From: Candidatus Undinarchaeales archaeon
GTDB lineage: Archaea; Undinarchaeota; Undinarchaeia; Undinarchaeales; JALTGF01
Direction of reading: 5' to 3'
Length of the DNA: 64,000 nucleotides
Assembly: GCA_046483005.1 (NCBI GenBank)
Contig: JAWOEA010000004.1
Location: 23,323 to 87,322, forward strand
The number at the start of each line of letters is the position of its first letter. Positions within the stretch are counted from its first letter, which is position 1. The notes beneath the pieces are model-generated. The model made no database searches and had not been told where the DNA came from. It was given only the letters and a program-made list of their open reading frames with translations. The position numbers were made by a program, and so were the translations under genes. Below are positions 1-64,000 of this stretch, piece after piece.

Positions 1-95
1 GTATACGGAAGGGTTTTTTTTCTTTTTCAGTAGTTTTTTTAATTCGGATTCTTTTACTACTTCAATTATGTTTCTTGTTATTAAGTCAATTTTTT

Positions 96-259
96 TCATT
101 CTTTTGTGATTAATTCTGAAATTCCGCAGTTATTGCATTTTATTTTGTATTCGAATTTTTCGCCTGTAACTTTTTGAAGTGCTTTCTTTTTTCTTTCATC
201 TATTTCTGCAACTTTCAGATCCTCTGAACCGCAGAGAGAGCATTTTTTTGGTTTCTTTG
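96..259 (-). CDS. small zinc-ribbon protein (about 54 aa, CxxC...CxxC); not in the ORF track
   Basis: Manual translation of the minus strand gives MTKKPKKCSLCGSEDLKVAEIDERKKKALQKVTGEKFEYKIKCNNCGISELITKE. It has two CxxC pairs typical of a Zn ribbon. Confidence 0.3.
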
Positions 260-353
260 TCATACTGGATAATTAATGATTCCTGATTATATAGATTATC
301 CTTTAAGAAGGGAACATCTTTTAAACTTTGAATTGTTAAATTGGTTTAGAATA

Positions 354-938
354 ATGAACGAAAAAACTAAACTAGGACTAATTGCACTGTCACTTATTGC
401 AGTGATTTTCGTAGCAGGATGCGCCGGGGGAACTCCGGAAGGAACTGAAGGAGGAGAAGAAACTACCGGCGGAGAAACTGCAAGCGGAACCGGTTCAGAA
501 TCTGCGGCCAGTTTTGCTGCAGCTATGTCATCCGGAGAAAGCTACAAATGCGTAGTCACTACCACAGATATGGAAGAACTTAATGAAATGACCATCTGGG
601 TTAAAGGCGGAGACGCCAGGGTTGAGTATGCAACAAGTGAAGGAAAAGAATACAACCAGATAAACAAGGACGACACAATCTGGTGGTGGGACCCTCAGGA
701 AAAGACAGGAATAACAAGAACAGTAACTGCTGAAGAAACTGAAGGAGAAGAAGGAACAGGAGAAGAATCAAGCGGATTTGAAACAGAAGAACTTGAAACA
801 AGTTATGAATGGGAATGCACCGCAACTTCAGTCAGCGACAGCAAGTTTAACCCGCCGGACGATGTTGAATTCATAGACATGAGCGAAGGATTCAGCTCCG
901 AAGATGTTGAAACTTTGGCAGAGCAATACGGATCTTAA
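354..938 (+). CDS. secreted or lipoprotein-like acidic Thr/Glu/Gly-rich protein (hypothetical)
   Basis: N-terminal hydrophobic signal (LGLIALSLIAVIFVAGCAGG, lipobox-like Cys), then a low-complexity acidic region. The start is placed at the internal Met (MNEKTK); the ORF-track start at 276 is probably too early. Confidence 0.45.
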   Translation: MNEKTKLGLIALSLIAVIFVAGCAGGTPEGTEGGEETTGGETASGTGSESAASFAAAMSSGESYKCVVTTTDMEELNEMTIWVKGGDARVEYATSEGKEYNQINKDDTIWWWDPQEKTGITRTVTAEETEGEEGTGEESSGFETEELETSYEWECTATSVSDSKFNPPDDVEFIDMSEGFSSEDVETLAEQYGS

Positions 939-1092
939 ACTAAAAAATGGAGGAGAGAAATGCAATCTCCTCTTGTTTTATTTTTATTAGAAAATATTTA
1001 ATTAGAATAGAAAGTATAAACTACAAATAACTCGGCGAACTCAACTACTGTCGCCTCGCGAACGAAGTGAGCGAGTGCGGCACCTGTTTTTA

Positions 1093-1147
1093 CCAGATTT
1101 TTCAGCACAGGGAACCACTTGCATAGGGAACCAATTAAAAAATCTGG
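1093..1147. other. perfect 10-bp stem hairpin (ccagattttt ... aaaaatctgg) whose loop contains a direct repeat agggaacca x2; abuts the tRNA 3' end
   Basis: The inverted repeat is read directly. It lies 3 nt from the 3' end of the minus-strand tRNA. Confidence 0.4.
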
Positions 1148-1149
1148 AG

Positions 1150-1223
1150 TGGGACCGGTGAGATTTGAACTCACGACCACGGCGCCCCGAACGCCGCATC
1201 ACACCAAGCTAGACCACGGTCCC
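1150..1223 (-). tRNA. tRNA-Pro (anticodon CGG), 74 nt, no encoded CCA
   Basis: The reverse complement folds as a cloverleaf. The acceptor stem GGGACCG pairs with CGGTCCC. The T-arm is GTGAG-TTCAAAT-CTCAC. The anticodon stem CGGCG/CGCCG carries the loop TTCGGGG, giving anticodon CGG. Confidence 0.8.
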
Positions 1224-1282
1224 GGAATTGCTGTATAATATGTATGTTGAGGTATAATTAAGTTTTTGAGGATAAATTTTTA

Positions 1283-1858
1283 TTAAATTCCAATGTCCCT
1301 AATAATTTTCTTGATTTCTTTTCCAAATTTATTCATCAATAAATAACCAACATATAATAAAACAAGAATAATAACTACATTTTCAGCAGAAAACCCTTTG
1401 ATTGAAGTTGTTTTAATTAAAAATAAAAATCCAGTAACTGTAAAGAAAATAATTTGGATAACTTTTTCGATATTACTTCCCGTGCTGAGAGGTCCTTTAA
1501 AATGAGCAAAATTACTATGTTTACCTATAGGCCAGAACCAATGAATGCCCATCTTAGTAGAAGAATCAGTTATAAAATGGCTGAGTATTCCAAGGAATAC
1601 TGCTAATGTCCAAACAATATTCTTAGATAGGATAAAAATAAGTCCAGTAATAATTAGCAAAAACCAGATATTATGGCAAACATACCTGTGTCCTCCTAGT
1701 AATTTAAGAGGTTTGCCTATAAGATGAGAAGGGTGATCAATATCCGGAATGAACGCTGCAAATCCAGCCAATAAAATAAAACCAAAATTTAAATCAAAAA
1801 AATAAAAAACTAAGGCTCCAGAAAATAAACCAGCAGATATGTGAGTTAGTAATTTCAT
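1283..1858 (-). CDS. polytopic membrane protein, possibly a membrane-bound metal-dependent hydrolase (DUF457-like)
   Basis: Several TM helices. The PDIDHPSH and H-rich motifs resemble membrane hydrolase families. Weak call. Confidence 0.3.
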   Translation of the reverse strand: MKLLTHISAGLFSGALVFYFFDLNFGFILLAGFAAFIPDIDHPSHLIGKPLKLLGGHRYVCHNIWFLLIITGLIFILSKNIVWTLAVFLGILSHFITDSSTKMGIHWFWPIGKHSNFAHFKGPLSTGSNIEKVIQIIFFTVTGFLFLIKTTSIKGFSAENVVIILVLLYVGYLLMNKFGKEIKKIIRDIGI

Positions 1859-1884
1859 TTTTCTTTAGTTTTATTTCTTAAACC

Positions 1885-2127
1885 TTAAAGCCAACCGGAT
1901 TTTTTCTTTTTCTTCTTTCTCTTGGTGTCTTTTACACGATCGCTTACTGTATAAGTTCTCTTTGCAATTCCTCTTTTCTTTGCCTTCTTTTTGCTGACTC
2001 TCTTCTTTATTTTTCCGTCAAACGGGTCCCTTAAACCAACTGACTTAGTGTTTGTGTAATGATCTACTTTTCCAGTTATTGGATTTCTAACGGCTTTTCT
2101 TTTTGTTTTCTTCTTTTTCTTTGCCAT
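1885..2127 (-). CDS. lysine-rich basic small protein (possible nucleic-acid-binding)
   Basis: MAKKKKKTKRK...KRKKKKKKSGWL, very high Lys content. A TATA-like tttttatat sits about 30 bp upstream of the MAK start. The ORF-track start at 2178 is probably an over-extension. Confidence 0.45.
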   Translation of the reverse strand: MAKKKKKTKRKAVRNPITGKVDHYTNTKSVGLRDPFDGKIKKRVSKKKAKKRGIAKRTYTVSDRVKDTKRKKKKKKSGWL

Positions 2128-2170
2128 TTTCTTGAATAAATATATGTTTTTGAGATATAAAAACCTAACT

Positions 2171-2222
2171 TTTACCACTTACAACCTTCTACCTTCCACC
2201 TACTACCTTCTACCTGCAACCT
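2171..2222. repeat. tandem heptamer pyrimidine tract (about 7 x YYTYYMM, consensus TTCTACC); contains a 30-mer identical to 2755..2784
   Basis: Read directly as tttacca cttacaa ccttcta ccttcca cctacta ccttcta cctgcaa. The exact 30-mer ccttccacctactaccttctacctgcaacc occurs twice in the window. Confidence 0.7.
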
Positions 2223-2694
2223 ATTTCTCAATATGATACCACTTATCACATTTTCGGCAGTATTTGAAAAACTCTCCATTGATTTTTTCGAATTTTGTAT
2301 AAAGTGATCCGTCTTCCGGACAAAACATTTCGCTTTCAGTATCTTCTGCGTCTCTTAGTTCTTTCTTAATTTTCTTCTTTTTCTCCCTGTGTTTTTTCTT
2401 TGCTTTTTTCTTTTGTTTCTTTGTTTTGGGCTTCTTTTTAGCTTTCTTTTTCTTGGTCTTTGTTGCAGTACTTTTACTGCCCATAACTTCATCTAAAGGA
2501 ACATTAGCAGCAACTAAAATTTCAGTCCATGTAATTTCCTTGCTTCTTGCAGCATCGTAATATTTTGCATACTTTGATTTTCTAATTGCTCTTGAAGAAA
2601 CATCTACTCCTTTCTCATATAATTCCCTTATTCTTTCTGCAAGATAAGCTATTCTTTCATAATGCTCTTTTGGATACTTCTCGTACTTTCCCAT
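2221..2694 (-). CDS. hypothetical protein with a central poly-Lys linker and a C-terminal Cys-rich Zn-ribbon
   Basis: The N-terminal helical domain is followed by a KKKKAKKKPKTKKQKKKAKKK linker and then CPEDG...CRKCDKWYH. Confidence 0.45.
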   Translation of the reverse strand: MGKYEKYPKEHYERIAYLAERIRELYEKGVDVSSRAIRKSKYAKYYDAARSKEITWTEILVAANVPLDEVMGSKSTATKTKKKKAKKKPKTKKQKKKAKKKHREKKKKIKKELRDAEDTESEMFCPEDGSLYTKFEKINGEFFKYCRKCDKWYHIEK

Positions 2695-2735
2695 ATCAAA
2701 AGTATAGAGCTGAACATTTATTTAGTTTACTAAGC

Positions 2736-2784
2736 ACTACATTTCCGCCTTCTCCCTTCCACCTACTACCTTCTACCTGCAACC
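2736..2784. repeat. second copy of the tandem heptamer tract (7 x 7 nt), shared 30-mer
   Basis: actacat ttccgcc ttctccc ttccacc tactacc ttctacc tgcaacc. It lies upstream of minus-strand gene 2221..2694 and of polB. Confidence 0.7.
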
Positions 2785-2826
2785 AAACCAAAACCCCTAT
2801 TAATACAAAACACCTACTTTCCAGTT

Positions 2827-5280
2827 ATGGGAGAATACAACTTTTGTCTGCTGGATGTAGATTATATCATAATTGATGAAAAGCCCGTAATTCGAATGTT
2901 CGGCAGAACAGACAAAGGAGAGAGTGTAGTTGCATTTGACCGGACATTTGAGCCTTATTTCTATATAGAATCTGAAAATCCGGAGGAATGCAAAAAGAAG
3001 CTTGAAATCCATGAACCTAATGATTATACGATTAAAAAAACTAAATTAACTGAAAAAATTCTCCTCGGCAAAAAGAAGAAAATGGTTAAAGTTTTTACAA
3101 AAAAACCCGGCGATGTTCCAAAGGCAAGAAGAGATGTAAAAAATATCGACCCTGTCAAAGAAGTTTATGAAGCTCATATTCTTTTTAACAGAAGATATTT
3201 ATTTGACAAAGGGCTCCAGCCGATGACTATGATTAAGGTAAATGGAAAAATAACCAACGATGTAAGGCTTAAAAAGGATACTAAAGCGGACAAATTCATT
3301 GAAATTGAGGGAAACCCAAAAAGCACGGAGAAACCAATTCCAAAATTAAAGGTAATGGCTTTTGATATTGAAGTTTACAATCCAAAAGGGGCTCCAAGAC
3401 CGAAGAAAGATGAAATTATTATGCTCTCATTGAAGTCGGGAGCAGAAGAAAAGGTAATCAGTACAAAAACAGTTGACAAATTTTCAGATAAAATAATTAA
3501 AGTGGATTCTGAACTTGATATTATTAAAAAATTCGAAGAAATTGTAGAAAAAGAGGATATAGACATCTTAGTTGGATACAACACGGACCAGTTCGATCTG
3601 CCGTATATAAGAGACAGGGCGGAGAAGCATAAACATACCTTCAAGCTTGGAAGAACTAATGATAAAATCAAGTTCAAGACGAAAGGAATGTTCGCCGCCG
3701 CTGAAATTAAGGGCAGGGTGCATGTCGATTTATTCCATTATGTTTCATACATCCTTAGAGGTGCTTTAGGAAGTGTAAGTAAGAGGACTCTTTCAAATGT
3801 AGCCCATGTCTTCCTTGATAAAGGAGAAGAAAAAGGAGATATTGACTGGAGAGACATGCCGGAATACTGGAACTCGGACGGCAAAAAACTGGAAACATTT
3901 TTTGAATACTCATTAAATGACGCTGTTATTACTAAACAGCTGTCAGATATTTTCACGCCGAAAATTTATGAAATTGCAAAACTTGTAAAAGTTCCTTTGT
4001 TTGATGCCAACAGAACTTCATACGGACAGTTGGTTGAGAACTATTTAATTTGGAATGCACATGAGAAGGGAGAAGTTGTCCCGAACCGGCCGAAAGAGGC
4101 AGAAAGAGAGAGCAGATATAAAAACGGCTCAATTACAGGGGCTTACGTTCATGAGCCGGAAAAAGGCATGCACGAAGATATTGCACTGCTGGATTTCAGG
4201 TCGCTGTATCCTACAATTATTATTTCGCATAATATTGACCCGGGAACTATTGACTGCAGTTGTTGCAGGGAGACTGCTGAAAGAATTGGAGATACCGGAC
4301 ACTGGTTCTGCGATAAGAGAAAAGGACTGATTCCAACTGTTCTTAATGATATTTTGAATAAGAGAATTAAAATCAAGGAAAAAATGAAAAAACTGGATAA
4401 AGGCAGTCAGGAATATTCTGAATTAGACAATGAACAATATGCTTTGAAAATTCTGGCAAACTCTGCATACGGCTACTTAGCTTACAGAAATGCAAGATGG
4501 TATACAAGAGAGGGAGCTGAATGCGTTACATATCTTGGAAGGATGTATATTAAGAAGATTATGAAAATTGCTGAAAAGAAAGGACTTGATGTCATATATG
4601 GAGACACTGACAGTTTATTTGTTACTACAAAAGAAGGCAAAATAAAGGAGAAACTTCCCGAATTCATGGAAAAAGTCAAGCCGGTTCTCCCCGGAGTTAT
4701 GGAGCTGGAGCTCGAAGGTATTTTCAGAAGAGGCATTTTTGTTTCAAAGAAAAGATACGCTTTAATTGATGATACGGATACAATGAAAATCAAGGGGCTT
4801 GAATTCGTAAGGAAAGACTGGTCCCCTTTAGCAAAAGAAACTCAAAAAAATGTTCTGCAGGCCTTGCTGAAAGACGGTTCTGCTGACAGAGCATTCGAAA
4901 TTGTCAGAAAAGTAATTAAAAAAATAAAATCAGGAGATGTAAAAAAAGAAGACCTTGCAGTTTATACTGAATTGACAAGACCTTTGGATAAATACAAAGT
5001 TACTGCACCCCATATTGCTGTCGGGGAAAGAATGAAGAGAAAAGGCAAGAAAGTAACTACCGGAACTACTGTCGGATATATTATTATGAGAAACGGAGGA
5101 AAAAATATCAGCAGCAGGGCAAGGTCAGTTGAAGAAGCACAACTGAAAAAGTATGACAAGAACTACTATATTAAAAAGCAGATAATTCCAGCCGTTTCAA
5201 GAGTAATGGAAGCTTTAGGTTACGGTGAAGATGAGCTTCTGGGAAAGAAGCAGGAAACACTGGAGGAATACTTTCAATGA
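2827..5280 (+). CDS. polB: family B DNA polymerase
   Basis: 817 aa. The exonuclease motif FDIEV and the polymerase motifs YGDTDS and KILANSAYG are present. The N-terminus is of the LLDVDYI type. Confidence 0.9.
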   Translation: MGEYNFCLLDVDYIIIDEKPVIRMFGRTDKGESVVAFDRTFEPYFYIESENPEECKKKLEIHEPNDYTIKKTKLTEKILLGKKKKMVKVFTKKPGDVPKARRDVKNIDPVKEVYEAHILFNRRYLFDKGLQPMTMIKVNGKITNDVRLKKDTKADKFIEIEGNPKSTEKPIPKLKVMAFDIEVYNPKGAPRPKKDEIIMLSLKSGAEEKVISTKTVDKFSDKIIKVDSELDIIKKFEEIVEKEDIDILVGYNTDQFDLPYIRDRAEKHKHTFKLGRTNDKIKFKTKGMFAAAEIKGRVHVDLFHYVSYILRGALGSVSKRTLSNVAHVFLDKGEEKGDIDWRDMPEYWNSDGKKLETFFEYSLNDAVITKQLSDIFTPKIYEIAKLVKVPLFDANRTSYGQLVENYLIWNAHEKGEVVPNRPKEAERESRYKNGSITGAYVHEPEKGMHEDIALLDFRSLYPTIIISHNIDPGTIDCSCCRETAERIGDTGHWFCDKRKGLIPTVLNDILNKRIKIKEKMKKLDKGSQEYSELDNEQYALKILANSAYGYLAYRNARWYTREGAECVTYLGRMYIKKIMKIAEKKGLDVIYGDTDSLFVTTKEGKIKEKLPEFMEKVKPVLPGVMELELEGIFRRGIFVSKKRYALIDDTDTMKIKGLEFVRKDWSPLAKETQKNVLQALLKDGSADRAFEIVRKVIKKIKSGDVKKEDLAVYTELTRPLDKYKVTAPHIAVGERMKRKGKKVTTGTTVGYIIMRNGGKNISSRARSVEEAQLKKYDKNYYIKKQIIPAVSRVMEALGYGEDELLGKKQETLEEYFQ

Positions 5281-5909
5281 TTAAATGGATTTTCTTTGAT
5301 ATTGACAACACGTTGTATGAATCAAAAAAATTGGCTGAAGAAGCCAGAAAAAATGCAGTAAATGCAATGATATCTGCAGGACTGCCGGTTCAGTCGGTTT
5401 CAGAGACTTACACAAAATTAAAGCAGATAATAGATGAATACGGTCCGAATTATTCAAAACATTTCGATAAGCTTGTTGAACAGTTTGATGTTGCAGAAGA
5501 TAAATACGATATAATCGCTGCAGGAGTTATTGCATATCATAATACTAAATTCGCCATGCTGAAACCCTCATTTGAAATTATAAATACTTTGAAAGAGCTG
5601 AAAAAAGAATATAGATTAGGGATAATTTCAAACGGCAGACCAGTTAAACAAAGAGAAAAATTAATCCGGCTTGACTTGCAGGACTTTTTTGAAGTTGTTG
5701 TAATTTCTGAAGAAATCGGCACTCAAAAACCGAAACCGAAAATATTCAGGACAGCAGTTGAAAATGCGGGCTGCAAACCGGAAGAAGCAGTCATGATAGG
5801 AGACAAAGAATCAGATATGGCAGCTGAAAAAATTGGAATGCATACCATAAATATTAAAGATTTAGAAGACTTTGAACAAATTAAAACAGAGGTTGATGAT
5901 ATTGAATGA
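5277..5909 (+). CDS. HAD-superfamily hydrolase
   Basis: Motif I FFDIDNTL (DxDxT) and motif IV GDKESD are present. It overlaps the polB stop by 4 nt. Confidence 0.7.
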   Translation: MIKWIFFDIDNTLYESKKLAEEARKNAVNAMISAGLPVQSVSETYTKLKQIIDEYGPNYSKHFDKLVEQFDVAEDKYDIIAAGVIAYHNTKFAMLKPSFEIINTLKELKKEYRLGIISNGRPVKQREKLIRLDLQDFFEVVVISEEIGTQKPKPKIFRTAVENAGCKPEEAVMIGDKESDMAAEKIGMHTINIKDLEDFEQIKTEVDDIE

Positions 5910-6456
5910 AAAAATAAAAGAGGCAGTCGAAGCTTTAAAAAATGGAGGAGTCATTGTTTATCCTACAGAGACGGTTTACGGTTTAGGGGCGGATATATTT
6001 AATGAAAAGGCAGTTAAGAAAATTGCAGGAATGAAGGGCTGGAAAGAAAAGAGACCGATTTCAGTTGCATTAAAAGAAGACCAAATTGAAGATTTTGCAG
6101 TTGTTGATGACAATTCACTGGAATTAATTGACAGGCTTCCCGGTCCAATGACACTTGTTTTAAGAAAACAGAATAAAGTTCCAAACTGGATTACAGAAAC
6201 AGATTATGTAGGACTAAGAGTTCCTGAAAGTGAAACTGCAATGCTGCTTGCCGAAAATTTTGGTCCGATTACTTCTACTTCAGCCAATGTCAGCGGGCAG
6301 AAAGCCCCTTATAAAGTTGAAAATATAGATGAACGGATAAAAGAAAAAGCAGATTACATTTTAGATGAAGGAGAAACCAGATATAAGGCTCCGAGTACGG
6401 TAGTTAAGATAAATGATGATATTGAGATACTCAGAGACGGTGTTTTAGAAATATGA
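5899..6456 (+). CDS. tsaC: L-threonylcarbamoyladenylate synthase (YrdC/Sua5/TsaC domain)
   Basis: Carries the classic VYPTETVYGLGAD motif. The start is placed at MILNEK; the ORF-track start at 5872 overlaps the upstream gene. Confidence 0.8.
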   Translation: MLNEKIKEAVEALKNGGVIVYPTETVYGLGADIFNEKAVKKIAGMKGWKEKRPISVALKEDQIEDFAVVDDNSLELIDRLPGPMTLVLRKQNKVPNWITETDYVGLRVPESETAMLLAENFGPITSTSANVSGQKAPYKVENIDERIKEKADYILDEGETRYKAPSTVVKINDDIEILRDGVLEI

Positions 6457-7349
6457 ATTCAGAAGTTTTAAAAAAATACAAGGAAGCAGGAAAAATCTGG
6501 AAGAAGGCTGAAAAGCTCGGGAGAAAACTCGTTAAACCCGGAACAAAAGTCCTGGACATTACTGAAAAAATTGAAGCTTTAATTAGAGAAGAAGGCGGAG
6601 AAATGGCTTTTCCTTTGAATATTGGAATTGATGATGTTGCAGCTCATTTTACTCCTGATTCGGACTGTAAAATTGAAATTAAAGAAGATTCTCTGATAAC
6701 TTTAGATATTGGAGTTCATGTAGACGGATACATTGCTGATGCCGCATTTACATTAAGTATGAGTGAATCAGAAGAACATATGAATTTAATTGAAGCCGCT
6801 GAAAAATCTTTAGAAAATGCAATTGAAGTTGTTAAGCCTGGGGTCAATGTTGAAAAAATAGGAGAAGCTGTTGAAGAAACTATGGAAGAATATAATGTTA
6901 AACCAATTTCAAATTTAACGGGACATAACGTTGATCAGTATTCACTGCATTCAGGACTGACAATTCCAAATGTTAAGAAAAAAGGAGGAACTATAAAGGC
7001 AGGTACTGCAATTGCAATTGAACCTTTTTCTACGAACGGAGCCGGGCAGGTTCATGATGCACAGGAGATTCATATTTATGAGTTTTTGAAAAAGAAAAAT
7101 ATCAGAATGCAGGAAAGCAGGAAAATTCTGCAGATGGCTGAACGTGACTTTAATAAACTGCCTTTTGCAAAAAGATGGCTTGAAAAAAATGTAAGCAGTT
7201 TAAAGTTAAAAATGGCCCTGAAAGAGCTGCTTGATGCCGAAGCATTGTATCAATATCCTGTCTTAAAGGAGAAGGAAAAAGGACTAGTCGCCCAGGCAGA
7301 ACATACTATGATAGTCCAGGAAGACGGAGCTCTTTTAACTACTGCATAA
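6453..7349 (+). CDS. map: methionine aminopeptidase, archaeal type 2
   Basis: 298 aa with the pita-bread fold metal ligands. The size and sequence are typical of archaeal MetAP. Confidence 0.8.
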   Translation: MNSEVLKKYKEAGKIWKKAEKLGRKLVKPGTKVLDITEKIEALIREEGGEMAFPLNIGIDDVAAHFTPDSDCKIEIKEDSLITLDIGVHVDGYIADAAFTLSMSESEEHMNLIEAAEKSLENAIEVVKPGVNVEKIGEAVEETMEEYNVKPISNLTGHNVDQYSLHSGLTIPNVKKKGGTIKAGTAIAIEPFSTNGAGQVHDAQEIHIYEFLKKKNIRMQESRKILQMAERDFNKLPFAKRWLEKNVSSLKLKMALKELLDAEALYQYPVLKEKEKGLVAQAEHTMIVQEDGALLTTA

Positions 7350-7405
7350 TAACCTTTTTAACCTTTAAAACCTTATAATAAGATACAATTTTTTGAGGTG
7401 ATATA

Positions 7406-7918
7406 ATGAATCCAGAAGAGGAAGCACAGAAAAAAGAGGAAGAAAAATCAGAAGACAAACCACAAGAAGAGAATGAAGACAAAGAAATAGAACAAGAGTT
7501 AGAAAAAGAAGACAGACTTCCTTTTGCTAATGCGAGAGTAGTTTCACTCCTGAAGAAAGGACTTGATGAAGATAAAATGGTCCGGTCCAGAGTCAAGAAA
7601 GAAGCAAACGAATGGCTCGGAAAAATGGCTATGAGAGTTGCAAACGACATGAACAAAAGCCCTTATACCATGATTGAAGCAGGAGATCTGCACAGAGCAA
7701 TTAAGAAGTATGAACAGCTCGAAAGAGTCGCAGAGCAGAAAGAGAGGATGGTTCTCGCTTTACAAAGGATCATCGAAGACTGCAAACTTCTTATTTCAGA
7801 TGTAGAAAGAAGTTTTGACATAGATGACGAACTGAAAAGAAAAGATAAACCAGGAAAAACTCTTTCTAAAACAGCAAAAGAAGAACAGGAAGCTGAAAAC
7901 GAAGAATCTGAAGAGTAA
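7406..7918 (+). CDS. histone-fold protein with acidic/Lys-rich N-terminal tail and a C-terminal charged coiled-coil extension
   Basis: The core LPFANARVVSLLKKG...MVRSRVKKEANEWLGKMAMRVANDMNKSPYTMIEAGDLHRAIKKY matches the helix-strand-helix histone-fold pattern. It is flanked by about 45 aa of E/K-rich tail and a 60-aa coiled-coil. Confidence 0.5.
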   Translation: MNPEEEAQKKEEEKSEDKPQEENEDKEIEQELEKEDRLPFANARVVSLLKKGLDEDKMVRSRVKKEANEWLGKMAMRVANDMNKSPYTMIEAGDLHRAIKKYEQLERVAEQKERMVLALQRIIEDCKLLISDVERSFDIDDELKRKDKPGKTLSKTAKEEQEAENEESEE

Positions 7919-7981
7919 AAAAGCGGTTGTAAATCAGCATGTCACATGAAGGGCAGCCGCAGCTCTCTTCTCTTTTTAAAA

Positions 7982-10243
7982 TTATCCAACATATCTTGGT
8001 TTATCTGCAGAGCCTGTCGCAGCTCTCTGTTTGAAATTCTTAAGAACTTCTTCATATGACTGCTTTGTTTCGTCACTCATTGTAGGAGAGATGGTCTCCA
8101 TTGCATCTTTGAAATTCTTCATGGTTATTTTCTTTGATTTAATATCTTTCCTTAAAGCAAGCATTGCTGCTTCTCTGCATAGAGCTTCAATGTCTGCTCC
8201 GACATAATTTTCAGTTAATTCTGCAAGCTCGTCTAGTTTAACATCATCTGCAAGAGGCATATCTCTTGTATGCACTTCAAATATTTTCTTCCTTGCTTCT
8301 TCATCCGGTACAGGAGTTAGGATATGTCGGTCAAATCTTCCCGGTCTCAAAAGTCCAGGGTCAATTATGTCAGGCCTATTTGTTGAAGCAATTACAACTA
8401 CATTTTCGAGCTCTTCTAAGCCGTCCAGTTCAGTTAAAAGCTGATTTACAACTGTTTCAGTTACATGAGAACCAGTATGTCCTCCTCTTTTTGGGGCTAA
8501 AGCATCCAATTCATCAAAAAATATAACGCTTGGAGCAACCTGTCTTGCCTTCTTGAATATTTTTCGTACTCCTCTTTCAGATTCGCCTACCCACTTGCTA
8601 AGCAGTTCAGGTCCTCTGACAGATATAAAATTTGAATCTGATTCATTTGCAACTGCTTTGGCGAGCATAGTTTTTCCTGTTCCCGGCGGTCCGAACAAGA
8701 GGACGCCTTTTGGAGGATGTATTCCCATATTTTTGAAAGCTTTCGGCTTCTTGAGAGGCCACTCAACTGCTTCTTTGAGTTCCTGTTTGACATTTTCAAG
8801 ACCTCCGACATCCTTCCATGAAAGTTTAGGAACTTCGACCATGACTTCACGCATTGCACTTGGTGAAACATTTCTTAAACCAGATTTGAAATCTTTCTTA
8901 TTGACTCTTAAATTTTCCATGATTTCAGTAGGAACTTCTTTTTCTTCCTCAAGATTTAATTTTGGAAGTGTCCTTCTTAAAGCAGCCATTGCCGCTTCTT
9001 TGGCAAGAGCCTCTAAATCTGCCCCTACATAACCATAAGTCACATCAGCCCATTTGTCAAGACTGATGTTTTTGTCAAGAGGCATTGCTCGGGTATGAAT
9101 CTGTAAAATTTCTTTTCTTCCTTTTCTGTCAGGAACGCCAATTTCAATTTCTCTATCAAATCTGCCTCCTCTTCTTAGAGCAGAGTCCAATGCATCAACC
9201 CTGTTAGTTGCTGCAATGACGACGACTTTTCCTCTTGATTTTAAGCCATCCATCTGGGAAAGTAAAGTTGCAACAACCCTTCTTTCTACTTCTCCTTTAA
9301 CTTCTTCTCTTTTTGGAGCTATTGCATCAATTTCATCAATAAATATGATTGTAGGAGCATTCTTTTCTGCTTCTTCGAATACCTGTCTTAATCTCTTTTC
9401 TGATTCTCCATACCATTTTGACATAATTTCAGGACCATTTATGGACATGAAGTTTGAATGGGTTTCATTTGCGACTGCTTTTGCAAGGAGAGTCTTTCCT
9501 GTTCCAGGAGGGCCATGTAAAAGAACTCCCTTTGGAGGTTCAATTCCAAGCTTGTCAAATAATTCAGGATGTTTTAATGGAAGCTCAATCATTTCTCTTA
9601 CTTTAGAAATTTCATCTCCAAGTCCGCCAATATCTTCGTAAGTGACCTGAGGGATTTTCTCCATTTCTTTCATTTCAACAGCTTTAGGATTTACCTGAAC
9701 CTGAGTCATATCGGTAATAACTACCGGTCCTTTCGGCTTGGTTGAAACTACCATTAATTTTAAATTAGCAAAACCAAACATTGGTTCAAATGCATTTGAA
9801 AATAAATCTGAGAAAGGATCTTTCTGTTTAGGCTGAGCTCTGATAGGACTTACAATATCTCCTTTCATTACTGGTCTGCCCATGAAACTTTTTTCAATTC
9901 CGGAGCCCACCATCTGAATTTGAATTCCTTTCTGGGCCGGAGCGAGAACTACTTTGTCTGCTTCTTTGACTTCTGCCTTTCTTATTTTGATATGCTCTCC
10001 AATACTTCCTCCGGAATTCCTTCTTAAAATCCCGTCCATCCTTACAACTTCTCTGCCTACATCGCTTGGATAAGCTTTGGCTGCAACAGCTACTGATTTT
10101 CTTTCGCCCTCAAGTTCAACAACATCTCCGGGCGCGACATTTATCTTTTTCATGGATTTAGAATCAAGTCTAACTATGCCCTTTTCCGCGTCGTTGGGCC
10201 TCGCCTTTATTACCTTTAATTCTATTTCCTCTTTTTCAGTCAT
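7982..10243 (-). CDS. cdc48: CDC48/VCP-like AAA+ ATPase (N domain plus two AAA modules)
   Basis: 753 aa with two GPPGTGKT Walker A motifs and DE Walker B motifs. It has an N-terminal double-psi barrel-like domain. Confidence 0.9.
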
Positions 10244-10244
10244 T

Positions 10245-10535
10245 TTATATCTCGTTAACTTCTCTTAAATCCTTAAGTTTCTGAAGCAGGAACTGTTCGT
10301 ATTGGTCTATGATAGTATCTATATTTTCTCCTTGTTCTCCTTTAAAAAAGTTTGCAATTTCAGCCCATATTTCCTCGTTGAATTCCTCGCAACCCATTAA
10401 ACCGCTTACCATAACTACATTTACAGTGGTTGTAAAGGATAAATCAAGTCCGCTGGCTATCATATTGCCTCTCAGCTTTTGGATTGTGTCATAAAGTTTC
10501 TTATTTATTGAGATGGTTTTTCTCACAACAGTCAT
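10245..10535 (-). CDS. small hypothetical protein, possibly a ribbon-helix-helix-like regulator, abutting the cdc48 start
   Basis: 96 aa. The N-terminal [16 protein letters not shown] resembles an RHH beta strand plus helix. Its stop abuts the cdc48 start. Confidence 0.3.
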
Positions 10536-10657
10536 TATATTTCCCTCAAGTATGAAATGATGAAAGTGTTACTATTTAAGGTTTTGGGTGGTATTTACTC
10601 AGGAAAGAGTGGAAAAGCTCTGCCGATGTCGGTTTTTAGAAAACACCCCCAAATTAA

Positions 10658-10675
10658 CTGAGTTCAGTTAAAAAA
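10658..10675. promoter_or_regulatory. perfect palindrome TTAACTGA-gt-TCAGTTAA upstream of the radB TATA box, candidate operator
   Basis: 8+8 inverted repeat with a 2-nt spacer, about 20 bp upstream of tttataaaa, which lies about 27 bp upstream of the radB ATG. It sits in the divergent intergenic region shared with the cdc48 operon. Confidence 0.4.
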
Positions 10676-10707
10676 AGTTTATAAAATCAAAAGCACGCAG
10701 TATAACT

Positions 10708-11415
10708 ATGAATATTTTTAAAAAAGAGGAAAAAGAAGAATTTGACCTCAAACCGGAAGCAATACCGACAGGCTGCACTAAATTAGACAAACTCATAGGA
10801 GATGGATTACAGACTAAAATATTAAGTCACGTTTACGGAAAGCCAGGGTCTGGAAAGACCAATTTATGTATAAGTACGGCAATAGAATGCGCCAAACTTG
10901 GAAGAAAAGTTGCATATATAGACACTGAAGGTGGTTTTAACTATGTCAGACTAAGACAAATGTGCAAAGACGATGATTTAATAAACAAAATAGTTATTGC
11001 CCAGCCAAAAAGTTTTGAGGAGCAGTTAAAACTTGTTAAAAGGCTTCCTAAACTGCTGAATACTGATTTTAGTTTAGTTGTCCTAGATTCAGCCGTAAGT
11101 TTATACAGATTGAACGTAAACGGTTCAAGAGAGGACATAATAAAATTCAGCCGGAAGCTGGCGAAACAGGCTGCGTGGCTGACTCAGCTCGCTTCAGAAA
11201 AAAAAGTGGCAGTTATTGCTACAAACCACGTTTATGATTCTTTTAATAAGAAAGGAGTTTCGCCGGTCGGCGGAGACACTTTAATGTACTGGTCCAAAAT
11301 GATTTTGAACATTGAAAAGAAAAGGAAGAACAGGAAAGCTTCTTTAGTAAAACACCCATTTATGCCGGATGGGAAAAGTATTAAATTCAGAATTACCAAT
11401 TCTGGCTTGGAATGA
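10708..11415 (+). CDS. radB: RadB (RadA/Rad51 paralog, KaiC-like recombinase-mediator ATPase)
   Basis: 235 aa with Walker A GKPGSGKTNLC and the RecA-fold core only. The size is typical of archaeal RadB. Confidence 0.8.
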   Translation: MNIFKKEEKEEFDLKPEAIPTGCTKLDKLIGDGLQTKILSHVYGKPGSGKTNLCISTAIECAKLGRKVAYIDTEGGFNYVRLRQMCKDDDLINKIVIAQPKSFEEQLKLVKRLPKLLNTDFSLVVLDSAVSLYRLNVNGSREDIIKFSRKLAKQAAWLTQLASEKKVAVIATNHVYDSFNKKGVSPVGGDTLMYWSKMILNIEKKRKNRKASLVKHPFMPDGKSIKFRITNSGLE

Positions 11416-12320
11416 CCAGCCTTAAAACTGAACTTGCCGGAGTAAAATTAAAAAATCCAACTGTTTTAGCTGCGGGAATTTTAGGAAATACTAAAGAGTT
11501 GTTGGAAAGAGTTTCTAAATCAGGAGCAGGAGCTGTAACAACTAAATCAATTTCCTTAAACCCCAGAAAAGGAAACAAAACTCCTAATGTAATTGAAATT
11601 GAGCAAGGTTTATTAAATTCAATGGGTCTGCCGAATCCCGGAATTGATTCATTTTTAGCTGAAATAGAAGGAATAAAAACTGATTCTGCTTTGATTGTTT
11701 CAGTAGCTGGAGAAAAAACAAAAGAATTTGTCAAGGTTTCTAAAAAATTTGGAGATGTTCCTGACATTATCGAACTTAATTTGAGCTGTCCGAATGTTGA
11801 AGGAGGAATGCTTTTCTGTCAGGACAAAAAGCTTGCAGGAAAGGTTGTTAAAAAAGTCAAGAAAAAAACAGAAGTTCCTGTCTTTGTAAAGCTCGGCCCG
11901 AATGTAAATAATATTTCTGAAATTGCAAAGGCGGTTGAATCTGCAGGAGCAGACGGAATTACTGCGGTAAACACCATGCCGGCGATGGCAATTGATTTGG
12001 AGACAGGAAAAGCGATTTTCAACAGAAAAACCGGTGGATTGTCCGGACCTGCATTAAAACCAATTGCTTTGAGGTGCGTTTATGAGATTGCAAAAACCGT
12101 TGATATTCCAGTAATTGGAACCGGAGGAATAAGCTCCGGAGAAGACGCCGCGGAAATGCTTATGGCTGGAGCAAAAGCTGTAGGAATTGGAACTGCAGTA
12201 TGGAACCACGATTTTGATGTTTTTAATAAAGTAAATGAAGAATTAGAAGAATATATGAATAGAAAAAGGTTTAAAAGGTTAGAAGATTTAGTAGGATTGA
12301 CGATTAAAGGAGGTAAATAA
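11412..12320 (+). CDS. pyrD: dihydroorotate dehydrogenase catalytic subunit (class 1B)
   Basis: 302 aa TIM-barrel DHOD with motifs NLSCPN and GGISSGEDA. It is followed by pyrK. Confidence 0.85.
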   Translation: MTSLKTELAGVKLKNPTVLAAGILGNTKELLERVSKSGAGAVTTKSISLNPRKGNKTPNVIEIEQGLLNSMGLPNPGIDSFLAEIEGIKTDSALIVSVAGEKTKEFVKVSKKFGDVPDIIELNLSCPNVEGGMLFCQDKKLAGKVVKKVKKKTEVPVFVKLGPNVNNISEIAKAVESAGADGITAVNTMPAMAIDLETGKAIFNRKTGGLSGPALKPIALRCVYEIAKTVDIPVIGTGGISSGEDAAEMLMAGAKAVGIGTAVWNHDFDVFNKVNEELEEYMNRKRFKRLEDLVGLTIKGGK

Positions 12321-12321
12321 A

Positions 12322-12540
12322 TTGGCAGCAAGAGATAAAATCTTCGGAGGGTTGTTGAGTCTTTTAGCAGTACTCGTTGCAGTGATTTATTTCTACGGAA
12401 TGTGGTACGGCTATGCTCTGCTTGCAGTTCAGGTTGTTGTCTCAGTAATTTTCATAGGACTGATGGCCATGATATTCTGGATGGGATATACAATAGCCAC
12501 AACACCTACCATAGAAGAAATTAAAAAGCGAAAGAAATAG
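12322..12540 (+). CDS. small two-TM membrane protein inserted between pyrD and pyrK
   Basis: 72 aa with two hydrophobic helices and a KKRKK tail. Confidence 0.35.
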   Translation: MAARDKIFGGLLSLLAVLVAVIYFYGMWYGYALLAVQVVVSVIFIGLMAMIFWMGYTIATTPTIEEIKKRKK

Positions 12541-12544
12541 GCTG

Positions 12545-13333
12545 ATGGCCTCTAAACAGAGAACGTACGAAATAACAGAGATTATAGAAGAGACTCCGAA
12601 TGTAAAGTCATTTATTTTTGATTTTGAACAGACCGCCCAGCCGGGGCAATTTTTAATGGTATGGGTTCCTGATTTTGAAGAAATTCCCATGAGTGTTTCT
12701 TACTGCTCTGACAACAAAATAGGAATTAGTGTTTATGCGGTCGGAGAAACTACTGAAAGACTGCATGAAATGAAAGAAGGAGATTATGTTGGGCTGAGAG
12801 GACCTTACGGAACTAGCTTTGAGCCGAAAGGAGACAAAGTTGCAGTTATTGGAGGGGGGTGCGGTTCAGCTCCACTTGGATACTTGGTTGAAAGTTTCTT
12901 TGATGAAAATGTTGAAGTTCATGCTTTGCTTGGAGCCGGAACGAGAGACAATCTGCTTTTCAAAGACAGATTAGGAAAACTCCCTTATGCCGACATTCAT
13001 TGCGCAACAGATGACGGGAGTTGCGGGCATGAAGGATTCATTACAGAAGTTTTCAAAACTTTGACTGAAAAACACAAATTTGACAGAGTTTACACCTGTG
13101 GTCCTGAAATAATGATGAAAAAAGTTTATGATATCTGCAGGAAGAAAAAGATAGACCTGCAGGCAAGTCTTGAAAGATATATGAAATGCGGGCTTGGTAT
13201 CTGCGGAAGCTGTGCAATTGACGGATATTTAGTATGTAAAGACGGACCGGTATTTGGTATGGAAGACCTGAATAAAATGAGTGAATTTGGAAAGAAGAAA
13301 AGAGACAGGTCAGGATGTCATGTTAAAGTATGA
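12545..13333 (+). CDS. pyrK: dihydroorotate dehydrogenase electron-transfer subunit (FAD/2Fe-2S)
   Basis: The FAD-binding barrel plus a C-terminal Cys cluster CGLGICGSCAIDG...C are present. Confidence 0.8.
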   Translation: MASKQRTYEITEIIEETPNVKSFIFDFEQTAQPGQFLMVWVPDFEEIPMSVSYCSDNKIGISVYAVGETTERLHEMKEGDYVGLRGPYGTSFEPKGDKVAVIGGGCGSAPLGYLVESFFDENVEVHALLGAGTRDNLLFKDRLGKLPYADIHCATDDGSCGHEGFITEVFKTLTEKHKFDRVYTCGPEIMMKKVYDICRKKKIDLQASLERYMKCGLGICGSCAIDGYLVCKDGPVFGMEDLNKMSEFGKKKRDRSGCHVKV

Positions 13334-14544
13334 ATGCTGATTTAATTTTAAAAAATGGGAAAGTAGTTAGAGAAAAAGGAATTGTTGAAGCCGATATTTT
13401 AATTGAAAACGGAAAAATTCTTGACTTAAAAAAGACAGGAGGTAAAGCAGAAGAAAAAATTGACTGCAAAGGAAAATTAATTCTGCCTGGTCTGATAGAT
13501 CCGCATGTTCATTTTAGAGAACCGGGACAGATTCATAAAGAAGACTTTTCAACCGGTTCAATGTCTGCTGCTTTCGGCGGAGTCACCACTGTATTAGATA
13601 TGCCAAATAATTCTCCATTCATTGATACTAAAAGAAGATTTATTGGAAAAAAAGAGCTTGTTGAAAAGAAAAGCTGTGTTGATTTTGGATTATTCTTTGG
13701 AATTTCAACATATGGAAAGGATGAAATCAACGAAGTTGATCCGATTGGGTACAAATTTTATACTGCAGAAGAAGAGCTTGCGCCCCTTCCTGAACTGCAG
13801 TATGCGATGAATCAGGTTGAAAACAAAATTTTTGCAGTTCATCCGGAAGACCCTGAAATTATTGAAAGAGAGGACAGGGGAACTCCTCTTGCAGAATATT
13901 CAGCAATTAAAAAGGTTCTTGAGCTTGATTCAGGAACAAATAAAATTCATTTCTGTCATGTAACCAGTTCCAAAAGTGTTGAACTTTCTGGAGATGCAAC
14001 ATGCGAAGTTACACCTCATCATTTATTTTTAGACAAAAAATTTGCAAAAGAGAATGCAGGCTTTGGAAAAGTTCATCCGCCTCTAAGAAAAAAACTGGAA
14101 ATTGACAGTTTATGGAACAGTTTGAATAAAGTTGATTCTCTTGCTACTGATCATGCACCCCATACAATTGAGGAAAAGAAAGATGAAAATCCCCCTCCTG
14201 GTTTTCCGGGAGTTGAAACTCTGCTTCCTTTAATGGCGGATGCTGTTTCGGAAGGCAGATTAACCTGGGAAGAATTAGTCAGACTTTTAACAGGAGGAGC
14301 AGAAATTTACGGTCTTGAAAAAAAAGGGAAGATTAAAGAAGGTTTCGATGCAGACTTTGCAATTCTGGACAGAAAAAAAGAATGGGAGATTAAAGCAGAT
14401 AAATTGCATTCAAAATGCGGATGGACCCCTTACGAAGGAAGAAAAGTTAAAGGCAAATTAGAAAAAACTATTTTAAGAGGGAAGGTAATTGTTGAACAGA
14501 GAGAATTCTTTGGCAGAAAAGGATTTGGAGGATACTTGAAATGA
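13330..14544 (+). CDS. pyrC: dihydroorotase (amidohydrolase superfamily)
   Basis: The DPHVHFREPG and DHAPH metal-ligand motifs are present. It lies within the pyr operon. Confidence 0.8.
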   Translation: MNADLILKNGKVVREKGIVEADILIENGKILDLKKTGGKAEEKIDCKGKLILPGLIDPHVHFREPGQIHKEDFSTGSMSAAFGGVTTVLDMPNNSPFIDTKRRFIGKKELVEKKSCVDFGLFFGISTYGKDEINEVDPIGYKFYTAEEELAPLPELQYAMNQVENKIFAVHPEDPEIIEREDRGTPLAEYSAIKKVLELDSGTNKIHFCHVTSSKSVELSGDATCEVTPHHLFLDKKFAKENAGFGKVHPPLRKKLEIDSLWNSLNKVDSLATDHAPHTIEEKKDENPPPGFPGVETLLPLMADAVSEGRLTWEELVRLLTGGAEIYGLEKKGKIKEGFDADFAILDRKKEWEIKADKLHSKCGWTPYEGRKVKGKLEKTILRGKVIVEQREFFGRKGFGGYLK

Positions 14545-15416
14545 AAAAAATTGTAATACCATGCGAAAAAACTGAAAGCCTTGCTATTGATATTGCTGAA
14601 AAAATTGACGGAAGACTTGCAAGCTATGAAGACAGGAGATTTCCGGATAATGAATTTTATTTCAGGGTTGAAACTGACTTAAAAGGAAAAGAAGCAGTCA
14701 TTGTCCAAACAGGCTACCCGGATCCGAACTCATCAGTTGTTGAACTTTTGATTATTGCAGATGCCTGCAGACACCATGGAGCTGAAAAAATTACAGCAGT
14801 TATTCCATATGTTCCTTATGCAAGACAGGATAAGAGATTTGAAAAGGGCGAAGCATTCAGTTTGGAAACTATTGGCAACTTAATGAAAAATGTTGGAATT
14901 GATAAAGTAATTACAGTTGATACTCATTTCAAAAGGGAATACGGAAAGTATGATTTCTTTGGAATTAAAGCAGTGAATATAAGCGCAGGCGTTCCTTTAG
15001 TTAAATTCATTAAAAAGAAATTTGATGTGAAAGAACTGCATATAATTTCTCCTGATTTAGGAGCTTCTGAAATGATTGATAATGCAGCAAAGAAAACTAA
15101 ATCAAAAAAGGCTAAGCTAAAGAAAGTCAGAAAAGGAGATTATGATGTTGAAATGACCGGAAAGCTTGAAGTTAAAGGAAAGAATGTTCTTGTCTTGGAT
15201 GATATTATTAGTACAGGTGGAACCATGGAAAAGGCAGTAAACAGAGCAAAAGATGCGGGAGCAAAAAAAGTTTTCGCCGCTGCAACGCACGGTTTATTTG
15301 TTTCGGATGCCATGACCAGATTAAAAAAAGCATCCAGTTATGTTGTTACAACTGATTCAATTGAAAATGATACTGCCGAAGTTACTCTGACAGATGAAAT
15401 TGTGAAGGTTCTTTAA
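14541..15416 (+). CDS. prs: ribose-phosphate pyrophosphokinase
   Basis: It has the PRPP-binding loop VLVLDDIISTGGTM and an N-terminal Prs domain. Confidence 0.8.
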   Translation: MKKIVIPCEKTESLAIDIAEKIDGRLASYEDRRFPDNEFYFRVETDLKGKEAVIVQTGYPDPNSSVVELLIIADACRHHGAEKITAVIPYVPYARQDKRFEKGEAFSLETIGNLMKNVGIDKVITVDTHFKREYGKYDFFGIKAVNISAGVPLVKFIKKKFDVKELHIISPDLGASEMIDNAAKKTKSKKAKLKKVRKGDYDVEMTGKLEVKGKNVLVLDDIISTGGTMEKAVNRAKDAGAKKVFAAATHGLFVSDAMTRLKKASSYVVTTDSIENDTAEVTLTDEIVKVL

Positions 15417-16079
15417 ATGGGAAATGAAAAACTAAAAGAAAGAGTAGGAAAGAAAGCTGCTGAATTTATTAAAGGCGGAATGACCGTCGGTCTGGGAACA
15501 GGTTCTACTGTTTTTTATCTTTTAAAAGAGCTGGAAGGAAAGAAAATCAAAGGAGTCTGCACTTCAAAAGATACTGAAAAGAAAGCAGAAAAATTTGGAA
15601 TTAAAACAGCTGATTTAAATGATGTTGAAAAAATTGACATTGCAGTAGACGGAGCAGATGAATTTGATAAGGATTTGAATTTAATAAAAGGCGGAGGCGG
15701 GGCTCTTACCAGAGAAAAAAATATTGATTACAGGGCTGAAAAATTCATTGTTATTGTTGATGAGAGCAAGAAAAAAGAATTTTTAGGAGATTTTGGCCTG
15801 CCAGTTGAGGTCATGCAGTTTTCCTGGAAACATATAAAGAAGGATTTGGAAAAACTGGGAGCCAGAGTGAAAAGAAGGGGCGGAAAAAAACCATTTGTTA
15901 CAGATAATGGAAATTATATTTTAGATGCACAGTTTGAAACCATACTAAAACCTGCAAGACTTGAAAAATTGATTAATGATATTCCAGGCGTTGTTGAAAA
16001 CGGGATATTCAGAAAAGAAAAAGTCAGCATAGTTTTAATGGGAACAGAAAACGGCGTTGAAGAGTTTAAGAAAAACTAA
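15417..16079 (+). CDS. rpiA: ribose-5-phosphate isomerase A
   Basis: It carries the GLGTGST motif and the DGADE and KGGGGA motifs. Confidence 0.85.
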   Translation: MGNEKLKERVGKKAAEFIKGGMTVGLGTGSTVFYLLKELEGKKIKGVCTSKDTEKKAEKFGIKTADLNDVEKIDIAVDGADEFDKDLNLIKGGGGALTREKNIDYRAEKFIVIVDESKKKEFLGDFGLPVEVMQFSWKHIKKDLEKLGARVKRRGGKKPFVTDNGNYILDAQFETILKPARLEKLINDIPGVVENGIFRKEKVSIVLMGTENGVEEFKKN

Positions 16080-16690
16080 GCATACATGTAATCGCAGGGC
16101 GGTTTTGAATCATCATTTATTTCCTGGCCGGTTAATTTTTTAACTCTTTGCCTGCATTTTTCCGCTTCTTTGGTTCTACCTAATTCATCCAAGACAAGTG
16201 CTTTTTGAGTTAATGTAGCAGGGTCATTTTTAACCATTTCAAGTGCAGTATCTAGATATTTGAGAGAAGTTTTTAGTAAGTCTTTTTGTTTAAGCTTTTG
16301 CTTGCCTTTTTGTTTTCTTTCTCTGTACATGTTAAGATGAAGTGTCCCAAGATTATACCAAAGAGGAGGAATGTTTTGATTTATTTCTAATGCTTTTTCA
16401 AAACACTTCTTTGCCTTATCGAACTTTTTAAGAGCATCATAAACGGTGCCTTTGTTAATCCACGCATATACTCCATCAGAATTTACTTCAGTTGCCTTGT
16501 CATAATATTCAAGTGCAGTTTCATAATCACCTAAGTTAAAATAAGAAAGTCCTAGATTTGTAAGAACTTTATATTTATTAAAAGACTCATCCGGAAGAGT
16601 TTCATAAAGGTCAATTGCTTCTTCATAATTTCCCTGCCTAAGGGCGTTGGTTGCTTTTTGCATTATTTCATGAATTTCTGACTTATCCAT
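16076..16690 (-). CDS. TPR-repeat protein
   Basis: Repeated A/Y/L-rich 34-aa units with the pattern W-LG-Y...A... Confidence 0.6.
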   Translation of the reverse strand: MDKSEIHEIMQKATNALRQGNYEEAIDLYETLPDESFNKYKVLTNLGLSYFNLGDYETALEYYDKATEVNSDGVYAWINKGTVYDALKKFDKAKKCFEKALEINQNIPPLWYNLGTLHLNMYRERKQKGKQKLKQKDLLKTSLKYLDTALEMVKNDPATLTQKALVLDELGRTKEAEKCRQRVKKLTGQEINDDSKPPCDYMYA

Positions 16691-16692
16691 TT

Positions 16693-18792
16693 TTACTTCT
16701 TCTTTTTGCTTTTATTTTTCTTCTTGCTTTTCTTTTTCTTTCCCCAGCTGGCTTTTGAAGGACATTCCGGATCTATGCACATCCGATAATTTTTTCTTTT
16801 GCCTCTTCGAATTACTTCAATTATAGGAAGTCCATCATGCTTGCATTTCTTTTCTGTTTTCACAATTTTTGATTTTTGCGGAAGAGGATATGAAACCGTG
16901 CAGTCAGGATAGCTTGAACAGCCGACAAATTGCTTCCCGGTTCTCTTTGAAACTCTGATTATAAGATTTCCTTTGCATTTTGGACATTTTCCCAATGTTT
17001 TCTGCTCCTTGATTGCATTTCTTTTAGCTTCAACCAGTCGGTTTCCAATTTCTTCTTCATGAGCCTTGAATTTTTTAATTAATTTTTTGAGCGTTTCTTT
17101 TGCTTCAAGTATGACTTCATCCTTGTCCAGTTTTCCGGCCTTTATTTTTTCAATCTGCGTTTCAAACTTCCTTGTGAGGTCTTCGGAAACAATTTCTGGG
17201 ACGTAATCAGTAAGCGTTTCAACAACTCTGCTTCCGAAATTAGTAACTTTGATACTGGACCCTTTAATATAATCTCTATCGTATAAAGTCTGGATAATTT
17301 GAGCCCTTGTTGCCTTTGTTCCTATACTAAGTTTCTCCATTTGCTTGATAATTGTTGCAGGAGAATATCTTTTTGGAGGCTTTGTTTCATCTTCTTTCCT
17401 GTTCAATTTTTTAACTTTGATTTCCTGATCTTTTTTCATTTCAGGAAGCTCTTCTTCCTTTAGTTTTACATATGGCCTGTAGAAATGGTACCAGTTTTCT
17501 TTAACTGTTCTGGCCCCTTTTGCAAAGAAAGGTTCTCCGTTTATGTCGAAAGTTATTTTCTGGAACTGCCTGACTGCCGGCTTTCCAAATGTTGAAAAGA
17601 ATGCTTTTACAATTAAATCATACAGTTTGAAATCTGCTCCGCTGAGGCCTTTTGGAAGCTCGCCTGTTGGATAAATACACGGATGCGCCGGGTCCTTTTT
17701 CTTACCCTCATTCGCCTTTAATTTAGGAGTATCAACTAATTCTGAGGCGTGTTCTTTGTATTTTTTCTGTTTTGCTATTTTTTTAAGAAGCTCCTTGATG
17801 TTTGTTTTAGGAAGTTTTTGAGAACTTGTTCTTGGATAAGAAATTAACCCTTGTTCGTATAAAGTCTGTGCAATTTTCTGAGTTCTTTTAGGGCTGAATT
17901 TGAAAACTCTGTAGGATTCGCTCTGTAAGTCTCCAAGATTTAAAGGATTTGGCGGTTTTCTTGACCTCTTCCTTTTAGAAATTTTTGAAACGACTGCAGT
18001 CTTTCCTTTGCACTTTTCAAAAACATTTTTGGATTCTTTTTCATTAAAGAATTTTTTCTTTTTATGCTTTGCTTCAACCTTGTTTTCAAGAATAGCAGTT
18101 AAAACCCAGAATGGCTTTGGATCGAACTTTTTAATTTCTTTTTCTCTTTCATCTAAAACTTTTAAAGTAGGAGTCTGAACTCTGCCTGCACTTAAAGTAC
18201 TGTATCCTCCTGAAACGGAGGTGTATGCATAGGAAAGAGCTCTTGAAACATTTATTCCATAGAACCAGTCTAATGTATGTCTTGTAATTCCCGCATCTGC
18301 CAGATTAAAATCAAGATGTTCCATTGCATTTTCATATGCCTTCTTGATTTCGCTTTTAGTTAATGTTGAGAATTTCATTCTCTTTGCTTTTTTCAGGCAG
18401 TCCGGTCCGCAGGTAAACTTGATTGCATTATATCCAATAAGTTCTCCTTCAATATCGTAGTCGCACGCAGAAACGTAAGAATCTGCATCTTTTGCAAGCA
18501 TTTTAAGAGTTTGTACATACTGCTTTGTAAATGCAGAAGATTTGCTTGCTTTATAGGAAGGAACCCACTGAATGTCAAAAATAGGATATCCGGAAGAACC
18601 TGGTTTTTCTTTTAAAGTAAAGACATGGCCTACTGCAGGAGCGACTATTATTTTTTGATCTCCTTTGTTTAGAATATAGTAAGAAACTTTTCCCTTTTTC
18701 TTTCTCTGAGGACTTCCATCTGCCAGAGCTGAGGCTATCTTCTGGCTTACTTTCGGTTTCTCTGCTACAATTAACTGATATTTTCCTGTCAT
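16693..18792 (-). CDS. topA: type IA DNA topoisomerase (Topo I/III family) with C-terminal Zn-ribbons and Lys-rich tail
   Basis: Toprim N-terminus QLIVAEKP and the active-site region GLISYPRTSS are present. Several Cx2C zinc ribbons follow. It ends in KKKKSKKKNKSKKKK. Confidence 0.85.
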   Translation of the reverse strand: MTGKYQLIVAEKPKVSQKIASALADGSPQRKKKGKVSYYILNKGDQKIIVAPAVGHVFTLKEKPGSSGYPIFDIQWVPSYKASKSSAFTKQYVQTLKMLAKDADSYVSACDYDIEGELIGYNAIKFTCGPDCLKKAKRMKFSTLTKSEIKKAYENAMEHLDFNLADAGITRHTLDWFYGINVSRALSYAYTSVSGGYSTLSAGRVQTPTLKVLDEREKEIKKFDPKPFWVLTAILENKVEAKHKKKKFFNEKESKNVFEKCKGKTAVVSKISKRKRSRKPPNPLNLGDLQSESYRVFKFSPKRTQKIAQTLYEQGLISYPRTSSQKLPKTNIKELLKKIAKQKKYKEHASELVDTPKLKANEGKKKDPAHPCIYPTGELPKGLSGADFKLYDLIVKAFFSTFGKPAVRQFQKITFDINGEPFFAKGARTVKENWYHFYRPYVKLKEEELPEMKKDQEIKVKKLNRKEDETKPPKRYSPATIIKQMEKLSIGTKATRAQIIQTLYDRDYIKGSSIKVTNFGSRVVETLTDYVPEIVSEDLTRKFETQIEKIKAGKLDKDEVILEAKETLKKLIKKFKAHEEEIGNRLVEAKRNAIKEQKTLGKCPKCKGNLIIRVSKRTGKQFVGCSSYPDCTVSYPLPQKSKIVKTEKKCKHDGLPIIEVIRRGKRKNYRMCIDPECPSKASWGKKKKSKKKNKSKKKK

Positions 18793-19988
18793 TGTTTTGG
18801 TGCAGCTCCTGATTTAACAGCTGCTTCTGCAACTGCTTTTGCTTCTGATTTCATTACCTCAAGATTAAGAGGCGAAGGTAATATGTTTGTTTCATTTAAG
18901 TTATCTTCCGAAACAGATGAAGCAAGGGATTTGGCGGCTGCTAATTTCATTTCTTCATTAATTTCGGTTGCTTTTGAATCAAGAGCGCCCCTGAATATGC
19001 CAGGAAAACCTAAAATATTGTTTATCTGGTTTGGATAATCTGACCTTCCGGAAGCGGCTATTTTTGCCCCAGCTGAAACTGCATCTTCGGGCATTATTTC
19101 GGGCTTTGGATTTGCGCAGGCAAAAACTATTGGAGTAGAAGCCATTGATTTTATCATTTTTTCATTAACTAAATTTGGAGCACTTAAACCCAGAAAAACA
19201 TCTGCTCCTTTTAATGCGTCTTCTAAATTTCCTGAAATGTTTTCCTTATTTGTTCTCTCTGACATTTCTTTTTTGTATTCATTCATGTTTTCTTTTCTTC
19301 CCTGGTGGATTATTCCGGAGCTGTCTGAAAGGATTATGTCTTTTACTCCTGCATTCAGGTAGAAATTTGAGCAGGCAATTGCTGCTGCTCCTGCTCCCGA
19401 AACTGCCACTTTTATTTCGTTTATTTTCTTTCCAACAACTTTTAGTGAATTAAGTAGCGCTGCAAGAGTTACAACTGCAGTCCCATGCTGGTCATCGTGA
19501 AAAACTGGAATGTTCAATTTATTTTTTAGTTCGGACTCGATTTTAAAACAATTAGGAGCTGCTATATCTTCCAGATTGATTCCTGCAAAAGATTTTGAAA
19601 GAAGGGAAACAGTATTTATTATTTTTTCAGGGTCTTTTGAATTTAAACAGACTGGAACGGCATCAATTCCGACCATTTCTTTGAAAAGAACACACTTTCC
19701 GGACATGACAGGATAGGCAGCATCCGGACCAATATCTCCTAAGCCTAAGACTGCAGTTCCGTCTGATACAACTGCAAGCATGTTGTCTCTGTTGGTATAT
19801 TTAGAAATATTTTCCGGTTTTTTCTGAATTTCTTCCGAAATTTCTGCAACGCCAGGAGTGTAAGCCATCGACAAATCTTTAAAATTTTTGAGTTCAACCT
19901 TGCTTTTAACTTCTATTTTTCCTTTCTTTTTAGAATGATAATCTAAAACTTCTTTCCTGCTATACTTTGCCCTTTTTTTCATGTTCAA
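18789..19988 (-). CDS. NAD(P)-dependent malic enzyme (short form)
   Basis: The malic-enzyme signature FHDDQHGTAVV and a GAGAA NAD-binding motif are present. 399 aa. Confidence 0.8.
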   Translation of the reverse strand: MNMKKRAKYSRKEVLDYHSKKKGKIEVKSKVELKNFKDLSMAYTPGVAEISEEIQKKPENISKYTNRDNMLAVVSDGTAVLGLGDIGPDAAYPVMSGKCVLFKEMVGIDAVPVCLNSKDPEKIINTVSLLSKSFAGINLEDIAAPNCFKIESELKNKLNIPVFHDDQHGTAVVTLAALLNSLKVVGKKINEIKVAVSGAGAAAIACSNFYLNAGVKDIILSDSSGIIHQGRKENMNEYKKEMSERTNKENISGNLEDALKGADVFLGLSAPNLVNEKMIKSMASTPIVFACANPKPEIMPEDAVSAGAKIAASGRSDYPNQINNILGFPGIFRGALDSKATEINEEMKLAAAKSLASSVSEDNLNETNILPSPLNLEVMKSEAKAVAEAAVKSGAAPKQ

Positions 19989-20889
19989 TTAGTTTCATAA
20001 TTTTTTCAACAAGAAGTTTTCCTACTTTTTCCTGGGCTTCATGAGTTGTTGAACCTAAATGAGGAGTAAAAATAATCTTGCCGCGGACTTCCATTATTTT
20101 GGATTCAAATGGTTTTTTGTCCCAGAACACATCAAGCGCCGCTCCTGCTATTTCCTCATTTTTCAGTGCTTTATAAAGATCATCTTCATTTATAATTCCG
20201 CCTCTTGCTGTATTTATGATATAAGCCGAAGATTTCATTGATATTAGTTCCTTTTCAGAAATCATGTCTTTTGTCTGGCTTGTCAGAGGCAGATGAATTG
20301 TCAGGAAATCGGCTTCTTTAAGCATTTCAATTAGAGAAGTATTCTTTCCATTTACTTTTTCAAGGAAATAAGCATGGGGATTCCTGTCGTGAGCAACTAT
20401 TTTCATTCCAAGAGAAGAAGCAATTTCTGCAACTCTTTTTCCAATTCTTCCTAAACCAATAACTCCGAGGGTTTTCCCTTTTAATTCAAATCCCTTCAAA
20501 GCTTTCTTTTTCCACTCGCCTTCTTTAATTGAATGATCTGCTTCCGGAATGTTTCTTGCCAGCGAAAGCATTAAACCAATTGCCAGTTCTGCAACAGATT
20601 CAGTAGGAGCTTCAGGCGTGTTTATGACTTTGACGCCTTTTTCTTTTGCATATTCCAAATCAATATTGTCTAAACCGACCCCTGCTCTTACAACTGCTCT
20701 CAATTTTGGAGCCACTTCAAGAATATCTTTTGTTATTTTTGTCCTGCTTCTTACAATTATGATATCGTATTTTTTAATTTCTTCAGAAAGTTTTTCAGGA
20801 GATATATTAAAATCAGTTACAACATCAGCTGCCTTTTCTAGTTCTTCAATTGCTTCTTTGCTTATTTTGTCTGCTGCCAAAATTTTCAT
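19960..20889 (-). CDS. D-isomer-specific 2-hydroxyacid dehydrogenase (phosphoglycerate dehydrogenase or hydroxypyruvate reductase-like, no ACT domain)
   Basis: It has a GVIGLGRIGKRVA NAD-binding motif and the catalytic His/Glu/Arg triad region. Confidence 0.75.
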   Translation of the reverse strand: MKILAADKISKEAIEELEKAADVVTDFNISPEKLSEEIKKYDIIIVRSRTKITKDILEVAPKLRAVVRAGVGLDNIDLEYAKEKGVKVINTPEAPTESVAELAIGLMLSLARNIPEADHSIKEGEWKKKALKGFELKGKTLGVIGLGRIGKRVAEIASSLGMKIVAHDRNPHAYFLEKVNGKNTSLIEMLKEADFLTIHLPLTSQTKDMISEKELISMKSSAYIINTARGGIINEDDLYKALKNEEIAGAALDVFWDKKPFESKIMEVRGKIIFTPHLGSTTHEAQEKVGKLLVEKIMKLIEHEKKGKV

Positions 20890-21950
20890 CTTAATATTTC
20901 AGATAAAGCAAATAAAGTTCTTTCAAGTTCCTCTCTGCCTACTTCTCCCATATGTCCTATTCTGAACATCTTTCCCTTCATGTGCTTTTGAGCTCCCGCT
21001 ACAAGTATGTCATAATCTTCGTTCAATCTTTTTCTGATAAATTCTGCTTCGTCGTCTTCAATTGAGGTTAAAGTATTTGAACAAATATCGCAGTTTTCAG
21101 GGAATAAATCAAGACCCATCTCCTGAACTTTTTCTCTGCAGTAGTCTGCGTTTTTCTTATGTCTCTCAATTCGATTGTCAATTCCTTCTTCTTCAATTAT
21201 ATCAAGTGCAACTTCTAAGCCGTAAAGTGTTGAGATTGCAGGAGTCCAGGGAGGTTTAGGATATTTCTTTTTGAATTTCATTAAATTGTTGTAATATACA
21301 TTTCTCTCAGAAGTTTCAACTGCCTTCCATGCCTTTTCTGAAACTGAAACAAATGCAAGGCCCGGCGGCATTGAAAAACATTTCTGGGAGCCTGAAACAC
21401 AGATGTCAACATTCCAGTCGTCGACTTTTACCTCATCTCCTGCAAGGCAGGAAATTGTGTCAACGCAGAGTAAAGTTTCAGAGTCCTTTGTCATTTCTCC
21501 TATTTCCCAGATAGGATTTAAAACTCCTGTGCTGGTTTCATTCTGGACGACTGTTATTGCTTTGGTATCTTCTTTCAAAGCATCTTTAATTTTTCCTGTA
21601 TCTATTTCTTTTCCCCATTCATAGTCAATTTCAGTTACATCAGCTCCAAACGCTTTTGCAATATCTCTGTATCTTTCCGAAAATTTTCCTGAAACTACAG
21701 AAACTACATGATCTCCCGGAGAAATGGTGCTTGCAATTGAAGCCTCCATTCCGGCTGTTCCTGAGCCGGCCATGATAAAAGTATCATTGTCAGTTTTGAA
21801 AATTGGTTTTAATCTTTCTGAACTTTCTCTTACAAAATCTGTAAATTCAGGCGTTCTATGATGTATAATGGGCTGAGACATTGCCTTCAGTACTTTATCG
21901 GGCACTACTGTCGGTCCGGGCGTCATTAAAAGTTTGGGTTTCATATCCAT
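20886..21950 (-). CDS. class V aminotransferase (serine-pyruvate or phosphoserine aminotransferase-like)
   Basis: PLP-fold with the SGSQKCF lysine motif. It is adjacent to the 2-hydroxyacid dehydrogenase. Confidence 0.75.
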   Translation of the reverse strand: MDMKPKLLMTPGPTVVPDKVLKAMSQPIIHHRTPEFTDFVRESSERLKPIFKTDNDTFIMAGSGTAGMEASIASTISPGDHVVSVVSGKFSERYRDIAKAFGADVTEIDYEWGKEIDTGKIKDALKEDTKAITVVQNETSTGVLNPIWEIGEMTKDSETLLCVDTISCLAGDEVKVDDWNVDICVSGSQKCFSMPPGLAFVSVSEKAWKAVETSERNVYYNNLMKFKKKYPKPPWTPAISTLYGLEVALDIIEEEGIDNRIERHKKNADYCREKVQEMGLDLFPENCDICSNTLTSIEDDEAEFIRKRLNEDYDILVAGAQKHMKGKMFRIGHMGEVGREELERTLFALSEILR

Positions 21951-21990
21951 ATGCGATTAATTGAAGCAAGGGGTTTATTTAGTTTATTAC

Positions 21991-23265
21991 TTATTCAGGT
22001 TTAATTTTTTTAAAACCAGTATATTTTTGAAGTTTTTTTGGAACTTTTACTGAACCGTCAGACTGCTGGAAATTCTCCAGAAGTGAAACTATTGTTCTGC
22101 TTGTTGCAAATGCAGTGCTGTTGAGGGTATGAATCGGTTTCGGTTTATCATTTGGTTTTATTCTGTATCTGCATTTTAATCTTCTTGCCTGATAATCAGT
22201 ACAGTTTGAGCATGAAATTACTTCCCTGTATTTTTTCTGAGCGGGCATCCAGGCCTCAATGTCATATTTTTTTGCTGCAGTATTACCAATATCACCGGTA
22301 CAAACATTTACTACACGGTAGGGCAAGCTGAGCCCTTTTACAAGCTCTTCTGCGCAATTTAAGAGAAAATCATGCTCGCTCCAGCTTTCTGCAGGCTTGC
22401 TAAAGGTAAACATTTCGACCTTGTTAAACTGGTGAACTCTGAAGATTCCTTTCGTATCTTTTCCGTGAGTTCCCGCTTCAGTTCGGTAGCATGGAGAGAA
22501 GCCGGCATACCTTTCAGGAAGCTGATCTGCGGATAGAATTTCATCATAATGCATTCCTGCAATTGCATGCTCGCTTGTTAAAGTTAAGTATAAATCTTCA
22601 TCTTCTATTTTGTAAATTTCTTTTCTGGACATTGGAAGCATTCCAACGCCGTACATTATTCCTTCCCTTACCATGTTTGGCGGGATTACTCTTTTGAAAC
22701 CTTTTTTTGAAAGAAAATCAAGAGCATAATTGATTAAAGCCATTTCAAGGGCCACGCCTTTTCCGAGCATATAGTAAAATCTAGCTCCTGATGTTTTTGC
22801 GGCGCTTTCAACATCAAATAAATTTAAGGTCTTGCCAAGTTCGATATGGTTTTTTGGTTTGAAACCAAACTTAGGTGTTTTTCCGACTTTTCTTATTTCC
22901 TTGTTGTCGGTTTCGTCCTCTCCTTGTGGTACAGATTCATGAAGAATATTTGGGATTTTTGAAAGTAATTTGTCCCTTTTTTCTTTTCTTTTGTCTGCTT
23001 TTTCAACTACAGATCCAATGTCTTTTGTTAGTTTCTGCATTTCCTTGATCTTCTTTTTTGCAGGCTTTCCTTTCTTTTTCTGTTCGGAGATTTCAAGGCT
23101 TACCTTGTTCTTTTTATGTTTCAGATTATCCCTTTTCTTAACTAGAGTTCTCCACTTGTTATCGTGTTTAAGGACGTTGTCAATTATTTCAAGACCTTCG
23201 CCTCTTCTCCTTTGAGAGTCTTTAACTAGTTCAGGATTTTCCCTCAAGAGGTTTATATCAATCAT
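21991..23265 (-). CDS. serS: seryl-tRNA synthetase
   Basis: It has an N-terminal coiled-coil arm and the class II motifs FRVHQFNKVE and GFSPCYRTEAG. A Lys-rich insertion lies in the arm. Confidence 0.85.
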   Translation of the reverse strand: MIDINLLRENPELVKDSQRRRGEGLEIIDNVLKHDNKWRTLVKKRDNLKHKKNKVSLEISEQKKKGKPAKKKIKEMQKLTKDIGSVVEKADKRKEKRDKLLSKIPNILHESVPQGEDETDNKEIRKVGKTPKFGFKPKNHIELGKTLNLFDVESAAKTSGARFYYMLGKGVALEMALINYALDFLSKKGFKRVIPPNMVREGIMYGVGMLPMSRKEIYKIEDEDLYLTLTSEHAIAGMHYDEILSADQLPERYAGFSPCYRTEAGTHGKDTKGIFRVHQFNKVEMFTFSKPAESWSEHDFLLNCAEELVKGLSLPYRVVNVCTGDIGNTAAKKYDIEAWMPAQKKYREVISCSNCTDYQARRLKCRYRIKPNDKPKPIHTLNSTAFATSRTIVSLLENFQQSDGSVKVPKKLQKYTGFKKIKPE

Positions 23266-23322
23266 CTTAAAAATAGATAGGATTAGAGAATTTAATAAAG
23301 TTTCTGAGTGGGAGAAATAGGA

Positions 23323-23787
23323 CTAGTAATTTGGAGTTATGAAAGTATGGTCAAATTTATCAGATTGAGAATCTAAAAATGCACCCCATGTTTCATCAAT
23401 AGGTTTAATATATCTTTTTTCAGTTAGGTATTTGTGGGCTTTTCTCTGTCTTTCAGCTTTCTTTGTTTTGTAATTCAAATCAAATTTAATAGAATAAACA
23501 AGTTTTCGAGTAATTTTTTCTGGTTCGTTAGTTCTTTTAAAATCAAGAACAAGCTCTAGATTTTTATATACTTCAAGACGTACTTTCTTTCCGGACGGAG
23601 GAATTTCTTTTACTTTCTTAAGAAATTCATTGAATTTCTTTTTTGCTTTGCCGCCCCATGCATCTTCCATTGGCTCCTTTAGAACTTTTTTATAATATGA
23701 TTTAAAAAAGTCAATCAAATGATTTCGTATAGAAATGAATGTCTTGTCTTCGTCTTTTTTAATTAGTTCAATTGTAATTTTGGCCAT
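23323..23787 (-). CDS. hypothetical protein
   Basis: 154 aa with no recognisable motif. Confidence 0.4.
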   Translation of the reverse strand: MAKITIELIKKDEDKTFISIRNHLIDFFKSYYKKVLKEPMEDAWGGKAKKKFNEFLKKVKEIPPSGKKVRLEVYKNLELVLDFKRTNEPEKITRKLVYSIKFDLNYKTKKAERQRKAHKYLTEKRYIKPIDETWGAFLDSQSDKFDHTFITPNY

Positions 23788-23840
23788 ATAAACGATTAAT
23801 TAACAAAATAATTTAAATAATTGTCCCTTTGTTAAAACGA

Positions 23841-25328
23841 TTACCAGTTCTCAAGGACTTCTGTAATCAGCCTTACGCCGTAGCCAGTTGCTCCCTTGCT
23901 TGCATATGGTTTTGGGTTCTTTGTTTTTTCAATATAGGCAGTTCCCGCAATGTCTAAGTGCGCCCAATTTGTATTTTCCGGAACAAAATTTTCAAGGAAA
24001 GCTGCTGCAGTAATTGCTCCTGCTCCCTCTTCCCCGATGTTTTTAACATCGGCTACATCCGATTTAAGCTGTTTTTTGTATTCCTTCCAAAGAGGAAGCT
24101 GCCATACTTTTTCAGATGTCTGCTCTGCGGCATCTTCTATTTTTTTGAGAAGTTTCTTATTGTTCCCAAGAAGTCCGGCTGCTACATAACCAAGAGCTAC
24201 AACACAGGAACCAGTTAATGTTGCCATGTCAATGATTGCCTCAGGCTTGTATTTTTTGGAATATGCAAGAGTGTCCGCCATAATAAGTCTTCCCTCTGCA
24301 TCCGTGTTTATGATTTCGATGGTTTTGCCTGAATGCGATTTTACAATATCTCTTGGTTTCTGAGCGTCCCCTCCTGTCAGATTTTCAGTTAAGGGCGTTA
24401 AACCGATTAAATGAATTGACAGTTTGAGTTCTGCTGCTGCTCTAACTATACCATACACTGCAAGTGCTCCACATTTATCATAATGCATGTTGTTCATCGC
24501 CTTTGTCGGTTTGATATCAAGCCCGCCTGCGTCAAAAGTTACTCCTTTTCCTACTAAGACGACCGGCCCTTTCTTTCCGCCTTTGTATTCAAAAGCAACA
24601 AGCCTCGGTTCTTTTGCTGAGCCGGCTGAAACGCCAAGAATTGTATTCATGTTTTCTTTTTTCATGTCTGATTTTGTCAGCATGTTTACAGAAAGTTTTT
24701 TGTATTTTTTAGAAAGTTTTTTGGCTTCTTTTGCAAGATACTTTGGCGTTGCAATATTTGCAGGAAGGTCCTGCAGACTTCTTGTATAATTAGCAGATTC
24801 TGCGAGGATTTTTCCGCGTTCTGCTGCCTTTTTTACTTTCTTCTTCTTGCCGGGGCAGCCGATTTCAAAGATTTTAACTTCTTTGTCCTCGTCTTCATCT
24901 CCTTTGGTTTTATATTTATCAAATGAATAAGAAGCAAGATACGCTCCTTCTGCTAAAAGAGATGCGAAAGTATCTACTCCTAGAAGGTTAGGTAAGTATG
25001 CAGTGATTTTTTCAGCGCCTTTGCTTTTAGCGTAATTGAAAAATGTTGCTGAAGCCTGTCTTATGTTGTCGGTTTTGTATTCTTCTTTCTTTCCGATTCC
25101 AACAAGAAGAATCTTCTCGGCTGGAAGGTTTCCTAGAGAAGAGATAACAAATGTTTCGTTGAGTTCTCCTTTGAACTCCTTATCCTTCAATGAATCTGTT
25201 ATTTGGTTGTTGACATTGTTGTCCAGAGTCTTAAATCTGTACGGCATGTCTTCGTCTTGATGTAGAAATATTGCAATGACATCTGTTTCGATGTCGTGTG
25301 GTTTTGACTTAATGATTTCTAATTTCAT
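23841..25328 (-). CDS. pepA: leucyl aminopeptidase (M17 family)
   Basis: It carries the M17 signature NTDAEGRL and the metal ligands. Confidence 0.85.
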   Translation of the reverse strand: MKLEIIKSKPHDIETDVIAIFLHQDEDMPYRFKTLDNNVNNQITDSLKDKEFKGELNETFVISSLGNLPAEKILLVGIGKKEEYKTDNIRQASATFFNYAKSKGAEKITAYLPNLLGVDTFASLLAEGAYLASYSFDKYKTKGDEDEDKEVKIFEIGCPGKKKKVKKAAERGKILAESANYTRSLQDLPANIATPKYLAKEAKKLSKKYKKLSVNMLTKSDMKKENMNTILGVSAGSAKEPRLVAFEYKGGKKGPVVLVGKGVTFDAGGLDIKPTKAMNNMHYDKCGALAVYGIVRAAAELKLSIHLIGLTPLTENLTGGDAQKPRDIVKSHSGKTIEIINTDAEGRLIMADTLAYSKKYKPEAIIDMATLTGSCVVALGYVAAGLLGNNKKLLKKIEDAAEQTSEKVWQLPLWKEYKKQLKSDVADVKNIGEEGAGAITAAAFLENFVPENTNWAHLDIAGTAYIEKTKNPKPYASKGATGYGVRLITEVLENW

Positions 25329-25379
25329 ATATAAAGTTAAGTATAGAAAGTTTTTAAAGTTATTGGGAGAATAAAAGAT

Positions 25380-25829
25380 ATGGAATTTGAAGTTAAGTTG
25401 GTTTCCCCGGAAAAAAAGTATCTTGATGCTTGTTTTAGAGACGTCAAAAAACGACTTAAAGAATATTTAGGTGCTAACTACTGGTTTTTAGCTTATAAAG
25501 AAAATAAAATTGTTGGATTCATAGCTGTGAGAGAAACTGATGACTTTAGAGAGATGGAAGCCTATTCACTACCCATTGACTTTTCACCTGGTGAATTTGA
25601 ACCATTTATTTATGTTGAGATGGCATATGTAAGTAAGAAATTCCTGAAAAAAGGCGCATGGTCCTCATTAAGAAATAAATTAGATGAAGTTGCAGATGAA
25701 AATAAGATAAATGTTATCACAGAAATCGCTAACAATAACTCTTTTTTAATTAAAAAATTGAAAGAAAAAGGATATAAAAAGATTGCAAAAAGCAGAGATT
25801 TCAACTACCTTTTCAAAAAAAACAAGTAG
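25380..25829 (+). CDS. hypothetical protein (possibly GNAT-like fold)
   Basis: 149 aa. The call is weak. Confidence 0.3.
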   Translation: MEFEVKLVSPEKKYLDACFRDVKKRLKEYLGANYWFLAYKENKIVGFIAVRETDDFREMEAYSLPIDFSPGEFEPFIYVEMAYVSKKFLKKGAWSSLRNKLDEVADENKINVITEIANNNSFLIKKLKEKGYKKIAKSRDFNYLFKKNK

Positions 25830-25864
25830 CTTGCCTGATGCCGATTCTTAAAAAAACAAAGATT

Positions 25865-26119
25865 TGTGAGGAGAAATGTTTCGGTCAAGTCTCACATTTC
25901 AGCTGAAAAACAGCAGAAAACTCTCCAAAAATGAAAAAATTAACCCTCACATTCCGGTTTTTCCGGCGTAAAAAGCTGCCGGGACCCACAGAACTTGTTC
26001 AAACTCAATTTTTGGTTCTAAAAGAAGTCTCACATTTGAGCATTTTGAGCACAAAAATAACATATCTGCTGTTTCTGGGCCTATTTTCGGTTTTCAGACA
26101 GAAAAATTAAATCTCACAT
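25865..26119. repeat. left array: one TGTGAGG (+) then four TCTCACAT motifs (at 25891, 25947, 26029, 26113), spacing 56-84 bp, upstream of the wHTH gene at 26280
   Basis: Read directly as aagtctcacattt (x2), cctcacatt and atctcacat. The array is the reverse complement of the one at 29177..29538. Confidence 0.65.
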
Positions 26120-26279
26120 GAGTTGTTCAGAAAAATTTTCGGATATTTTCTTAAAAATTATGTAAACTATGTAGTGGACGTGTCGTATTGTCGATAGATA
26201 TTGATTTTTAAGATATGTCTACTCGTCGCCTGACATGTAAACTCGCAAGATATATAAACTTTGAAAATAAAGGAAGAAC

Positions 26280-26825
26280 ATGGATCTGCTAAAAGCTATC
26301 GGTTTAAAGAAAAAAAAGAAAAAGAAAAAGTCCAAAAAGAAGAAAAAAACGTCAACTAAATCCAAAAAGAAAAGTAAAAGCAAGAGCAAGAAAGAAAGTA
26401 AACAGAAAAAACAAGTTGAAGATCCGGTTATGACAGTTTCCCGTCAGCTGACCAACATACGACGCGACTTACAGGACATGGACTCAGTTGTGCGTAACGG
26501 TTTTCAGGGACTTAGAGCAGACCACCATAGAATTCTTGAAGAGCAGTTCGATAAAGAAGACCTGGAAGAGTTCAAAAAATGGACCGAAAAAAGAAAACTC
26601 ACATTAAAGCAGATAAAAGGAAAGGTTGAAGACGAGCTTGAGATGATCGAAATCGACCGGAAGGTCCTTGATTTGATTGAAAAAGAAAAAAAGAGATCTG
26701 CTGAAATTGCAGAGGAACTAGAAATAAGCAGACAGTACGCTTCCGAAAGACTGAACGAATTAATCGACCAGAAACTTGTCAAAAGAGTGAAAAAAGGCAG
26801 AAAGGTCTACTACAAAGCAAGCTAG
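26280..26825 (+). CDS. winged-helix DNA-binding protein with poly-Lys N-terminal tail
   Basis: The N-terminus is KKKKKKKKSKKKKKTSTKSKKKSKSKSKK. A C-terminal wHTH (EIAEELEISRQYASERLNELIDQKLVKRVKKGRKVYY) is present. Confidence 0.55.
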   Translation: MDLLKAIGLKKKKKKKKSKKKKKTSTKSKKKSKSKSKKESKQKKQVEDPVMTVSRQLTNIRRDLQDMDSVVRNGFQGLRADHHRILEEQFDKEDLEEFKKWTEKRKLTLKQIKGKVEDELEMIEIDRKVLDLIEKEKKRSAEIAEELEISRQYASERLNELIDQKLVKRVKKGRKVYYKAS

Positions 26826-26889
26826 TGGTTTTATACAGGAAACAAAGACCAGGTAAAAGTTTTTAAAGCTGTTTGACTTACTGGGAAGC

Positions 26890-27405
26890 ATGGCAAAGAG
26901 CAAAAAATTCTGGAAACTGTTGATAATCAATACCTTGGACAGTATTCAGGAGATTGATACTGTTGTTGAGGGACTTGTTGTCGGTATTTTTGGTATTTTG
27001 CTTGGCATCGCCGGTTTCTGCTATTTTGGGTACATCGGATTAACATTGTCTGCAGAGATTTCCTTGCTAGCGGTTTTTGCATATCTAGCAGTTAGTTTCT
27101 ATCATATTTACGCTTATGAAAGAGACAAGAAAAGAGCAGACGGGTCAATAGGAAGAGTTGTTGAAAGGAGTGCAGAAATATTGATTCTCTTGATAGCGAT
27201 TATGGTTTTTTATGTTTTGATTTTTGAGCAGATATTAACCGTAAGAAGTATTGCGGATTTGGTCAGAAATTCAAGAGGATTAATGGCAGTAATGATGAAA
27301 AGTCTGCCTGGGCTTGCGGTTTTAGTCGTTCCTTTATTTGGCTGGGAATGGTTTGCTGAAAAGACTCCAACAGACGATATTTTGAAAAAGGTGTTTAAGA
27401 AATGA
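26890..27405 (+). CDS. membrane protein (4-5 TM)
   Basis: Hydrophobic helices are spread throughout the sequence. Confidence 0.45.
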   Translation: MAKSKKFWKLLIINTLDSIQEIDTVVEGLVVGIFGILLGIAGFCYFGYIGLTLSAEISLLAVFAYLAVSFYHIYAYERDKKRADGSIGRVVERSAEILILLIAIMVFYVLIFEQILTVRSIADLVRNSRGLMAVMMKSLPGLAVLVVPLFGWEWFAEKTPTDDILKKVFKK

Positions 27406-27677
27406 ACAACACTACTGAAACCATTCAAAATGTTGAGAAAACTGTCAGTTTAATTGATAAAATCGCACACTATCTCGGTAGTTTATCTGACTTGGCAAGC
27501 AAAGGTAATGCATACATGCAGGCTCTCGGACTGAGCCAGACGCAGTCCTATGCAGTTATTGCAATAATTGCACTGGTTGCCCTGCTCGGAGTGTTTAAAT
27601 TTTTGAAAATCATTACCAAGGTCTTGATTTTTGGACTAGTTATTTGGATTATTTTAAGCTTAGTTGGAATTTTGTAG
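27402..27677 (+). CDS. small membrane protein, paralog of 27746..28009
   Basis: LKIITKVLIFGLVIWIILSLVGIL aligns with LKIVTKVMIFALTLGFIGLFLGVAAGII in the neighbouring gene. Confidence 0.45.
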   Translation: MNNTTETIQNVEKTVSLIDKIAHYLGSLSDLASKGNAYMQALGLSQTQSYAVIAIIALVALLGVFKFLKIITKVLIFGLVIWIILSLVGIL

Positions 27678-27745
27678 ACCGAAAGATATAGAAAGGAAAA
27701 AGACCACTAATTTTCCCGGAGGGAGAAAGGCAGTGATATAGGCAG

Positions 27746-28009
27746 ATGGAAATAACTACTCTGCTCTGGATCTTAGAACTTATTAGCAGTATTATGGCTG
27801 CTATTGCTGGTTTTATTGGCTGGCTGTTCTCTGCATTTATGGGAATCGGTCTCAGTTATCTGCATTCATCTATTTTAATTGGAATTGTCTTTCTGGTTGG
27901 CTTCTATCTGGTTTTCGTAATGCTCAAAATTGTAACAAAGGTTATGATATTTGCATTAACTCTTGGATTTATTGGGTTATTTTTAGGTGTAGCTGCTGGA
28001 ATAATTTAA
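27746..28009 (+). CDS. small membrane protein, paralog of 27402..27677
   Basis: It shows the same conserved pattern as its paralog. Confidence 0.45.
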   Translation: MEITTLLWILELISSIMAAIAGFIGWLFSAFMGIGLSYLHSSILIGIVFLVGFYLVFVMLKIVTKVMIFALTLGFIGLFLGVAAGII

Positions 28010-28518
28010 TCTCTTGATTTCGCTTTTGCTGTTTCAACTATTGATTTATATTCGTTTCCAACTTGTTTAAGAAATATTGAAAATTCAGTGCTCGGTTTGA
28101 TTATTTTTTTATAATATTTCTGTTTCTTCCGCTTGCTTGCGAATTTCTCTCTTTTTACTGAAACCATCCCTACTTTTTTTAATCTTGGAAGGATTATATT
28201 GTAAAAAGTTGCTTTTGAATAGTCATTTTTCTTAATAAATTCACCCAAATCGTCTCCATGCAGCTCGGTTTTTTCCAAAAGTAAATTCATGAAATTAGTT
28301 GCAACTTCATTGTATACTTTCTGATACTTTTCCGGAAAGATCAACTGTATTATCTGCTCCAGTTCTAAACGGACGCCCTGATGGTACTTCCACTCTTTCC
28401 TTAGCTTTCTCAAGTCATTAAGCCATAGACTTTCCTTGCTTGGAACGCCTCTACTGGGCGGGCTCTGTCCGGAATTGGACGTTTCTCTCTCAATATCACT
28501 TTGGTGTGTTTCGGTCAT
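28006..28518 (-). CDS. hypothetical protein
   Basis: 170 aa, basic, with no motif. Confidence 0.35.
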   Translation of the reverse strand: MTETHQSDIERETSNSGQSPPSRGVPSKESLWLNDLRKLRKEWKYHQGVRLELEQIIQLIFPEKYQKVYNEVATNFMNLLLEKTELHGDDLGEFIKKNDYSKATFYNIILPRLKKVGMVSVKREKFASKRKKQKYYKKIIKPSTEFSIFLKQVGNEYKSIVETAKAKSRD

Positions 28519-28780
28519 TGTTTCTTTATACCTTCGTCAGATATATAAAACTTACCACTATGGTAAACTCTTCAGAGAAAAGAAAAAAGGAGATAATTGA
28601 GTGGGTTTATTATTATGGTGTTGAGTGGGAAATCTCTCTGCTGGGGGCCCGGTTAAACGACTGGTTCGGGAAAATTTAGCTCTATTTAGGAAAAACAGGT
28701 GTTTTTGTTTACCAATGTGGTGTTTAATTAGTAGTAGAATATGAGGAATAAGTGAATAAATACTGCATACCATTTTGGTG

Positions 28781-29068
28781 TTAAATATCTTTCAGAGTTA
28801 GAAGGTTTTCAATGTGGTTTGCGAGCTTATGGCCCTCTTCTGTAAGCTCGATATACTTGGTCCTGCCGTCTTTTTCCGTTTCAATGAGGCCCATTCTTTC
28901 CATCTTCTTAACTAGTTTGGATGCATGAGCATAAGTGCAGTCAATGTGTTTTGCAAGAGAATTGGTATATGGATCTTCCTTTCTTTTTATTGAAACCAGC
29001 AGCCTGGCAGGCATTTTCTGGAAGAAAAGTCCTTCAATGTCGGTTGATTTTATTGAATTTGCCATCTC
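28781..29068 (-). CDS. small winged-helix transcription regulator (MarR/TrmB/ArsR-like)
   Basis: The wHTH reads LAKHIDCTYAHASKLVKKMERMGLIETEKDGRTKYIELTEEG. The start is placed at MANSIK. The 100-aa N-terminal extension in the ORF track is translation of the repeat-rich intergenic region. Confidence 0.5.
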   Translation of the reverse strand, partial: EMANSIKSTDIEGLFFQKMPARLLVSIKRKEDPYTNSLAKHIDCTYAHASKLVKKMERMGLIETEKDGRTKYIELTEEGHKLANHIENLLTLKDI

Positions 29069-29176
29069 AATTGCCGATATGTTGTTCTGATTTATATAGT
29101 TTAATGTATGGTTAATTGTAAATAAATCAGAATTTATTTTAAATCGATAGACTGAGGACATATATTTATTGAAATT

Positions 29177-29538
29177 TGTGAGAGATAGATTTTTGGTATA
29201 AAAAGGAGTATGAAAGTATGAATAGATGAAAATAGTAGTAAACAGGAAAATGTGAGACTTTCTAACCGAAAGAATTGGGCTAACGAGATGAGTGAGTGAA
29301 AATAGCCGGTCAGGAGCTGTCTTTGAGTGGATTTGTGAGAGGTTGCTGTTCGATTGGTAGGAAATTTGACCGGACAAGTATTTTGAGACAGCAGAAAAAA
29401 ATGGTTTTTGAAAGAGTATAAAACAAGAAAATTAGAAGGGCGCTATATGCTGATTGTGAGAGTGAGTATGAAAGTATGAAAATCATACAGCCTCCCTAAA
29501 TTGTGAAACTTGTCCAGACCGAAAAAGTAAGTCTCACA
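29177..29538. repeat. right array: four TGTGAGA (+) motifs (at 29177, 29251, 29334, 29455) then one TCTCACA (29532), spacing 74-121 bp; also 2x gtatgaaagtatgaa (29208, 29466)
   Basis: Read directly. aatgtgagacttt is the reverse complement of aagtctcacattt found in the left array. Confidence 0.65.
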
Positions 29539-29609
29539 AAAACAAGATGCTGCGCCAGACAAATGGAGGGAGAGAAAAGTATAATTAATAGATTAGAGAT
29601 AAACTTGAT

Positions 29610-29897
29610 ATGAGAAGTAAAAAGCCGGCGTGCCACTTCTGCGGAAGTAAAAAAGTTGTCGTTCTGGAGACAGAGCATCCGGAAAACAGACATCCTGGAG
29701 ACAAAAGATGGTCAGAAGTATCCTTAATTGATATTCTCAGATGGGTTAATGATGAAAAGAAGAAAGTTGACGGGAAAGATATAAGCAGACTTGTACCTGA
29801 TTTTGTAAAAAACTGGATGAGGATAGGAGTTAAGTTTGAGCTCTGTCCGGAATGTAAAAGAATTGCAATTTCGCCGATGAAACAAAAGAGGCTTTAG
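29610..29897 (+). CDS. small Zn-ribbon protein
   Basis: CHFCGS...CPECKR, 95 aa. Confidence 0.4.
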   Translation: MRSKKPACHFCGSKKVVVLETEHPENRHPGDKRWSEVSLIDILRWVNDEKKKVDGKDISRLVPDFVKNWMRIGVKFELCPECKRIAISPMKQKRL

Positions 29898-30109
29898 CTT
29901 GTTTCTATTTTGATGCCTTTGCTTTTAAACATCTTTAAATATGCTTTAAATCCTTTCACTTTAGTAGTATCTAACTCAATTAAAAAAGAATATCCTTCTT
30001 GTTCTCCGTTTTTCTTAAAAATTACATCTGTATAAGCCGTCCAGTTTGCAATTGTTCTTAAAAATACAGGAATGGTTTTGTCATTATGGAAACTTATTTT
30101 TAATTTCAT
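29894..30109 (-). CDS. small hypothetical protein
   Basis: 71 aa with no motif. Confidence 0.25.
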   Translation of the reverse strand: MKLKISFHNDKTIPVFLRTIANWTAYTDVIFKKNGEQEGYSFLIELDTTKVKGFKAYLKMFKSKGIKIETS

Positions 30110-30265
30110 TTTTGGTAAAGCAATAGTACACTTAAGTTTATTTATAATTTTGTTATTTCATAAAAACTGATTTAGAAAACTTTAAAAAGGACAGCAACTA
30201 CTTCATTTCTACCTAGTTCTAGAGTAAAGGAACAGGCAAATAAAGAAAACGGAGGAAATAAAGAA

Positions 30266-30553
30266 ATGGCTGATGTAAAATTTGAAACTCTTAAAGCTGA
30301 GATAGTCGACTTCGGCAACAACAATTTCATTGAAGTTGCAAGAAAGAAAGCTATCACTTCTGATGGATCAAATGAATTTCTTGCAGTAAGCAGAGGCTTC
30401 TATGCACCTGACGGAAGCAAGAGATTCAAGAAAAGCTTCACCATTCCGGATGACGACAAAGTAATTAACTTTATCGTAGACAAGCTTCCAGGAATGCACC
30501 AGGCCGGCGGAGAATCTGCCGAAGAAGACGAATCAGAAGAAAAAGAAGAGTAA
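30266..30553 (+). CDS. small protein with possible PC4/YdbC-like ssDNA-binding fold and acidic tail
   Basis: FLAVSRGFYAPDGSKRFKKSFTIPDDD parallels the PC4 C-terminal domain pattern (hxhxR-aromatic-xxP-DG-K-KK-hslhP). SD-like ggagg lies 10 bp upstream. It ends in EEDESEEKEE. Confidence 0.3.
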   Translation: MADVKFETLKAEIVDFGNNNFIEVARKKAITSDGSNEFLAVSRGFYAPDGSKRFKKSFTIPDDDKVINFIVDKLPGMHQAGGESAEEDESEEKEE

Positions 30554-30675
30554 AAGAAAATAGAGAAATAAGGAAAAGGCGTGGAGCGGAGATGCAGCTG
30601 CGATGAAGGCGTTAAAACTCTAATTAAAATAACTTGCAGTTAAATAGGGACTAATTTTTGCTTTTTAAATTTTTA

Positions 30676-30929
30676 TCAATTTTTATCCCATACTGGGAAT
30701 CCTAAAATTTTCACTTCAATGCCATGGCTTTCTAATTTATCTACAAAGGTTTCAATTGAGTCATTGTCCCCTTTCAATGTACAGATAAGCTCATTGGACG
30801 TTATTGAATAGTCAGTAAGATTCAATTTATCTATTTTGGAATTAACACTTTGATTTTGTCTTCATATTTATCCCAAAATTTAGAATAATCTTTAATTTTC
30901 TTGCTTGTCAGTTTAATTCTGCGTTCCAT
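30676..30929 (-). pseudogene. frameshifted third paralog of the small-protein family 30982..31494 / 31567..31794
   Basis: Frame A reads MERRIKLTSKKIKDYSKFWDKYEDKIKVLIPK and then stops. Reading frame B from the A-run continues ...NQSVNSKIDKLNLTDYSITSNELICTLKGDNDSIETFVDKLESHGIEVKILGF, which aligns with the C-terminal motif of both paralogs. The same promoter repeat lies upstream. Confidence 0.5.
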
Positions 30930-30943
30930 TTCATTAAATGAGT

Positions 30944-31006
30944 TATTAAATTGAGATATAAATCTTACGGGAGACTAATTTTTATAATTTATATACTTCA
31001 AATCCT
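30944..31006. repeat. 63-bp direct repeat, copy 1 (about 88% identical to 31504..31566); contains the TATA box tttatatctcaat (minus strand) for the downstream paralog
   Basis: gttattaaattgagatataaatcttacgggagactaatttttataatttatatacttcaaatcc. It overlaps the last 8 codons of gene 30982..31494. Confidence 0.7.
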
Positions 31007-31494
31007 TTTTCTTTTAAGAAATCAGCGAGCTTTTCGATGTTCTCGGCTGTTCCTTTAAACATTATGGAACCCATAGAGGATTGACTATACTCAATTCCTT
31101 TTAAATCTAAATTAGGTGACATGGACAGTAAATCAATATATAATGAAGACAGCTCCGACTTTGGAATTTTTTTGTCTAAAACTTCGGATATTTTTTCTTC
31201 CGAAAGATTTTTGATGAGTATATTAAAAGTGGGCCTGTATTCTTCCTCTGAAATATGTTCAAATAATATCTTAAATGCCTCTTTCTTTGATATCCTTTCA
31301 ATTAAAAATGTAAGCAGTATATCTTTTGATTTTTCTGATAAATTTTCAAATAAAGAGAATATTAACTTGTTTGATAACAGTTTGAAGGCATTGGAATCTT
31401 CTTTTTTAATTTCTTCAGAAAGATTTTTTATAATTTTTTTAATAGAATCTTTAGATTCCGGCGGTTTTACCATTAATCGGCTTTTTCTGACCAT
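30982..31494 (-). CDS. hypothetical protein: helical N-terminal domain plus C-terminal small alpha/beta domain shared with 31567..31794
   Basis: The C-terminus QSSMGSIMFKGTAENIEKLADFLKEKGFEV aligns with DSGPIECDFKGKKSHIEKALTELKELGFEI. The start is placed at MVRKS, 27 bp downstream of the TATA. The first 23 codons of the ORF-track model are encoded by the repeat and promoter. Confidence 0.5.
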   Translation of the reverse strand: MVRKSRLMVKPPESKDSIKKIIKNLSEEIKKEDSNAFKLLSNKLIFSLFENLSEKSKDILLTFLIERISKKEAFKILFEHISEEEYRPTFNILIKNLSEEKISEVLDKKIPKSELSSLYIDLLSMSPNLDLKGIEYSQSSMGSIMFKGTAENIEKLADFLKEKGFEVYKL

Positions 31495-31503
31495 ATATGA
31501 TAA

Positions 31504-31566
31504 GTTATTAAATTGAAATATAAATCTTACGGGAGAACAATTTTTATAATTTATGTGCTTCAAACC
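31504..31566. repeat. 63-bp direct repeat, copy 2; contains promoter and a relic C-terminus (FEAHKL-stop) in another frame
   Basis: gttattaaattgaaatataaatcttacgggagaacaatttttataatttatgtgcttcaaacc. A partial third copy (aattgaaatataaa) lies at 31811..31824, about 20 bp upstream of the ATG of 31567..31794. Confidence 0.7.
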
Positions 31567-31794
31567 TTACTTCTTGATATCTACTATTTCAAAACCCAAT
31601 TCTTTTAATTCAGTCAATGCTTTTTCGATATGACTCTTTTTCCCTTTAAAATCGCACTCGATTGGACCAGAATCACGAGGATCTGAATTGCCGCCTACTA
31701 AATTCCAATCACAAGCTAACTTATAAAGAACATTTTCAATCAGTATGCTTTTATGAGGGGGCTTAATGAATGCTTTGTAAGTTTTCTCACTCAT
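31567..31794 (-). CDS. small protein (75 aa), possibly a GlnB/PII-like or ferredoxin-like beta-alpha-beta fold; tandem paralog
   Basis: MSEKTYKAFIKPPHKSILIENVLYKLAC... The beta-alpha-beta pattern is reminiscent of the PII N-terminus. The ORF-track 5' extension to 31926 is upstream DNA. Confidence 0.4.
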   Translation of the reverse strand: MSEKTYKAFIKPPHKSILIENVLYKLACDWNLVGGNSDPRDSGPIECDFKGKKSHIEKALTELKELGFEIVDIKK

Positions 31795-31873
31795 ATTAAT
31801 TATATCAATTAATTGAAATATAAACCTTTTTGAAAAAGTAAAAATACTACCCAAAATAAAGAAAAAGAGTAAA

Positions 31874-32734
31874 ATGAAAAAATTTGCCGGTTTAATAGAC
31901 CAATTCTCAGACTTTGAAAAAAGCAAGATTGTAATAGCTCAGGCTCCGTATGCCGGAACAGTTAGTTATGGAAAAGGAGCAGAACTTGGACCGGAAGCAA
32001 TTATTGAGGCATCAAAACATCTGGAACTTTTTGATTTGGAGCTTGAAAAAAATTTTGCAGGGGAGCTCGGAATTCATTCATTGAAGCCGTACAAACTTCC
32101 TGAAAAACCGAAATATGCAGTTGAATCTATGTACAAGGAAACTAAAAAATTACTTGAAAAAGATAAATTCGTCATAACTCTTGGTGGAGAGCATACTGTT
32201 TCAGTTGGAGCAGTAAAAGCATATTCAGAAAAATTTGATGATTTATCTGTACTTTATTTAGATGCTCATGCAGACTTAAGAAATGAATTTGAAGGGCAGA
32301 AATACAGCCATGCATGTACATTAAGAAGAATTTCAGAATTCAATAAAAGCTTTGTTCATGTCGGATGCAGGTCTCTGTGTGAGGAAGGTTATGGTAAAAT
32401 TAAAGAAAAGAACTATAACTTCATATGGATGCAGGAAATCAAAGAGAAGGGCTCTCAGATTGGAAAGATTTTGTCTGGATTGCAGGAGAACGTGTATGTA
32501 AGCATAGACATAGATGTTTTAGATCCGGCAGTTATGCCTTCAACAGGAACTCCTGAGTCGGGAGGAATGAACTGGTATGAAATTACTGAAATTTTAAAAG
32601 AAGTTGGCAAGAAAAAGAACATTGTCGGCTTTGATTTGGTTGAACTTGCTCCAAAAGAAGGACTTAAAGCTCCTGATTTTACAGCAGCAAAATTAGTATA
32701 CAAACTACTAGGATACTCCTTGGTTCAGAAATAA
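31874..32734 (+). CDS. speB: agmatinase/arginase-family ureohydrolase
   Basis: The Mn-binding motifs GGEHTVS, DAHADLR and SIDIDVLDP are present. Confidence 0.8.
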   Translation: MKKFAGLIDQFSDFEKSKIVIAQAPYAGTVSYGKGAELGPEAIIEASKHLELFDLELEKNFAGELGIHSLKPYKLPEKPKYAVESMYKETKKLLEKDKFVITLGGEHTVSVGAVKAYSEKFDDLSVLYLDAHADLRNEFEGQKYSHACTLRRISEFNKSFVHVGCRSLCEEGYGKIKEKNYNFIWMQEIKEKGSQIGKILSGLQENVYVSIDIDVLDPAVMPSTGTPESGGMNWYEITEILKEVGKKKNIVGFDLVELAPKEGLKAPDFTAAKLVYKLLGYSLVQK

Positions 32735-32736
32735 AT

Positions 32737-33129
32737 TTATTCTTCTACTGCTTCTTCGGTTATTCCAGGAATGAACTGCGCTTCTTCCGGTTCTTCTGAA
32801 GATGCAGCACCTTCAAGTTTTTTAGGAACAGTTACAAGAACTATGTCATCGCATGCCAGAACTTCTCTGTAAGGAATTAAAATTGTTTTTTTAATGTCTT
32901 CTGTTCTTGAAACAGTATCATACAAATAGCTGTTTTTGGACATCTTGACTGCAAAACCATACAAAGAACCTTTTTCAGTGTCCAGCATAGCGTCTTCTAC
33001 TTTACCTACATACTGAGCGTTCCTTGTGAAAACGTCTCTCCCTGAAAGTGTTGTTAGATTAACCACTGTCATTTTCTCCCTTTGTTGATTAGTTTTTAGG
33101 TTTATATAAGTTTTGTTGATGGTTGACAA
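32737..33129 (-). CDS. PRC-barrel domain protein
   Basis: GRDVFTRNAQYVGKVEDAMLDTEKGSLYGFAV matches the PRC-barrel pattern. Confidence 0.55.
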   Translation of the reverse strand: MSTINKTYINLKTNQQREKMTVVNLTTLSGRDVFTRNAQYVGKVEDAMLDTEKGSLYGFAVKMSKNSYLYDTVSRTEDIKKTILIPYREVLACDDIVLVTVPKKLEGAASSEEPEEAQFIPGITEEAVEE

Positions 33130-33209
33130 TTGGTGCTTTGCATTTGATATTGCATTGGTTAGGAAAACCTTTTAAACAGAATACTATTATTAAAATTGGG
33201 TGACTTCAT

Positions 33210-33419
33210 ATGAGTGAGCTAAAAGATAAAGTAGAAGTTGATATAAAAGCCCTCGAAAAAATGCTTGATGTTGCTGTTGAAAAACTTGAGCATGCCGAGG
33301 ATAAAATAATTGTACACGTAAAAGAAGATGTTGTTGGCAGGGCAATCGGCCCCAGTGGTTCTGTTGTCAGAAGTGCTGAAATGGTTTTGGGAACAGCTAT
33401 CGAAGTGAAATCATTATAG
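33210..33419 (+). CDS. small KH-domain RNA-binding protein
   Basis: VVGRAIGPSGSVVRSAEMVLG carries a KH GXXG-type loop. Confidence 0.4.
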   Translation: MSELKDKVEVDIKALEKMLDVAVEKLEHAEDKIIVHVKEDVVGRAIGPSGSVVRSAEMVLGTAIEVKSL

Positions 33420-33429
33420 ATAAACTAAA

Positions 33430-34056
33430 GTGAAAACGAAAAAGTATCATTTTACTCAGAAAGAAATCTCTCATTTGGCTATTTCTGTTCTTGTAATGTC
33501 ATTTGTTGTTGCTTACAGTATGATTTCCGGTACTGTAAGTGGTTTTATTGAAACAGGAACTGCAATAGTGGTAACTATGCCCGCAAGTTTTGTTATTATT
33601 GCACCTGCTTTTGTTCTGCATGAGCTTGGGCATAAATTAACTTCACAAAGGTTTGGATTCCAGGCAGAATATCGGATGTGGACTCAGGGACTTCTTTTTG
33701 CGCTTTTGATCACGATTATGTCAGGAGGGAGTTTTATTTTTGTTGCTCCTGGCGCAGTCTATTTTGGAGGAGGGACTCGGAAAGCTTCTCTTGAACATAC
33801 TGCAAAAATTGGTATTTCCGGTCCGTTGGTTAATTTGATGCTTGCAGGAGTTTTTGGTTCAATAGCAGTTATTACTTCAGGAACAATTGGAATGATCGGT
33901 TCTTATGGTGCATATGTAAATGCTTGGCTCGCCATTTTTAATTTAATTCCTTTCGGACCATTGGACGGCGAAAAAATTCTAAAATGGAATAAAAAGGTTT
34001 GGGGAGCTGCAATGTTTTTAGGAATTGCCGTGTTTATTGGCTCAATGTTTATTTGA
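33430..34056 (+). CDS. M50-family (site-2 protease-like) membrane zinc metalloprotease
   Basis: HELGH sits in a TM helix and NLIPFGPLDG forms the third metal-ligand motif. About 6 TM. Confidence 0.7.
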   Translation: MKTKKYHFTQKEISHLAISVLVMSFVVAYSMISGTVSGFIETGTAIVVTMPASFVIIAPAFVLHELGHKLTSQRFGFQAEYRMWTQGLLFALLITIMSGGSFIFVAPGAVYFGGGTRKASLEHTAKIGISGPLVNLMLAGVFGSIAVITSGTIGMIGSYGAYVNAWLAIFNLIPFGPLDGEKILKWNKKVWGAAMFLGIAVFIGSMFI

Positions 34057-35029
34057 GTTTTTCAGAAAATTTCTGAAGCATCTTTTTTCCTTTGATTTCT
34101 TTTTTGAAAAGTTCAACCTGAATTAAAGTTTGATTTTTGAATTTATCTTTTAATTCTTTCAGTCTTTTTTCCTGTATTTTTCTTCTTTCTTTGCAGAAAC
34201 TGCAGTCCTTATTTTTAGGCTGGATTTGATTAATTATTATTTTTTCGACAGGTATTTTATATTCATTTAATTGTTCAAGGGCTCTTTCCGTTTCGGAAAC
34301 TGCCATTTCCTGCGGGATTGTAACTAGGACAAAGGTTGTCTGTTTTGGATCAGATAGGGCTTTTTTTCCTTTTTCAATTCTCTTCTTCATTTTTTCAAGA
34401 TTCCCCAGCGCCTGTTTTTTCCCATCTTTTTCATTCTTTTCAGTAAAAGGAAGTACTTTTTTGAACATGTCCATTGCATTTGAAAGCTGCATTTTAACTT
34501 TGAGCATTTTGCCTACCCAAGAATCCATTAGTTCAGGTAAAGACAGGAATTTTAAGGTATGCCCTGTTGGTGCAGTATCAAAAACTACATAGTCATATTC
34601 TGAAGTGTCAAGAAATTTGAGAAATAAATCAAAGGCGGCCATTTCATCCATTCCTGGCATTGAACCAAGGTCTGCCATGCCACCCATCATCTGCTCCGGG
34701 TTTAAACCGGGCATCCCTCCTCTCATTGGCATTCCGGGAAACTCAGGAGAGTCCGGAGTTTCTTCTGTTTCTATTTTAGGAGCTTCGAGTTTTTCCTTGA
34801 ATTTTTCCATTTCTTTTTCTGGATTGATTTCAATTGCCCATAAATTTTCAAAGAGTTTCTTTTCTTCGGCGCCTATTTTCTTTTCAAAGGAATCTGAAAG
34901 AGAATGTGCAGGATCGGTACTTACAATTAGAGTTAAGTTGCCGTCATTTGCCAGTTTCAAAGCTGTTGCTGCGGCCGTTGTTGTTTTTCCTACTCCTCCT
35001 TTTCCTCCAAATAAGATGAATTCAGTCAT
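34049..35029 (-). CDS. ArsA/Get3-family ATPase with Met/Gly-rich insertion
   Basis: P-loop GGKGGVGKTT, the signatures VSTDPAHSLSDSF and DTAPTGHTLKFL, and the insertion PGMPMRGGMPGLNPEQMMGGMADLGSMPGMDEM are present. It has a C-terminal CSFC motif. Confidence 0.7.
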   Translation of the reverse strand: MTEFILFGGKGGVGKTTTAAATALKLANDGNLTLIVSTDPAHSLSDSFEKKIGAEEKKLFENLWAIEINPEKEMEKFKEKLEAPKIETEETPDSPEFPGMPMRGGMPGLNPEQMMGGMADLGSMPGMDEMAAFDLFLKFLDTSEYDYVVFDTAPTGHTLKFLSLPELMDSWVGKMLKVKMQLSNAMDMFKKVLPFTEKNEKDGKKQALGNLEKMKKRIEKGKKALSDPKQTTFVLVTIPQEMAVSETERALEQLNEYKIPVEKIIINQIQPKNKDCSFCKERRKIQEKRLKELKDKFKNQTLIQVELFKKEIKGKKMLQKFSEKLK

Positions 35030-35423
35030 TTTTATGTAAGTGCTTTCTTATTTTAAGAAAACCAGACGTATCCTGAGAAACATACCAGGAGATTACTTTA
35101 AATAAATCTGTGTCATAGCGCTTATTTTTTGAGTAATTAATTAATTCTTTTTTGATTTTAGAAGTTGCTCCTTTTTTCAACATCTTGTTCGTTATTATAC
35201 TTTCTTTTTTGAACAAAACCCGATGGACAACTGCTCTTAAAACTCTATTTCTAAAAACCTTTCTCAAATAGAAAATCTTTTTTGGTGCGGAGCCCTCGTA
35301 GTTTTCAAGTATTTCGAGTAATGCCTCATATTCTTTTGCAGCAAAAAAACAGTAGGAAGCAATAAGAGTATTTCCTTTTTCTTTCATTTCTTTTCCTTCT
35401 TCAATACAGTCATTTTTTACCAT
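35022..35423 (-). CDS. hypothetical protein
   Basis: 133 aa and basic. Confidence 0.35.
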   Translation of the reverse strand: MVKNDCIEEGKEMKEKGNTLIASYCFFAAKEYEALLEILENYEGSAPKKIFYLRKVFRNRVLRAVVHRVLFKKESIITNKMLKKGATSKIKKELINYSKNKRYDTDLFKVISWYVSQDTSGFLKIRKHLHKND

Positions 35424-35454
35424 GTTAATTTCTTGTACCTGAATTTATTTATAC

Positions 35455-36807
35455 TTGATTAAATTACTTTTAAATACTATGGCAATTCATCCGATTGAAT
35501 ACAGGTACAATACTCCTGAAATGTATGGACTTTTTGAAGAAAAAAATATTTTAGAGAAGAGAATGCTTGTTGAAGCTGCTTTAGTTAAAGCCCATTCAAA
35601 AATTGGCAATGTTCCGAAAAAGGCAGCAAAAAAAGTTGAGAAAGTTGCAAAATCAGGGAATGTTAAGCTGAAAAGGGTTAAGGAAATTGAATCAGAAATT
35701 AAGCATGATTTGATGGCAATTGTTAAGGCAATGTCAGAAAAATCAGGCGATGCCGGAAAATATATTCATTTGGGCGCTACTTCATATGACATTATTGATA
35801 CTGCCTGGGCGTTGATTTTTAGAGAGGCTTTGAATTTGATTTTAGATGATTTGAAAAAATTTAAGAAAGTTTTGAAAAAAGGAGCTGAAAACTATAAAGA
35901 GACAGTTATGATTGGAAGAAGCCACGGACAGCACGGCATCCCAATTACGCTTGGTTTTAAATTTGCCAGCTGGTTTGAAGAAAATGAAAGGAATATAGAA
36001 AGGACAGAGGAAGCCCTTGATTTAATTTCAGTCGGACAGTTGACAGGAGCAGTTGGAACGCAAGCATCTCTTGGAGAGAAAGGACTTGAAATTCAAAAAG
36101 AATTTTTATCTGAACTAGATTTGGATGAACCAGGAATTACAACTCAAGTAATTCCAAGAGACAGGCATGCAGAAGTTATTGTTCATCTTGTGTTTATTGC
36201 AGAGGAGTTAGAAAGAATTGCAAAAGAAATTAGAAATTTACAGAGACCAGAAATTCTTGAAATTGAAGAGCCTTTCAAAAAGATGCAGGTTGGCTCTTCT
36301 ACAATGCCACAAAAAAGGAATCCGTATAGGTCGGAAAGAATCTGTGGAATTGCAAGATACTTGAGAGGAAATGTTTTGTCTGCTTTTGAAAACATTCCTT
36401 TAGAGCATGAAAGAGATTTGACTAATTCAAGCAATGAGAGACTGATATTTTCGGAAACATTTATTTTGATGGATTTTATTTTGCGAGAAGCCATTGATAT
36501 TGTTGGAAATTTGAATGTTTATCCTGAAAATATGCAGAAAAATTTGAATTTGACAAAAGGAAGAGTTATGGCTGAAGCAGTTATGATTAAGCTAGTTGAG
36601 AAAGGGCTGGGGAGACAGGAAGCTCATGAGCTTATCAGGAAGAATTCAATGAAAAGTTTCAAAGAAGATAAGCATTTGCTTGATGTTTTGCTTGAAGATA
36701 AAGAAATTAAAGAATATTTGGATGAAAAAGAAATTAAAGAAGTTATGAAACCAGGAAATTATTTAGGTACTGTTAAAAAGCAAATTGAGAAAGCTTTGAA
36801 AGACTGA
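35455..36807 (+). CDS. purB: adenylosuccinate lyase
   Basis: It has the fumarate-lyase signature GSSTMPQKRNP and a HLGATSYDI motif. Confidence 0.85.
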   Translation: MIKLLLNTMAIHPIEYRYNTPEMYGLFEEKNILEKRMLVEAALVKAHSKIGNVPKKAAKKVEKVAKSGNVKLKRVKEIESEIKHDLMAIVKAMSEKSGDAGKYIHLGATSYDIIDTAWALIFREALNLILDDLKKFKKVLKKGAENYKETVMIGRSHGQHGIPITLGFKFASWFEENERNIERTEEALDLISVGQLTGAVGTQASLGEKGLEIQKEFLSELDLDEPGITTQVIPRDRHAEVIVHLVFIAEELERIAKEIRNLQRPEILEIEEPFKKMQVGSSTMPQKRNPYRSERICGIARYLRGNVLSAFENIPLEHERDLTNSSNERLIFSETFILMDFILREAIDIVGNLNVYPENMQKNLNLTKGRVMAEAVMIKLVEKGLGRQEAHELIRKNSMKSFKEDKHLLDVLLEDKEIKEYLDEKEIKEVMKPGNYLGTVKKQIEKALKD

Positions 36808-36809
36808 TT

Positions 36810-37403
36810 CTACAGAGTTAAAATATATTTAAAAAAGGCGTATCCAAATGTTGTAAAATAAAAATAATTCACTGTTAAACCAATAAATTCTGATACAAAT
36901 AACTTAATCCAAGGAATTGGAGCCATTTTCTTTGCTATGAAGCCTCTCATAGTATCCCAAACCAATATAGACGCCATTCCTAAAAGAATGAAAGTTGAAT
37001 GGGAGATGTTTGTTCCATATATTCCAAGCAAATGCCTTGTTGTCAAAGTTAAACCTGTTAAAACAATCATATGAGTTACAGCTCCGTTAAATTCATCCGG
37101 TCTTAATTTAATTACAATAAGCATGCAGAGTACAAATAAAGGAATTGTAAAGACGATTCCAAAAACATAAGCATAAACAAACGTTAGGAAATAAAAGCAT
37201 TCAACTCCCATTTTCCAGGAATCGGTTTTTCTTGTTATTAACATTGCAATTAAAGACAGAAACCATATGAATCCTACTTTGAAGTAATACCAGAGAAAAT
37301 TGAAGGCGAGAATAGACAAAACTATTAAAATGACTACACCGATGCCGATTGCAATTGGGCCCGTATGTATGTCAACTTTAAGTTTTTTCTTTTTGTTTTT
37401 CAT
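36810..37403 (-). CDS. polytopic membrane protein, tandem paralog A
   Basis: The shared motifs DSWKMG, FTFVYAYVF and IKLRPDEFNGAVTHMIVLTG are also found in the neighbouring gene. Confidence 0.45.
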   Translation of the reverse strand: MKNKKKKLKVDIHTGPIAIGIGVVILIVLSILAFNFLWYYFKVGFIWFLSLIAMLITRKTDSWKMGVECFYFLTFVYAYVFGIVFTIPLFVLCMLIVIKLRPDEFNGAVTHMIVLTGLTLTTRHLLGIYGTNISHSTFILLGMASILVWDTMRGFIAKKMAPIPWIKLFVSEFIGLTVNYFYFTTFGYAFFKYILTL

Positions 37404-37999
37404 AGTAAATTCATGAAAAAGTTTAGAATTTTATAACCGAAAAGAGTTATTATAAAATAATTGATTATAAACTCAAGAGTATGATTTATAACTAATTTTG
37501 GAAGTGGGACAGGGGCCGTTTTCAGGGCTATAATTGTATCGCCTATGAACCATACGACAAGTGTAAATAATGCTGCAAATACGAATTCTGATTGAGATAT
37601 TCCTAAGCCGTAGAGAGAAAAGAAAAACCTTGCTGTTAAAGCTGTTCCCGTTAAAACAATTGAATGGACAAAAGCGCCGCTTCCTTCATCCGGTCTTATT
37701 TTGACTACTATCAAAAGCGCAGTGTACAGAAGAGGGAGAACAAAAAACAAATCAAAAAGATATGCATAAATAAAAGTGAATAAATAGAAAACCTCAAGCC
37801 CCATCTTCCAGGAATCCGGAAGCCTCATTAAAATAAAAAAACCAAGTGAAAGGAACCAAATTGCTAAAATTTTGAAAAACTGAGCAACATAGAAAATACC
37901 TACGAAGGTTGCAAGTAATAAAACTGCAAATCCGGCTACTAATAGAAATAAATTGTTTTTTGATTTAAAAAAATTTGAGAAAATAGTTTTAGTATTCAT
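37400..37999 (-). CDS. polytopic membrane protein, tandem paralog B
   Basis: It reads DSWKMG ... FTFIYAYLF ... VKIRPDEGSGAFVHSIVLTG. It overlaps paralog A by 4 nt. Confidence 0.45.
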   Translation of the reverse strand: MNTKTIFSNFFKSKNNLFLLVAGFAVLLLATFVGIFYVAQFFKILAIWFLSLGFFILMRLPDSWKMGLEVFYLFTFIYAYLFDLFFVLPLLYTALLIVVKIRPDEGSGAFVHSIVLTGTALTARFFFSLYGLGISQSEFVFAALFTLVVWFIGDTIIALKTAPVPLPKLVINHTLEFIINYFIITLFGYKILNFFMNLL

Positions 38000-38439
38000 C
38001 GTTCTTGTACTAATCTTTCAAGTTCAGAGTGTTCTTTTTCTAGGTTGTCAAGTTTTTGGTTAATTAAGGAGAGATATTGTACAACTCTGTCCGACTCTGT
38101 TTTTTGTAAATCTTCTTTTGACTGGATTTGATCAAGTTTGGTTTCAAGAATTTGAAGTCTTTCGCCCAGGTTTCTTAACGATCTGGATAAATCTTCTTTC
38201 GGTTCCGGTGCTTCTTTCGAAGATGGTTTTTCAAATGATTCCTCCTTTTCTTTAAATTCATTTGGTTCTTTTAACTTCTTTTCTGCTGGTGGGTTTGCCT
38301 TTTTTGAAGCTTCTTCTTTAGGAACTGGGTTTGGTCCCGATAAATCTTCTTCAAAATCATCATCTAAATCAGAAAAAGGATCTTCTTCCTCATCCGAAGT
38401 TCTTTTTAAAACTTTTTTTGCTATGTCCCTTATTCCCAT
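37996..38439 (-). CDS. acidic coiled-coil protein
   Basis: It has an E/K/D-rich N-terminus and a C-terminal heptad-pattern region. Confidence 0.35.
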   Translation of the reverse strand: MGIRDIAKKVLKRTSDEEEDPFSDLDDDFEEDLSGPNPVPKEEASKKANPPAEKKLKEPNEFKEKEESFEKPSSKEAPEPKEDLSRSLRNLGERLQILETKLDQIQSKEDLQKTESDRVVQYLSLINQKLDNLEKEHSELERLVQER

Positions 38440-38485
38440 ATATAGAAAAAGTGCTTAGAAGTATTTATGATTAATGGTAAAATAG

Positions 38486-38749
38486 TTACATTAAAAGAGT
38501 TGCAATATAAATTGAAAAGGAGCTGGAAATTATTGCAATAGCGCCCAGATTTAATTTTAAGGGAATGGGCTCTGCTTTTGATATGAAATATAATGAGAAA
38601 AGGGCTATAAACATGAAGAATAAAGGTGGCATTATCTTATTTGAAAAAAATATAAGCCAGCGGGGTAGTTTGTTATCCTCTACTGCTTTTCTGCTCTTCT
38701 TCTGTTTTTTTGTAGATTTTTTTCTTTTTTTGGCCATTAAACTCTGCAT
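38486..38749 (-). CDS. small membrane protein
   Basis: A Lys-rich N-terminus is followed by two TM helices. Confidence 0.3.
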   Translation of the reverse strand: MQSLMAKKRKKSTKKQKKSRKAVEDNKLPRWLIFFSNKIMPPLFFMFIALFSLYFISKAEPIPLKLNLGAIAIISSSFSIYIATLLM

Positions 38750-38787
38750 ATAAGTGCTTTCCAGGCTTAAAAATGTTTTGTGAGTGA

Positions 38788-39804
38788 TTAAACTACAATT
38801 TTTCCGTCTTTCAGTATAGTTTTTTCTTCGTCTTCTTTAGAAACTACAATCGTTGGGTTTTTGCAGATTACGTCCTGATGGGTTTTGGACTCGTTTTTAC
38901 CATCATACTCATTGTTTTTCCCTGTTGCTATATGACATGTTTTGAACGCTTTTTCTGCTATTGCCATTTCATCTACTATGTCTGCTTTTGAATTTATTCC
39001 AATGCCGAGCTCGCCGATTATTTTGGCCCATTTGTCGGTTTCCAGACTGTCGATATAATTTTTACAAACCTTGGAACTGTTTCCTTTGATATCTACTATT
39101 TTTCCTTTCTTAAAAGTAAGCACTATTGGTTTCTTGATAACCCCGAAACCAGTGGAACCGTCTATTATAAATTTACCTGAACCATACGTTTCAATCGGAC
39201 AGATGAACACTTCTCCACTTGGGACATTTTTAAAATCGCCTTGTTCTACTCTTCCAATAGATTCTATTGCTTTTCGGCCTTTTATCTTTAATTTTAAATC
39301 AGTTCCTTTTTTGGAAGTAATATGTGCATAGTCAGCCCAGTTTAATGTTTTCATAAGTGGCTCTGCTCTTTTATGCATATCTGTTAGCGGTTCAGATAAA
39401 ACAGAAAGATATTTTTTCTTGAAACCTGGCATATGTCCTACTCTAAATGGATTTGGGTCTGCCAGGAGGTTTTTTAGAATTAATTCTACTCTGAAAGGAG
39501 TTTCATCCCCTCCTATTTCTTCAGGGTTTGTTTGAAAAACGGTGAAGGCTGCTGCTTTATCTGTTCTGCCTTTAATTAAGTCAATTAAGGATTTTAAATT
39601 TTCAGGGACTTTTTTAAGAGGTCGGTCTTCTTTAGGTAGAAAGAATAAATGAGGATTTGCTGAAATTTTTTCGCTTGCGCTTTCCAATGCCTTTGCAATA
39701 TCTTTACTTTTTTCGTCAGTAATTATTAAAACATCTTGTCCTTTCTTTATATTAAGACATTGTTTTACCGCAACATCTGCTCCTTTTTTTAAACTAGTAT
39801 TCAT
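38788..39804 (-). CDS. aminopeptidase, probably M29 (AmpS/PepS-like)
   Basis: The N-terminus ...LNIKKGQDVLIITDE resembles the M29 EKGQEV start, and the length is about 340 aa. The start is placed at MNTSL. Confidence 0.45.
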   Translation of the reverse strand: MNTSLKKGADVAVKQCLNIKKGQDVLIITDEKSKDIAKALESASEKISANPHLFFLPKEDRPLKKVPENLKSLIDLIKGRTDKAAAFTVFQTNPEEIGGDETPFRVELILKNLLADPNPFRVGHMPGFKKKYLSVLSEPLTDMHKRAEPLMKTLNWADYAHITSKKGTDLKLKIKGRKAIESIGRVEQGDFKNVPSGEVFICPIETYGSGKFIIDGSTGFGVIKKPIVLTFKKGKIVDIKGNSSKVCKNYIDSLETDKWAKIIGELGIGINSKADIVDEMAIAEKAFKTCHIATGKNNEYDGKNESKTHQDVICKNPTIVVSKEDEEKTILKDGKIVV

Positions 39805-39817
39805 AACACATATATTC

Positions 39818-42088
39818 TTGGTACAATATTTATATTCTATGGAAAGTGTAAACCACAAATACCTTAAAGACGGAGCAATTGAATCTCGGATATATCAGGA
39901 GACTATTCTGGGGACTGCTTTGAAGAAGAATACTTTAGTGGTCTTGCCTACCGGTCTTGGAAAGACATTTGTTGCTGCAATGCTTGCAGCCAAAAGAGTT
40001 GAGGAAAATCCGAGATATAAGGTTCTGTTTCTGGCTCCGACTAAACCATTGGTTGTCCAGCACTGCGAAACATGGAAAGATGTTTTTGAAATTGAAAACG
40101 ATGAATTTCAGGTATTTACAGGAGAAACACCTCCTAAGAAAAGAGAAAAAACATACAAAGACCCGCAATTTATTTTTGCAACCCCTCAGGTTATTCAGAA
40201 TGACATACTTGCAGACAGGTATCCTTTAGATGAAACTTCTCTTCTAATTGTTGATGAAGCTCATCGGGCTTCTGGAAATTATCCTTATGGATTTATTGCC
40301 AAAAAATTTGTTGAGCAGGCAACTGAGCCGAGAATTCTTGGTTTGACTGCTTCGCCTGGTTCAAGTAAAGGAGATATTGAAAGAGTCTGCAACGAACTCT
40401 ATATTGAAGATATTGAAAGCAGGAGCAGAGAAAATGAAGAAGTTAAGAAATATATCAAGAAAAGAGAATTTAACTGGGTAAAAGTTGAGCTTCCAAAAGA
40501 CTTTGTCAGAATTAAATCGCTTCTTGAAGCAGTTATGAAGGATCATCTGAGATTTTTGAAGCAGGGAGAGATTATTAAAAGCTCTGCCATTGGAAAAATT
40601 AGAAAGAAAAAAATGCTGAAGCTTCAGTCTGAGCTGGTTAGGAAAGCCCAAAATAATTCTGATTTTTATAAATACATAAGTGCGGTTGCTGCTGTTTTGA
40701 AAATACATCATGCTTTGGAGCTTCTTGAAACGCAGGGAGTTAAACCACTCTGTAAATATTTCAAAAAACTGGACAGAGATAAAAGCAAGGCAGCAGGTAA
40801 TATTTTAAACAATCATGATTTCGGTAAAGCCAGAAGGATTGCTGAAACTTTAAAAGAAAAGAAAATTGAGCATCCGAAGGTAGATAAAATGCTTGAGCTT
40901 GTTGAATCTGTAGACAGAGCGATTGTTTTTGCTAACTACAGGTCTTCTGTTGATACTATAATTAAGAGATTAGAAAAGGCAGGAATTAAGGCCATTCGTC
41001 TGGTCGGGCAGGCGAAGGGAGGTGAAGACGGTTTGACACAGAAAGAACAGGTTAAAAGATTGGATGATTTTAGAAACGGAAAATATGACGTTCTTGTTGC
41101 AACCAGTATTGGAGAAGAGGGGCTGGACATTCCGGAAGTTGATTTGGTCGTATTTTATGAGCCCGTTCCTTCTGCAATTAGAAGTATTCAGAGGGCAGGA
41201 AGAACAGCAAGGCACAGTCCTGGAGCTGTTAAAGTTTTAATGACAAAAGGTACCAGAGACGAGGCTTATTACTGGGCTTCTTTTTACAGAGAAAGAAACA
41301 TGGAAAAGGCGTTGAAAAAAATTAATCTAGGTAAGGTTCAGAGAACTTTGGATAAATTTTCAGGAAATAAAAAGAAGAAGAGTAAAAAGGAAAAAAATAA
41401 AGATAACTCAAAAGAAAGTGCATTTGAGAAAAAAGACAAAGATGAAAAATTAGTTGTTTTTGCAGATACTAGAGAATCCGGATCCGGTATTTTAAGGGAG
41501 CTTAATGAGAATGGACTTGAAATTAGGATTAAGCAGCTTGATGTTGCTGATTTTCAAATTTCTGACAGAGTGGCAGTTGAAAGAAAAACTACAAGAGATT
41601 TTGTTAAATCTTTGGTTGACGGCAGGCTGTTTAAACAGGCCCCTAGCTTTTCTGAAATGTTTGAGAAACCGTTGATTATTGTTGAAGGAGAGGAACTTTA
41701 CAATCATGGAAAAATACACCCAAATTCAATCCGGGGAGCCCTTTCGTCCCTTGTTTTGGATTTTGGCCTTCCTATAATTTATACAAAAGATATGAAGGAA
41801 ACTGCCTCGTTTATTGAACTTTTGGCGAAAAGGGAGCAGTTGGATGAGAAAAGAGAAGTTGTTTTAAGGAGCGGCAAGCGGCCCAAAACAAAAGAGGAGA
41901 TGAAGCAATATATTGTTGAATCACTACCGAATGTTGGTCCTAGGATGGCTAAAAAATTATTGAAAAATTTTGGATCAGTAAAGGAAATATTTAATGCTTC
42001 TGAAACTCAGCTGAAAAAAATAGATAATGTAGGAGATAAAAAAGCAGGGAGAATTAAAAAAGTTATTGAGGAAAAATATGAAGAATAA
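39818..42088 (+). CDS. hef: Hef: helicase-associated endonuclease for fork-structured DNA (SF2 helicase plus ERCC4 nuclease plus HhH2)
   Basis: The helicase motifs PTGLGKT and DEAH are present. The C-terminal ERCC4 motif reads ADTRESGSG...VERKTTRDF, followed by a helix-hairpin-helix tail. A Lys-rich linker lies between the domains. Confidence 0.85.
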   Translation: MVQYLYSMESVNHKYLKDGAIESRIYQETILGTALKKNTLVVLPTGLGKTFVAAMLAAKRVEENPRYKVLFLAPTKPLVVQHCETWKDVFEIENDEFQVFTGETPPKKREKTYKDPQFIFATPQVIQNDILADRYPLDETSLLIVDEAHRASGNYPYGFIAKKFVEQATEPRILGLTASPGSSKGDIERVCNELYIEDIESRSRENEEVKKYIKKREFNWVKVELPKDFVRIKSLLEAVMKDHLRFLKQGEIIKSSAIGKIRKKKMLKLQSELVRKAQNNSDFYKYISAVAAVLKIHHALELLETQGVKPLCKYFKKLDRDKSKAAGNILNNHDFGKARRIAETLKEKKIEHPKVDKMLELVESVDRAIVFANYRSSVDTIIKRLEKAGIKAIRLVGQAKGGEDGLTQKEQVKRLDDFRNGKYDVLVATSIGEEGLDIPEVDLVVFYEPVPSAIRSIQRAGRTARHSPGAVKVLMTKGTRDEAYYWASFYRERNMEKALKKINLGKVQRTLDKFSGNKKKKSKKEKNKDNSKESAFEKKDKDEKLVVFADTRESGSGILRELNENGLEIRIKQLDVADFQISDRVAVERKTTRDFVKSLVDGRLFKQAPSFSEMFEKPLIIVEGEELYNHGKIHPNSIRGALSSLVLDFGLPIIYTKDMKETASFIELLAKREQLDEKREVVLRSGKRPKTKEEMKQYIVESLPNVGPRMAKKLLKNFGSVKEIFNASETQLKKIDNVGDKKAGRIKKVIEEKYEE

Positions 42089-42857
42089 AACATTTTATGA
42101 TTTAGTCAGGACACCGGGAACCCTTTCAAAGGTAATTCTTTCAATGCCATTAAAAAAAATTATTGAAAAGGGAGTATGGTATGGAAGGTGTGTGTTTGAA
42201 AGTATTGCAAGAATGGAACTCGCAGTATCTTTTCATTTAGAAAATGAAAAAGGTGAGAGTGGACTTCTTTCCTCCAGTGGTAAAGGCGCCTGGAGTCTTG
42301 AAGTTGTGAAGGATGGAAAAAGCCCTATAAGCGATACTTCTCCTATTTGCTGCGTTTATAATGAAAAATTAAAAAAATTGATTAGAAAACCTATTGATAA
42401 CCATGTGTTTTCAAGTAGTGAAATTAAAGAGTTTGTTAAAGAATATGGAACAAAAATAAATAAAATTAAAATTCCCAGAAAAAAGATAGATTATATTTGT
42501 AAAGAAAAAGGAATTGATTTTTCAAGAGAAATAAAAGGATATCCGATTGGCGCCCGACGGGATTTTTTTAAAAATAAAGGCAAAGAGAAAACATTCAATG
42601 AATATATGTTTACTCTTGCTGCTTTAGAGAATCTTGTAGAAGTTGATAATGAATATGGAATCAGAGGGTATTTTATGGATAAAAATAGAAGCGTTGGAAT
42701 AATTAAAAGAATTCCTCCAAAGCTTGTAGAAGCAGTTGCAAAAAGAGAATATACTGAACAGGAAGATAAGCTAATTGAAGAGTATGAAAAGAGATTAGAT
42801 ATTGGTTTTTATGAATTTGATGAAAATAAAAATGAATTTGTTTTGAAAAATAGTTAG
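42066..42857 (+). CDS. hypothetical protein
   Basis: 263 aa with no motif. Confidence 0.4.
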   Translation: MRKNMKNKTFYDLVRTPGTLSKVILSMPLKKIIEKGVWYGRCVFESIARMELAVSFHLENEKGESGLLSSSGKGAWSLEVVKDGKSPISDTSPICCVYNEKLKKLIRKPIDNHVFSSSEIKEFVKEYGTKINKIKIPRKKIDYICKEKGIDFSREIKGYPIGARRDFFKNKGKEKTFNEYMFTLAALENLVEVDNEYGIRGYFMDKNRSVGIIKRIPPKLVEAVAKREYTEQEDKLIEEYEKRLDIGFYEFDENKNEFVLKNS

Positions 42858-43270
42858 CTGACCAAAACCTCTTTTCTGAAACTTGTAAAATCCTCATAAA
42901 TTTTATCAAGCTGCTTAATTGCCTGTTCTTTTAATTTACCAGGAACTACTCCTGAAGGGAGGACTTCCCATTTTACTAAACTTGGAGGAGGTTCATCTGC
43001 TTTCATTGAGAGTTCTATTAAAACTTCATAGGTAAACCAGGCCTCATTAATAAAATCTCTTGCATCTGCAGTAATTTGTTTTGCTTTATTTGGATGTTCT
43101 CTTGCTTCTCTTATATACATATTTTCAAAATTAGAAATCCATTGTTTAAGCTCTGCTGCTTGTTGATGAATTACTGTGGCATCAACTGCTCCGGTTGTTG
43201 GGTCGATTGCAGATTTACATACTCTCCGTATAGATCTTAGTTTTGATTCGAGTTCTCTTATTAGTGCCAT
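42854..43270 (-). CDS. hypothetical protein
   Basis: 138 aa. Confidence 0.35.
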   Translation of the reverse strand: MALIRELESKLRSIRRVCKSAIDPTTGAVDATVIHQQAAELKQWISNFENMYIREAREHPNKAKQITADARDFINEAWFTYEVLIELSMKADEPPPSLVKWEVLPSGVVPGKLKEQAIKQLDKIYEDFTSFRKEVLVS

Positions 43271-43383
43271 ACTGAAAGAGTGGTTTCTAAAATACTTAAA
43301 AGTGTTGGTTCAGGTTGACAAGGTATTTAAAGTGTAGTTAATTATTATCCATATAGATAAAAATTAAGGTAAATTTTGATAAA

Positions 43384-43917
43384 ATGGGAAGAGGGAGACC
43401 GCCAAACAGTCCAGTAAGAGACAGGATGCAGATGATTGTAGATGCACTTGGGGTTACTTATGGTTATGAAATTCATAAGGCATATGAAGAAATTTTTGAA
43501 CCAATTGAATTGAGGTCAATGTATTATCATTTAAAAAAGGGAGTTGAATTGAACCAGTTTGAAGAAGTTGGTGTTGAAAAAGTTAAAGGTCCATTTACAT
43601 GGGGGGATGTTAGTATAAGAAAATATTATATTTTAGGACCGGAAGCTGAAAAAAGAGCAACTGCAGAAGTCCAAAAAGTAATTGAAAATGGTGATTTTGA
43701 AAGAAAGGAACCAAAAGATTTTGTTTCATGGGATAAAGTTATAAATGATTATAAAGAGAAATTAGAAAAAGAGATTAAAAAGAAAATGAAAGACAGCGAT
43801 GCAAAAGATTTACTAGACAACATTGATAAACTCCTTTCCTGGCTGGAAGTAAACTCTGACGAAGATGTAGAGAGTATTAAAAAGATCAGGAAAAAAGTAG
43901 AGAAAATACTTGAATGA
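43384..43917 (+). CDS. PadR-like winged-helix regulator with coiled-coil C-terminal extension
   Basis: TYGYEIHKAY...SMYYHLKKGVELNQFEE matches the PadR HGYEI...SLYPAL+RLE pattern. Confidence 0.45.
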   Translation: MGRGRPPNSPVRDRMQMIVDALGVTYGYEIHKAYEEIFEPIELRSMYYHLKKGVELNQFEEVGVEKVKGPFTWGDVSIRKYYILGPEAEKRATAEVQKVIENGDFERKEPKDFVSWDKVINDYKEKLEKEIKKKMKDSDAKDLLDNIDKLLSWLEVNSDEDVESIKKIRKKVEKILE

Positions 43918-43919
43918 AG

Positions 43920-44558
43920 ATTCAGAAACTAGTGAAACCCTCTGAGCCCTTTATTTCTATTGGAGATTAGAAAAATTGTCTCCATTTCCGAAAACTTTTG
44001 GAAAAATTTGAACTTTCTGAAATGAAAATATTGGATTTTTAGGTTTTTATGAAAAATCTCCACTTGAAATAATGGTGTGTTTTTAATATTTGTGAGGCGC
44101 AGGTTTTTGGTTTAGTTAGTTTTAGTAATACTATTTATTATTATTTATTATTATCTTTATGGAAAATATTTATTTATTATTTATTATCCATATAGAAAAT
44201 ATTTCACTTACAAACAAAACAACACACCCCTTTATTTCCCGTGGAGAACCCCTTTATTTCCTGTAGAGCTAAAAAGAAAGCCATTTTGGGCTTTAAATTC
44301 AAAATAAATAAATTTTTTAAAGTTTTTTACCAAACGAAACAGAATTTTGGACCTTTTAGACTCTCTCAACAAGACTCTAAAAGAAGAAAAAGCGCCCTTT
44401 TCCCAAACAAAGCCATCAAATCTATTTGTTCCACCTGAAATGAAGGGGGTGTGGGTTCCAAAAGTACTTATTTTGACAAATAAATATATAAACCAGTATT
44501 TCCTATGCAAAAAAGCAGTTAAAAAGTTGATCTTTTTTCTGCAGTGGGGTAAAAATTA
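43920..44558. other. oriC: chromosomal replication origin (oriC): ORB elements with G-strings flanking an AT-rich duplex-unwinding element, immediately upstream of orc1/cdc6
   Basis: ORB-like ctccacttgaaataatggtgtg (44058-80, +), ttccacctgaaatgaagggggtgtggg (44429-55, +), cacacccctttatttcccgtggag (44223-46, reverse complement = ctccacgggaaataaaggggtgtg) and aacccctttatttcctgtagag (44248-69, reverse). The DUE at 44120-44205 is made of (tatttattat)n. A weaker ORB lies at 43980. Confidence 0.7.
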
Positions 44559-45752
44559 ATGGCACAAAAGAAATTAGATGATCTATTCGACAACTTCCTA
44601 AATAAACAATCTCTTTTTAAGAATAAAAGGACTCTACAAGATGTTTATACACCTGAAACAGTTCCTCACCGCGAAGATCAAATTAAACAACTTGCTTCTA
44701 TACTCGTTTCAGCTTTAAGGGGTGAAAAACCTTCAAATGTTTTCGTTTATGGTAAAACCGGAACTGGTAAAACACTAGTTTCAAAATATGTAGCCAAAGA
44801 GCTTGAAACTCGTTCAAAAAGAGAACAAAGAAAACTTAAAGCAAGCTACCTTAATTGCAAAATGGAGAAAGTAAATACTTCATATCGACTGCTTGCTCAT
44901 TTTATTAATGAATTAGGTGAAGATGTCCCTGCAACCGGACTTCCTACAGACCAGGTTTATAAAAAATTCCTTAAAACAATTGATTCCGAAGGAGGGGTCC
45001 ATATTTTAATACTCGATGAGATAGAATCCCTTACTGATTCAAATATTCTCTATGATTTAACAAGAATCAACACTGAATTAGAAAATGCAACAATTACTAT
45101 TGTAGGGATTACAAATGATTTGTCTTTTACTGATGATCTAGATTCAAGAATAAAATCAAGTTTGTCAGAAGAGGAACTTGTTTTCCCTCCATATAATGCA
45201 ATACAACTTCAAGATATTCTTTCTCAGAGAGCAAACACTGCATTAGAAAACGGATGTCTGGAATCTGGAACAATTGAAAAATGTGCTGCACTTGCAGCTT
45301 TGGAACACGGTGATGCTAGAAGAGCTCTTGATTTGTTAAGAGTTGCCTGTGAACTTGCAGAACGGGAGAGTGAAGATTCAGTGACAATCAGGCATGTTGA
45401 GCTGGCACAAAAGAAACTTGATATTGATCGGATTGTTGAAGTGGTCAAAACTCTGCCTAAGCAATCTCAAATTGTTTTAAACAGTATAATTTATTTAAAA
45501 GACCTGAATAAAGAAGAAGTAGCAACAGGAGATGTATTTGAAGTTTATAAAAATTTCTGCAAACAACTTGGAAACTCACCTTTAACTCAAAGAAGAGTAT
45601 CTGATTTAATTTCTGAACTAGATATGCTTGGTTTAATCAACGCGACAATTATTTCAAAAGGAAGGTATGGAAGAACGAGAAAAATAAAGCTGGATATGTC
45701 TGAAAAAGCACTGGAAGACAGCAAGGAAATTCTTAAACAGGAATTATTATGA
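44559..45752 (+). CDS. orc1: Orc1/Cdc6 replication initiator (AAA+ plus winged helix)
   Basis: It has the Walker A VYGKTGTGKT and Walker B LILDEIE motifs and a C-terminal wH. Confidence 0.9.
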   Translation: MAQKKLDDLFDNFLNKQSLFKNKRTLQDVYTPETVPHREDQIKQLASILVSALRGEKPSNVFVYGKTGTGKTLVSKYVAKELETRSKREQRKLKASYLNCKMEKVNTSYRLLAHFINELGEDVPATGLPTDQVYKKFLKTIDSEGGVHILILDEIESLTDSNILYDLTRINTELENATITIVGITNDLSFTDDLDSRIKSSLSEEELVFPPYNAIQLQDILSQRANTALENGCLESGTIEKCAALAALEHGDARRALDLLRVACELAERESEDSVTIRHVELAQKKLDIDRIVEVVKTLPKQSQIVLNSIIYLKDLNKEEVATGDVFEVYKNFCKQLGNSPLTQRRVSDLISELDMLGLINATIISKGRYGRTRKIKLDMSEKALEDSKEILKQELL

Positions 45753-47173
45753 CAGAAAATACCGCTCCAAAAATAATGAATCTTTTTTTGGAGAATAACA
45801 TTCAACTCTCCAGAGATGCTTTAGATGAAATTCTCAAAAACGAAGAGCCTTTTTCTTATTCAGAAGATTTACTTAAAACATCAAAAAGAGAGGGCAGGCT
45901 GTTCATTAATCTTGAACAATTAAAAAAAGGAATAATTAAACCAGTAATTGAAGTAATAAAAAATTTCGATCAAACATATAAAATTTCTGACGTTCAGGAT
46001 ATGTCTGCATATTTCCAAGCAAGACTCAATTATTTTAAGAACAATCTTCAAAAACGCCTGCAATCAGTTGTTTCAATAAACAATGCAAAAAGAGCAGGCA
46101 GGGAAGAAATAAGTTTAATTGCAATTGTTTCCGGGAAAAGAACCACGAAAAGTGGAAATGTGATGTTTAGTCTTGAAGACTTTTCAGGAGAAATGAGAGC
46201 AATTGCAACAAAAGAGAAGCTAATTAAGGAAGCCGATAAAATTGTAAATGATGATGTTTTGGGGTTTACAGGGAACATGAGTAATGGTATATTCTTCATA
46301 AATGAGTTTACATGGCCAGATATGCCTATCCATAATAATCAAAAAACCAAAGGAGATGATGCAACTGCAGCATTTATTTCTGATGTTCATATTGGAAGCA
46401 GGGAATTTGAGGCTAAAAAATTTCAGAAAATGATTGACTGGATCAACGGCGATCTAGATTCTCATACAGAGCTTCACCCACATCTTTCTGAAAAGCTCAA
46501 ATATATTTTCATAGCCGGAGATCTTGTTGACGGTGTTGGCGTTTATCCAGGACAGGAAGACGATCTTATAATTAAAGATATTTATAAACAATATAAAGAA
46601 GCAGCGAAAATTTTAGAGCAAATTCCTGAAAGAATAAAAATAGTGATTTCTCCAGGAAACCACGACTATGTGCGGTTAGCCCAGCCTCAGCCTCCTGTGT
46701 CAAAAGAAACAGCTCCGGATTTGTATGACCTGCCGAATGTTGATATGATAAGCAACCCTGGATTGATTAAGGCAGGAAGTGGTTCTGAGAGCACTAACAT
46801 TTTAATTTATCATGGGACCAGCATAGATAAAATGGTAATGTCTGATCCAAATTTGAAGGACGGCTACAAAAAACCCGGAAAAGTAATGGCGGCATTAATG
46901 AAAAGAAGACACTTATGTCCTCTTTTTGAAGGCGATATAATGCCTCAGCCAAACCACGGCGACCCTTTAGTAATTCCTGAAGATATTGATGTCCTTCACA
47001 TGGGCCACGTCCATTCAAATGATATTGTAGATTACCGCGGAGTTACTTTAATTAATAGTGGGACCTGGCAGGCTAAAACAAGTTTTCAGGAATTTTTAGG
47101 ACATGAACCGACGCCAGCAAGACTACCTCTTTTAAATTTAAAAACAAACCAAATTACTTTAACACAATTCTAA
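45749..47173 (+). CDS. polB2: DNA polymerase II (PolD) small subunit DP1
   Basis: It has an OB domain plus a calcineurin-like phosphoesterase domain (FISDVHIG, GNHD). It lies next to DP2. Confidence 0.85.
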   Translation: MTENTAPKIMNLFLENNIQLSRDALDEILKNEEPFSYSEDLLKTSKREGRLFINLEQLKKGIIKPVIEVIKNFDQTYKISDVQDMSAYFQARLNYFKNNLQKRLQSVVSINNAKRAGREEISLIAIVSGKRTTKSGNVMFSLEDFSGEMRAIATKEKLIKEADKIVNDDVLGFTGNMSNGIFFINEFTWPDMPIHNNQKTKGDDATAAFISDVHIGSREFEAKKFQKMIDWINGDLDSHTELHPHLSEKLKYIFIAGDLVDGVGVYPGQEDDLIIKDIYKQYKEAAKILEQIPERIKIVISPGNHDYVRLAQPQPPVSKETAPDLYDLPNVDMISNPGLIKAGSGSESTNILIYHGTSIDKMVMSDPNLKDGYKKPGKVMAALMKRRHLCPLFEGDIMPQPNHGDPLVIPEDIDVLHMGHVHSNDIVDYRGVTLINSGTWQAKTSFQEFLGHEPTPARLPLLNLKTNQITLTQF

Positions 47174-50100
47174 TGGAACAAAAAGAATATCTCAAAACAC
47201 TGGAAGATGGGGTAAATAAAGAATACAATATCGCTTCGGACGCAAGAAAGCAGGGAGTTGATCCTGCGAAAGAACCGGAAATATATATTGCAAAAGACCT
47301 TGCAGATAAGGTAGAGGGTCTTATTGAATTTAAAGGACTTGCAGATATTGTCAGAAAACTACAGGAAGAAGTTAATACTGAAGAAGAAGTCGCCTTTAAA
47401 TTAGTTGATGAGGTAATTAAAAGAATAGACGACAGAGAAGAGGCAGCGGATTTAGCTGTAAGGGCTGCTCTTGCATTTCTAACACAAGGGGCGGTTGCAG
47501 CTCCTTTGGAAGGAATTGCAAAAATTAAAATTTTAAAAAATCCAGATAATTCCGAATATTTGGCAATTTACTACGCCGGACCTATCAGGGCGGCGGGAGG
47601 GACCGCAGAAGCTATCTCAGTAGTGGTTGCAGATTATGTCCATAAAGCATTAGGCTTAGACAGATACAAACCAAATCAAAAAGAAATAGGAAGATATGCA
47701 GAAGAAATACGATGGTATCACCGGAGAAAAAGACTACAATACCGGCCAAAAGAAGAGGAGGTCAAAACAATAATCAAAAATGTTCCAGTATGCGTTGACG
47801 GAGACCCAACTGAACCCTATGAAGTTTCAACTTACCGGAATTTAGGCAGAGTAAAAACAAACAGAGTTCGGGGAGGAATGTGTCTTGTTGTTGCAGAAGG
47901 TCTTGCTCAAAAGGCACCTAAATTATTGAAAAGATTAAAACCCATCCAGGAAAAGTACGGCCTTGACTGGTCATGGCTCGAAGGGCTTCTAGTAAAAAGA
48001 AAAACAGATGAAAGTAAAAAAGAAAAGGAAAAAATTTCAAATATTTTTGAAAAAGAGATACCTGAAGAATTCAAAAAAGAGTATAAAGATCACTTATTTT
48101 CAATAGATGAAATTACTGAAATTGTCCAGGAAACAAGTGCGATTGATGTCCTTGAAAACTATACTGATGAGGAACCCGAGAAAAAAGGAAGCGATAAGTT
48201 CTTAAATGAAATTCCTGCCGGCAGGCCTGTATTTTCTTACCCCGGAAGAAAAGGAGGATTTAATTTAAGATATGGAAGAACAAGAGGAAGTGGTTATGCA
48301 GCTCTCTGTTTAAATCCTGCAACTATGCATCTCTTAGATGATTTCATAGCAATAGGAACTCAAATAAGATTGGAACTTCCTGGAAAAGCAGGCATTGTAA
48401 CTCCCTGTGATACAATAAATGGTCCTACAATTCTTTTAAAAGATGGAGAGCTTTTGCAGGTTGATTCTTTAGAGGAAGCAAAAAAGTACAAAGGGAGAAT
48501 TGAGAGATTTACTAATTTAGGGGATATTTTAATCTCTGCAGGAGATTTCTTTGAGAATAATCATAAACTTCTGCCTCCTGCTTACTGCGAAGAATGGTGG
48601 GCAAAAGAAGTTAAGAAAGCTCAGAAAGATAAGAAAGCTTCAGCTAAAGAAATTTTAAATTCCTCAGATTATCTAAACGATCCTTTTAAGAAACCAGATT
48701 TTGAAAAGGCAAAAGAATTTTCAGATAAGTTTGAAGTTCCTTTACATCCTGTTTTTACTTTTCACTGGAATTATATTAGAAATTCAGATTTATTGGAACT
48801 TGCAGAGGCGCTTAAGGAAGCTGAAGTGGCTGATAATAAAATCATCCTGGAAAACAAATCCTCAATTAAGAAAATATTAGAAAAATTGTGCGTCTTCCAT
48901 AAACTAAAAGATTCAAAAATAGTTATTTCAAAGCATAAAGAACCTCTTTTATTTTCATTTGGCCGGCCTAAAGAGTGGAAAATAATAATACAAACAATAG
49001 AACAAAATAAACGGCACAAAGCATTAGACACCATTAACAAATTAGCAGAAGTCACTATAAAAGATAAGGCGCCAACTCGAATTGGTGCAAGAATGGGAAG
49101 ACCGGAGAAGGCAAAACCCAGAAAAATGACGCCTGCTCCTCATGTTCTTTTCCCAACAGGCGCTAAACAAGGCAGAGTTAGAGACTTCATGAAACTCTAT
49201 AAAGAAAAAAAGAAGGCAAAACCCTACCTTGCAAAATTTAAATGCGATAAATGCTCATCCTTCCAGTTTTTTCCCCAGTGTCCAAACTGCGGGGAAGAGA
49301 CAAAACTTCTAAATTTCTGTCCAAGGTGCAGAATTTTTTCAAGGAAGGATACCTGTGAAAAGTGCAATGCAAAAACCGTAACTTATGAACAGCAGGAAAT
49401 TGATATTAATGAATTACTGGATTCTGCCGCTGAAAAATTAGGAAGAAAGCTCCCAGACAGTATAAAAGGTATTTTGGGTATGTCCACTAAAAATAAGATT
49501 CCCGAGGCAATTGAAAAAGGGATTTTAAGGGCTGAGCAGGACCTTTATGTATTCAAGGATGGGACGATAAGACATGACAGCACCGATGCTCCTCTAACTC
49601 ATTTCAAGCCGTTTGAGATCCACACTTCTATTGAAAAACTGAAGAAATTGGGATATAATAAAGACATTTATGGAAAAAAACTTGAAAACGAGGACCAGAT
49701 TCTCGAATTAAAACCACAGGATATTTTAATAAGTGATTATGGTGAAAACTCTGCAACATCTTATCTGTTAAAAACAAGCAAATTCGTAGATAATCTCCTT
49801 GAATCTTACTATGGTCTTGAAAAATATTATAATTATGAAAATAAAAAAGACCTTGCAGGAACATTCGTAATTGCTCTTGCACCGCACACTTCTACAGGAA
49901 TTGTAGGCAGGATTATCGGCAGTACGGACGCTAAAGTCACCTTTGCCCACCCCTGCTTCCACGATGCAAAAAGAAGGGATTGCGACGGCGATGAGGATGC
50001 AGTAATGCTACTTCTTGACGCACTCCTAAATTTCTCAAAAAGTTTCCTCCCTCAAAAAAGAGGAGGTAAAATGGACGCCCCATTAGTTATAACTTCCAAG

Positions 50101-50718
50101 TTGGGGGCGCTGGAAATAGATGATGAAGTATATGACATTGACATTGTAGGAGAATATCCTCTTTCTTTCTATGAAACAGTTGAAAATACGGCCGACCCAA
50201 ATGATGTAAACTTACTAACATTCGGAGATACGATTTACGGAGAAGATCCTTTCGCCGGCTGGAATTATACTCACGAAACTACTGACATCAATAATGCTCC
50301 TTTGTCCAATATTTATACAAAAGGAAAAATGTCTGAAAAACTTAAAAAACAAATGCATCTTGCAGAAATGATTGATGCGGTTGATGAAAAAAATGTCGCT
50401 GAAAAAATCATTGACAGTCATTTCCTACCAGATATAAAAGGGAATTTAAGGACTTTTTCAAAACAGAAAGTCAGGTGTACTAAATGCAATTCAAAATACA
50501 GAAGACCTCCTCTTTCCGGAGTATGTACTAATTGTGGAGGAAATCTCACGTTTACTGTTCACAGAGGCTCGATTGAAAAATATCTGCAGATATCTAAAGA
50601 TTTAATTAAAAAGTATAACGTTTCACCTTACATTAGCCAGCAGATAGCTTTATATGAATCAAACATACTTTCAATATTTGGAGAAAAATCTCAGAAAAAA
50701 TTACAGTCCTTCACATAA
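47173..50718 (+). CDS. polC: DNA polymerase II (PolD) large subunit DP2
   Basis: 1181 aa with Zn-finger clusters and the CDGDEDAVML catalytic region. It shows no intein-sized insertion. Confidence 0.85.
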   Translation: MEQKEYLKTLEDGVNKEYNIASDARKQGVDPAKEPEIYIAKDLADKVEGLIEFKGLADIVRKLQEEVNTEEEVAFKLVDEVIKRIDDREEAADLAVRAALAFLTQGAVAAPLEGIAKIKILKNPDNSEYLAIYYAGPIRAAGGTAEAISVVVADYVHKALGLDRYKPNQKEIGRYAEEIRWYHRRKRLQYRPKEEEVKTIIKNVPVCVDGDPTEPYEVSTYRNLGRVKTNRVRGGMCLVVAEGLAQKAPKLLKRLKPIQEKYGLDWSWLEGLLVKRKTDESKKEKEKISNIFEKEIPEEFKKEYKDHLFSIDEITEIVQETSAIDVLENYTDEEPEKKGSDKFLNEIPAGRPVFSYPGRKGGFNLRYGRTRGSGYAALCLNPATMHLLDDFIAIGTQIRLELPGKAGIVTPCDTINGPTILLKDGELLQVDSLEEAKKYKGRIERFTNLGDILISAGDFFENNHKLLPPAYCEEWWAKEVKKAQKDKKASAKEILNSSDYLNDPFKKPDFEKAKEFSDKFEVPLHPVFTFHWNYIRNSDLLELAEALKEAEVADNKIILENKSSIKKILEKLCVFHKLKDSKIVISKHKEPLLFSFGRPKEWKIIIQTIEQNKRHKALDTINKLAEVTIKDKAPTRIGARMGRPEKAKPRKMTPAPHVLFPTGAKQGRVRDFMKLYKEKKKAKPYLAKFKCDKCSSFQFFPQCPNCGEETKLLNFCPRCRIFSRKDTCEKCNAKTVTYEQQEIDINELLDSAAEKLGRKLPDSIKGILGMSTKNKIPEAIEKGILRAEQDLYVFKDGTIRHDSTDAPLTHFKPFEIHTSIEKLKKLGYNKDIYGKKLENEDQILELKPQDILISDYGENSATSYLLKTSKFVDNLLESYYGLEKYYNYENKKDLAGTFVIALAPHTSTGIVGRIIGSTDAKVTFAHPCFHDAKRRDCDGDEDAVMLLLDALLNFSKSFLPQKRGGKMDAPLVITSKLGALEIDDEVYDIDIVGEYPLSFYETVENTADPNDVNLLTFGDTIYGEDPFAGWNYTHETTDINNAPLSNIYTKGKMSEKLKKQMHLAEMIDAVDEKNVAEKIIDSHFLPDIKGNLRTFSKQKVRCTKCNSKYRRPPLSGVCTNCGGNLTFTVHRGSIEKYLQISKDLIKKYNVSPYISQQIALYESNILSIFGEKSQKKLQSFT

Positions 50719-50954
50719 TGACCAAAGACAAAAAGAAACAGGAAGAAGAGGAAGAACTTTTATCGGAACCGGAAGAACCAAAGGAAGAAAAACCCGAATT
50801 AAAAGAACCAAAGGAAATGGAAGAATTTGAAGAACCTTCTTTTACTTCCCCTCAGGAATCTCTAAAAGAAAATGAAAAATTTTTATTCGCACTCTTGTTC
50901 TTTATCTTACTAACTTTCTTGTACTTATTTTTATTATCTAAAGGCATTCTTTAG
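50718..50954 (+). CDS. small tail-anchored protein (acidic N-terminus, single C-terminal TM)
   Basis: The N-terminus is E/K-rich and the C-terminus is FLFALLFFILLTFLYLFLL. Confidence 0.35.
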   Translation: MTKDKKKQEEEEELLSEPEEPKEEKPELKEPKEMEEFEEPSFTSPQESLKENEKFLFALLFFILLTFLYLFLLSKGIL

Positions 50955-52195
50955 CCAAATAAAAGAATAAGAAACGGTACCGAAATCCCTATATAACAAA
51001 GAACAACTGGAAAAATGAAAAAACCCATACATTCTGCTCTTCTAACCCCAATTAAAGGAGGAATCAGCCCAATTAAAGTCCCCAAAACAAGAATTCCGAG
51101 CCCGTAAACACCAGTTAATAAAAAGACGGTCAGAGCAATAAAACAAATTATCAAAATAGTGAATCTCCTATAATTTTCCATGTCCATGTCGCTTAATTTT
51201 CTTGCCATTTTTATCCCAATTTTAAAATGAAGAAACGTTGCAATGCTCCCTGAAATTAAGATAACGCCGAGTAAAATAACTAACTCTCCAAAACTAAAAG
51301 AACCAATAACTTTATTGATGGCAATTATAATGCCGGATCTCATTTTCTGAATTGAATACATAACAACTAAAGGAATAATTATATTTGAAGTATTAACACC
51401 AGAAACAGCAACCAAAAATTCTTTGCTGCTCGACTTTCTTGAAGCCTGCTGAACCATATATGCTGCCTGTGCAGAACCAATGCCTGGAAATAAACCGACA
51501 AGCATTCCTGCAAGCCCACCTAAAACAGAATTTTTAAAAATTTTTCTGAATTTCAGACTCATACCTATGTCTTCCTGAACCGGAATAAAAACTTCATTTT
51601 TCAAACTTAATAATAGAGTACTAATTCCAAACATCCCTGAAAGAGCAGGAAATATTGCTTCTACACTTAGAAATGAGTTGAATAACAGGAAGCCAAAGAA
51701 GCCCGATAAAAGAAAAATTAAAAATGCAATAATCGGCTTTTTCTCAAAAAATAAACCGATTAGAACAAAGAAAATCAGGATAAATGGAAGCATTTGTTCA
51801 ATTCCTGAATAAATTGTTGGTATTATTGAAATCAAAACAAGAAAAAGGCCGGAAGTCAAAAGTAATGAAAATAAAGAACCTGCACCAGTCAGCTTAATGG
51901 CTTCAATCGCCTCACCGTCCAAAAGCATTCTATGCCCCGGAAGAACAGACATAACCGTATCTTCATTAGGAGCTCCCAGTAAAATGGAAGGAATAAAATC
52001 AAGGAAAGAATGAACGACCGCCATTGCAATTATACCGGAAGCAATTGAAATGAACTGAAATGAAGAAAAGAAAGGCAGTGCAGTAATTAAAAGAACTGAA
52101 ACTGTATTGATATGAAGTCCCGGGATTAGGCCGGTTAGGACTCCAAGAGAGCAGCCAAACAAAGTAAAAATTAAAATTTCAAAAAGAATATTCAT
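50951..52195 (-). CDS. polytopic membrane protein, possibly a DUF112/TctA-like transporter
   Basis: 414 aa with about 12 TM helices and Gly-rich helices. Confidence 0.35.
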   Translation of the reverse strand: MNILFEILIFTLFGCSLGVLTGLIPGLHINTVSVLLITALPFFSSFQFISIASGIIAMAVVHSFLDFIPSILLGAPNEDTVMSVLPGHRMLLDGEAIEAIKLTGAGSLFSLLLTSGLFLVLISIIPTIYSGIEQMLPFILIFFVLIGLFFEKKPIIAFLIFLLSGFFGFLLFNSFLSVEAIFPALSGMFGISTLLLSLKNEVFIPVQEDIGMSLKFRKIFKNSVLGGLAGMLVGLFPGIGSAQAAYMVQQASRKSSSKEFLVAVSGVNTSNIIIPLVVMYSIQKMRSGIIIAINKVIGSFSFGELVILLGVILISGSIATFLHFKIGIKMARKLSDMDMENYRRFTILIICFIALTVFLLTGVYGLGILVLGTLIGLIPPLIGVRRAECMGFFIFPVVLCYIGISVPFLILLFG

Positions 52196-52542
52196 TTAAT
52201 CTGCACCTCATCCGGCCGGTTTGGAACAACTTCGAGTTCTCCCTTATATTCCTTAACAATGCCTTTAACTGAAATGAAAGCGCCGGTATAAACTTCTGAA
52301 GCAAATTCTTCCGGAGTAAAAACAACGATATCCGTAGTTTCAAACTGAATTAAAACAGAATCTCCAAATTTCCTTATGCTTTCTACTCTGCCTTCAATTT
52401 TCACATATTCATCTATATGCTCCGAATCAATTTTATTTAAAGCAACAAGCTCAGGTTCGATTAAAGAAACTCCAAAATACAATATAAAAATACCGATTAA
52501 AGAGCCGAATACACTAATTATTAATATTGTATCTCCCTCCAT
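52192..52542 (-). CDS. membrane-anchored OB-fold protein
   Basis: An N-terminal TM helix is followed by an OB-like beta region. It overlaps the downstream membrane protein by 4 nt. Confidence 0.35.
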   Translation of the reverse strand: MEGDTILIISVFGSLIGIFILYFGVSLIEPELVALNKIDSEHIDEYVKIEGRVESIRKFGDSVLIQFETTDIVVFTPEEFASEVYTGAFISVKGIVKEYKGELEVVPNRPDEVQIK

Positions 52543-52602
52543 AAAAGAATAGCAGGACTGGAAGTTTATAAAATTGATTTAACTGGACTGAGTTAATTAA
52601 GT

Positions 52603-53100
52603 TTATTCCTTTGTAGTTCCTTTCAGGTACTGCTGTGCTTTTTTAACTTTACAAATAGCATTCATAATCCTTGCAATATCCATTGATGATTCATAATCAT
52701 GAGTTTTTTCATTAACCTTTTTCATAATTTTTCCAAGAGAATCACAGTCATTGAAAGTAACTCCGAAACCAAAATCAATTCCATTTTCCCTTCCTTTTAG
52801 CATTTTCAAATATTTTTCTAACCACTTTATAGAGTTCTTTGTTTTTTCATCCTTCCACCCGTAGTTTTCTAATCTTTTTTCTTTATCTTTAAGGGCGTCC
52901 AGTATTTTTTCGGCTTTACTCCAGTTCTTTTCTCCGCCTTTTACTGCTTCATCTCTCATAGAATCAATAGCATCATCTTTCAGGTCTTCAATCTCTTTAA
53001 AACTATCTTCTATGGTTTTAATTCCTTTTCCTTTCTTTTCAAGTTTTTTTATGACTTTCTTTTTATCTTTTTCAGACAGATCACTAATATCTTTAACCAT
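52603..53100 (-). CDS. hypothetical protein
   Basis: 165 aa and Lys-rich. Confidence 0.35.
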   Translation of the reverse strand: MVKDISDLSEKDKKKVIKKLEKKGKGIKTIEDSFKEIEDLKDDAIDSMRDEAVKGGEKNWSKAEKILDALKDKEKRLENYGWKDEKTKNSIKWLEKYLKMLKGRENGIDFGFGVTFNDCDSLGKIMKKVNEKTHDYESSMDIARIMNAICKVKKAQQYLKGTTKE

Positions 53101-53126
53101 AGCAAAAATTTAGTGTCTCTCAATTC

Positions 53127-53690
53127 TTATATATCTTTCTTTAACTTTTTTTCAAACAAAATCTCATATTTCGGCCCTTTCGATCCTCTTAAAATACTTT
53201 CTTTAACAGTAATTTCATCAACTTTAATTTTACCAAAACCAATGTCTTGGTATTCATCTAAGATTTTTAGAACTTCTTCTTTCCGTTTCCTACTTTTCAT
53301 CCTTCCAATAGTTACATGAGGAATAAATTTTCTGTTATCTCTTTTTCCAACTTCTATATATTTATCAACTCTTTTTTTCAAACTTTTTAATTCTTCAGTT
53401 TCTTCAACACCAATCCAGATAACTTTAATATAACCTCTGTTTGGAAACACTCCTGTCCCTTTCAGTTTAAGTTCAAACGGGATTGTTTCTTCAGCCGCCT
53501 TTCCAAGTCCTTTTTCAACCTCTTTCAATTCTGATTCAGAAACATTCCCTAAAAATCTAGGAGTTAAATGCAAATTCTCCGGCTCAACAAATTTAATATT
53601 GGTATCCAGTTTTTCTAGCTCTGTAATTAATTCTCTTATCTTTTTCTTCTGTTTCTCTGCTAAATCAATATTTACAAAGCATCTAACCAT
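53127..53690 (-). CDS. thpR: RNA 2',3'-cyclic phosphodiesterase / 2'-5' RNA ligase (2H family)
   Basis: It carries the two H-x-T/S-x motifs HLTPRFLG and HVTIGR. Confidence 0.75.
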   Translation of the reverse strand: MVRCFVNIDLAEKQKKKIRELITELEKLDTNIKFVEPENLHLTPRFLGNVSESELKEVEKGLGKAAEETIPFELKLKGTGVFPNRGYIKVIWIGVEETEELKSLKKRVDKYIEVGKRDNRKFIPHVTIGRMKSRKRKEEVLKILDEYQDIGFGKIKVDEITVKESILRGSKGPKYEILFEKKLKKDI

Positions 53691-53742
53691 GATTTTTATT
53701 ACACGTAAACTTTAAAAAGCATATCGGTCAAGCAAATACAAC

Positions 53743-54054
53743 ATGACAACAAAACTAACAGATAAAAATTTCAAAGAGAAAACAAAAGAAGGAAACTGGG
53801 TAGTTGACTGCTGGGCATCATGGTGCGGACCATGCCAGATGTTCGGGCCAATATTTGAAGAAGCAGACAAAGACGTCGAAAATGTAAGCTTCGGAAAGCT
53901 GAACGTTGATGAAAACAAAGAAACCGCAGGAAATTTTGGTGTAATGTCAATACCAACTGTTCTTTACATGAAAGATGGAGAAGTAGTTGACAAATCAATG
54001 GGCGCCCTCCCTAAAGAGCAGCTCATTTCAAAAATAAATTCAGTTTTTGAATAA
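53743..54054 (+). CDS. trx: thioredoxin
   Basis: It has the WCGPC active site. Confidence 0.85.
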   Translation: MTTKLTDKNFKEKTKEGNWVVDCWASWCGPCQMFGPIFEEADKDVENVSFGKLNVDENKETAGNFGVMSIPTVLYMKDGEVVDKSMGALPKEQLISKINSVFE

Positions 54055-54055
54055 G

Positions 54056-54433
54056 TCAGCTTTTAAGTTCCTTTACAACAACTTTTCTAGTTCTGGGACC
54101 GTCCAGCTCTGCAAAGAAAACAGACTGCCACGTACCTAAATCTAATTTTCCTTTACTTACCGGAACAACAACAGAATTCCCCAGTAAAATCCCTCTTAGA
54201 TGAGAATCAGCATTTCCTTCTTGGTTATCATGCTTCCAGCCGCCTTTTTTAACAACTGTTTTTAGCATTTTTTTAATATCTAATCTGAGATTGGTTTCAT
54301 TTTCATTAATAAAAAGACCTGTAGTAGTATGAGGTGAATAAACAATTAAAATGCCTTCTTCTATCTCTGGTTCTAACCGGTCAGTTAGGTCTATTAAATC
54401 TACTCTGGATTCAGAATTAACTTTTAAGTCCAT
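54056..54433 (-). CDS. YjbQ/UPF0047 family protein (secondary thiamine-phosphate synthase-like)
   Basis: SPHTTTGLFINENE and DNQEGNADSHLR are family signatures. Confidence 0.7.
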   Translation of the reverse strand: MDLKVNSESRVDLIDLTDRLEPEIEEGILIVYSPHTTTGLFINENETNLRLDIKKMLKTVVKKGGWKHDNQEGNADSHLRGILLGNSVVVPVSKGKLDLGTWQSVFFAELDGPRTRKVVVKELKS

Positions 54434-54437
54434 ACAG

Positions 54438-54695
54438 TTAAATTACGTCTTGTTCGTTTACCAGAACAAAGTCGCCGACTGCAGTTACTGCGCTGAAAGG
54501 AAGCAAAAGCCTTCCCTGTCGGTCCCTGACCAAGTCCTCAAAATGAGCAACAATGTACTTGGTAGGCTCAACTAGTATGTTAATGAGTTCTCCGGTAGTT
54601 ACGTCAACTGTTATGTCCAGAACTTTGCCGAACATTCGGCCACCTTCTGAAACTACTGTCTTTGATTGTACCTCTTTAAACGGAATTTGTGCCAT
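54438..54695 (-). CDS. PRC-barrel domain protein
   Basis: 85 aa, with GRMFGKVLDITVDVTTGELINILVE. Confidence 0.5.
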   Translation of the reverse strand: MAQIPFKEVQSKTVVSEGGRMFGKVLDITVDVTTGELINILVEPTKYIVAHFEDLVRDRQGRLLLPFSAVTAVGDFVLVNEQDVI

Positions 54696-54704
54696 TTTTT
54701 AACC

Positions 54705-55268
54705 TCACAGACTCTTTTGTGCCGTCGCTTTTATAAACTTTTCTAATGTCTGTTTAATCTTTTCCTCAAACTCTTTCTTTGAGCCTTCATTTATAATGTA
54801 TTTCTCTCCCATTACAATTGTTCCAGCATGGTTCAGCCCCTGTATCTCTGCTTCATCTCTTGATTTACACTCTTCCAATGTCAGTGATCTTACTTTCCTA
54901 TCCATTAAGCGCTTGTATCTGGTTTCAGGAGAAACTAAAATAGAAATAACTTTGAAATCTTCTCCATATTTTTCTTTCAAAAATAAATATTCTTCATAAC
55001 TTCTTACGCCGTCAAACACAACTTTTTCTAATCCGTTCCTTTCAGCTCTCTCGGCAGTTTTTTTTGCATAAACTGCCATTCCTCCTTCTTTTCTTAAACT
55101 TTCCCTTACTTTTTTCTCATTTTTCTCATTCGTTTTAAGGCCCCTTTTATTCAATTCAATATCTGTAATGTCGCCTAATCTAATAATGTCAATTCCTTTT
55201 TCCTTTGCATATTCGGATGCCAGACTTTTTCCCGAGCCGGGCATGCCTGCAAACGCCAGTATTTTCAT
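54705..55268 (-). CDS. P-loop nucleotide kinase of the archaeal UPF0200 / dephospho-CoA kinase-like family
   Basis: The N-terminus MKILAFAGMPGSGKS is a P-loop. 187 aa. Confidence 0.55.
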   Translation of the reverse strand: MKILAFAGMPGSGKSLASEYAKEKGIDIIRLGDITDIELNKRGLKTNEKNEKKVRESLRKEGGMAVYAKKTAERAERNGLEKVVFDGVRSYEEYLFLKEKYGEDFKVISILVSPETRYKRLMDRKVRSLTLEECKSRDEAEIQGLNHAGTIVMGEKYIINEGSKKEFEEKIKQTLEKFIKATAQKSL

Positions 55269-55383
55269 TTCAAAAAGCTTTTATATCTTGTAGTATATAT
55301 TTAATTTGGAGATTGGCATAAAACCCGTTATTTTTTTGGGAGGAAGGGGCTTTCACTTATTTTTTTAGCCTCCTTTCCACTTT

Positions 55384-56631
55384 TTAAATTAAGAAAGTTG
55401 TAGCTAGAATTAAAAATATAAAGAAACCGAATACATCTGTCAAAGTTGTTATAAATATGCTAGAGGCAGATGCAGGATCAAGGTTCATTTTTTTCAGAGT
55501 CAAGGGAATTACAGTTCCTGCAGTACATGCAATTAGCAAATTAATGATTATAGAGGCCCAAACAATAATGCCAAGGAGCCACATGCCGTTTATAACATAA
55601 GCAACAACTGCAACAACTAATCCAGTTATAGCTCCGTCAATTACCCCGGCACCCATTTCTCTCAGTAAAATTCTGAATTCATTTCCCTTCTTAATTTCTT
55701 TCAGAACAAGGCCTCTGACAACAATTGCCAAAGTCTGTATGCCTGCATTTCCTCCCATTCCTGCGACAATCGGCAGATATACTGCTAAAATTACATATTG
55801 TGAGATAGTATCTTGAAATAAACCAATAACCGATGCTGCAATAAATGCAGTGAATAAATTAATTATGAGCCATTTATATCTGTATTTCACTTTTGTAAAC
55901 ATGTTATCCAACACATCTTCTTCTCGATTGACGCCTGCAAATCCATATAGGTCTTCAGTGGTTTCCTTCTGAATTACATCCAGCAGGTCTTTTGCATAAA
56001 TAACTCCAATAACCGAACCGTCGTCATCATAAACAACTACTCTTCCATGCGGATGCCTTTTAATAACTTTTAAACATTCTCTGTGTTTTGCATCATATTC
56101 TATACACGGAATATCAGAAATAAGATCTTCTATTTCCGTTTCACTTGTAACCATCAATTCATGCAGAGGGATTTCTCCTTTTAAAGTGCCATTATCAAAT
56201 ACTAAAATCACGGGCTCCTTTCCTGTCCTTTCAACATGTTCTTCAACATGCTCATAAACTTCATCTACAGTTGCATCTTCAGGGACTTCTATATAATCAA
56301 TGTTCATCATCCCTGCTGCTCTTTTAGGATAAAAATTAAAGAAAAATTCTGATTTTTCTTTCAGCTCAACTTTAAGATCCTCAAGTATTATTTTCCTTTT
56401 CCTTTTACTCAAAACAGCCAATACATCTTCAATTTCATCCGGATCAAGAAAATGACAGAATTTTTTTATTTCTTCTCTTTTCATACCTTTCAAGATCTTT
56501 TTTCTCAGTTTTTTGCCAACACTCAAAAGAACAAATCCTTGCTCACTCGGAGGAATCTCTCTGAAAACTTCAAGCTTATTTCTCTTTTTCTTTAAATCAG
56601 AAATTATTTTGGAAAGTTCGCTTTTAACCAT
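55384..56631 (-). CDS. mgtE: magnesium transporter MgtE
   Basis: It has an N domain, tandem CBS domains, and a 5-TM C-terminal domain with a GNAGIQT-like motif. Confidence 0.8.
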   Translation of the reverse strand: MVKSELSKIISDLKKKRNKLEVFREIPPSEQGFVLLSVGKKLRKKILKGMKREEIKKFCHFLDPDEIEDVLAVLSKRKRKIILEDLKVELKEKSEFFFNFYPKRAAGMMNIDYIEVPEDATVDEVYEHVEEHVERTGKEPVILVFDNGTLKGEIPLHELMVTSETEIEDLISDIPCIEYDAKHRECLKVIKRHPHGRVVVYDDDGSVIGVIYAKDLLDVIQKETTEDLYGFAGVNREEDVLDNMFTKVKYRYKWLIINLFTAFIAASVIGLFQDTISQYVILAVYLPIVAGMGGNAGIQTLAIVVRGLVLKEIKKGNEFRILLREMGAGVIDGAITGLVVAVVAYVINGMWLLGIIVWASIIINLLIACTAGTVIPLTLKKMNLDPASASSIFITTLTDVFGFFIFLILATTFLI

Positions 56632-56691
56632 GCATCAACTTATATTTCATTGTTTTATATCTTTTTTCGGCAATCCTAAAGTATTTATTAC

Positions 56692-59316
56692 TTGAAAAGC
56701 ACTTTACATGCCCCAATTATGACTATAAAATTTAAAGAGAAGCCCGCTACAGATAAATTGATCCTCTCAGAACTGGATCCCTTAGTCAGGAAATGGTTCA
56801 AGCAGAAGTTTGGGAAATTCTCAAAACCCCAAAAATATGGAATTTTACCGATCCATCAGGGAAAAAATATTCTAGTTTCAGCTCCAACCGGCTCCGGAAA
56901 AACACTTCTTGCATTTCTTTCAATTTTAAATGAACTAATTGTTTTAGCAAAAAGAGACGAACTTGAAGATAGAATTTATGCACTTTACGCTTCTCCTTTA
57001 AAAGCACTGTCAAGAGACATTGAAATAAACCTGAAAGAACCGCTGGAAGAAATGGAGGAAATTCATAGAGAATCTCTTGGAATTAGAATAGCAGTAAGAA
57101 CTGGAGATACAAGCCAGTACGAAAGACAGAAGATGCTGAAAAACCCGCCTCATATTTTAATCACTACTCCCGAAACTCTTGGAATTGTTTTGGTAGCTCC
57201 AAAATTCAAAAAGAAAATGATGGATATCAAATGGGTAATTATAGATGAAATCCATGCCCTTGCTCCAAATAAAAGAGGCGTTCATTTGTCTCTTTCACTA
57301 GAACGGCTTCAGAATTTAGCAGGACCTTACATACGAATAGGCTTAAGTGCAACAGTTGCTCCTCTTGAAGAAATGGCAAAATATTTAGTAGGTTATGAAA
57401 AAGGAAAATTGAGAGACTGTTTAATTGTTGATGTCCAATTTACGAAAGAATTAGATTTAAAAGTTTTAAGCCCTGTTAAAAATATAATCAGCGCGTCTCA
57501 GGATGAAATGCAGGAGAGTCTATATGAGTTAATGGACGACTTAATTCAGAAGCATAGAACAACACTTGTTTTTACAAATACAAGGTCTGCAACTGAAAGA
57601 GTAGTCCATCATTTAAAGACAAAATTCCCTAAAAAGTATGTTGAAAATATAGGGGCCCACCACTCCAGTTTATCAAAAGAACACCGGCTTGAAATCGAGC
57701 AGAAATTAAGAGACGGAGAATTAAAATCAGTTGTCTGCTCAACTTCTCTGGAATTAGGAATTGACATAGGGTATATCGATTTAGTCATTCTTTTAGGGAG
57801 TCCTAAATCGGTAGCAAGAGCTCTTCAAAGAGTAGGAAGGTCTGGTCATCAATTGCATGACAAGATAAAAGGAAGATTCATCGTAATGGACAGAGATGAC
57901 TTAGTCGAATGCGCAGTCATGCTCAAAGATGCAGTTGAAAAGAAAATCGACAGAATTAAGATACCCAAAAATGCACTTGATGTTCTTTCCCAGCAGATTT
58001 ACGGCATTGCAATTGGAAATCAGCAGCATATTGAAACTGTTTATGATTTAGTAAAAAGAAGCTACTGCTACCATGATTTAGAAAGAGAAGAATTCATGTC
58101 AGTTATTGATTATCTGGCAGGAGAATATGTGTCTCTTGAAGACAGAAATGTCTACGCAAAGATATGGCATAACAAAGAAAAAGGATTAATTGGAAAAAGA
58201 GGAAGACTTGCCAGAGCAATTTATTCAACAAACATCGGAACAATACCTGATGAATCTTATTTAACAGTTAAACAGAAAGATGAACCAATCGGAAAAGTCG
58301 AAGAAGCATTTTTAGAAAGAATTAAGAAAGGCGATATTTTCGTTCTTGGGGGAAAAACATACCGGTTTAATTATGCCAGAGGAATGACTATTCAGGTAAC
58401 TCCTCAACCAAATAAAGTGCCAACCGTTCCAAGCTGGTTCTCCGAGATGCTCCCTTTGAGCTACGACCTTGCCCTTGAAATTCAAAAATTCAGGAGAAAA
58501 ATGGAGGAGCAGTTTAAGGCTGAAAACTCAGAAAAAGAAGTTAAGAAATTTATTAACGATTATCTATATCTAAATGAATATGCAGTCAACTCAATCTATC
58601 AATATTTTAAGGAGCAGTATTTGTATGCAGAAATTCCTCATGATAAAAAATTAGTAATCGAGTTCTATCACGGTTTCTCAGATAAAAAGTATGTAATTTT
58701 CCATTCCCTTTACGGAAGAAGAACAAACGACGCCTTGTCAAGAGCAATCGCCTATTTAATTTCAAATGTAAAAAGAAAAAACATTGCAATTAACCTGACA
58801 GATAACGGCTTCTATTTAACAACAAACTCCGGAAAACTACAGGTACTGCAGGCTTTGAAAAAATTAAAATCTAATACTCTAAGATCAACTTTAAGAAAAG
58901 CAGTTGAAAAAACGGAAATTTTAAGAAGGAGGTTCAGACACTGCGCCGGCAGGTCTCTAATGATTTTAAGAAACTACAAAGGAAGGAAGAAAAGCGCCGG
59001 AAAACAGCAGGTCAGTTCTAAAATTCTACTTAGTGCAGTAAGAAGAATCTCAAAAGACTTTCCCATTCTAAAAGAAGCAAGGAGAGAAGTACTTGAAGAT
59101 TTAATGGATGTTAAAAATGCAGAAAAAGTACTGAAAAAACTGGAAAAAGAAAAGATTGAAGTAAAAATAATTGCAACAGATGTTCCAAGTCCCTTTGCAT
59201 TAAATTTAATTGCAAGAGGATACATGGATATCTTAAAAATGGAGGACCGACTGGAATTTGTCAGAAGACTTCACAAGACAATTCTGGAAAGGATTGAGCC
59301 CTATGAAACTGACTAA
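56692..59316 (+). CDS. lhr: Lhr-core ATP-dependent DNA helicase (SF2, DEIH)
   Basis: It has APTGSGKT and DEIH motifs, a winged helix, and the Lhr C-terminal domain. 874 aa. Confidence 0.8.
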
Positions 59317-60022
59317 CAATATTGAAGCAAGCGGTCTTGCACTTTATCTAGAAAAAAAGAAAACTTTAGTTATATCTGATTTACACTTAGGAATAGAAAG
59401 CAGCATGCACAGGTCTGGCTTTTTAGTTCCAAGATTTCAGTTCAAAGAAATAAAATCAAAGCTGGAAGAAATCTTTGAAAAATTATCTCCTGAAACGATT
59501 ATAATTAACGGGGACTTCAAGCACGAATTTGGAAAGATTCCAAAACAGGAATGGAGAGAAGGATTAAGAATGATTGATTTTTTATTTGAAAATACAGATG
59601 AACTTATACTTACAAAAGGAAACCACGATCCGGTTTTATTTCCAATTGCAGAAAAAAGAAAGGTTCCAATCAAAGAAGATGGGATTTTAATTGGAAGTAC
59701 TTACATAACCCACGGCGACAAAATTCCAAAAAACAAGGAGTTTGAAAAGGCAGATACTGTAATAATTGGAGATGTCCATCCTGCAGTCAGTTTATCTGAC
59801 AAAGGCGCTTCTGAAATCTATAAGTGCTTTCTGGTTGGAAAGTTCAACGACAAAAAATTACTTGTTCAGCCGAGTATGTCCCAGTCCTCTATCGGTTCAG
59901 ATGTTTTAAAAGAAAAAGTAAGGAGTCCTTTTCTAAAAGGCAGTCTTGACAATTTCAATGTTTTTGTATCTGCAGATAAAATAATGCATTTTGGAAAAAT
60001 AAAAAATCTCAGGGAACAATAG
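59303..60022 (+). CDS. metallophosphoesterase (MPE) partner of Lhr
   Basis: Calcineurin-like motifs DLHLG, GDFKHE and GNHD. The start is placed at MKLTNN, whose ATG overlaps the lhr stop codon (gene overlap 59303..59316). Confidence 0.7.
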
Positions 60023-60365
60023 TTTTCAAAAAATCAAGAACGATTATAATTACTGTCAGATAAAATAAATTGCTTCTGTAGAATTCAACGAGGATATTTC
60101 CGTCCCCATACATCCCTCTCAAAAGAATCATTGAAAAAATAACAAGTATTATTGATATTAAACCAATTACTGGAGTAAAGCCGTGGTGGAATAAATGAGC
60201 CATTGTTGATACAATTATTACAACAGCAAAAGCCGAAATCAATACTGGAGAAACTCCTCCTTTTGTAAATGAAAGAAAAGCAACTGCCCCTCCGAATATA
60301 ACGACTAAAAAAGTCCCTACCAAACAAACTGGATCAAAGTGCCCTTTAGTGTTTCGAGTTATCAT
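60009..60365 (-). CDS. small membrane protein (3-4 TM)
   Basis: It is hydrophobic throughout. Confidence 0.35.
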   Translation of the reverse strand: MITRNTKGHFDPVCLVGTFLVVIFGGAVAFLSFTKGGVSPVLISAFAVVIIVSTMAHLFHHGFTPVIGLISIILVIFSMILLRGMYGDGNILVEFYRSNLFYLTVIIIVLDFLKTIVP

Positions 60366-60660
60366 CTCGAATATAATATTGACTTTCTTTAAATATCTTT
60401 TTGAAATTAATTGTCTTTATTTATCGTTTTTTAATAATTTAATTGTCATACTTTTACTGTCATCAGACAAATTAGAGTCTTCAATTTCTTTCATTGTGTT
60501 TTCCGTAGTAGTATCTTCAGATTCGTCTAATGATATTTTTTCCATTGTCATTTTTATTTCATCTCTTTTTTTTATGTAGTTATAAAATATAATTAGGTTA
60601 GATAGTATTTATTTTTTTAGTTTAAGCAACCAATCCTATAATTTATATGTTTATTTGCAT

Positions 60661-60822
60661 AATAATTGATATGCCTTGGAAAATAAAACCTATCGATAAA
60701 TCAAAAATAAAAAAAGATAAATTATTATTAGAAAACCTTTTAGGAGAACTTTCAAAGAAAAAAGAAACTCCTAAAGTGAAAAAGTTAAAAGCAGAAATTG
60801 AAAAGATAAAAGAAGAACTCTA
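60661..60822 (+). CDS. small Lys-rich coiled-coil peptide (53 aa), convergent with the rSAM gene; speculative
   Basis: Manual translation: MPWKIKPIDKSKIKKDKLLLENLLGELSKKKETPKVKKLKAEIEKIKEEL. Confidence 0.2.
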
Positions 60823-60825
60823 GAA

Positions 60826-62133
60826 TTAATTTATAGTTTCTACAAGAATCGGCAACTCACTATTTTTACTTTCCAATATTTTTTTAATGCCTTTTTTAAT
60901 TTCTTCTCTTTGTAGTTTACAAAATTTTTCTGGAGGATCAGTATAACTTTTATTTTTTTCCTGATTTTCAACATAACAACTGCCTCCACAGTTCCACTTT
61001 GCAAAACATTTCTCGCATTTTTTGGACTTATGTATGGTAATTGATCTTATTTTCTTCAATTTATTTTTATTCATTTCAACACCTTTTGTAGTAACTTTAC
61101 CACAAATAAATTTATCATAGCATTTTCTATCAGCGTCCGTCATACCGTAACAGGTAGTTATATCTTTATTAGGAAGAACCATTAAATCTCCCGCGGGCAC
61201 TCCGCAATAAATACATTTAAGTGTAAAAATGTCTTTTAGTGTTTTTCTAGGTATTTTCACTGTTATCTCCTTTTTTTTGCCTAATGTTTTAGCTTTTTTA
61301 TATGATTTAATCAATTCTGATCTCTTTGGCGCTTTTATATTTGTTTTTAAACAGCGTCCTTTTTCTAAAACAACGCTCATGCCTAATTTTTTTATTCCAA
61401 GTTTTTTGGCATTTTCTATAATCTCTTCAATTTTATCACTTTCTTTTTTTGTCATAGGAAATGATATCATATAATCTACTCCAAATTTATTTAAGAGCCT
61501 AATATTTTTCTCTATCATTTTATATGATTTTTTACCGGAAGCAAGAGGTCTGTATTTATTCTGAAATTTTTTCAATAAATGAGCAGTAATTATTACTTTT
61601 GTATTATTTTCTTTAAACCACTTTGCAACTTCATCACTAAATGTCCCATTTGTAAATATTCTTGTAGCTATCTCTAAATTTTTTTTAGATGTTTTTTTTG
61701 CATATTCAACTGATTTTTTCATCAGTTCAAATTCAAGGGTCGGCTCCCCACCATAAAAGTAAATAACTAGTGTATTGGATTTTTTTGGAAGTGTCTTTAA
61801 TTTATAGTCAATAGCTTTTTTTGCAGTATTCCAATCCATCGATTTTTTATTTTTACCGCCTGAAACGTAACAGTAAATGCATCTCATATTGCAATTCTGT
61901 GTTAAAAGCAAACCAATTTCATTTGTTGTTTTTGGTTTTTTTAAACGCTTAGCGACCGGATATTTTTTTGCTTTGTTTTTTAAAGTCTCTAATGTTTCTG
62001 ACTTTGTAATTTCTCCTATTATGCCTTTTCGAGGACAATAGAATATCTTTTTTTCACCAATGTCTATCAAAAAATATTCCGAGTTTTTTTTAGAATTTAT
62101 TATATCTTCATATACTATCCTTTTTACAGTCAT
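60826..62133 (-). CDS. radical SAM enzyme with C-terminal SPASM domain and an ~80-aa N-terminal extension (peptide-modifying maturase candidate)
   Basis: The rSAM motif is CNMRCIYCY (Cx3Cx2C). The SPASM motif is CEKCFAKWNCGGSC (Cx2Cx5Cx3C), preceded by extra Cys (CIYCGV, CYDKFIC). Confidence 0.8.
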   Translation of the reverse strand: MTVKRIVYEDIINSKKNSEYFLIDIGEKKIFYCPRKGIIGEITKSETLETLKNKAKKYPVAKRLKKPKTTNEIGLLLTQNCNMRCIYCYVSGGKNKKSMDWNTAKKAIDYKLKTLPKKSNTLVIYFYGGEPTLEFELMKKSVEYAKKTSKKNLEIATRIFTNGTFSDEVAKWFKENNTKVIITAHLLKKFQNKYRPLASGKKSYKMIEKNIRLLNKFGVDYMISFPMTKKESDKIEEIIENAKKLGIKKLGMSVVLEKGRCLKTNIKAPKRSELIKSYKKAKTLGKKKEITVKIPRKTLKDIFTLKCIYCGVPAGDLMVLPNKDITTCYGMTDADRKCYDKFICGKVTTKGVEMNKNKLKKIRSITIHKSKKCEKCFAKWNCGGSCYVENQEKNKSYTDPPEKFCKLQREEIKKGIKKILESKNSELPILVETIN

Positions 62134-62235
62134 TTTAATTACCTTTTAGATTTCTAATTATGATTACTGAGACTACTTGTTCTCCTTATTTATGAAAATT
62201 CTCTTACGATTTACTATTTTTTTATTTATACTGTA

Positions 62236-62424
62236 TTAGAACATAGAAGAATCCGGCGCTGCCCAGCAATAATTGCATGCCTTTATAGTATTCTCGTCTT
62301 TATGTTCAATCATTGCACCTTTAACTTTATCTTTACAACTTGGATCAAGATCTAGTTTTACTACTTTAGTCATTATGTCTTCTACCTTTTTGTCTTTTAT
62401 TCCTTTACCTTTTCCATTTGTCAT
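62236..62424 (-). CDS. 62-aa Lys-rich peptide with C-terminal Cys/Trp core (CNYCWAAPDSSMF); candidate precursor peptide for the downstream rSAM/SPASM enzyme
   Basis: It lies 102 bp upstream of the rSAM gene on the same strand. A strong SD, ggaggtga, sits 8 nt before the ATG, and a TATA-like tatattaa about 35 bp upstream. Three Cys lie in the C-terminal half. Confidence 0.45.
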   Translation of the reverse strand: MTNGKGKGIKDKKVEDIMTKVVKLDLDPSCKDKVKGAMIEHKDENTIKACNYCWAAPDSSMF

Positions 62425-62508
62425 TTTCTAGTTCACCTCCTTTTCCATTTTATCTTAATATACTTTAATTAAACAAACTTTATATCTTTTCCCATCTACT
62501 TTTAAGAT

Positions 62509-63522
62509 ATGAATATCACAAAAAGCAGAGTATCTGAACTCTGGAAATTAAGCAGAGAAAAATATCCGGACAAATATTCTCTATCTGAAAAAAGCAATAA
62601 CTTACTAAAAGAAGAAAAAATACCAATTTCTGTTCCAACTCTCCATTTTAAATCAGAAAACATTTCAGCTTATCAAAGCCATTCACAGAGGTCTGCCTGG
62701 CTGCATAAACCTTGGAAATCAAAAAAAGTTTGGTATCCGGGAATAGAATACAAGGGAATAGGTGACAACGGAAATAAAATAAGGTCTTTGGGAAAGACTG
62801 CCTGGGGCGGACTTGAATTAGAAAAAACAACCCTAGAGCATAAGTTTTCAAGAAAAGCATTCAACGCCGGAATTTTCTGCCAGAGACCGATTGCCTGCTA
62901 TGAATACGGCGAATTCAAAGGAAAAAAGTTAGCAGTTTTGGTCAGAACATTTGTTTCTCCTTTAAGGCTGTCTGATTTCCATTTTGATGAGGAATTCCTT
63001 TCGAAATATTTGGACTTTAGAGAACAAACTGAAGAAGAATATGTAAACTCATTAGCAGAAATACTTGGAAAAAACGTAAGAAAATTATTCGATATTGGTC
63101 TAATCCACGGCTCGTTAGAAATGAATAATATAACTACAGAAGGAGAACTGGCTGATTTTGAACCAACAAGCGGAGGAACATGGGAAGGCGTAATGGAAAA
63201 CAAGGAGCCGAAATTTAGAGTTTTAACTTTAACAAGACTATTTTCAGCCATTAATGATATTTTTACTGAAACGGATACCTTTCTAAATACTTTTACAGAA
63301 ATGTTTTTCAATAAAAATATAAGTTTAAGTTCAAATTTCCCTGAAAAAGAAATAGTAGAAAAGTATATAGGAAAGGAACTTACTGAAGAAGACCTGAAAA
63401 TTAAGTTTCCCGAATTTAAAAATATAGAGAAAGCAAAGAAAATTCTCAAAAAAGCCAGAAAGAAAACCACTTCTGAAAAGGAAAAGAAACGATTAGATTT
63501 TATTTTGAAAGAACTAGGTTAA
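62509..63522 (+). CDS. hypothetical protein, possibly protein-kinase-like fold with atypical catalytic loop
   Basis: IHGSLEMNNITTEGELADFE resembles the kinase HxDxxxxN...DFG region, but the catalytic Asp is replaced by Ser. It is divergent from the peptide/rSAM pair. Confidence 0.3.
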   Translation: MNITKSRVSELWKLSREKYPDKYSLSEKSNNLLKEEKIPISVPTLHFKSENISAYQSHSQRSAWLHKPWKSKKVWYPGIEYKGIGDNGNKIRSLGKTAWGGLELEKTTLEHKFSRKAFNAGIFCQRPIACYEYGEFKGKKLAVLVRTFVSPLRLSDFHFDEEFLSKYLDFREQTEEEYVNSLAEILGKNVRKLFDIGLIHGSLEMNNITTEGELADFEPTSGGTWEGVMENKEPKFRVLTLTRLFSAINDIFTETDTFLNTFTEMFFNKNISLSSNFPEKEIVEKYIGKELTEEDLKIKFPEFKNIEKAKKILKKARKKTTSEKEKKRLDFILKELG

Positions 63523-63561
63523 ACGCCAATATTTTTATACTTCTTTTCATTATCAACTCCC

Positions 63562-64000
63562 ATGCACTTAATACCCAAAAAGTCAAGCCTTAAAAAATTC
63601 TGGCGGATTATGAGCTACTCCAAAGCCCATAAATGGAACTTTGTGGTTTTGTTCATTCTAACAATTTTAATTTCAGGAATCGCACTTGTAAATCCTTACC
63701 TAGTTAAAATCTTAATTGATGATGTTTTATTGTCTCAGAATTTCGATTTATTTTTCCTAATTCTTCTAGTATTTTTGGGAATGTTTGTTGTTGGCTCCCT
63801 AATAAATATTGCACTCAATTATGTATCAACTAAATTGACTGCAAATCTTGTTTTAGATGTAAAGAAAGATCTTTTCGAGCATTTAGAAAACCTCCATCTT
63901 GGTTTTTATCATTCAAAGAAAGTAGGTGATATTCTCTCAAGATTGAATGATGACGTTTACGGCGTTGAAGCTTTTTTAAAAACAGTAATTAATGAGGTTC
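63562..64000 (+). CDS. ABC exporter transmembrane domain (type I, MsbA-like), truncated by the window end
   Basis: Manual translation gives MHLIPKKSSLKKFWRIMSYSKAHKWNFVVLFILTILISGIALVNPYLVKILIDDVLL...DVKKDLFEHLENLHLGFYHSKKVGDILSRLNDDVYGVEAF. This is the canonical ABC exporter TM1-TM3 and signature region. Confidence 0.65.
   Translation, partial: MHLIPKKSSLKKFWRIMSYSKAHKWNFVVLFILTILISGIALVNPYLVKILIDDVLLSQNFDLFFLILLVFLGMFVVGSLINIALNYVSTKLTANLVLDVKKDLFEHLENLHLGFYHSKKVGDILSRLNDDVYGVEAFLKTVINEV

Follow-up and report, generated by a model that had tools for sequence, protein, structure and literature searches.

Mirror-image arrays of a composite TGTGAGA site flank a conserved winged-helix module in an Undinarchaeales archaeon and may be its regulatory binding sites

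The 64,000-nt window that we analyzed contained two mirror-image arrays of a short motif, TCTCACA, on either side of a 3.7-kb gene module. The motif, its clustering, the orientation rule that the sites follow, their phasing, their selective conservation, and their linkage to the A-E-F module were established. The interpretation that we favor, to which we give an even chance on sequence grounds, is that the arrays are phased upstream binding sites for a winged-helix protein encoded in the module and that they co-regulate two convergent operons. The identity of the binder, cooperativity, looping, and the choice between activation and repression can only be inferred.

When both strands were counted, TCTCACA occurred 11 times in the window, which was unremarkable given the 7.6 copies expected. 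The signal was the clustering and not the window-wide count. Eight of the 11 copies (25890, 26028, 26112, and 29532 on the plus strand and 29177, 29251, 29334, and 29455 on the minus strand), along with two CCTCACA variants (25865-25871, which reads TGTGAGG on the plus strand, and 25945-25951), were located in two spacers totaling 994 of the 64,000 bp. The Poisson probability of finding at least eight of the 11 copies in the two spacers was about 1.5e-11. The arrays were thus non-random, and the motif was not present at a similar density genome-wide, a pattern that an earlier note had said would refute its reading. The spacers themselves (450 and 544 bp) were the fifth and second longest of the 66 intergenic gaps in the window (median, 28.5 bp) and were indeed unusually long, as had been claimed; the longest gap was the replication origin. 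Our recount matched all of the positions, spacings, and orientations given for the motif in the earlier note, as well as the 13-mer common to both arrays (AAGTCTCACATTT twice on the left, at 25887 and 26025, and its reverse complement on the right, at 29248). Its five copies per array were found as five sites on the left, but two of these were CCTCACA, which differs in the first base.

TCTCACA was the core of a composite site of about 22 bp, TGTGAGA-N4-10-TTTYGGT. Each site combined an invariant core, TGTGAG(A/G), with a T-rich stretch and another short element. This second element (TTTYGGT or ACCRAAA) was located 4 to 10 nt from the core in either orientation and had been missed previously, as had two further composite sites beyond the arrays, one inside gene A and one inside oriC. 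The sites were as follows.

25865..25885, plus strand: L1, outermost left composite site, TGTGAGG-N6-GTTTCGGT, inverted relative to L2 to L5
25879..25896, minus strand: L2, TGTGAGA-N4-ACCGAAA (GTCTCACAT on the plus strand)
25945..25951, minus strand: L3, CCTCACA core variant
26010..26034, minus strand: L4, TGTGAGA-N10-AACCAAAA
26098..26118, minus strand: L5, composite site, TGTGAGATTTAATTTTTCTGT
26583..26603, minus strand: composite site within the A coding sequence, TGTGAGTTTTCTTTTTTCGGT
29177..29197, plus strand: R1, composite site, TGTGAGAGATAGATTTTTGGT
29251..29271, plus strand: R2, TGTGAGA-N6-AACCGAAA
29334..29340, plus strand: R3, TGTGAGA core
29455..29461, plus strand: R4, TGTGAGA core
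29518..29538, minus strand: R5, outermost right composite site (ACCGAAAAAGTAAGTCTCACA on the plus strand), inverted relative to R1 to R4
44091-44111: composite site in oriC, with an ORB on one side and the DUE on the other

Within each array, four sites had one common orientation with respect to the neighboring regulator gene, which is A on the left and F on the right, and the one outermost site was inverted. L1 and L2 had the CGGT/ACCG element in common, with their cores 25 to 26 bp apart. The sites were located 110 to 465 bp upstream of both convergent operons, at spacings of 55/56, 82/83, and 84 bp on the left and 74, 83, and 121 bp on the right, followed by 77 bp to the inverted R5. Spacings between sites of the same orientation clustered on whole 10.5-bp helical turns (Rayleigh p about 0.001), in a test that pooled related, non-independent genomes and hence overstated independence. 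A PWM trained only on distant relatives, with the window and its closest relative (L002) excluded, placed all 10 window sites within the top 15 of 128,000 positions, and nine matches scoring at least 14 were found in the window compared to 1.1 expected from shuffled sequence. The oriC site scored 16.2, which was inside the shuffled-sequence range (maximum, 17.5), and it was not conserved, since it read TGTGTGG in L017 and was missing in L018 and L019.

The module encoded three winged-helix proteins (A, E, and F) and variable small membrane proteins in two convergent operons, A-B-C-D and F, E.

26280..26825, plus strand: A, Lys-rich disordered N terminus, two long helices, C-terminal wHTH
26890-27405, plus strand: B, small membrane protein
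27402-27677, plus strand: C, small membrane protein
27746-28009, plus strand: D, small membrane protein
28006..28518, minus strand: E, 170-aa extended winged-helix protein
28781..29065, minus strand: F, 94-aa MarR/HTH_27-type winged-helix protein

A, B, C, D, and F were as first described, but the 170-aa "hypothetical" protein, E, was also of the winged-helix type. All three nonmembrane proteins were winged-helix proteins of presumed DNA-binding function, and their recognition helices were conserved, as in the ArsR/MarR-type C-terminal winged helix of A (S/T-R-Q-Y-A-x-x-R-L) and in F (C-T-Y-A-H). AspA, a small wHTH centromere binder, was among the structural neighbors of the A wHTH. E carried an invariant SKATFYN..LPRL..GM motif, had replication terminator protein among its weak fold matches, and was an Undinarchaeota core gene that also occurred without arrays. 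C and D were paralogs, and the membrane-protein cargo between A and E differed among relatives. Pfam, NCBIfam, PHROGs, and PADLOC identified the six ORFs only as wHTH or unannotated small membrane proteins, and, as reported previously, no integrase or Rep was among them.

Arrays obeying one orientation rule flanked the A...E-F module in L002, L010, L012, and L023. The incomplete contig of L011 had the A-side array only, L020 had reduced arrays with fewer sites, and L013 had just three scattered sites, yet both A and F were present. Site number ranged from 3 to 15 among relatives, the module could be traced to relatives whose A and E were only 46% and 52% identical, and loci with E alone (L015 and L016) had no arrays. 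Between the window and L002, the motif cores were identical at 59/60 positions, the site flanks were 80 to 88% identical, and the spacers were 65 to 71% identical, which is about like codon third positions (59 to 75%). In three- and four-genome alignments, the cores were 70 to 90% invariant and the spacers 16 to 36%. Spacings were held while the spacer sequence drifted (74/74/75, 83/83/82, and 84/84 bp), and this phasing fit the earlier idea of cooperative regulators with 7 to 8 helical turns between sites. Conservation between the window and L002 started exactly at L1 and stopped about 7 bp past R5. The best-conserved site was R1, which over 21 bp had one change in L002 and none in L010, and its first 13 nt were identical in L013; R4 was missing in L010. 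The 162 bp from the end of L5 to the A start codon was unchanged in L010 and L011. The site inside A was present in L002, L010, and L011, a result confounded by coding constraint.

The module occupied a single syntenic chromosomal locus, with a SerRS/M17 side and a g95/PRC/M50/Hef side, and its GC content was ordinary, with no compositional anomaly. The host is a tiny aquatic archaeon of the Undinarchaeales (DPANN). A canonical Orc1/ORB replication origin was located 15 kb from the module, beside orc1/cdc6. This oriC (43.9 to 44.6 kb) was complete (ORBs, DUE, and orc1/cdc6-polD) and kept in relatives, and its consensus, TCTCCACnGGAAATAAAGGGGT, differed from the array motif; the arrays were unlike ORBs. 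In L020, the module and cdc6 were about 70 kb apart on one contig. The only ParA-fold gene nearby was a Get3/ArsA homolog. The module was syntenic in all relatives, which the earlier note had listed, if combined with a lack of array-specific conservation, as a refutation, but conservation specific to the arrays was clear; because of this synteny the insertion reading fails, and the functional-array reading survives.

In the interpretation that we favor, the module's own winged-helix protein would occupy the sites on one DNA face. The best candidate binders are A, with its coiled coil and Lys-rich tail, and/or F, because arrays were found only in genomes having A and F. Upstream of both promoters, the bound protein could cooperatively form an extended nucleoprotein complex, through which both operons would be controlled together, and the mirror-image arrays may pair to form a loop of about 3.3 kb. 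Several findings count against this proposal. The sites are at -110 to -465 and, to our knowledge, characterized archaeal operators and activator sites are much nearer to the promoter. The core is asymmetric, and winged-helix dimers usually read palindromes. The few sites in L013 (despite A and F) and in L020 are also at odds with it.

In the euryarchaeon Methanococcus maripaludis, four 6-bp sites for the winged-helix activator EarA precede the BRE of the fla promoter, which is a precedent for short-site arrays upstream of an archaeal promoter (PMC5512572). As with EarA, several copies of a short nonpalindromic motif were located upstream of an archaeal promoter, and the putative reader is a small winged-helix protein. 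Unlike the EarA sites, which are directly upstream of the BRE, the sites described here were distant and 7 to 8 helical turns apart. They were also composite (about 22 bp), and they formed two arrays that mirror each other on either side of the genes for the regulators themselves. None of A, E, and F is claimed to be related to EarA in sequence. In phage lambda, the OL and OR operator triplets flank cI-rexA-rexB, and a CI octamer forms a loop of about 2.4 kb; these operators are adjacent palindromic 17-mers that overlap outward promoters. Like the lambda immunity region, the module has two clusters that bracket a few-kb cassette encoding a regulator and a small membrane protein, and long-range cooperativity between clusters is a natural model. 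Unlike those of lambda, the sites here lack symmetry, lie far apart, and are upstream of genes that face inward, and there is no phage context. Ss-LrpB and other Lrp-type regulators use regularly spaced boxes and wrap DNA. The helically phased sites upstream of a regulator's own gene are similar, with cooperative occupancy and wrapping putative here, but Lrp boxes are palindromic and 2 to 4 turns apart, and the module has no Lrp/AsnC (RAM-domain) protein.

On the sequence evidence, the arrays are most likely protein docking sites rather than mobile-element ends. The earlier note had compared them to terminal inverted repeats of an integrated element, and the ends of an integrated or long-domesticated element would carry such repeats, with binding sites for a transposase or integrase in subterminal positions, as Tn7, Mu, and the lambda att arms do. 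Like Tn7/Mu ends and attL/attR arms, the arrays have repeated sites of about 22 bp mirrored at both ends, and the termini read TG...CA. A 24-nt imperfect inverted repeat (25863-25886 and 29517-29540, 75% complementary) is located at the outer edges, the genes just beyond both edges are unlike those of L002, and the cargo between A and E is variable. Furthermore, tRNA-Gly(CCC) adjoins the array in L013, L020, and L023; L023 carries the entire module in reverse orientation to one flank; and both arrays of L012 have a 23-bp direct repeat on their outer sides. Nevertheless, we consider this explanation improbable and already largely refuted. It is unsupported because the module is at one syntenic locus that is fixed across the order, without presence/absence polymorphism (in relatives down to 46 to 62% protein identity); because the clean empty site expected of an indel was not found; because no module copy contains an integrase, transposase, or Rep; because GC content is normal; and because IMG/VR has no relatives of A, E, or the composite site and PLSDB has none of E. 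In addition, E is a vertically inherited core gene, the window arrays contain no tRNA fragment, and the orientation of the inner sites is opposite to that of the terminal site, unlike in Tn7/Mu ends. It is extremely improbable that the 3.7-kb module is flipped by recombination at the inverted arrays. The module is bounded by inverted repeats and, in L023, lies in reverse orientation to the g95-PRC-M50-Hef flank, but this is one event across deep divergence, the six other genomes are all in one orientation, and no recombinase gene is nearby. Moreover, the module is two-fold symmetric, so inversion would not rewire its promoters.

An architectural role, in which the arrays anchor a loop, boundary, or centromere-like nucleoprotein complex that A (with its coiled coil and Lys tail) or some other chromatin protein would build, and chromosome organization rather than promoter control is the main function, appears unlikely. 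The two-fold symmetry, the exact coincidence of the inverted outermost sites with the ends of the conserved block, the distance from promoters, the long helical hairpin and disordered poly-Lys tail of A, the AspA similarity, and the proximity of oriC in this genome are all consistent with it. However, the AspA similarity is generic to winged-helix domains, the module has no ParA/SegA-type ATPase or SMC-related gene, the distance to cdc6 is much greater in L020, and site number varies widely. There is a low probability that the arrays are tandem weak promoters or small noncoding RNA genes, with a ACCGAAAAA-TAAG-TCTCACA unit serving as a BRE/TATA-like element plus downstream operator that drives short transcripts. 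ACCGAAA followed by an A/T-rich run resembles some actual promoters in this DNA, for example those that precede D (27678) and the 55384-56631 gene, and units of 74 to 84 bp are within the small-RNA size range. In contrast, the array sites did not score with a promoter matrix learned from 38 window genes (consensus AAAAAGTTTAAAAA, located about 36 nt upstream of the ATG), whose top matches in the spacers were the known A, F, and G promoters. Rfam had no matches even at E up to 1, the spacer sequence was evolving at a neutral rate, and a 59-aa ORF in the left array was frameshifted in L002. Fold z-scores were -1.8 to -3.0, which are largely explained by base pairing between inverted sites (on the right, between R1 and R5). 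A replication element is very improbable, whether as a second origin of the iteron type, as a locus that titrates the initiator, or as a polar barrier to forks. Polar fork traps such as Tus-Ter and RTP are built from opposed site groups, and the two opposed groups of about five oriented sites have this geometry; the composite site in oriC and the weak match of E to replication terminator protein also fit. Like archaeal origins with Orc1/Cdc6-bound origin recognition boxes, the arrays are inverted repeats of about 22 bp in a long spacer, but they have no ORB, adjacent orc1 gene, or DUE, and the module has no AAA+ or Rep initiator. The complete canonical origin 15 kb away and spacings of 55 to 121 bp, unlike those of iterons, argue against the iteron system mentioned in the earlier note; a terminus so close to the origin is implausible, and the oriC copy of the motif is the unconserved one noted above.

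Returning to the binding-array proposal, three other conserved motifs were located nearer to the promoters.

26150..26250, plus strand: conserved block beside the A promoter, with two copies of ATGTAAAC plus GACGTGTCG and CTCGTCGCCTGACATGT
28519..28780, no strand: E-F spacer with ACCA-N3-TGGT palindromes
29206..29222, plus strand: second repeat GAGTATGAAAGTATGAA, copy 1
29464..29480, plus strand: second repeat GAGTATGAAAGTATGAA, copy 2

The ACATGT block, the ACCA-N3-TGGT palindromes, and the GAGTATGAAAGTATGAA repeat could be the regulators' real operators, which would leave the arrays for some other factor. The A-promoter block, in which CTCGTCGCCTGACATGT is immediately upstream of the A TATA box, differs in motif from the arrays and is probably a separate operator; L013 has TTGACATGTCAA palindromes at the matching position. 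The palindromes in the E-F spacer (28554-28564, abutting the E TATA box, 28711-28721, and 28769-28779) are a third, separate type of putative operator. The second repeat, which had been described as two copies of GTATGAAAGTATGAA, was actually the 17-mer GAGTATGAAAGTATGAA. It was confined to the F-side array and was kept in L002 and L020 and partly in L010.

Eight of the 11 TCTCACA copies in the window were located in two spacers, 25830-26279 and 29066-29609, a clustering with a Poisson probability of ~1.5e-11. The earlier note had described this clustering, five sites in each spacer and a mirrored order of the two arrays, and all three descriptions held. Specifically, two extra members (CCTCACA variants) belonged to the arrays, and when TGTGAG on the plus strand was written as '>', the left array (L1 to L5) read > < < < < and the right array (R1 to R5) read > > > > <. 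The core spacings were 26, 55, 83, and 84 bp in the left array and 74, 83, 121, and 78 bp in the right array. A 13-mer common to both arrays and two copies of a second repeat, GAGTATGAAAGTATGAA, were also confirmed.

An alignment of all sites indicated that the motif was longer than 7 bases. The consensus was WWTGTGAGA(C/G)TT followed by a T-rich run, and a second element, TTTYGGT or its complement ACCRAAA, was located 4 to 10 nt from the TGTGAG(A/G) core. The best-conserved version of this composite site was ACCGAAAAAATAA(G/A)TCTCACA(T/A)GA. Within the window, the composite was found in only three places, namely, the arrays and the following two single positions:

26583-26603, composite site within the gene A reading frame, at codons WTEKRKLTL; the DNA-level match was kept in L002, L010, and L011, which are loci of related genomes

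44091-44111, composite site TGTGAGG-N6-TTTTTGGT in the replication origin (oriC), between an origin recognition box (ORB) and the unwinding element (DUE)

Coding constraint and site constraint were inseparable at the position in gene A. The oriC site was not conserved in related genomes (TGTGTGG at locus L017; absent at L018 and L019), and the matrix gave it 16.2, a score inside the shuffled-sequence range; therefore, we treated it as unproven. A metagenome-wide scan with the 21-nt composite pattern yielded 16 loci; the module was present only at L023, and the other 15 loci were single chance matches.

The related loci were assembled in three ways. L002 was located via a genome scan with the neighboring M17 peptidase (93% identity in the M17 protein); L010, L011, L012, L013, L015, L016, and L020 were reached through homologs of E and A; and L023 was added by the metagenome scan. 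The module order array, A, variable small genes, E, F, array was found at L002, L010, L011 (a truncated contig), L012, L020, and L023. Protein identities were 62% (E) and 47% (A) at L012 and 52% (E) and 46% (A) at L023. At L013, A, E, and F were all present with just three sites, and L015 and L016 had E alone, in other gene contexts and with no arrays. In every array-bearing genome, the arrays were located upstream of A and of F and the site orientation was fixed relative to the gene. One orientation rule was common to all module genomes: A-side and F-side sites faced the same way relative to their own gene. The distance from L5 to the ATG, ~162 bp, was also retained in relatives. The window, L002, and L012 had an inverted site as the outermost member of each array; in L010 and L020, the F-side array ended in this way, and L023 had no such site. 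Our literature search on Undinarchaeota yielded no description of the locus.

When the window was compared with L002, the cores were 59/60 identical, the remainder of each 24-bp site was 80 to 88% identical, and the spacers were 65 to 71% identical, which is the level of the codon third positions of the module genes (59 to 75%). In comparisons of three or four genomes, the cores were 70 to 90% invariant, and the spacers were down to 16 to 36%. Thus, the sites stood out as a phylogenetic footprint, conserved beyond the neutral level of the orthologous spacers; they were also upstream of their genes, fixed in orientation and position, and linked to DNA-binding proteins, since the module encodes three winged-helix (wHTH) proteins. 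Spacings were retained across genomes (74/74/75, 83/83/82, and 84/84 bp), and same-orientation spacings gathered at whole-number multiples of 10.5 bp (Rayleigh p ~0.001, a generous figure because the pooled genomes are related). A matrix built from L010, L011, L012, L020, and L023 only placed all ten window sites in the top 15 of 128,000 positions.

The reading best supported by these sequence comparisons is that the two spacers contain conserved, phased, and oriented arrays of predicted protein-binding sites, each array upstream of one of the two convergent operons (A-B-C-D and F, E) of a lineage-specific regulatory module. A winged-helix protein encoded by the module is probably the binder, and it would occupy the array sites cooperatively. 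Pairing of the two arrays by looping is possible, and the bound protein may either activate or repress the two operons.

The gene content given in the earlier note was accurate, and E, described there as a 170-aa hypothetical protein, belongs to the winged-helix proteins as well. In A, a Lys-rich N-terminus that is disordered is followed by two long helices and by a winged helix of the ArsR/MarR type; F is a minimal MarR/HTH_27 protein. E, whose winged helix is extended, is a vertically inherited core gene, and its 41 homologs apparently all come from this lineage. We attempted to identify the binder from predicted structures. However, Foldseek searches with the AlphaFold models of A and E gave only generic winged-helix neighbors (ArsR/SmtB-like for A; weak matches to TFE-alpha, PadR, Lrs14, and MarR for E), and a profile search with E against PDB sequences gave no match. 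In all three proteins, the recognition helix was conserved or invariant, as was the motif core, so co-variation cannot single out the binder.

The window belongs to a Candidatus Undinarchaeales (DPANN) MAG, and its A and Orc1 proteins matched NCBI entries exactly. It was an ordinary archaeal chromosome, with genes for PolB, Cdc48, topoisomerase IA, SerRS, M17 peptidase, arginase, Hef, Orc1/Cdc6, and PolD and a median intergenic gap of 28.5 bp. A BRE/TATA motif, AAAAAGTTTAAAAA, was located ~36 nt upstream of the ATG in window genes, which indicated leaderless mRNAs. Two other spacers, 10244-10707 (464 bp) and 60366-60825 (460 bp), were also unusually long; no Rfam match, tRNA match, or TGTGAG array was found in either one.

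Several other readings of the array spacers were rejected. RNA genes gave nothing convincing in three analyses: Rfam matched nothing in the window at its gathering score and nothing in 25700-29700 with E values relaxed to 1, ARAGORN identified no tRNA in the window arrays, and the fold z-scores of -1.8 to -3.0 were largely attributable to inverted sites that pair with each other, which in the right array are R1 and R5. An array of promoters was rejected because the genome's own promoter matrix scored the A, F, and G promoters and not the array sites, and a coding spacer was rejected because the 59-aa ORF of the left array was not conserved. The earlier note had also likened the sites to an iteron system, a comparison that failed: the spacings of 55 to 121 bp were not those of tandem iterons, which are about two helical turns apart, and there was no Rep. 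The sole PHROG 'replication initiation' match was weak (E = 0.001) and restricted to the winged helix of A. Moreover, the true replication origin of the genome is located elsewhere:

43918-44558, canonical replication origin, a 641-bp spacer directly upstream of orc1/cdc6 (44559-45752), PolD DP1, and PolD DP2

43945, 44226, and 44248, ORB copies ACCCCTTTATTTCCnGTGGAGA, with an inverted copy at 44057

44120-44205, AT-rich unwinding element

The four ORBs (TCTCCACnGGAAATAAAGGGGT) were in inverted orientation around the very AT-rich element, and the ORB/DUE/orc1 arrangement was kept in L017, L018, and L019. Since the ORBs and DUE are at this position and the array sites differ in sequence, the arrays were rejected as an Orc1/Cdc6 origin.

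The symmetry of the arrays had suggested the terminal inverted repeats of an integrated element, and the comparison with relatives spoke against it. Searches of the six ORFs (Pfam, NCBIfam, PHROGs, and PADLOC) returned winged-helix matches or nothing, with no integrase, transposase, or Rep; none of these was found in any module copy, and the relatives carried the same gene set. No empty site was seen among the few related genomes: L002, L012, L013, and L020 all carried the module and arrays in synteny, with SerRS/M17 (or M42/RTC) on one side and g95/PRC/M50/ADSL/Hef on the other. L023 retained only the g95-Hef flank, and the L010 and L011 contigs were too short for flanks. IMG/VR scans with E, A, and the site pattern were all empty, as was a PLSDB tblastn search with E. 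The module GC content (0.36 to 0.38 versus a window average of ~0.35) showed no anomaly, and the window contained no target-site duplication, att direct repeats, or tRNA remnant. With no mobility genes, viral or plasmid kin, GC anomaly, empty site, or tRNA remnant in the window, an integrated element was rejected, and this false lead can be removed. There is a small probability that the locus is an ancient domesticated element or that recombination occurred at the arrays, and several observations are in keeping with such a history. Genes just outside the arrays vary between close relatives (window 25380-25829; L002 ~5456-6102): L002 lacks the GNAT acetyltransferase gene and has an additional gene of ~215 aa that separates R5 from the Zn-ribbon gene. 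Relatives also differ in the cargo that lies between A and E, and at L023 (900-4470, compared with 25865-29538 in the window) the module and both arrays are inverted relative to the right flank of g95, PRC-barrel, M50 peptidase, and Hef. A tRNA-Gly(CCC) gene, intron-bearing in two of three cases, adjoins the array in the more distant relatives L013 (6688-6781) and L020 (10455-10526) and sits between array sites in L023 (4225-4320), also more distant; no such array-side tRNA was seen in the window, L002, L010, or L012. Finally, L012 alone carries a 23-bp near-palindromic direct repeat, TTTCTATACArGTGTATAGACAG, that flanks both arrays from the outside (6806-6828 and 10594-10616); it may serve the flanking genes as an operator or be att-like.

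For the preferred reading of protein-binding arrays, the nearest known analogues appear to be functional and not homologous. They are EarA-type upstream sites (PMC5512572), the lambda OL-OR operator arrays, and Lrp-type wrapped promoters. A more novel reading, which seems improbable to us, is that the mirror arrays serve as orientation-dependent anchors and that the Lys-tailed coiled-coil winged-helix protein A, alone or together with F, joins both into a closed loop of ~3.3 kb and so insulates a mini-domain around the module genes. Such a loop would be the lineage-specific equivalent, in archaea, of lambda OL-OR looping or of convergent-site loop anchors, and it would be conserved across one order of DPANN archaea. 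To our knowledge, Undinarchaeota has no cultured member, and hardly anything is known of how DPANN archaea regulate their genes or organize their chromosomes. The locus provides a defined conserved cis element, a composite site of ~22 bp that recurs in phased, oriented arrays; three candidate winged-helix binders are encoded right beside it, which makes it directly testable in vitro. Should a cooperative or looped complex be built on the arrays, they would be among the clearest sequence-predicted higher-order regulatory architectures in a reduced archaeal genome.

Three further conserved motifs were located nearer the promoters, on the A side, at the E promoter, and on the F side, and are candidate autoregulatory operators. 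The GAGTATGAAAGTATGAA repeat was found on the F side only. The A-side and E-promoter features were as follows:

26150-26250, ACATGT-containing block (~100 bp) on the upstream side of the A TATA box, near-invariant in four genomes

28554-28564, 28711-28721, and 28769-28779, ACCA-N3-TGGT palindromes in the E-F spacer (28519-28780)

The A-side block contained ATGTAAAC twice, GACGTGTCG, and CTCGTCGCCTGACATGT, and L013 had perfect TTGACATGTCAA palindromes at the corresponding position. The first palindrome in the E-F spacer, GAGTTTACCAnnnTGGTAAGT, adjoined the E TATA box and was conserved in five genomes; these palindromes are probably a separate operator. The same spacer also contained a GC-rich conserved stretch, CTGGGGGCCCGGTTAAACGACTGGTTCGGGAAAATTT (28620-28680), and a GGGCCC core was also present in L020. 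In the distant relatives (L016, 12740-15568; L015, 6382-6808), we observed an RtcB gene split by a LAGLIDADG-domain intein and a HicA/HicB-like toxin-antitoxin pair.

Follow-up and report, generated by a model that had tools for sequence, protein, structure and literature searches.

The array described here was found in a MAG of Candidatus Undinarchaeales (DPANN), in a window of 64 kb, by which we mean the whole stretch of DNA that was analysed, and consists of three tiny adjacent genes on the same strand (Table 1). The site that it occupies, with the agmatinase gene on one side and a conserved 95-aa gene on the other, is an accessory slot that proved hypervariable across the compared loci, in keeping with the initial annotation, which had called such arrays typical of accessory regions. 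The ORF coordinates given there for genes 1 and 2 were also correct, as was the description of the third gene as split, and the view that the three form a tandem array on one strand with a shared promoter still stands: the members are adjacent, co-oriented and joined by repeated junctions, as expected of a tandem array. A further candidate member, the 71-aa gene at 29894..30109, was dropped after comparison, which included a search of 792 ORFs of the window.

Table 1. Features of the array and their coordinates in the window.
Feature	Coordinates	Strand	Description
Gene 1 (R6U26_00750)	31567..31794	-	75-aa ORF; NCBI name
Gene 2 (R6U26_00745)	30982..31494	-	170-aa ORF; NCBI name
Gene 3, N-terminal fragment	30831..30929	-	32 codons and TAG stop; without NCBI annotation
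Gene 3, C-terminal frame	30676..30861	-	Open from 30861; at NCBI only the 49-aa ORF 30676..30825 with TTG start (R6U26_00740)
Gene 3, overlap zone of the frame change	30834..30861	-	Includes the A-run 30854..30857; cca-aaa-tag at 30831..30839
Predicted promoter P1 of gene 1	31811..31828	-	BRE/TATA core AAGGTTTATATTTCAATT; TATA box 31818..31824
Block A (copy of the 76-nt repeat)	31500..31575	-	From repeat comparison; TATA box 31518..31524
Block B (copy of the 76-nt repeat)	30938..31013	-	From repeat comparison; TATA box 30956..30962
Partial third copy of the spacer, AAAAATTAGTC	30649..30659	-	Just 3' of the gene-3 stop

The array was compared with two syntenic loci, that of a related MAG in which the agmatinase is 82% identical (L001) and that of a more distant relative (L005). 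L001 is collinear with the window and carries minus-strand genes of 241, 171 and 86 aa, the 171-aa gene being the ortholog of gene 2 (55% identical, E = 3e-60) and the 86-aa gene that of gene 3; in L005 a gene-3-type gene of 92 aa is overlapped by 11 nt by a 97-aa gene, whose product was considered as a relative of gene 2 and dropped, there being no detectable relationship. As regards copy number in relatives, a point raised by the initial annotation, genes 2 and 3 are present in L001 and the gene-3 type in L005, and gene 1 is absent from both. In both relatives gene 3 directly follows the upstream gene without a promoter of its own, and in L001 the gap between genes 2 and 3 is 7 nt, with block B absent at the junction. 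The orthologs differ by a dS of 0.2-1.4, and gene 2 has a dN/dS of 0.39 compared with 0.06-0.17 in housekeeping neighbours.

When genome contigs were scanned with the gene-2 alignment only the organism of L001 was found, and nothing was found by a scan of genome contigs with agmatinase alone or by a metagenome scan with gene 2; no family member was present in the metagenome loci retrieved with the conserved 95-aa neighbour as anchor (0/51). When 1.84 billion representative proteins were searched exhaustively with a HMMER profile, only the three window genes and three repetitive false positives came up, and genes 1 and 2 matched nothing but themselves in word-indexed searches. Absence from these protein libraries is no proof of absence, since the L001 orthologs are evidently missing from them. 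Exact look-ups with the window's own proteins indicated that a second assembly of the same strain is not on record. The PADLOC defence models gave zero matches for the array proteins, the matches of these proteins in PHROGs were all of unknown function or spurious (E of at least 0.0067), and the viral contigs that were searched held no relatives of them. Going by sequence comparison gene 1 is lineage-specific, being confined so far to this genome.

The initial annotation described the third copy as interrupted, by a -1 frameshift or a sequencing error, and for the assembled sequence the interruption holds: one A added to the run within the overlap zone gives an 84-aa ORF for gene 3, and the orthologs of 86 aa (L001) and 92 aa (L005) are intact. 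The product of the repaired gene aligns to the L001 ortholog in a single HSP (residues 7-74, E = 9e-8) that spans the break, and the N-terminal fragment aligns to the N-terminus of the same protein. Because an intact ortholog aligns across the frameshift, gene 3 is evidently a former single gene, now split by a -1/+2 frame change, and it is probably decaying. Programmed -1 frameshifting is known in archaea from the case of fucA1 in Sulfolobus, and here too, as in fucA1 and in frameshifted pseudogenes, one gene is laid out in two overlapping frames in an A-rich stretch. It would nevertheless seem rather unlikely that gene 3 is intact in the organism, whether the break be an error of MAG consensus or assembly or be bypassed by a -1 slip of tRNA-Lys on the A_AAA next to TAG (att cca aaa tag to tcc aaa ata gat...). 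A change of one base is indeed enough for a full-length ORF, which lines up collinearly with the intact orthologs, the C-terminal frame is still open for 61 codons, and cca-aaa-tag would let AAA re-pair perfectly after a -1 shift into the C-terminal frame. Against this, the A-run is only 4 nt long and not a classic error-prone homopolymer, and gene 3 differs from frameshifting of the fucA1 type in that it has no slippery X_XXY_YYZ heptamer (there is only A_AAA next to TAG), no stimulatory structure predicted 3' of the slip site, an element that was dropped on folding z-scores of -0.97 and +0.99, and a split that the orthologs do not share; these need no frameshift, and recoding is therefore not conserved. 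No other gene of the locus evolves as fast as gene 3 (25% identity, dN 0.83), and this too counts against its being intact.

The C-termini of the three proteins have in common the motif KG-x4-IE(K/T)-x4-L(K/E)(E/S)-x-G(F/I)E(V/I); the initial annotation had recognised this common motif but had counted five rather than four residues after KG. Similarity at the C-termini, the lack of which had been named as an argument against paralogy, is consistent though modest, and is limited to the last ~23-48 residues at ~35% identity. Pairwise BLASTP gives E = 2e-4, 2e-3 and 4e-3, shuffle tests give p = 2e-4 to 2.4e-3, and hhalign among the three genes gives P = 1e-4 to 4e-3, with probabilities of only 8%, 35% and 55%. 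The three genes may be paralogs, with moderate support that is confined to the C-terminal ~25-45 residues. It is unlikely that they are not paralogs at all, the short helix-Gly-strand motif being convergent, or spread by gene conversion of the repeat block, with that promoter block alone homologous. In favour of such an origin are the hhalign probabilities, and a profile search of the motif against PDB sequences, dropped as a lead, in which the best and only matches were idealised de novo designed beta-alpha-beta proteins at E of at least 0.016. Conversion in particular would fit with the block carrying the last 11 codons, and with the C-termini of the L001 gene-2 and gene-3 orthologs being not significantly similar (p = 0.77) where copies within the window genome are (p = 2e-4), as expected from concerted evolution. 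However, the similarity runs for 33-43 columns upstream of those 11 codons, the top two non-self matches of gene 1 among the 792 six-frame ORFs of the window are its two array neighbours, genes 1 and 2 share a predicted fold topology, and gene 3 of the window is similar to the L001 ortholog of gene 2 (p = 0.0014). Within the array gene 1 probably derives from gene 2 by duplication and reduction, in view of a short N-terminal (I/V)KPP match between the two (p = 0.009 in a shuffle test; p = 0.11 for the match to the L001 ortholog). An internal duplication in gene 2, where IKNLSEE occurs twice, was considered and dropped (E = 0.022).

The product of gene 1 is predicted to have the ferredoxin-like topology beta-alpha-beta-beta-alpha-beta (AF2 single-sequence model of only moderate confidence, pLDDT 74.7; E4-11, H19-25, E29-32, E45-51, H53-66, E69-74). 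That of gene 2 is predicted to consist of an N-terminal strand, a helical insert of ~110 aa and a C-terminal beta-beta-alpha-beta unit, in a single-sequence AF2 model with an overall pLDDT of 58.9 (75-84 at the ends and <50 in the insert). Foldseek with the gene-1 model returned only ferredoxin-like domains (E ~4e-3 to 3e-2, TM 0.5-0.68, none at E <= 1e-3), including MetN NIL/C2, the ACT domain of the acetolactate synthase small subunit, HMA, acylphosphatase and PII-like domains; the best PDB matches of this single-sequence model are the MetN C2 domain 6cvl_D (E = 4.3e-3, TMq 0.61, rmsd 4.2) and 2fgc (TMq 0.63), and a Foldseek search of BFVD gave nothing significant. With the gene-2 model the Foldseek matches were to Pol I at an rmsd of ~15 Å and are meaningless, as the confidence of the model is low. 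Among Pfam families NIL (PF09383) is matched by gene 1 (14.8 bits, E = 0.026) and by the fused gene 3 (13.4 bits, E = 0.074), both under the 24-bit cut-off, and not by gene 2, and ALS_ss_C (PF10369), the only ACT-type model with a match, is matched by gene 3 of the window (E = 0.12) and of L001 (E = 0.034), both below the cut-off of 23.2 bits. No family reaches significance, with HMM scores of 12.8-14.8 bits against gathering cut-offs of 23-24 bits, and the sub-threshold NIL and ALS_ss_C matches are spread over three different family members.

The array proteins resemble NIL and ACT-like domains in the predicted order of strands and helices, in a size of ~75 aa and in a C-terminal pattern of G-x4-hydrophobic helix-G-strand. 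They differ from the NIL domain of MetN-type ABC ATPases in being stand-alone ORFs (75-170 aa) with no ABC ATPase adjacent, and from NIL and ACT-like domains in not being fused to an ATPase or enzyme. The ligand loop of NIL/ACT-like domains is a Gly-containing loop between beta1 and alpha1; in the array proteins, by contrast, this loop has KPP, and in gene 2 the helical insertion of ~110 aa takes the place of helix 1. Judging from the models, the array proteins are most likely small dimerising regulatory modules that bind a ligand or a protein.

Blocks A and B form the best non-low-complexity repeat of the whole 64-kb window, with 66/76 positions identical (87%), and a 35-nt core pattern of the block has 2 matches in the window against 0.00 expected. 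The initial annotation had reported a repeat of 63 bp at ~88% identity, which is real but, at 76 nt, slightly longer than was thought, and had read it as the relic of a gene end followed by a promoter, a reading that the contents of the blocks confirm: each comprises the closing codons of a gene with their stop, then a spacer of 20 nt and a TATA box. The gene end within block B is the genuine one of gene 2 (KEKGFEVYKL-stop), and the spacer and TATA box follow it. Block A includes the final two codons of gene 1 with its stop and, out of frame with that gene, the relic EVRFEAHKL-stop (31544..31573), which is in register with the end of gene 2, and then likewise the spacer and TATA box. The part from stop to promoter is identical at 51/55 positions (93%) and the relic part at 15/21. 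An RNA element within the block was considered and dropped, as there is no match in Rfam and neither strand folds better than its shuffled versions (z = +0.6 to +1.1).

A promoter element common to all three genes had been proposed in the initial annotation, at about 22 bp from the ATG and indicative of leaderless transcripts. The element is there, the motif AAGRTTTATATYTCAATT being found in the 64 kb at the three array promoters only; TTTATATYTCAATT has 3 matches against 0.45 expected, and AAGRTTTATAT has 3 against 0.30, a number that no shuffle reached. Its position was roughly as proposed; more exactly, the element occupies -30 to -18 in genes 1 and 2 and -33 to -21 in gene 3, counted from the ATG. 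The TATA boxes of the former two begin exactly 30 nt 5' of the start codon, with TTTATAT preceded by AAGG or AAGA as a purine-rich BRE. Over 72 genes of the window TTTAWAW peaks at exactly this distance (n=7, and <=3 elsewhere), and since the spacing is the dominant one across the window the transcripts of the array genes are likely to be leaderless, as had been claimed. In leaderless archaeal genes the promoter box has been placed about 26 nt from the start (PMC6028130), and as in the group D genomes of GeneMarkS-2 (PMC6028130) the A/T-rich box here is centred ~26-27 nt upstream of the start codon and leaves no room for a Shine-Dalgarno sequence; genes 1 and 2 thus have both the TATA spacing and the purine-rich BRE of archaeal leaderless promoters. 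This architecture is ordinary for the organism, and only the extended identity of the three sites over 18 nt is special. From the TATA box of block B it is 33 nt to the ATG of gene 3 (30929) and 28 nt to another ATG (30934), which is out of frame, and in view of the latter the block B promoter may serve gene 3 poorly. Orthologous promoters of the window and its sister genome L001 are only 62-81% identical: P1 is 81% identical to the promoter of the L001 gene-2 ortholog over 42 nt including the upstream TTCAAAAAG (hand count), and block A, compared with the same operon promoter, falls below this at 62% (hand count on the alignment).

The array is an ordinary local duplication of gene and promoter in a fast-changing part of the genome. 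The genes are ~35% identical and the sister promoters only 62-81%, whilst the block is 87-93% identical, and for this reason the block cannot be the footprint of the duplication that made the genes; the contrast indicates a much younger copy or a patch of gene conversion. As gene 3 of L001 and L005 lacks its own promoter and neither locus has gene 1, the promoter blocks inside the array are evidently recent additions in the window's lineage, and most likely arose by gene conversion. By this comparison of three genomes, genes 2 and 3 are evidently old, gene 1 is lineage-specific and the promoter block alone is recent. The description of three recently amplified paralogs was therefore overstated, since the relatives are without gene 1 and have gene 3 in an operon without its own promoter; of the proposed duplication of a unit by unequal crossing-over or gene conversion, the copying of gene end plus promoter survives, but the block is too young to mark a gene duplication.

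The explanation that we favour, and which we think somewhat better than evenly probable, is that of a lineage-restricted, fast-evolving cluster of small cytoplasmic ferredoxin-like (ACT/NIL-like) proteins whose operon was reshaped by the copying of a cassette. Judging from the two relatives the ancestral state would have been one promoter driving a two-gene operon, in which an upstream helical or helix-inserted protein was directly followed by a gene-3-type protein of ~85-92 aa. A short extra gene, gene 1, would then have been placed behind the ancestral promoter, and a cassette composed of the last 11 codons of gene 2, the stop, the 20-nt spacer and the BRE/TATA would have been copied by ectopic gene conversion or template switching, such that its copies now precede both gene 2 and gene 3. 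Each gene would in this way have come to have its own TATA box at leaderless distance, and gene 3 would then have been hit by the one-base frame change.

That the 76-nt block is itself functional, as a mobile or MITE-like promoter, a small RNA or terminator, or a regulator site under selection, is improbable. The 93% identity of its non-coding 55 nt would be in keeping with a function, as would the recurrence of the spacer fragment AAAAATTAGTC 3' of gene 3 (its only two exact matches in the window are that copy and block B), and gene-independent reuse of promoters is documented in prokaryotes, where a highly similar promoter-containing segment may lie upstream of different genes in one genome (Nijveen, Matus-Garcia & van Passel 2012, PMC3575422). 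Nevertheless there are only two copies of the block in 64 kb, both within the array, no terminal inverted repeats or target duplications were seen by eye in the locus sequence, the block was absent from 61/61 fetched loci, which are also without family members, and the lack of an Rfam match and of stable folding noted above applies here as well. Equally improbable, and largely refuted by the synteny comparison, is a single recent tandem amplification of gene plus promoter by unequal crossing-over, with the 63-76-nt block as junction and the third copy as a pseudogene: the genes are indeed adjacent and co-oriented with promoter core and C-terminal motif in common, and the 562-nt period between blocks A and B is that of one gene-2 unit, but the gene bodies share nothing at the DNA level except a 24-nt motif, and their products are only ~35% identical beside a block at 87-93%, genes 2 and 3 are already diverged in L001, and gene 3 is present in L005, such that the gene duplication predates the splits, both relatives lack the block, and unequal crossing-over among gene-2 units cannot put a promoter before gene 3.

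Under the cassette-copying explanation the array is similar to promoter reuse or capture (PMC3575422) in that a downstream gene is given its own promoter. It differs in being archaeal (BRE/TATA, leaderless) and strictly local, and in carrying along the 3' end of the upstream gene; locality and carry-over would point to ectopic conversion between neighbouring junctions and not to a mobile element. A more far-reaching version, which we offer only tentatively, is that a two-gene operon was rewired in a short evolutionary time by a copy-pasted 76-nt cassette, with every mini-gene gaining a leaderless promoter for itself. Such a history would amount to an archaeal case of element-independent promoter capture by local gene conversion, in orphan, extremely fast-evolving mini-proteins of ferredoxin fold that would mark a hot spot of recombination beside a K-turn-like RNA motif, itself conserved, perhaps with a lineage-specific role such as host interaction or a toxin-antitoxin-like activity. 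Whilst it opens no long-standing question, the array is a small, clean example at the sequence level of promoter duplication and probable operon splitting in a leaderless archaeon, and illustrates the turnover of orphan mini-proteins in reduced DPANN genomes. The public entry R6U26_00740 is also corrected by it, the 49 aa annotated there being a fragment of a gene of ~84 aa.

Three short ORFs lie in tandem on the minus strand within 30676..31828 (see table), and from sequence comparisons they appear to be an orphan case in which paralogs and promoters were duplicated locally within an accessory slot; one of the members is frameshifted. In the NCBI annotation, which is that of a Candidatus Undinarchaeales MAG, genes 1 and 2 are listed as hypothetical proteins (R6U26_00750 and R6U26_00745), and of gene 3 there is just a 49-aa piece with a TTG start (R6U26_00740). 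Searches for sequences similar to genes 1 and 2 returned nothing beyond the queries, and when 1.84 billion representatives were searched exhaustively with a profile, the three window genes alone were recovered.

Coordinates of the array, its repeat block and neighbouring features
Feature	Contig	Position	Strand	Length
Gene 1	window	31567..31794	-	75 aa
Gene 2	window	30982..31494	-	170 aa
Gene 3, N-terminal ORF	window	30831..30929	-	32 codons
Gene 3, C-terminal frame	window	open from 30861 to stop at 30676	-	
Block A	window	31500-31575		76 nt
Relic in block A	window	31544..31573		
Block B	window	30938-31013		76 nt
Third, shorter copy	window	31792-31828		
Antisense TATA-like boxes	window	30981..30996; 31543..31558	+	
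ORF antisense to gene 2	window	31121..31516	+	131 aa
ORF antisense to gene 2	L001	8590..9093	+	167 aa
Inserted gene	L001	9193..9918	-	241 aa
Region compared with inserted gene	window	31795..31873		
Deoxyhypusine synthase and agmatinase	L004	8344..10867		
Deoxyhypusine synthase and agmatinase	L009	93..2662		
95-aa gene (R6U26_00735)	window	30266..30553	+	95 aa
33-nt element	window	30579..30611	+	33 nt
33-nt element	L001	8311..8343		33 nt
33-nt element	L005	635..667		33 nt
33-nt element	L008	37..69		33 nt
Second tandem pair	window	36810..37403; 37400..37999	-	197 aa; 199 aa
Stretch common to the pair	window	37030-37118; 37623-37711		89 nt

Syntenic contigs of relatives were fetched using the adjacent agmatinase as an anchor, and the contents of the slot between agmatinase and a conserved 95-aa gene vary with the relative. 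The window, whose agmatinase is the reference, has genes 1, 2 and frameshifted 3; the sister genome L001 (its organism is also that of GTDB contig L010, from a Candidatus Undinarchaeota MAG; agmatinase 82% identical; collinear with the window over ~18 kb) has genes for an unrelated 241-aa protein, a 171-aa gene-2 ortholog (55% identical, E = 3e-60) and, beginning 7 nt past the stop of the latter, an intact 86-aa gene-3 ortholog. In L005 (agmatinase 71%) a helical 97-aa gene overlaps a 92-aa gene of gene-3 type, in L007 (63%) the slot is empty, and in L008 (79%) an 88-aa membrane protein lies directly upstream of agmatinase and the contig ends. A further 51 metagenome loci, more distant and fetched with the 95-aa gene as anchor, contain no family member. 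Because the slot genes differ between relatives and none occurs in the distant loci, the locus is a hypervariable slot and the family appears limited to a narrow Undinarchaeales clade, in agreement with the accessory region proposed in the initial annotation. In the more distant relatives L004 and L009, whose agmatinase is 55% identical, the agmatinase gene comes immediately downstream of that for deoxyhypusine synthase, with a pyruvoyl arginine decarboxylase gene ahead of the two in L004; in the window's clade the variable slot replaces this linkage.

The three genes had been taken for paralogs on the basis of a shared C-terminal motif. Pairwise BLASTP aligns the C-terminal region alone (E = 2e-4 for genes 1 and 2, 2e-3 for 1 and 3, 4e-3 for 2 and 3), and in shuffle tests that preserve composition the C-termini reach p = 2e-4 to 2.4e-3 and a short N-terminal match, (I/V)KPP, between genes 1 and 2 reaches p = 0.009. 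When gene 1 is compared with the 792 six-frame ORFs of the window, its best matches other than itself are the two neighbours, at database-level E of only 0.05 and 0.7, and profile-profile comparison with orthologs gives P = 1e-4 to 4e-3 with hhalign probabilities of only 8-55%. The best PDB matches to the motif profile are idealised de novo beta-alpha-beta proteins, and the motif is therefore a generic helix-Gly-strand unit; the L001 orthologs of genes 2 and 3 have no significant mutual similarity (p = 0.77). Because they are adjacent, have the motif in common and are predicted to have the same fold elements, the three are likely, but not proven, to be paralogous, and part of the within-genome similarity may stem from gene conversion.

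From gene 1 alone AlphaFold2 predicts a beta-alpha-beta-beta-alpha-beta domain (mean pLDDT 74.7), and in gene 2 an N-terminal strand (residues 4-10, pLDDT 78), a poorly predicted long helical insert and a C-terminal beta-beta-alpha-beta unit (pLDDT 75-84); in these models gene 2 would be the gene 1 domain with ~110 residues in place of helix 1. The initial annotation had proposed a check against GlnB/PII-like, ACT and ferredoxin-like folds. Foldseek matches in PDB are ferredoxin-like only (including MetN NIL/C2, ACT of the acetolactate synthase small subunit, HMA, acylphosphatase, PII-like and MTH889), at E 4e-3 to 3e-2 with none at 1e-3, and Pfam matches to NIL (14.8 and 13.4 bits vs a cut-off of 24) and to ALS_ss_C, with three different members represented, are all sub-threshold. 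The array proteins resemble stand-alone versions of NIL/ACT-type modules, yet qualify for neither family, and PADLOC, PHROGs and viral searches gave no matches that would connect the array with any known system. With dN/dS of 0.39, vs 0.06-0.17 for neighbours, selection on gene 2 is purifying but relaxed, and gene 2 is therefore a real gene. Our best guess from the models is that the products are small modules that dimerise and bind a ligand or a protein; that they serve specifically to regulate the adjacent agmatinase is made less likely by the changing contents of the slot. A long ORF runs antisense to gene 2 in both the window and L001; it most likely arises from the many K/E codons of the coding strand, which is taken to be the minus strand because promoter spacing and the ortholog start support it.

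An 18-nt core, AAG(A/G)TTTATAT(T/C)TCAATT, is found at exactly three sites in the window, one ahead of each gene. TTTATAT starts 30 nt ahead of the ATG of genes 1 and 2, and over 72 ORF starts in the window TTTAWAW peaks sharply at exactly 30 nt, with seven occurrences there and no more than three at any single distance elsewhere. In GeneMarkS-2 the promoter box of leaderless archaeal genes lies ~26 nt from their starts (PMC6028130); given this distance and the 30-nt peak the spacing is that of archaeal leaderless transcription, and the earlier proposal of leaderless transcripts is reasonable, as a whole-genome property not particular to the array. Before gene 3 the distance from the box is 28 nt to an out-of-frame ATG (30934, with an 8-codon ORF) and 33 nt to the ATG of gene 3 itself (30929), and this box seems to suit gene 3 less well than its counterparts suit genes 1 and 2.

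The boxes before genes 2 and 3 belong to a direct repeat, blocks A and B respectively, for which a repeat search gives 87% identity and a spacing of 562 nt; a third copy comprises the promoter part only. Three direct repeats of at least 45 nt are present in the 64 kb, of which this pair has the highest identity and is not low-complexity, and the 35-nt core pattern of the block has two matches in the window vs 0.00 expected. Read on the coding strand, each block consists of the last 11 codons of a gene-2-type gene, a stop, a 20-nt spacer, AAAAATT(A/G)(G/T)TCTCCCGTAAGA, and a TATA part, TTTATAT(C/T)TCAATTTAATAACT(C/T)AT, the spacer fragment AAAAATTAGTC being found again just downstream of gene 3. 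The gene ends reported previously are indeed present: KEKGFEVYKL-stop closes gene 2 in block B, and block A has EVRFEAHKL-stop as an out-of-frame relic that begins within the final codons of gene 1. The blocks differ at ten positions: the 21-nt relic part has six of them (15/21 identical), the other 55 nt four (51/55, 93%). The block has no Rfam match and does not fold into a stable RNA. Read in reverse complement, the gene-end part is a TATA-like box, TTTATAATTTAT(A/G)T, which points antisense into gene 2 or gene 1 and has a T5 run just upstream on that strand.

The history of the block was drawn from three genomes. By hand count the L001 operon promoter, TTCAAAAAG-TTTATATTCTAATTAGTTGA..., matches P1, the promoter before gene 1, at 81% over 42 nt with the upstream flank included, and block A more poorly at 62%; the agmatinase-side flank GGTAGTATTTT..CTTTTCAA is kept in both the window and L001, and the 241-aa gene of L001 looks to have been inserted between this flank and the promoter. 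For these reasons the ancestral arrangement would have been agmatinase divergent from promoter-gene 2-gene 3, and in the window lineage gene 1 now stands behind the ancestral promoter with a promoter cassette before both gene 2 and gene 3. The 241-aa gene apparently splits the ancestral divergent promoter region of agmatinase and operon, has ..CTTTTCAA / ..CCCTTCAA repeated at both edges, and has no match in Pfam, PADLOC, PHROGs or viral searches. The initial annotation read the block as a unit duplicated as gene-end plus promoter, by unequal crossing-over or gene conversion. The cassette copies are 87-93% identical and orthologous genes have dS of 0.2-1.4, hence the cassette duplication is much younger than the L001 split and far younger than the divergence of the genes flanking it. 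Since a decaying piece of the gene 2 3'-end was carried to a non-coding site the cassette is better seen as a copied patch, which may have arisen by ectopic gene conversion or template switching, than as the scar of the original gene duplication. The observation itself is confirmed and its interpretation supported in part; the array is of modest weight, chiefly because it shows cleanly how a promoter was copied in an archaeon with leaderless genes and because it corrects annotation.

The initial annotation placed the interruption of gene 3 at an A-run. Adding one A to the run at 30854..30857 gives an 84-aa product that aligns with the L001 86-aa protein in a single HSP (residues 7-74, E = 9e-8) spanning the break, so gene 3 was once a single gene. 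That the run has only four bases speaks mildly against homopolymer error; no second assembly of the strain is on record. It is improbable that tRNA-Lys slips by -1 on A_AAA beside the TAG stop, which would enter the correct frame, as there is no canonical heptamer at the break, no downstream structure is predicted and the split is not conserved. Gene 3 evolves faster than any other gene in the neighbourhood (25% identity, dN 0.83, dS saturated), but the intact L001 and L005 orthologs are equally diverged from one another, and evolutionary speed alone is therefore no proof of decay.

Between the 95-aa gene and the slot, four genomes have a GC-rich 33-nt element, (G/A)CGTGGAGCGGnnATGyArCTGCrATGAnnrCG, whose consensus fold (an outer stem, then GGA opposite GAUGA(A), then an inner stem GCGG/CUGC) we take to resemble a K-turn (L7Ae-binding) motif; among the four there are no compensatory changes, and there is no Rfam match. 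The 95-aa protein is very conserved, being 93% identical to that of L001 and 44-73% to matches at 51 metagenome loci, with an invariant core, FGNNNFIEVARK..SRGFYAPDG..RFKKSFTIP, and an acidic tail; it has no Pfam or PDB sequence match and looks like a widespread uncharacterised DPANN protein. Elsewhere in the window, two adjacent genes form another tandem paralog pair that is conserved in L001 and has a common stretch at 71% identity.

Follow-up and report, generated by a model that had tools for sequence, protein, structure and literature searches.

Our data indicate that a Candidatus Undinarchaeales genome very probably has its chromosomal replication origin, of the oriC1 type, in the intergenic region directly upstream of orc1/cdc6. 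The region was studied within a stretch of 64,000 nucleotides (the window), and the origin, first proposed in an earlier note on this DNA, is a reading of sequence features on which several lines of evidence agree: a cluster of origin recognition boxes (ORBs), a duplex unwinding element (DUE), an initiator of the Orc1-1 type, conservation among relatives, and a switch in strand composition once gene orientation is corrected for. Our literature search found no paper on the replication origin of Undinarchaeota, or on DPANN with an origin recognition box. The result locates the origin in a DPANN lineage that is uncultivated, and indicates that these reduced genomes have kept the ancestral Orc1-1/ORB system intact. 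The features discussed below are collected in Table 1.

Table 1. Features of the predicted origin and its neighbourhood (positions are those of the window; identities refer to the related locus L002)
Feature	Position	Strand	Remarks
Promoter palindrome	43341..43364	.	ATTATTATCCATATAGATAAAAAT, 24 nt; centre 32 nt 5' of the 43384-43917 start codon
PadR-like protein gene	43384..43917	+	177 aa; RGRP tail, predicted winged HTH and C-terminal helical domain
oriC gap	43918-44558		640-bp intergenic region directly 5' of orc1
ORB-a	43945..43965	-	Weak outer box TCCAATAGAAATAAAGGGCT; 3 mismatches to the published motif; 81% identity
ORB-b	44058..44079	+	Left flank of the DUE; G-rich end GGTGTG faces the DUE; 93% identity
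DUE	44111..44211	.	87-93% A+T; least stable DNA of the window
DUE palindrome 1	44147..44170	.	ATTATTATCTTTATGGAAAATATT; midpoint of ORB-b/ORB-c; conserved in L002, L001, L081
DUE palindrome 2	44180..44203	.	TTTATTATCCATATAGAAAATATT; 33 nt (three helical turns) after palindrome 1
ORB-c	44223..44246	-	Right flank of the DUE, TCCACGGGAAATAAAGGGGT; best consensus match, 1 mismatch
ORB-d	44248..44268	-	In tandem with ORB-c; 94% identity
Second, shorter AT-rich tract	44290..44335	.	80-85% A+T; between ORB-d and ORB-e; 82% identity
ORB-e	44429..44455	+	Promoter-proximal; extended G-string GGGGGTGTGGG; 96% identity
TATA-like element	44478..44492	+	AAATAAATATATAAA, putative orc1 promoter; conserved block in L002, L081, L001
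mini-ORB-f	44498-44509	-	TGCATAGGAAAT on the minus strand, lacking the G-string; read directly from the sequence
orc1/cdc6	44559..45752	+	Orc1-1-type initiator, 397 aa
PolD small subunit DP1	45749..47173	+	Confirmed neighbour; lacks a second ORB cluster
PolD large subunit DP2	47173..50718	+	Confirmed neighbour

The order of genes following the gap is the one that had been claimed, the products being confirmed as Orc1/Cdc6, PolD DP1 and PolD DP2. Specifically, Pfam recognises the Cdc6 lid and winged-helix domains in the Orc1 protein, and its best matches among solved structures are Cdc6-1 of S. solfataricus (2QBY_A, 3e-101) and ORC1 of A. pernix (2V1U, 1e-98), whereas Cdc6-3 reaches only 4e-46 and ORC2 only 2e-19. 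The DNA-contact motifs TGL (ISM), QRRVSD (HTH) and GRYGxT (wing) are all conserved; onto these we mapped G120/L121, R341 and R365, contact residues whose importance is known from mutagenesis (PMC3089459).

Archaeal origins whose orc1 gene was acquired from mobile elements are known (PMC4010727), and three small function-unknown genes lie just upstream of the gap, so that the locus could be imagined as the replicator-initiator module of a captured plasmid or virus and not as an ancestral chromosomal origin. We regard this as very unlikely: the initiator belongs to the Orc1-1 type, the definer of the widely conserved oriC1 (PMC12141716); orc1 and the genes of both PolD subunits form a unit resembling an operon, and the 64-kb window has no other orc1; and related loci whose proteins are 38-94% identical retain the gap-orc1-dp1-dp2 arrangement, with left flanks that differ. 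An ancestral chromosomal origin remains the preferred reading.

The earlier note had counted at least four ORBs, and all four (ORB-b to ORB-e) are present with the positions and orientations it gave. The full count is five full ORBs plus a sixth, short box; the fifth and sixth boxes had been overlooked there, as had the palindromes in the DUE and the gene for a linked DNA-binding protein, described below. The literal consensus proposed, CTCCACNTGAAAT, fits the forward copy at 44058 as it stands and the one at 44429 with one change, but not the reverse copies, which read CTCCACGGGAAAT and CTCTACAGGAAAT; the true common core is YTCYA-N3-GAAAT-RAW-GG(G/T)G. ORB-b and ORB-c make up a 27-nt inverted pair (I1), 137 nt apart, and ORB-c and ORB-d are spaced by 22 bp from start to start, which corresponds to two helical turns. 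A tandem pair of the ORB-c/ORB-d type with the same 22-bp spacing is kept in L002, L081, L001, L082 and L003, and every related locus has a forward ORB, placed between about -79 and -179.

When an 18-mer derived from the copies was searched for, five matches with at most two mismatches were found, all of them in the gap, and eight with at most three mismatches in the window, compared to 0.69 expected. Comparison with known ORBs supports the assignment: the published Ori-Finder 2 'Common' motif (PMC4164010), a pan-archaeal motif independent of this sequence, picks out at up to three mismatches exactly the five full ORBs (43945-44449) and nothing else in the 64 kb, with 0.08 matches expected by chance and none of 100 shuffles reaching five. 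In addition, the Pelve consensus CTTCCAGTGGAAACGAAAGGGGT, as listed in Table 2 of PMC4153887, has the same core and G-string as the boxes described here. The position of mini-ORB-f is occupied by a perfect ORB core (TTCCATAAGAAAT/TCCATAAGAAAT) in L082 and L087, and by a TGCA variant in L001, L003, L081, L083 and L084; a TGCA variant of the ORB also appears in the same published table (PMC4153887, Table 2).

The AT-rich tract that had been proposed as a DUE, with inverted ORBs on either side, ranks first in instability in the window. It is the least stable stretch at 60, 80 and 100 bp among about 64,000 windows, and its 60-mer has a dG of -54.4, compared to a mean of -75.0 (sd 4.9) and a next best value of -59.0. 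In seven of eight sequences, namely the window and six of seven related loci, no 60-mer anywhere in the locus is less stable than the one at the corresponding position. The internal structure that had been described for it, about 80 bp of (TATTTATTAT)n, does not hold: only 2.3 copies of that unit occur (44132-44154), and they sit within a 33-nt unit repeated 2.1 times (44132-44204).

Could the repeats and the AT tract have arisen by chance in AT-rich intergenic DNA, or the gap code for a small protein or RNA? The genome has 35% G+C, so AT-rich tracts are common in it, and the mechanical ORF list has three entries overlapping the gap, 65-92 aa long (44241-44438 and 44347-44559 on the plus strand, 44232-44510 on the minus strand). 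However, the five and eight box matches compare with the 0.08 and 0.69 expected, and the AT tract stands out even against so AT-rich a background. As for the ORFs, the two plus-strand ones of which the earlier note had called spurious, that verdict is supported: no counterpart of at least 60 aa exists in the same gap of the relatives with Orc1 proteins 94% and 76% identical. The Rfam scan of the gap returned a chance-level match only (rox1, E 0.45), the whole-window scan at the gathering threshold was empty, and the gap holds no tRNA. Motif statistics, the outlying DUE, the missing ORFs and the null Rfam result effectively refute both variants, to which we attach almost no weight.

Conservation was measured element by element against L002, the relative with a 94%-identical Orc1. 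Identity is 93-96% in the ORBs (81% in ORB-a), 92% in the DUE and 95% in the block of the TATA element and mini-ORB, compared to 47-57% in the neutral-looking spacers and 57% at orc1 third codon positions. This comparison shows the full ORBs, the mini-ORB and the DUE to be under purifying selection. Absence or rearrangement of the region in close relatives had been named as evidence that would speak against an origin; instead, nine Undinarchaeota-like loci share one layout, in which an ORB, the DUE, one or more reverse ORBs and a forward ORB precede orc1-dp1-dp2. The left DUE-adjacent ORB is in forward orientation in the window, L002 and L001, and in reverse orientation in L081, L082, L083, L084 and L087. 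Because the orientation of the left box varies, inverted boxes flanking the DUE are not an invariant of the clade.

Beyond these relatives, the core TCCANNNGAAA reaches a density of 2.25/kb over the last 1 kb before orc1 in 80 DPANN loci, compared to 0.096/kb elsewhere, a 23-fold enrichment, and positions beyond this seed are informative as well (Y at -1, GGtG downstream). Eighteen of the 80 contigs end within 700 nt of orc1, and origins are therefore frequently lost at contig ends.

The GC-skew check that the earlier note had suggested would have been misleading. Raw GC and AT skew and the cumulative curves over the whole window show no inflection at 44 kb; the curve tracks gene strand and peaks at 49-50 kb. 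By contrast, when gene strand was regressed out and the change point was located by the residual sum of squares (RSS) with 2000 permutations, the best change point of the corrected GC skew fell at 44.4 kb, in the gap. The RSS dropped from 219.8 to 111.3, a reduction equalled in none of the 2000 permutations (p<0.0005). The plus strand is G-rich to the left (+0.08) and C-rich to the right (-0.083), the window holding only 20 kb to the right of the origin. A switch of the same sign is present in L088, where the RSS falls from 277 to about 48 and the oriC gap ties for the best position (48.6, compared to 47.2 one gene to the left), and in L089, where it falls from 363 to 86 with the best change point within the oriC gap. 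The strand-corrected AT skew has no significant change point at the origin. Across the pooled 80 DPANN loci, the right flank is almost devoid of minus-strand genes, and for this reason the effects of replication and of coding on skew are inseparable there.

The leading strand thus appears to be C-rich, a polarity opposite to the bacterial rule, in the window, L088 and L089. With the plus strand G-rich on the left and C-rich on the right, a naive skew reading would call the locus a terminus, and origin finders that look for the skew minimum would mislabel the origin in the same way. For MAG work this means that raw GC skew is blind here and that the corrected skew has the sign opposite to that of bacteria. 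According to a preprint on archaea, the G excess at third codon positions and in non-coding DNA is negatively correlated with the strand predicted to be leading (bioRxiv 10.1101/2023.11.15.567178); this fits the reversed polarity described here, although it is no proof of it. A strand-corrected switch at an archaeal origin also bears on the claim that archaeal skews reflect gene orientation alone.

The TATA-like element is assigned to the orc1 promoter by its position and by general knowledge of archaeal promoters. ORB-e lies about 25-30 bp upstream of this element, and mini-ORB-f follows it, ahead of the orc1 start codon and at the place where transcription should begin. Since the two boxes bracket the orc1 core promoter, Orc1 occupancy would be expected to feed back on transcription of orc1-dp1-dp2.

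This placement of ORB-e and mini-ORB-f on either side of the core promoter also lends itself to another explanation, namely that the boxes are Orc1 operators autoregulating the orc1-polD operon, while the origin is dormant or unused and replication starts elsewhere or by recombination. Some origins are indeed not needed or not used: T. kodakarensis can do without both its origin and Cdc6 (PMC5663688), and dormant origins bearing ORBs are known in haloarchaea (PMC4595724). Autoregulation alone, however, needs no conserved and very unstable 100-bp element with further boxes 300-600 bp upstream, and the composition switch located exactly here in three genomes argues for a long-term swap point of leading and lagging strands. 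We therefore hold this explanation to be improbable, and an active origin to be the better account.

By analogy with Sulfolobus, Aeropyrum and Pyrococcus, we infer how such an origin may fire. A single Orc1 monomer, always of the same polarity, would sit on each ORB, holding it by the winged helix and the AAA+ ISM and leaving the DNA bent and underwound; ATP-bound Orc1 at the DUE-flanking boxes would then bring MCM hexamers onto the DUE, which would melt before forks leave bidirectionally. The two palindromes in the DUE may, in this scheme, carry a dimer of an RGRP-tailed PadR-like protein as an origin accessory or regulatory factor.

The palindromic core C[CTA]ATAT[AGT]G occurs in related loci at 2.04/kb in oriC gaps and at 0.083/kb elsewhere (Poisson 2e-12). 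Only two core matches in the 64 kb are intergenic with AT-rich flanks, one being a DUE copy and the other lying in the promoter of the 177-aa protein gene; the second DUE copy is degenerate and falls outside the core pattern. The eight other core matches in the 64 kb are all intragenic and lack palindromic flanks, and the palindrome 14-mer is not enriched window-wide (8 matches, compared to 6.9 expected). The same palindrome is found upstream of the homologous gene in eight of nine related loci; in the remaining one, L086, the contig starts inside a variant palindrome. About a dozen other DPANN loci have similar palindromes in their origin gaps.

The core comes in two forms, CCATATGG and CAATATTG. 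We also considered the palindrome as a genome-wide motif of the ucm kind, a notion that is unsupported within the 64 kb, given the two intergenic AT-flanked core sites.

The gene associated with the promoter palindrome lies just left of oriC in all nine loci of its subfamily, and in each of these nine the palindromes, too, remain linked to the origin. A word-indexed search retrieved 36 homologues of its product and a profile search 184 cluster representatives; an N-terminal RGRP (AT-hook-like) tail is nearly invariant among homologues. The protein matched no Pfam family at E<=0.001, with three unrelated, sub-threshold matches at chance level up to E<=10, and did not match PadR (PF03551) even at E<=10; its profile found nothing among PDB sequences at E<=10. 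The AF2 model (pLDDT 93.7, pTM 0.87) gave as top Foldseek matches in the PDB the PadR regulators 6abt, 5dym and 5x11, the last a PadR-operator complex, with 27-30% identity over about 80 residues, a probability of 0.9-1.0 and E about 1.5e-3.

The promoter palindrome is a candidate operator of the gene's own product. Co-occurrence and the predicted fold suggest that both DUE palindromes are probably bound by the 177-aa protein, as a dimer, because the site is palindromic. The combination of palindromes in the DUE and a linked DNA-binding protein, a possible origin accessory factor, is what is new here. Taken further, the DUE might hold dedicated palindromic operators for a lineage-restricted, origin-adjacent RGRP/PadR-like protein that has the same operator in its own promoter, and this protein might act as an origin-bound accessory or licensing factor coupling its own expression to the state of the origin. 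We offer this last model tentatively, as a possibility with somewhat less than even prospects.

Among known systems, the locus is close to oriC1 of Sulfolobus/Saccharolobus and Aeropyrum pernix. Their full ORBs likewise pair a TCCA-N3-GAAA core with a GGGG(T) string behind it, an AT-rich DUE about 140 bp wide lies between inverted ORBs with orc1-1 adjoining (PMC12141716), and the Orc1 described here has as its nearest relatives the two Orc1-1 proteins whose crystal structures include ORB DNA. It differs in the tandem reverse pair with 22-bp phasing and in the number of boxes, five full and one mini compared to three in Sulfolobus oriC1. As for Aeropyrum, Grainge et al. are said to have counted four boxes in its origin in 2006.

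With the island of Pyrococcus and the Thermococcales, the locus shares the order of origin, cdc6/orc1, PolD small subunit and PolD large subunit, as well as ORB cores of the TTCC + GAA kind, two AT-rich regions, and a single origin by a single initiator gene (PMC1904270). Thermococcales have a second cluster of ORBs and mini-ORBs inside dp1, which is also bound by Cdc6 (PMC1904270), whereas the dp1 gene here lacks any match to the full motif and has 0-2 matches to relaxed cores, no more than background. The Pyrococcus ORBs are 34 bp long and differ in their 3' part ([TC]TCCAGTGGAAA[TC][GA]AA[AG]CTC; PMC4164010), which in those described here is the GGGG(T) string of the pan-archaeal type.

As in haloarchaeal oriC1, ORBs lie around a DUE next to cdc6. 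ORB-e, TTCCACCTGAAATGAAGGGG, is one position off the Halobacteriaceae motif TT[TC]CACC[GCT]GAAAC[GA][AC][GA]G[GT]G[GT] (PMC4164010), and its tail GGGGGTGTGGG is a prolonged G-rich one, as in haloarchaea, for whose origins a separate, halophile-specific second G-string has been described (PMC1868953). The PolD operon context and the 35% G+C set the locus apart from them.

The predicted fold of the 177-aa protein shares with PadR regulators the N-terminal winged HTH, a long beta-hairpin wing and a C-terminal helical domain, and the putative target is palindromic too; unlike them, it goes undetected as PadR by sequence searches. To our knowledge, the nearly invariant N-terminal RGRP tail is no feature of PadR proteins.

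Finally, the DUE palindromes recall the ucm motif of Sulfolobus, in position and concept only: according to Dhanaraju et al. 2025 (PMC12141716), ucm is a short conserved motif in the DUE, midway between the flanking ORBs, and UBP, a small DNA-binding protein with sequence specificity, binds it there, flanked by the boxes that Orc1 occupies. UBP is an abundant nucleoid protein and interacts with the MCM N-terminal domains. The differences are several. UBP binds as a monomer, whereas a dimer is expected on the 24-nt palindrome; ucm has more than 300 genomic sites, whereas the palindrome is found at the origin and in one promoter in the 64 kb; and the candidate binder is a PadR-like winged-helix protein with an RGRP tail, for which we claim no homology to UBP, and whose gene is origin-linked and apparently self-regulated. 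The same paper confines ubp to Sulfolobales and Desulfurococcales and asks whether other lineages have analogous proteins (PMC12141716). A candidate origin-bound PadR-like factor bears directly on that 2025 question of DUE-acting proteins outside Sulfolobales. If the tentative model is true, the factor would have evolved independently to play a role like that of UBP/ucm in Sulfolobus or of origin regulators in bacteria, and the palindromes in the dozen or so other DPANN gaps suggest that the arrangement may be wider.

The window is part of a Candidatus Undinarchaeales (DPANN) metagenome-assembled genome; the Orc1 it encodes is 100% identical to an NCBI protein labelled with that name. The earlier note had proposed a replication origin (oriC) in a region that corresponds to the intergenic gap 43918-44558, immediately upstream of orc1. 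The four origin recognition boxes (ORBs) it named were recovered at the same positions and on the same strands, together with a fifth full copy (ORB-a). Specifically, an 18-mer derived from the copies found five sites at up to two mismatches, all inside the gap, and 8 sites at up to three mismatches, against 0.69 expected. An independent motif, the Ori-Finder 2 'Common' ORB, TCCA[CG]T[TG]GAAA[TC][GA]AAGGGGT (PMC4164010, Table 1), matched exactly the five boxes at up to three mismatches and nothing else in the 64 kb (0.08 expected), and the boxes agree with the pan-archaeal consensus CTTCCAGTGGAAACGAAAGGGGT (quoted in PMC4153887). ORB-b and ORB-c, a 27-nt inverted pair set 137 nt apart, enclose the least stable tract; ORB-c and ORB-d lie in tandem with a 22-bp phasing, and ORB-e, whose tail is long and G-rich, differs from the Halobacteriaceae motif by one mismatch. 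Between ORB-a and ORB-b, a near-palindromic block, TTTCCGAAAA (43986-43995), is kept in L002, a relative with a 94% identical Orc1, amid diverged surroundings.

Features of the candidate origin and its surroundings (window coordinates)
Feature	Position	Strand	Remark
Hef helicase-nuclease gene	39818-42088		upstream of the gap
ORF	42066-42857	+	between Hef and PadR-like genes; no Pfam match
ORF	42854-43270	-	between Hef and PadR-like genes; no Pfam match
Promoter palindrome	43341-43364		upstream of the start codon of the PadR-like gene
PadR-like gene, without known function	43384-43917	+	left border of the gap; 177 aa
ORB-a	43945-43965	-	fifth full copy
ORB-b	44058	+
DUE repeats	44132-44204		33-nt unit, 2.1 copies
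DUE palindrome 1	44147-44170		midpoint of ORB-b to ORB-c
DUE palindrome 2	44180-44203		three helical turns after palindrome 1
ORB-c	44223	-
ORB-d	44248	-
ORB-e	44429	+
TATA-like element of orc1	44478-44492		upstream of the orc1 ATG (44559)
Mini-ORB (sixth box)	44498-44509	-	ATTTCCTATGCA; minus strand reads TGCATAGGAAAT; between TATA-like element and ATG
orc1	44559-45752	+	right border of the gap; 397 aa
PolD DP1 gene	45749-47173		after orc1
PolD DP2 gene	47173-50718		after DP1
TctA-family transporter gene	50951-52195	-	directly after dp2

The AT-rich tract proposed as the duplex unwinding element (DUE) is indeed present, but its make-up is that of a repeated 33-nt unit, the previously suggested TATTTATTAT being merely a short run inside it. 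According to nearest-neighbour stability, 44111-44211 is by a clear margin the least stable 60-, 80- and 100-bp stretch of the window, and the least stable 60-mer of the entire sequence falls in this gap in seven of eight cases (the window and six of the seven related loci). No ORF of at least 60 aa was found in the homologous gap of L002 or of a second related locus, L001; those called in the gap of the window are therefore spurious, in agreement with the earlier note. An RNA family scan of the gap gave no significant match, and a tRNA search there found none. Over the whole window, an Rfam scan at gathering thresholds gave zero matches, the tRNA family included, and ARAGORN called a tRNA-Pro (CGG) at 1149-1223 (-). 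The G+C content of 59000-63000 is 28-31%, compared to about 35% window-wide.

By comparing the gap with that of L002, it appears that identity reaches 93% in ORB-b, 92% in the DUE, 94% in ORB-c/d, 96% in ORB-e and 95% in the block holding the TATA-like element and the mini-ORB; the spacers are 47-57% identical and the third codon positions of orc1 57%. The arrangement recurs in nine Undinarchaeota-like loci (Orc1 65-94% identical, plus two more distant ones): a first ORB precedes the DUE, after which come one or two boxes in reverse orientation, a spacer, a forward-oriented box at about -79 to -179, then a TATA-like element and finally orc1-dp1-dp2. Immediately left of the DUE, the ORB points forward in the window, L001 and L002 and in the reverse direction in L081, L082, L083, L084 and L087; what stays invariant is the promoter-proximal forward box together with the two reverse boxes in tandem (window, L001, L002, L081-L084 and L087 compared). 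On a wider scale, in 80 DPANN orc1 loci the core TCCANNNGAAA occurs at 2.25/kb in the 1 kb upstream of orc1 versus 0.096/kb elsewhere; beyond the search seed, the informative positions are -1, exclusively T or C, and a GGtG following the AAA spacer.

The gene neighbourhood left of the origin is variable among related loci, and synteny beyond the origin is partly kept (window, L082, L086, L087, L088, L089). A Hef-type helicase-nuclease gene lies a few kb left of the origin in the window, L002, L082/L088 and L087, and the TctA-family gene occupies the same place and strand in L086, L088 and L089. Relatives have ORFs (in L082, for example, 299-805 and 1162-1650) that resemble in size and position the window's two ORFs between the Hef and PadR-like genes; in the one pair aligned, L082 1162-1650 is just 23% identical to the PadR-like gene of the window. 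In 18 of the 80 DPANN loci the contig ends less than 700 nt upstream of orc1 (L003, which ends within the DUE, L006, L009, L012, L019, L020, L025, L026, L031, L038, L042, L052, L056, L058, L064, L070, L075 and L076). Assemblies thus seem to break at origins, and origins would therefore often be missing from MAG contigs.

The earlier note had proposed to look for a skew minimum at this position. Raw GC skew gives no signal at 44 kb in the window; it follows gene orientation, with a cumulative peak near 49-50 kb. When the plus-strand GC skew of each gene was modelled as the sum of a coding-strand term and a positional term, the best change point fell between 43917 and 44559 (about 44.4 kb), for all sites and third positions alike. 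The all-sites RSS dropped from 219.8 to 111.3, a decrease matched by none of 2000 gene-order permutations. Coding-strand skew is 0.242 and 0.081 for plus- and minus-strand genes on the left, and 0.080 and 0.255 on the right, so that all four classes are consistent with a switch. A switch of the same sign was observed at the homologous gap of L088 (46% G+C; RSS 277 to about 48), where the gap ties as best change point (48.6 vs 47.2 one gene leftward), and in L089 (38% G+C; RSS 363 to 86), where the best change point is in the gap. The location of the switch speaks for an origin. After strand correction, the plus strand is G-rich left of the gap and C-rich right of it, which makes the leading strands C-rich, contrary to the rule in bacteria. 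Because of this reversed sign, the skew-minimum test would fail. The polarity is compatible with a preprint in which archaeal third-position and non-coding G excess anti-correlates with the predicted leading strand (bioRxiv 10.1101/2023.11.15.567178).

The only Orc1 carried by the window contains AAA+, Cdc6 lid and Cdc6 winged-helix domains. Its closest solved structures are S. solfataricus Cdc6-1 (2QBY_A, 3e-101) and A. pernix ORC1 (2V1U, 1e-98), both ORB-binding Orc1-1 proteins, while it is distant from the Cdc6-3 (4e-46) and ORC2 (2e-19) structures. The TGL, QRRVSD and GRYGxT segments are identical in the alignment and, after an offset of 11 in chain numbering, contain G120/L121 (ISM), R341 (HTH) and R365 (wing), the residues at which mutations reduce origin binding in Sulfolobus (PMC3089459). 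In addition, the mini-ORB is the ORB core in its TGCA variant (PMC4153887, Table 2); it is conserved in all relatives, with a perfect core, TCCATAAGAAAT, in L082 and L087. Given this placement, the orc1 core promoter is bracketed by ORB-e upstream and the mini-ORB at the expected transcription start, which suggests that Orc1 may repress its own promoter.

Each DUE repeat includes a 24-nt palindrome, ATTATTTW-CYATATRG-WAAATAAT, found also in the promoter of the adjoining PadR-like gene; the promoter site and one DUE site are the only intergenic AT-flanked core matches in the 64-kb window. Related loci carry a homologue of this gene on the same strand, at 0.4-3 kb to the left of the origin, with 47-83% identity in the seven closest and 38-45% in the distant P0141 and P0143. 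The palindrome again precedes it, and one or two copies are present in the DUE. The gene, its promoter site and the sites in the DUE occur together beside oriC in all nine subfamily loci, the L086 promoter copy being at a contig edge; the sequences compared for this are the window, L001, L002, L081-L084, L086 and L087. The core C[CTA]ATAT[AGT]G reaches 11.3/kb in PadR-like gene promoters (Poisson 3e-15) and 2.04/kb in origin gaps (Poisson 2e-12), versus 0.083/kb elsewhere in the loci. L086, the most distant locus, has a variant core, CAATATTG, both in a perfect 24-nt palindrome in the DUE and upstream of its PadR-like gene, a hint of co-variation. A similar palindrome occurs in about a dozen of 73 other DPANN origin gaps (3-fold enrichment, p=1.5e-4), with palindromes of the form TTTWCWATATWGWAAA lying 100-600 nt upstream of orc1 in L005, L012, L018, L022, L024, L027, L030, L032, L033, L065 and L077; no PadR-like homologue was found within 4 kb of these gaps.

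The 177-aa protein is annotated as hypothetical and has no Pfam match. Its family is small (36 matches by word-indexed search, 184 cluster representatives by profile), with a nearly invariant N-terminal RGRP; a shorter subfamily of about 105-116 aa, unlinked to orc1, occurs on Nanoarchaeota-labelled contigs (L085, L090, L091). In the AlphaFold model (pLDDT 93.7), a winged helix-turn-helix, its wing long, is combined with a helical domain at the C-terminus; among PDB structures, PadR-family regulators match it best, a PadR-operator complex being one of them. The palindromes are, we infer, the target of a dimer of this protein, which would repress its own gene and cover the DUE. That the protein is a true origin accessory factor is a tentative and rather doubtful proposition.

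In conclusion, the oriC interpretation is supported by the boxes and the DUE, by the conservation of both, by the type of initiator and by the switch in strand composition, and the gap is very probably a genuine Orc1-dependent chromosomal origin. By analogy with Sulfolobus, Aeropyrum and Pyrococcus (PMC12141716, PMC5333045, PMC1904270), one Orc1 monomer would bind each ORB with fixed polarity, bending and underwinding the DNA; ATP-Orc1 would recruit MCM to the DUE, and replication would proceed bidirectionally. Orc1 would feed back on its promoter through ORB-e and the mini-ORB, and the PadR-like protein might modulate access to the DUE. Our full-text literature search found no paper on an Undinarchaeota replication origin or a DPANN origin recognition box, and nothing on DPANN oriC or Orc1 looked specific by title and abstract.

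The gene order oriC-orc1-dp1-dp2 is shared with Thermococcales; a second ORB cluster in dp1, a Thermococcales feature, was looked for and is absent from the window's dp1. The origin is of the known oriC1 kind and unsurprising to a specialist; the features that merit follow-up are the candidate operators embedded in the DUE, the PadR-like gene linked to the origin and the reversed polarity of the skew. In Sulfolobus, origin function requires the ucm motif inside the DUE, and the protein that binds it, UBP, contacts MCM; the authors ask whether analogous proteins exist in other lineages (PMC12141716). The PadR-like protein and its palindromes resemble this system in the position and logic of the DUE-internal site, but the two are not homologous and their sites are distributed differently; they may therefore work like ucm/UBP, without being a member of that system.
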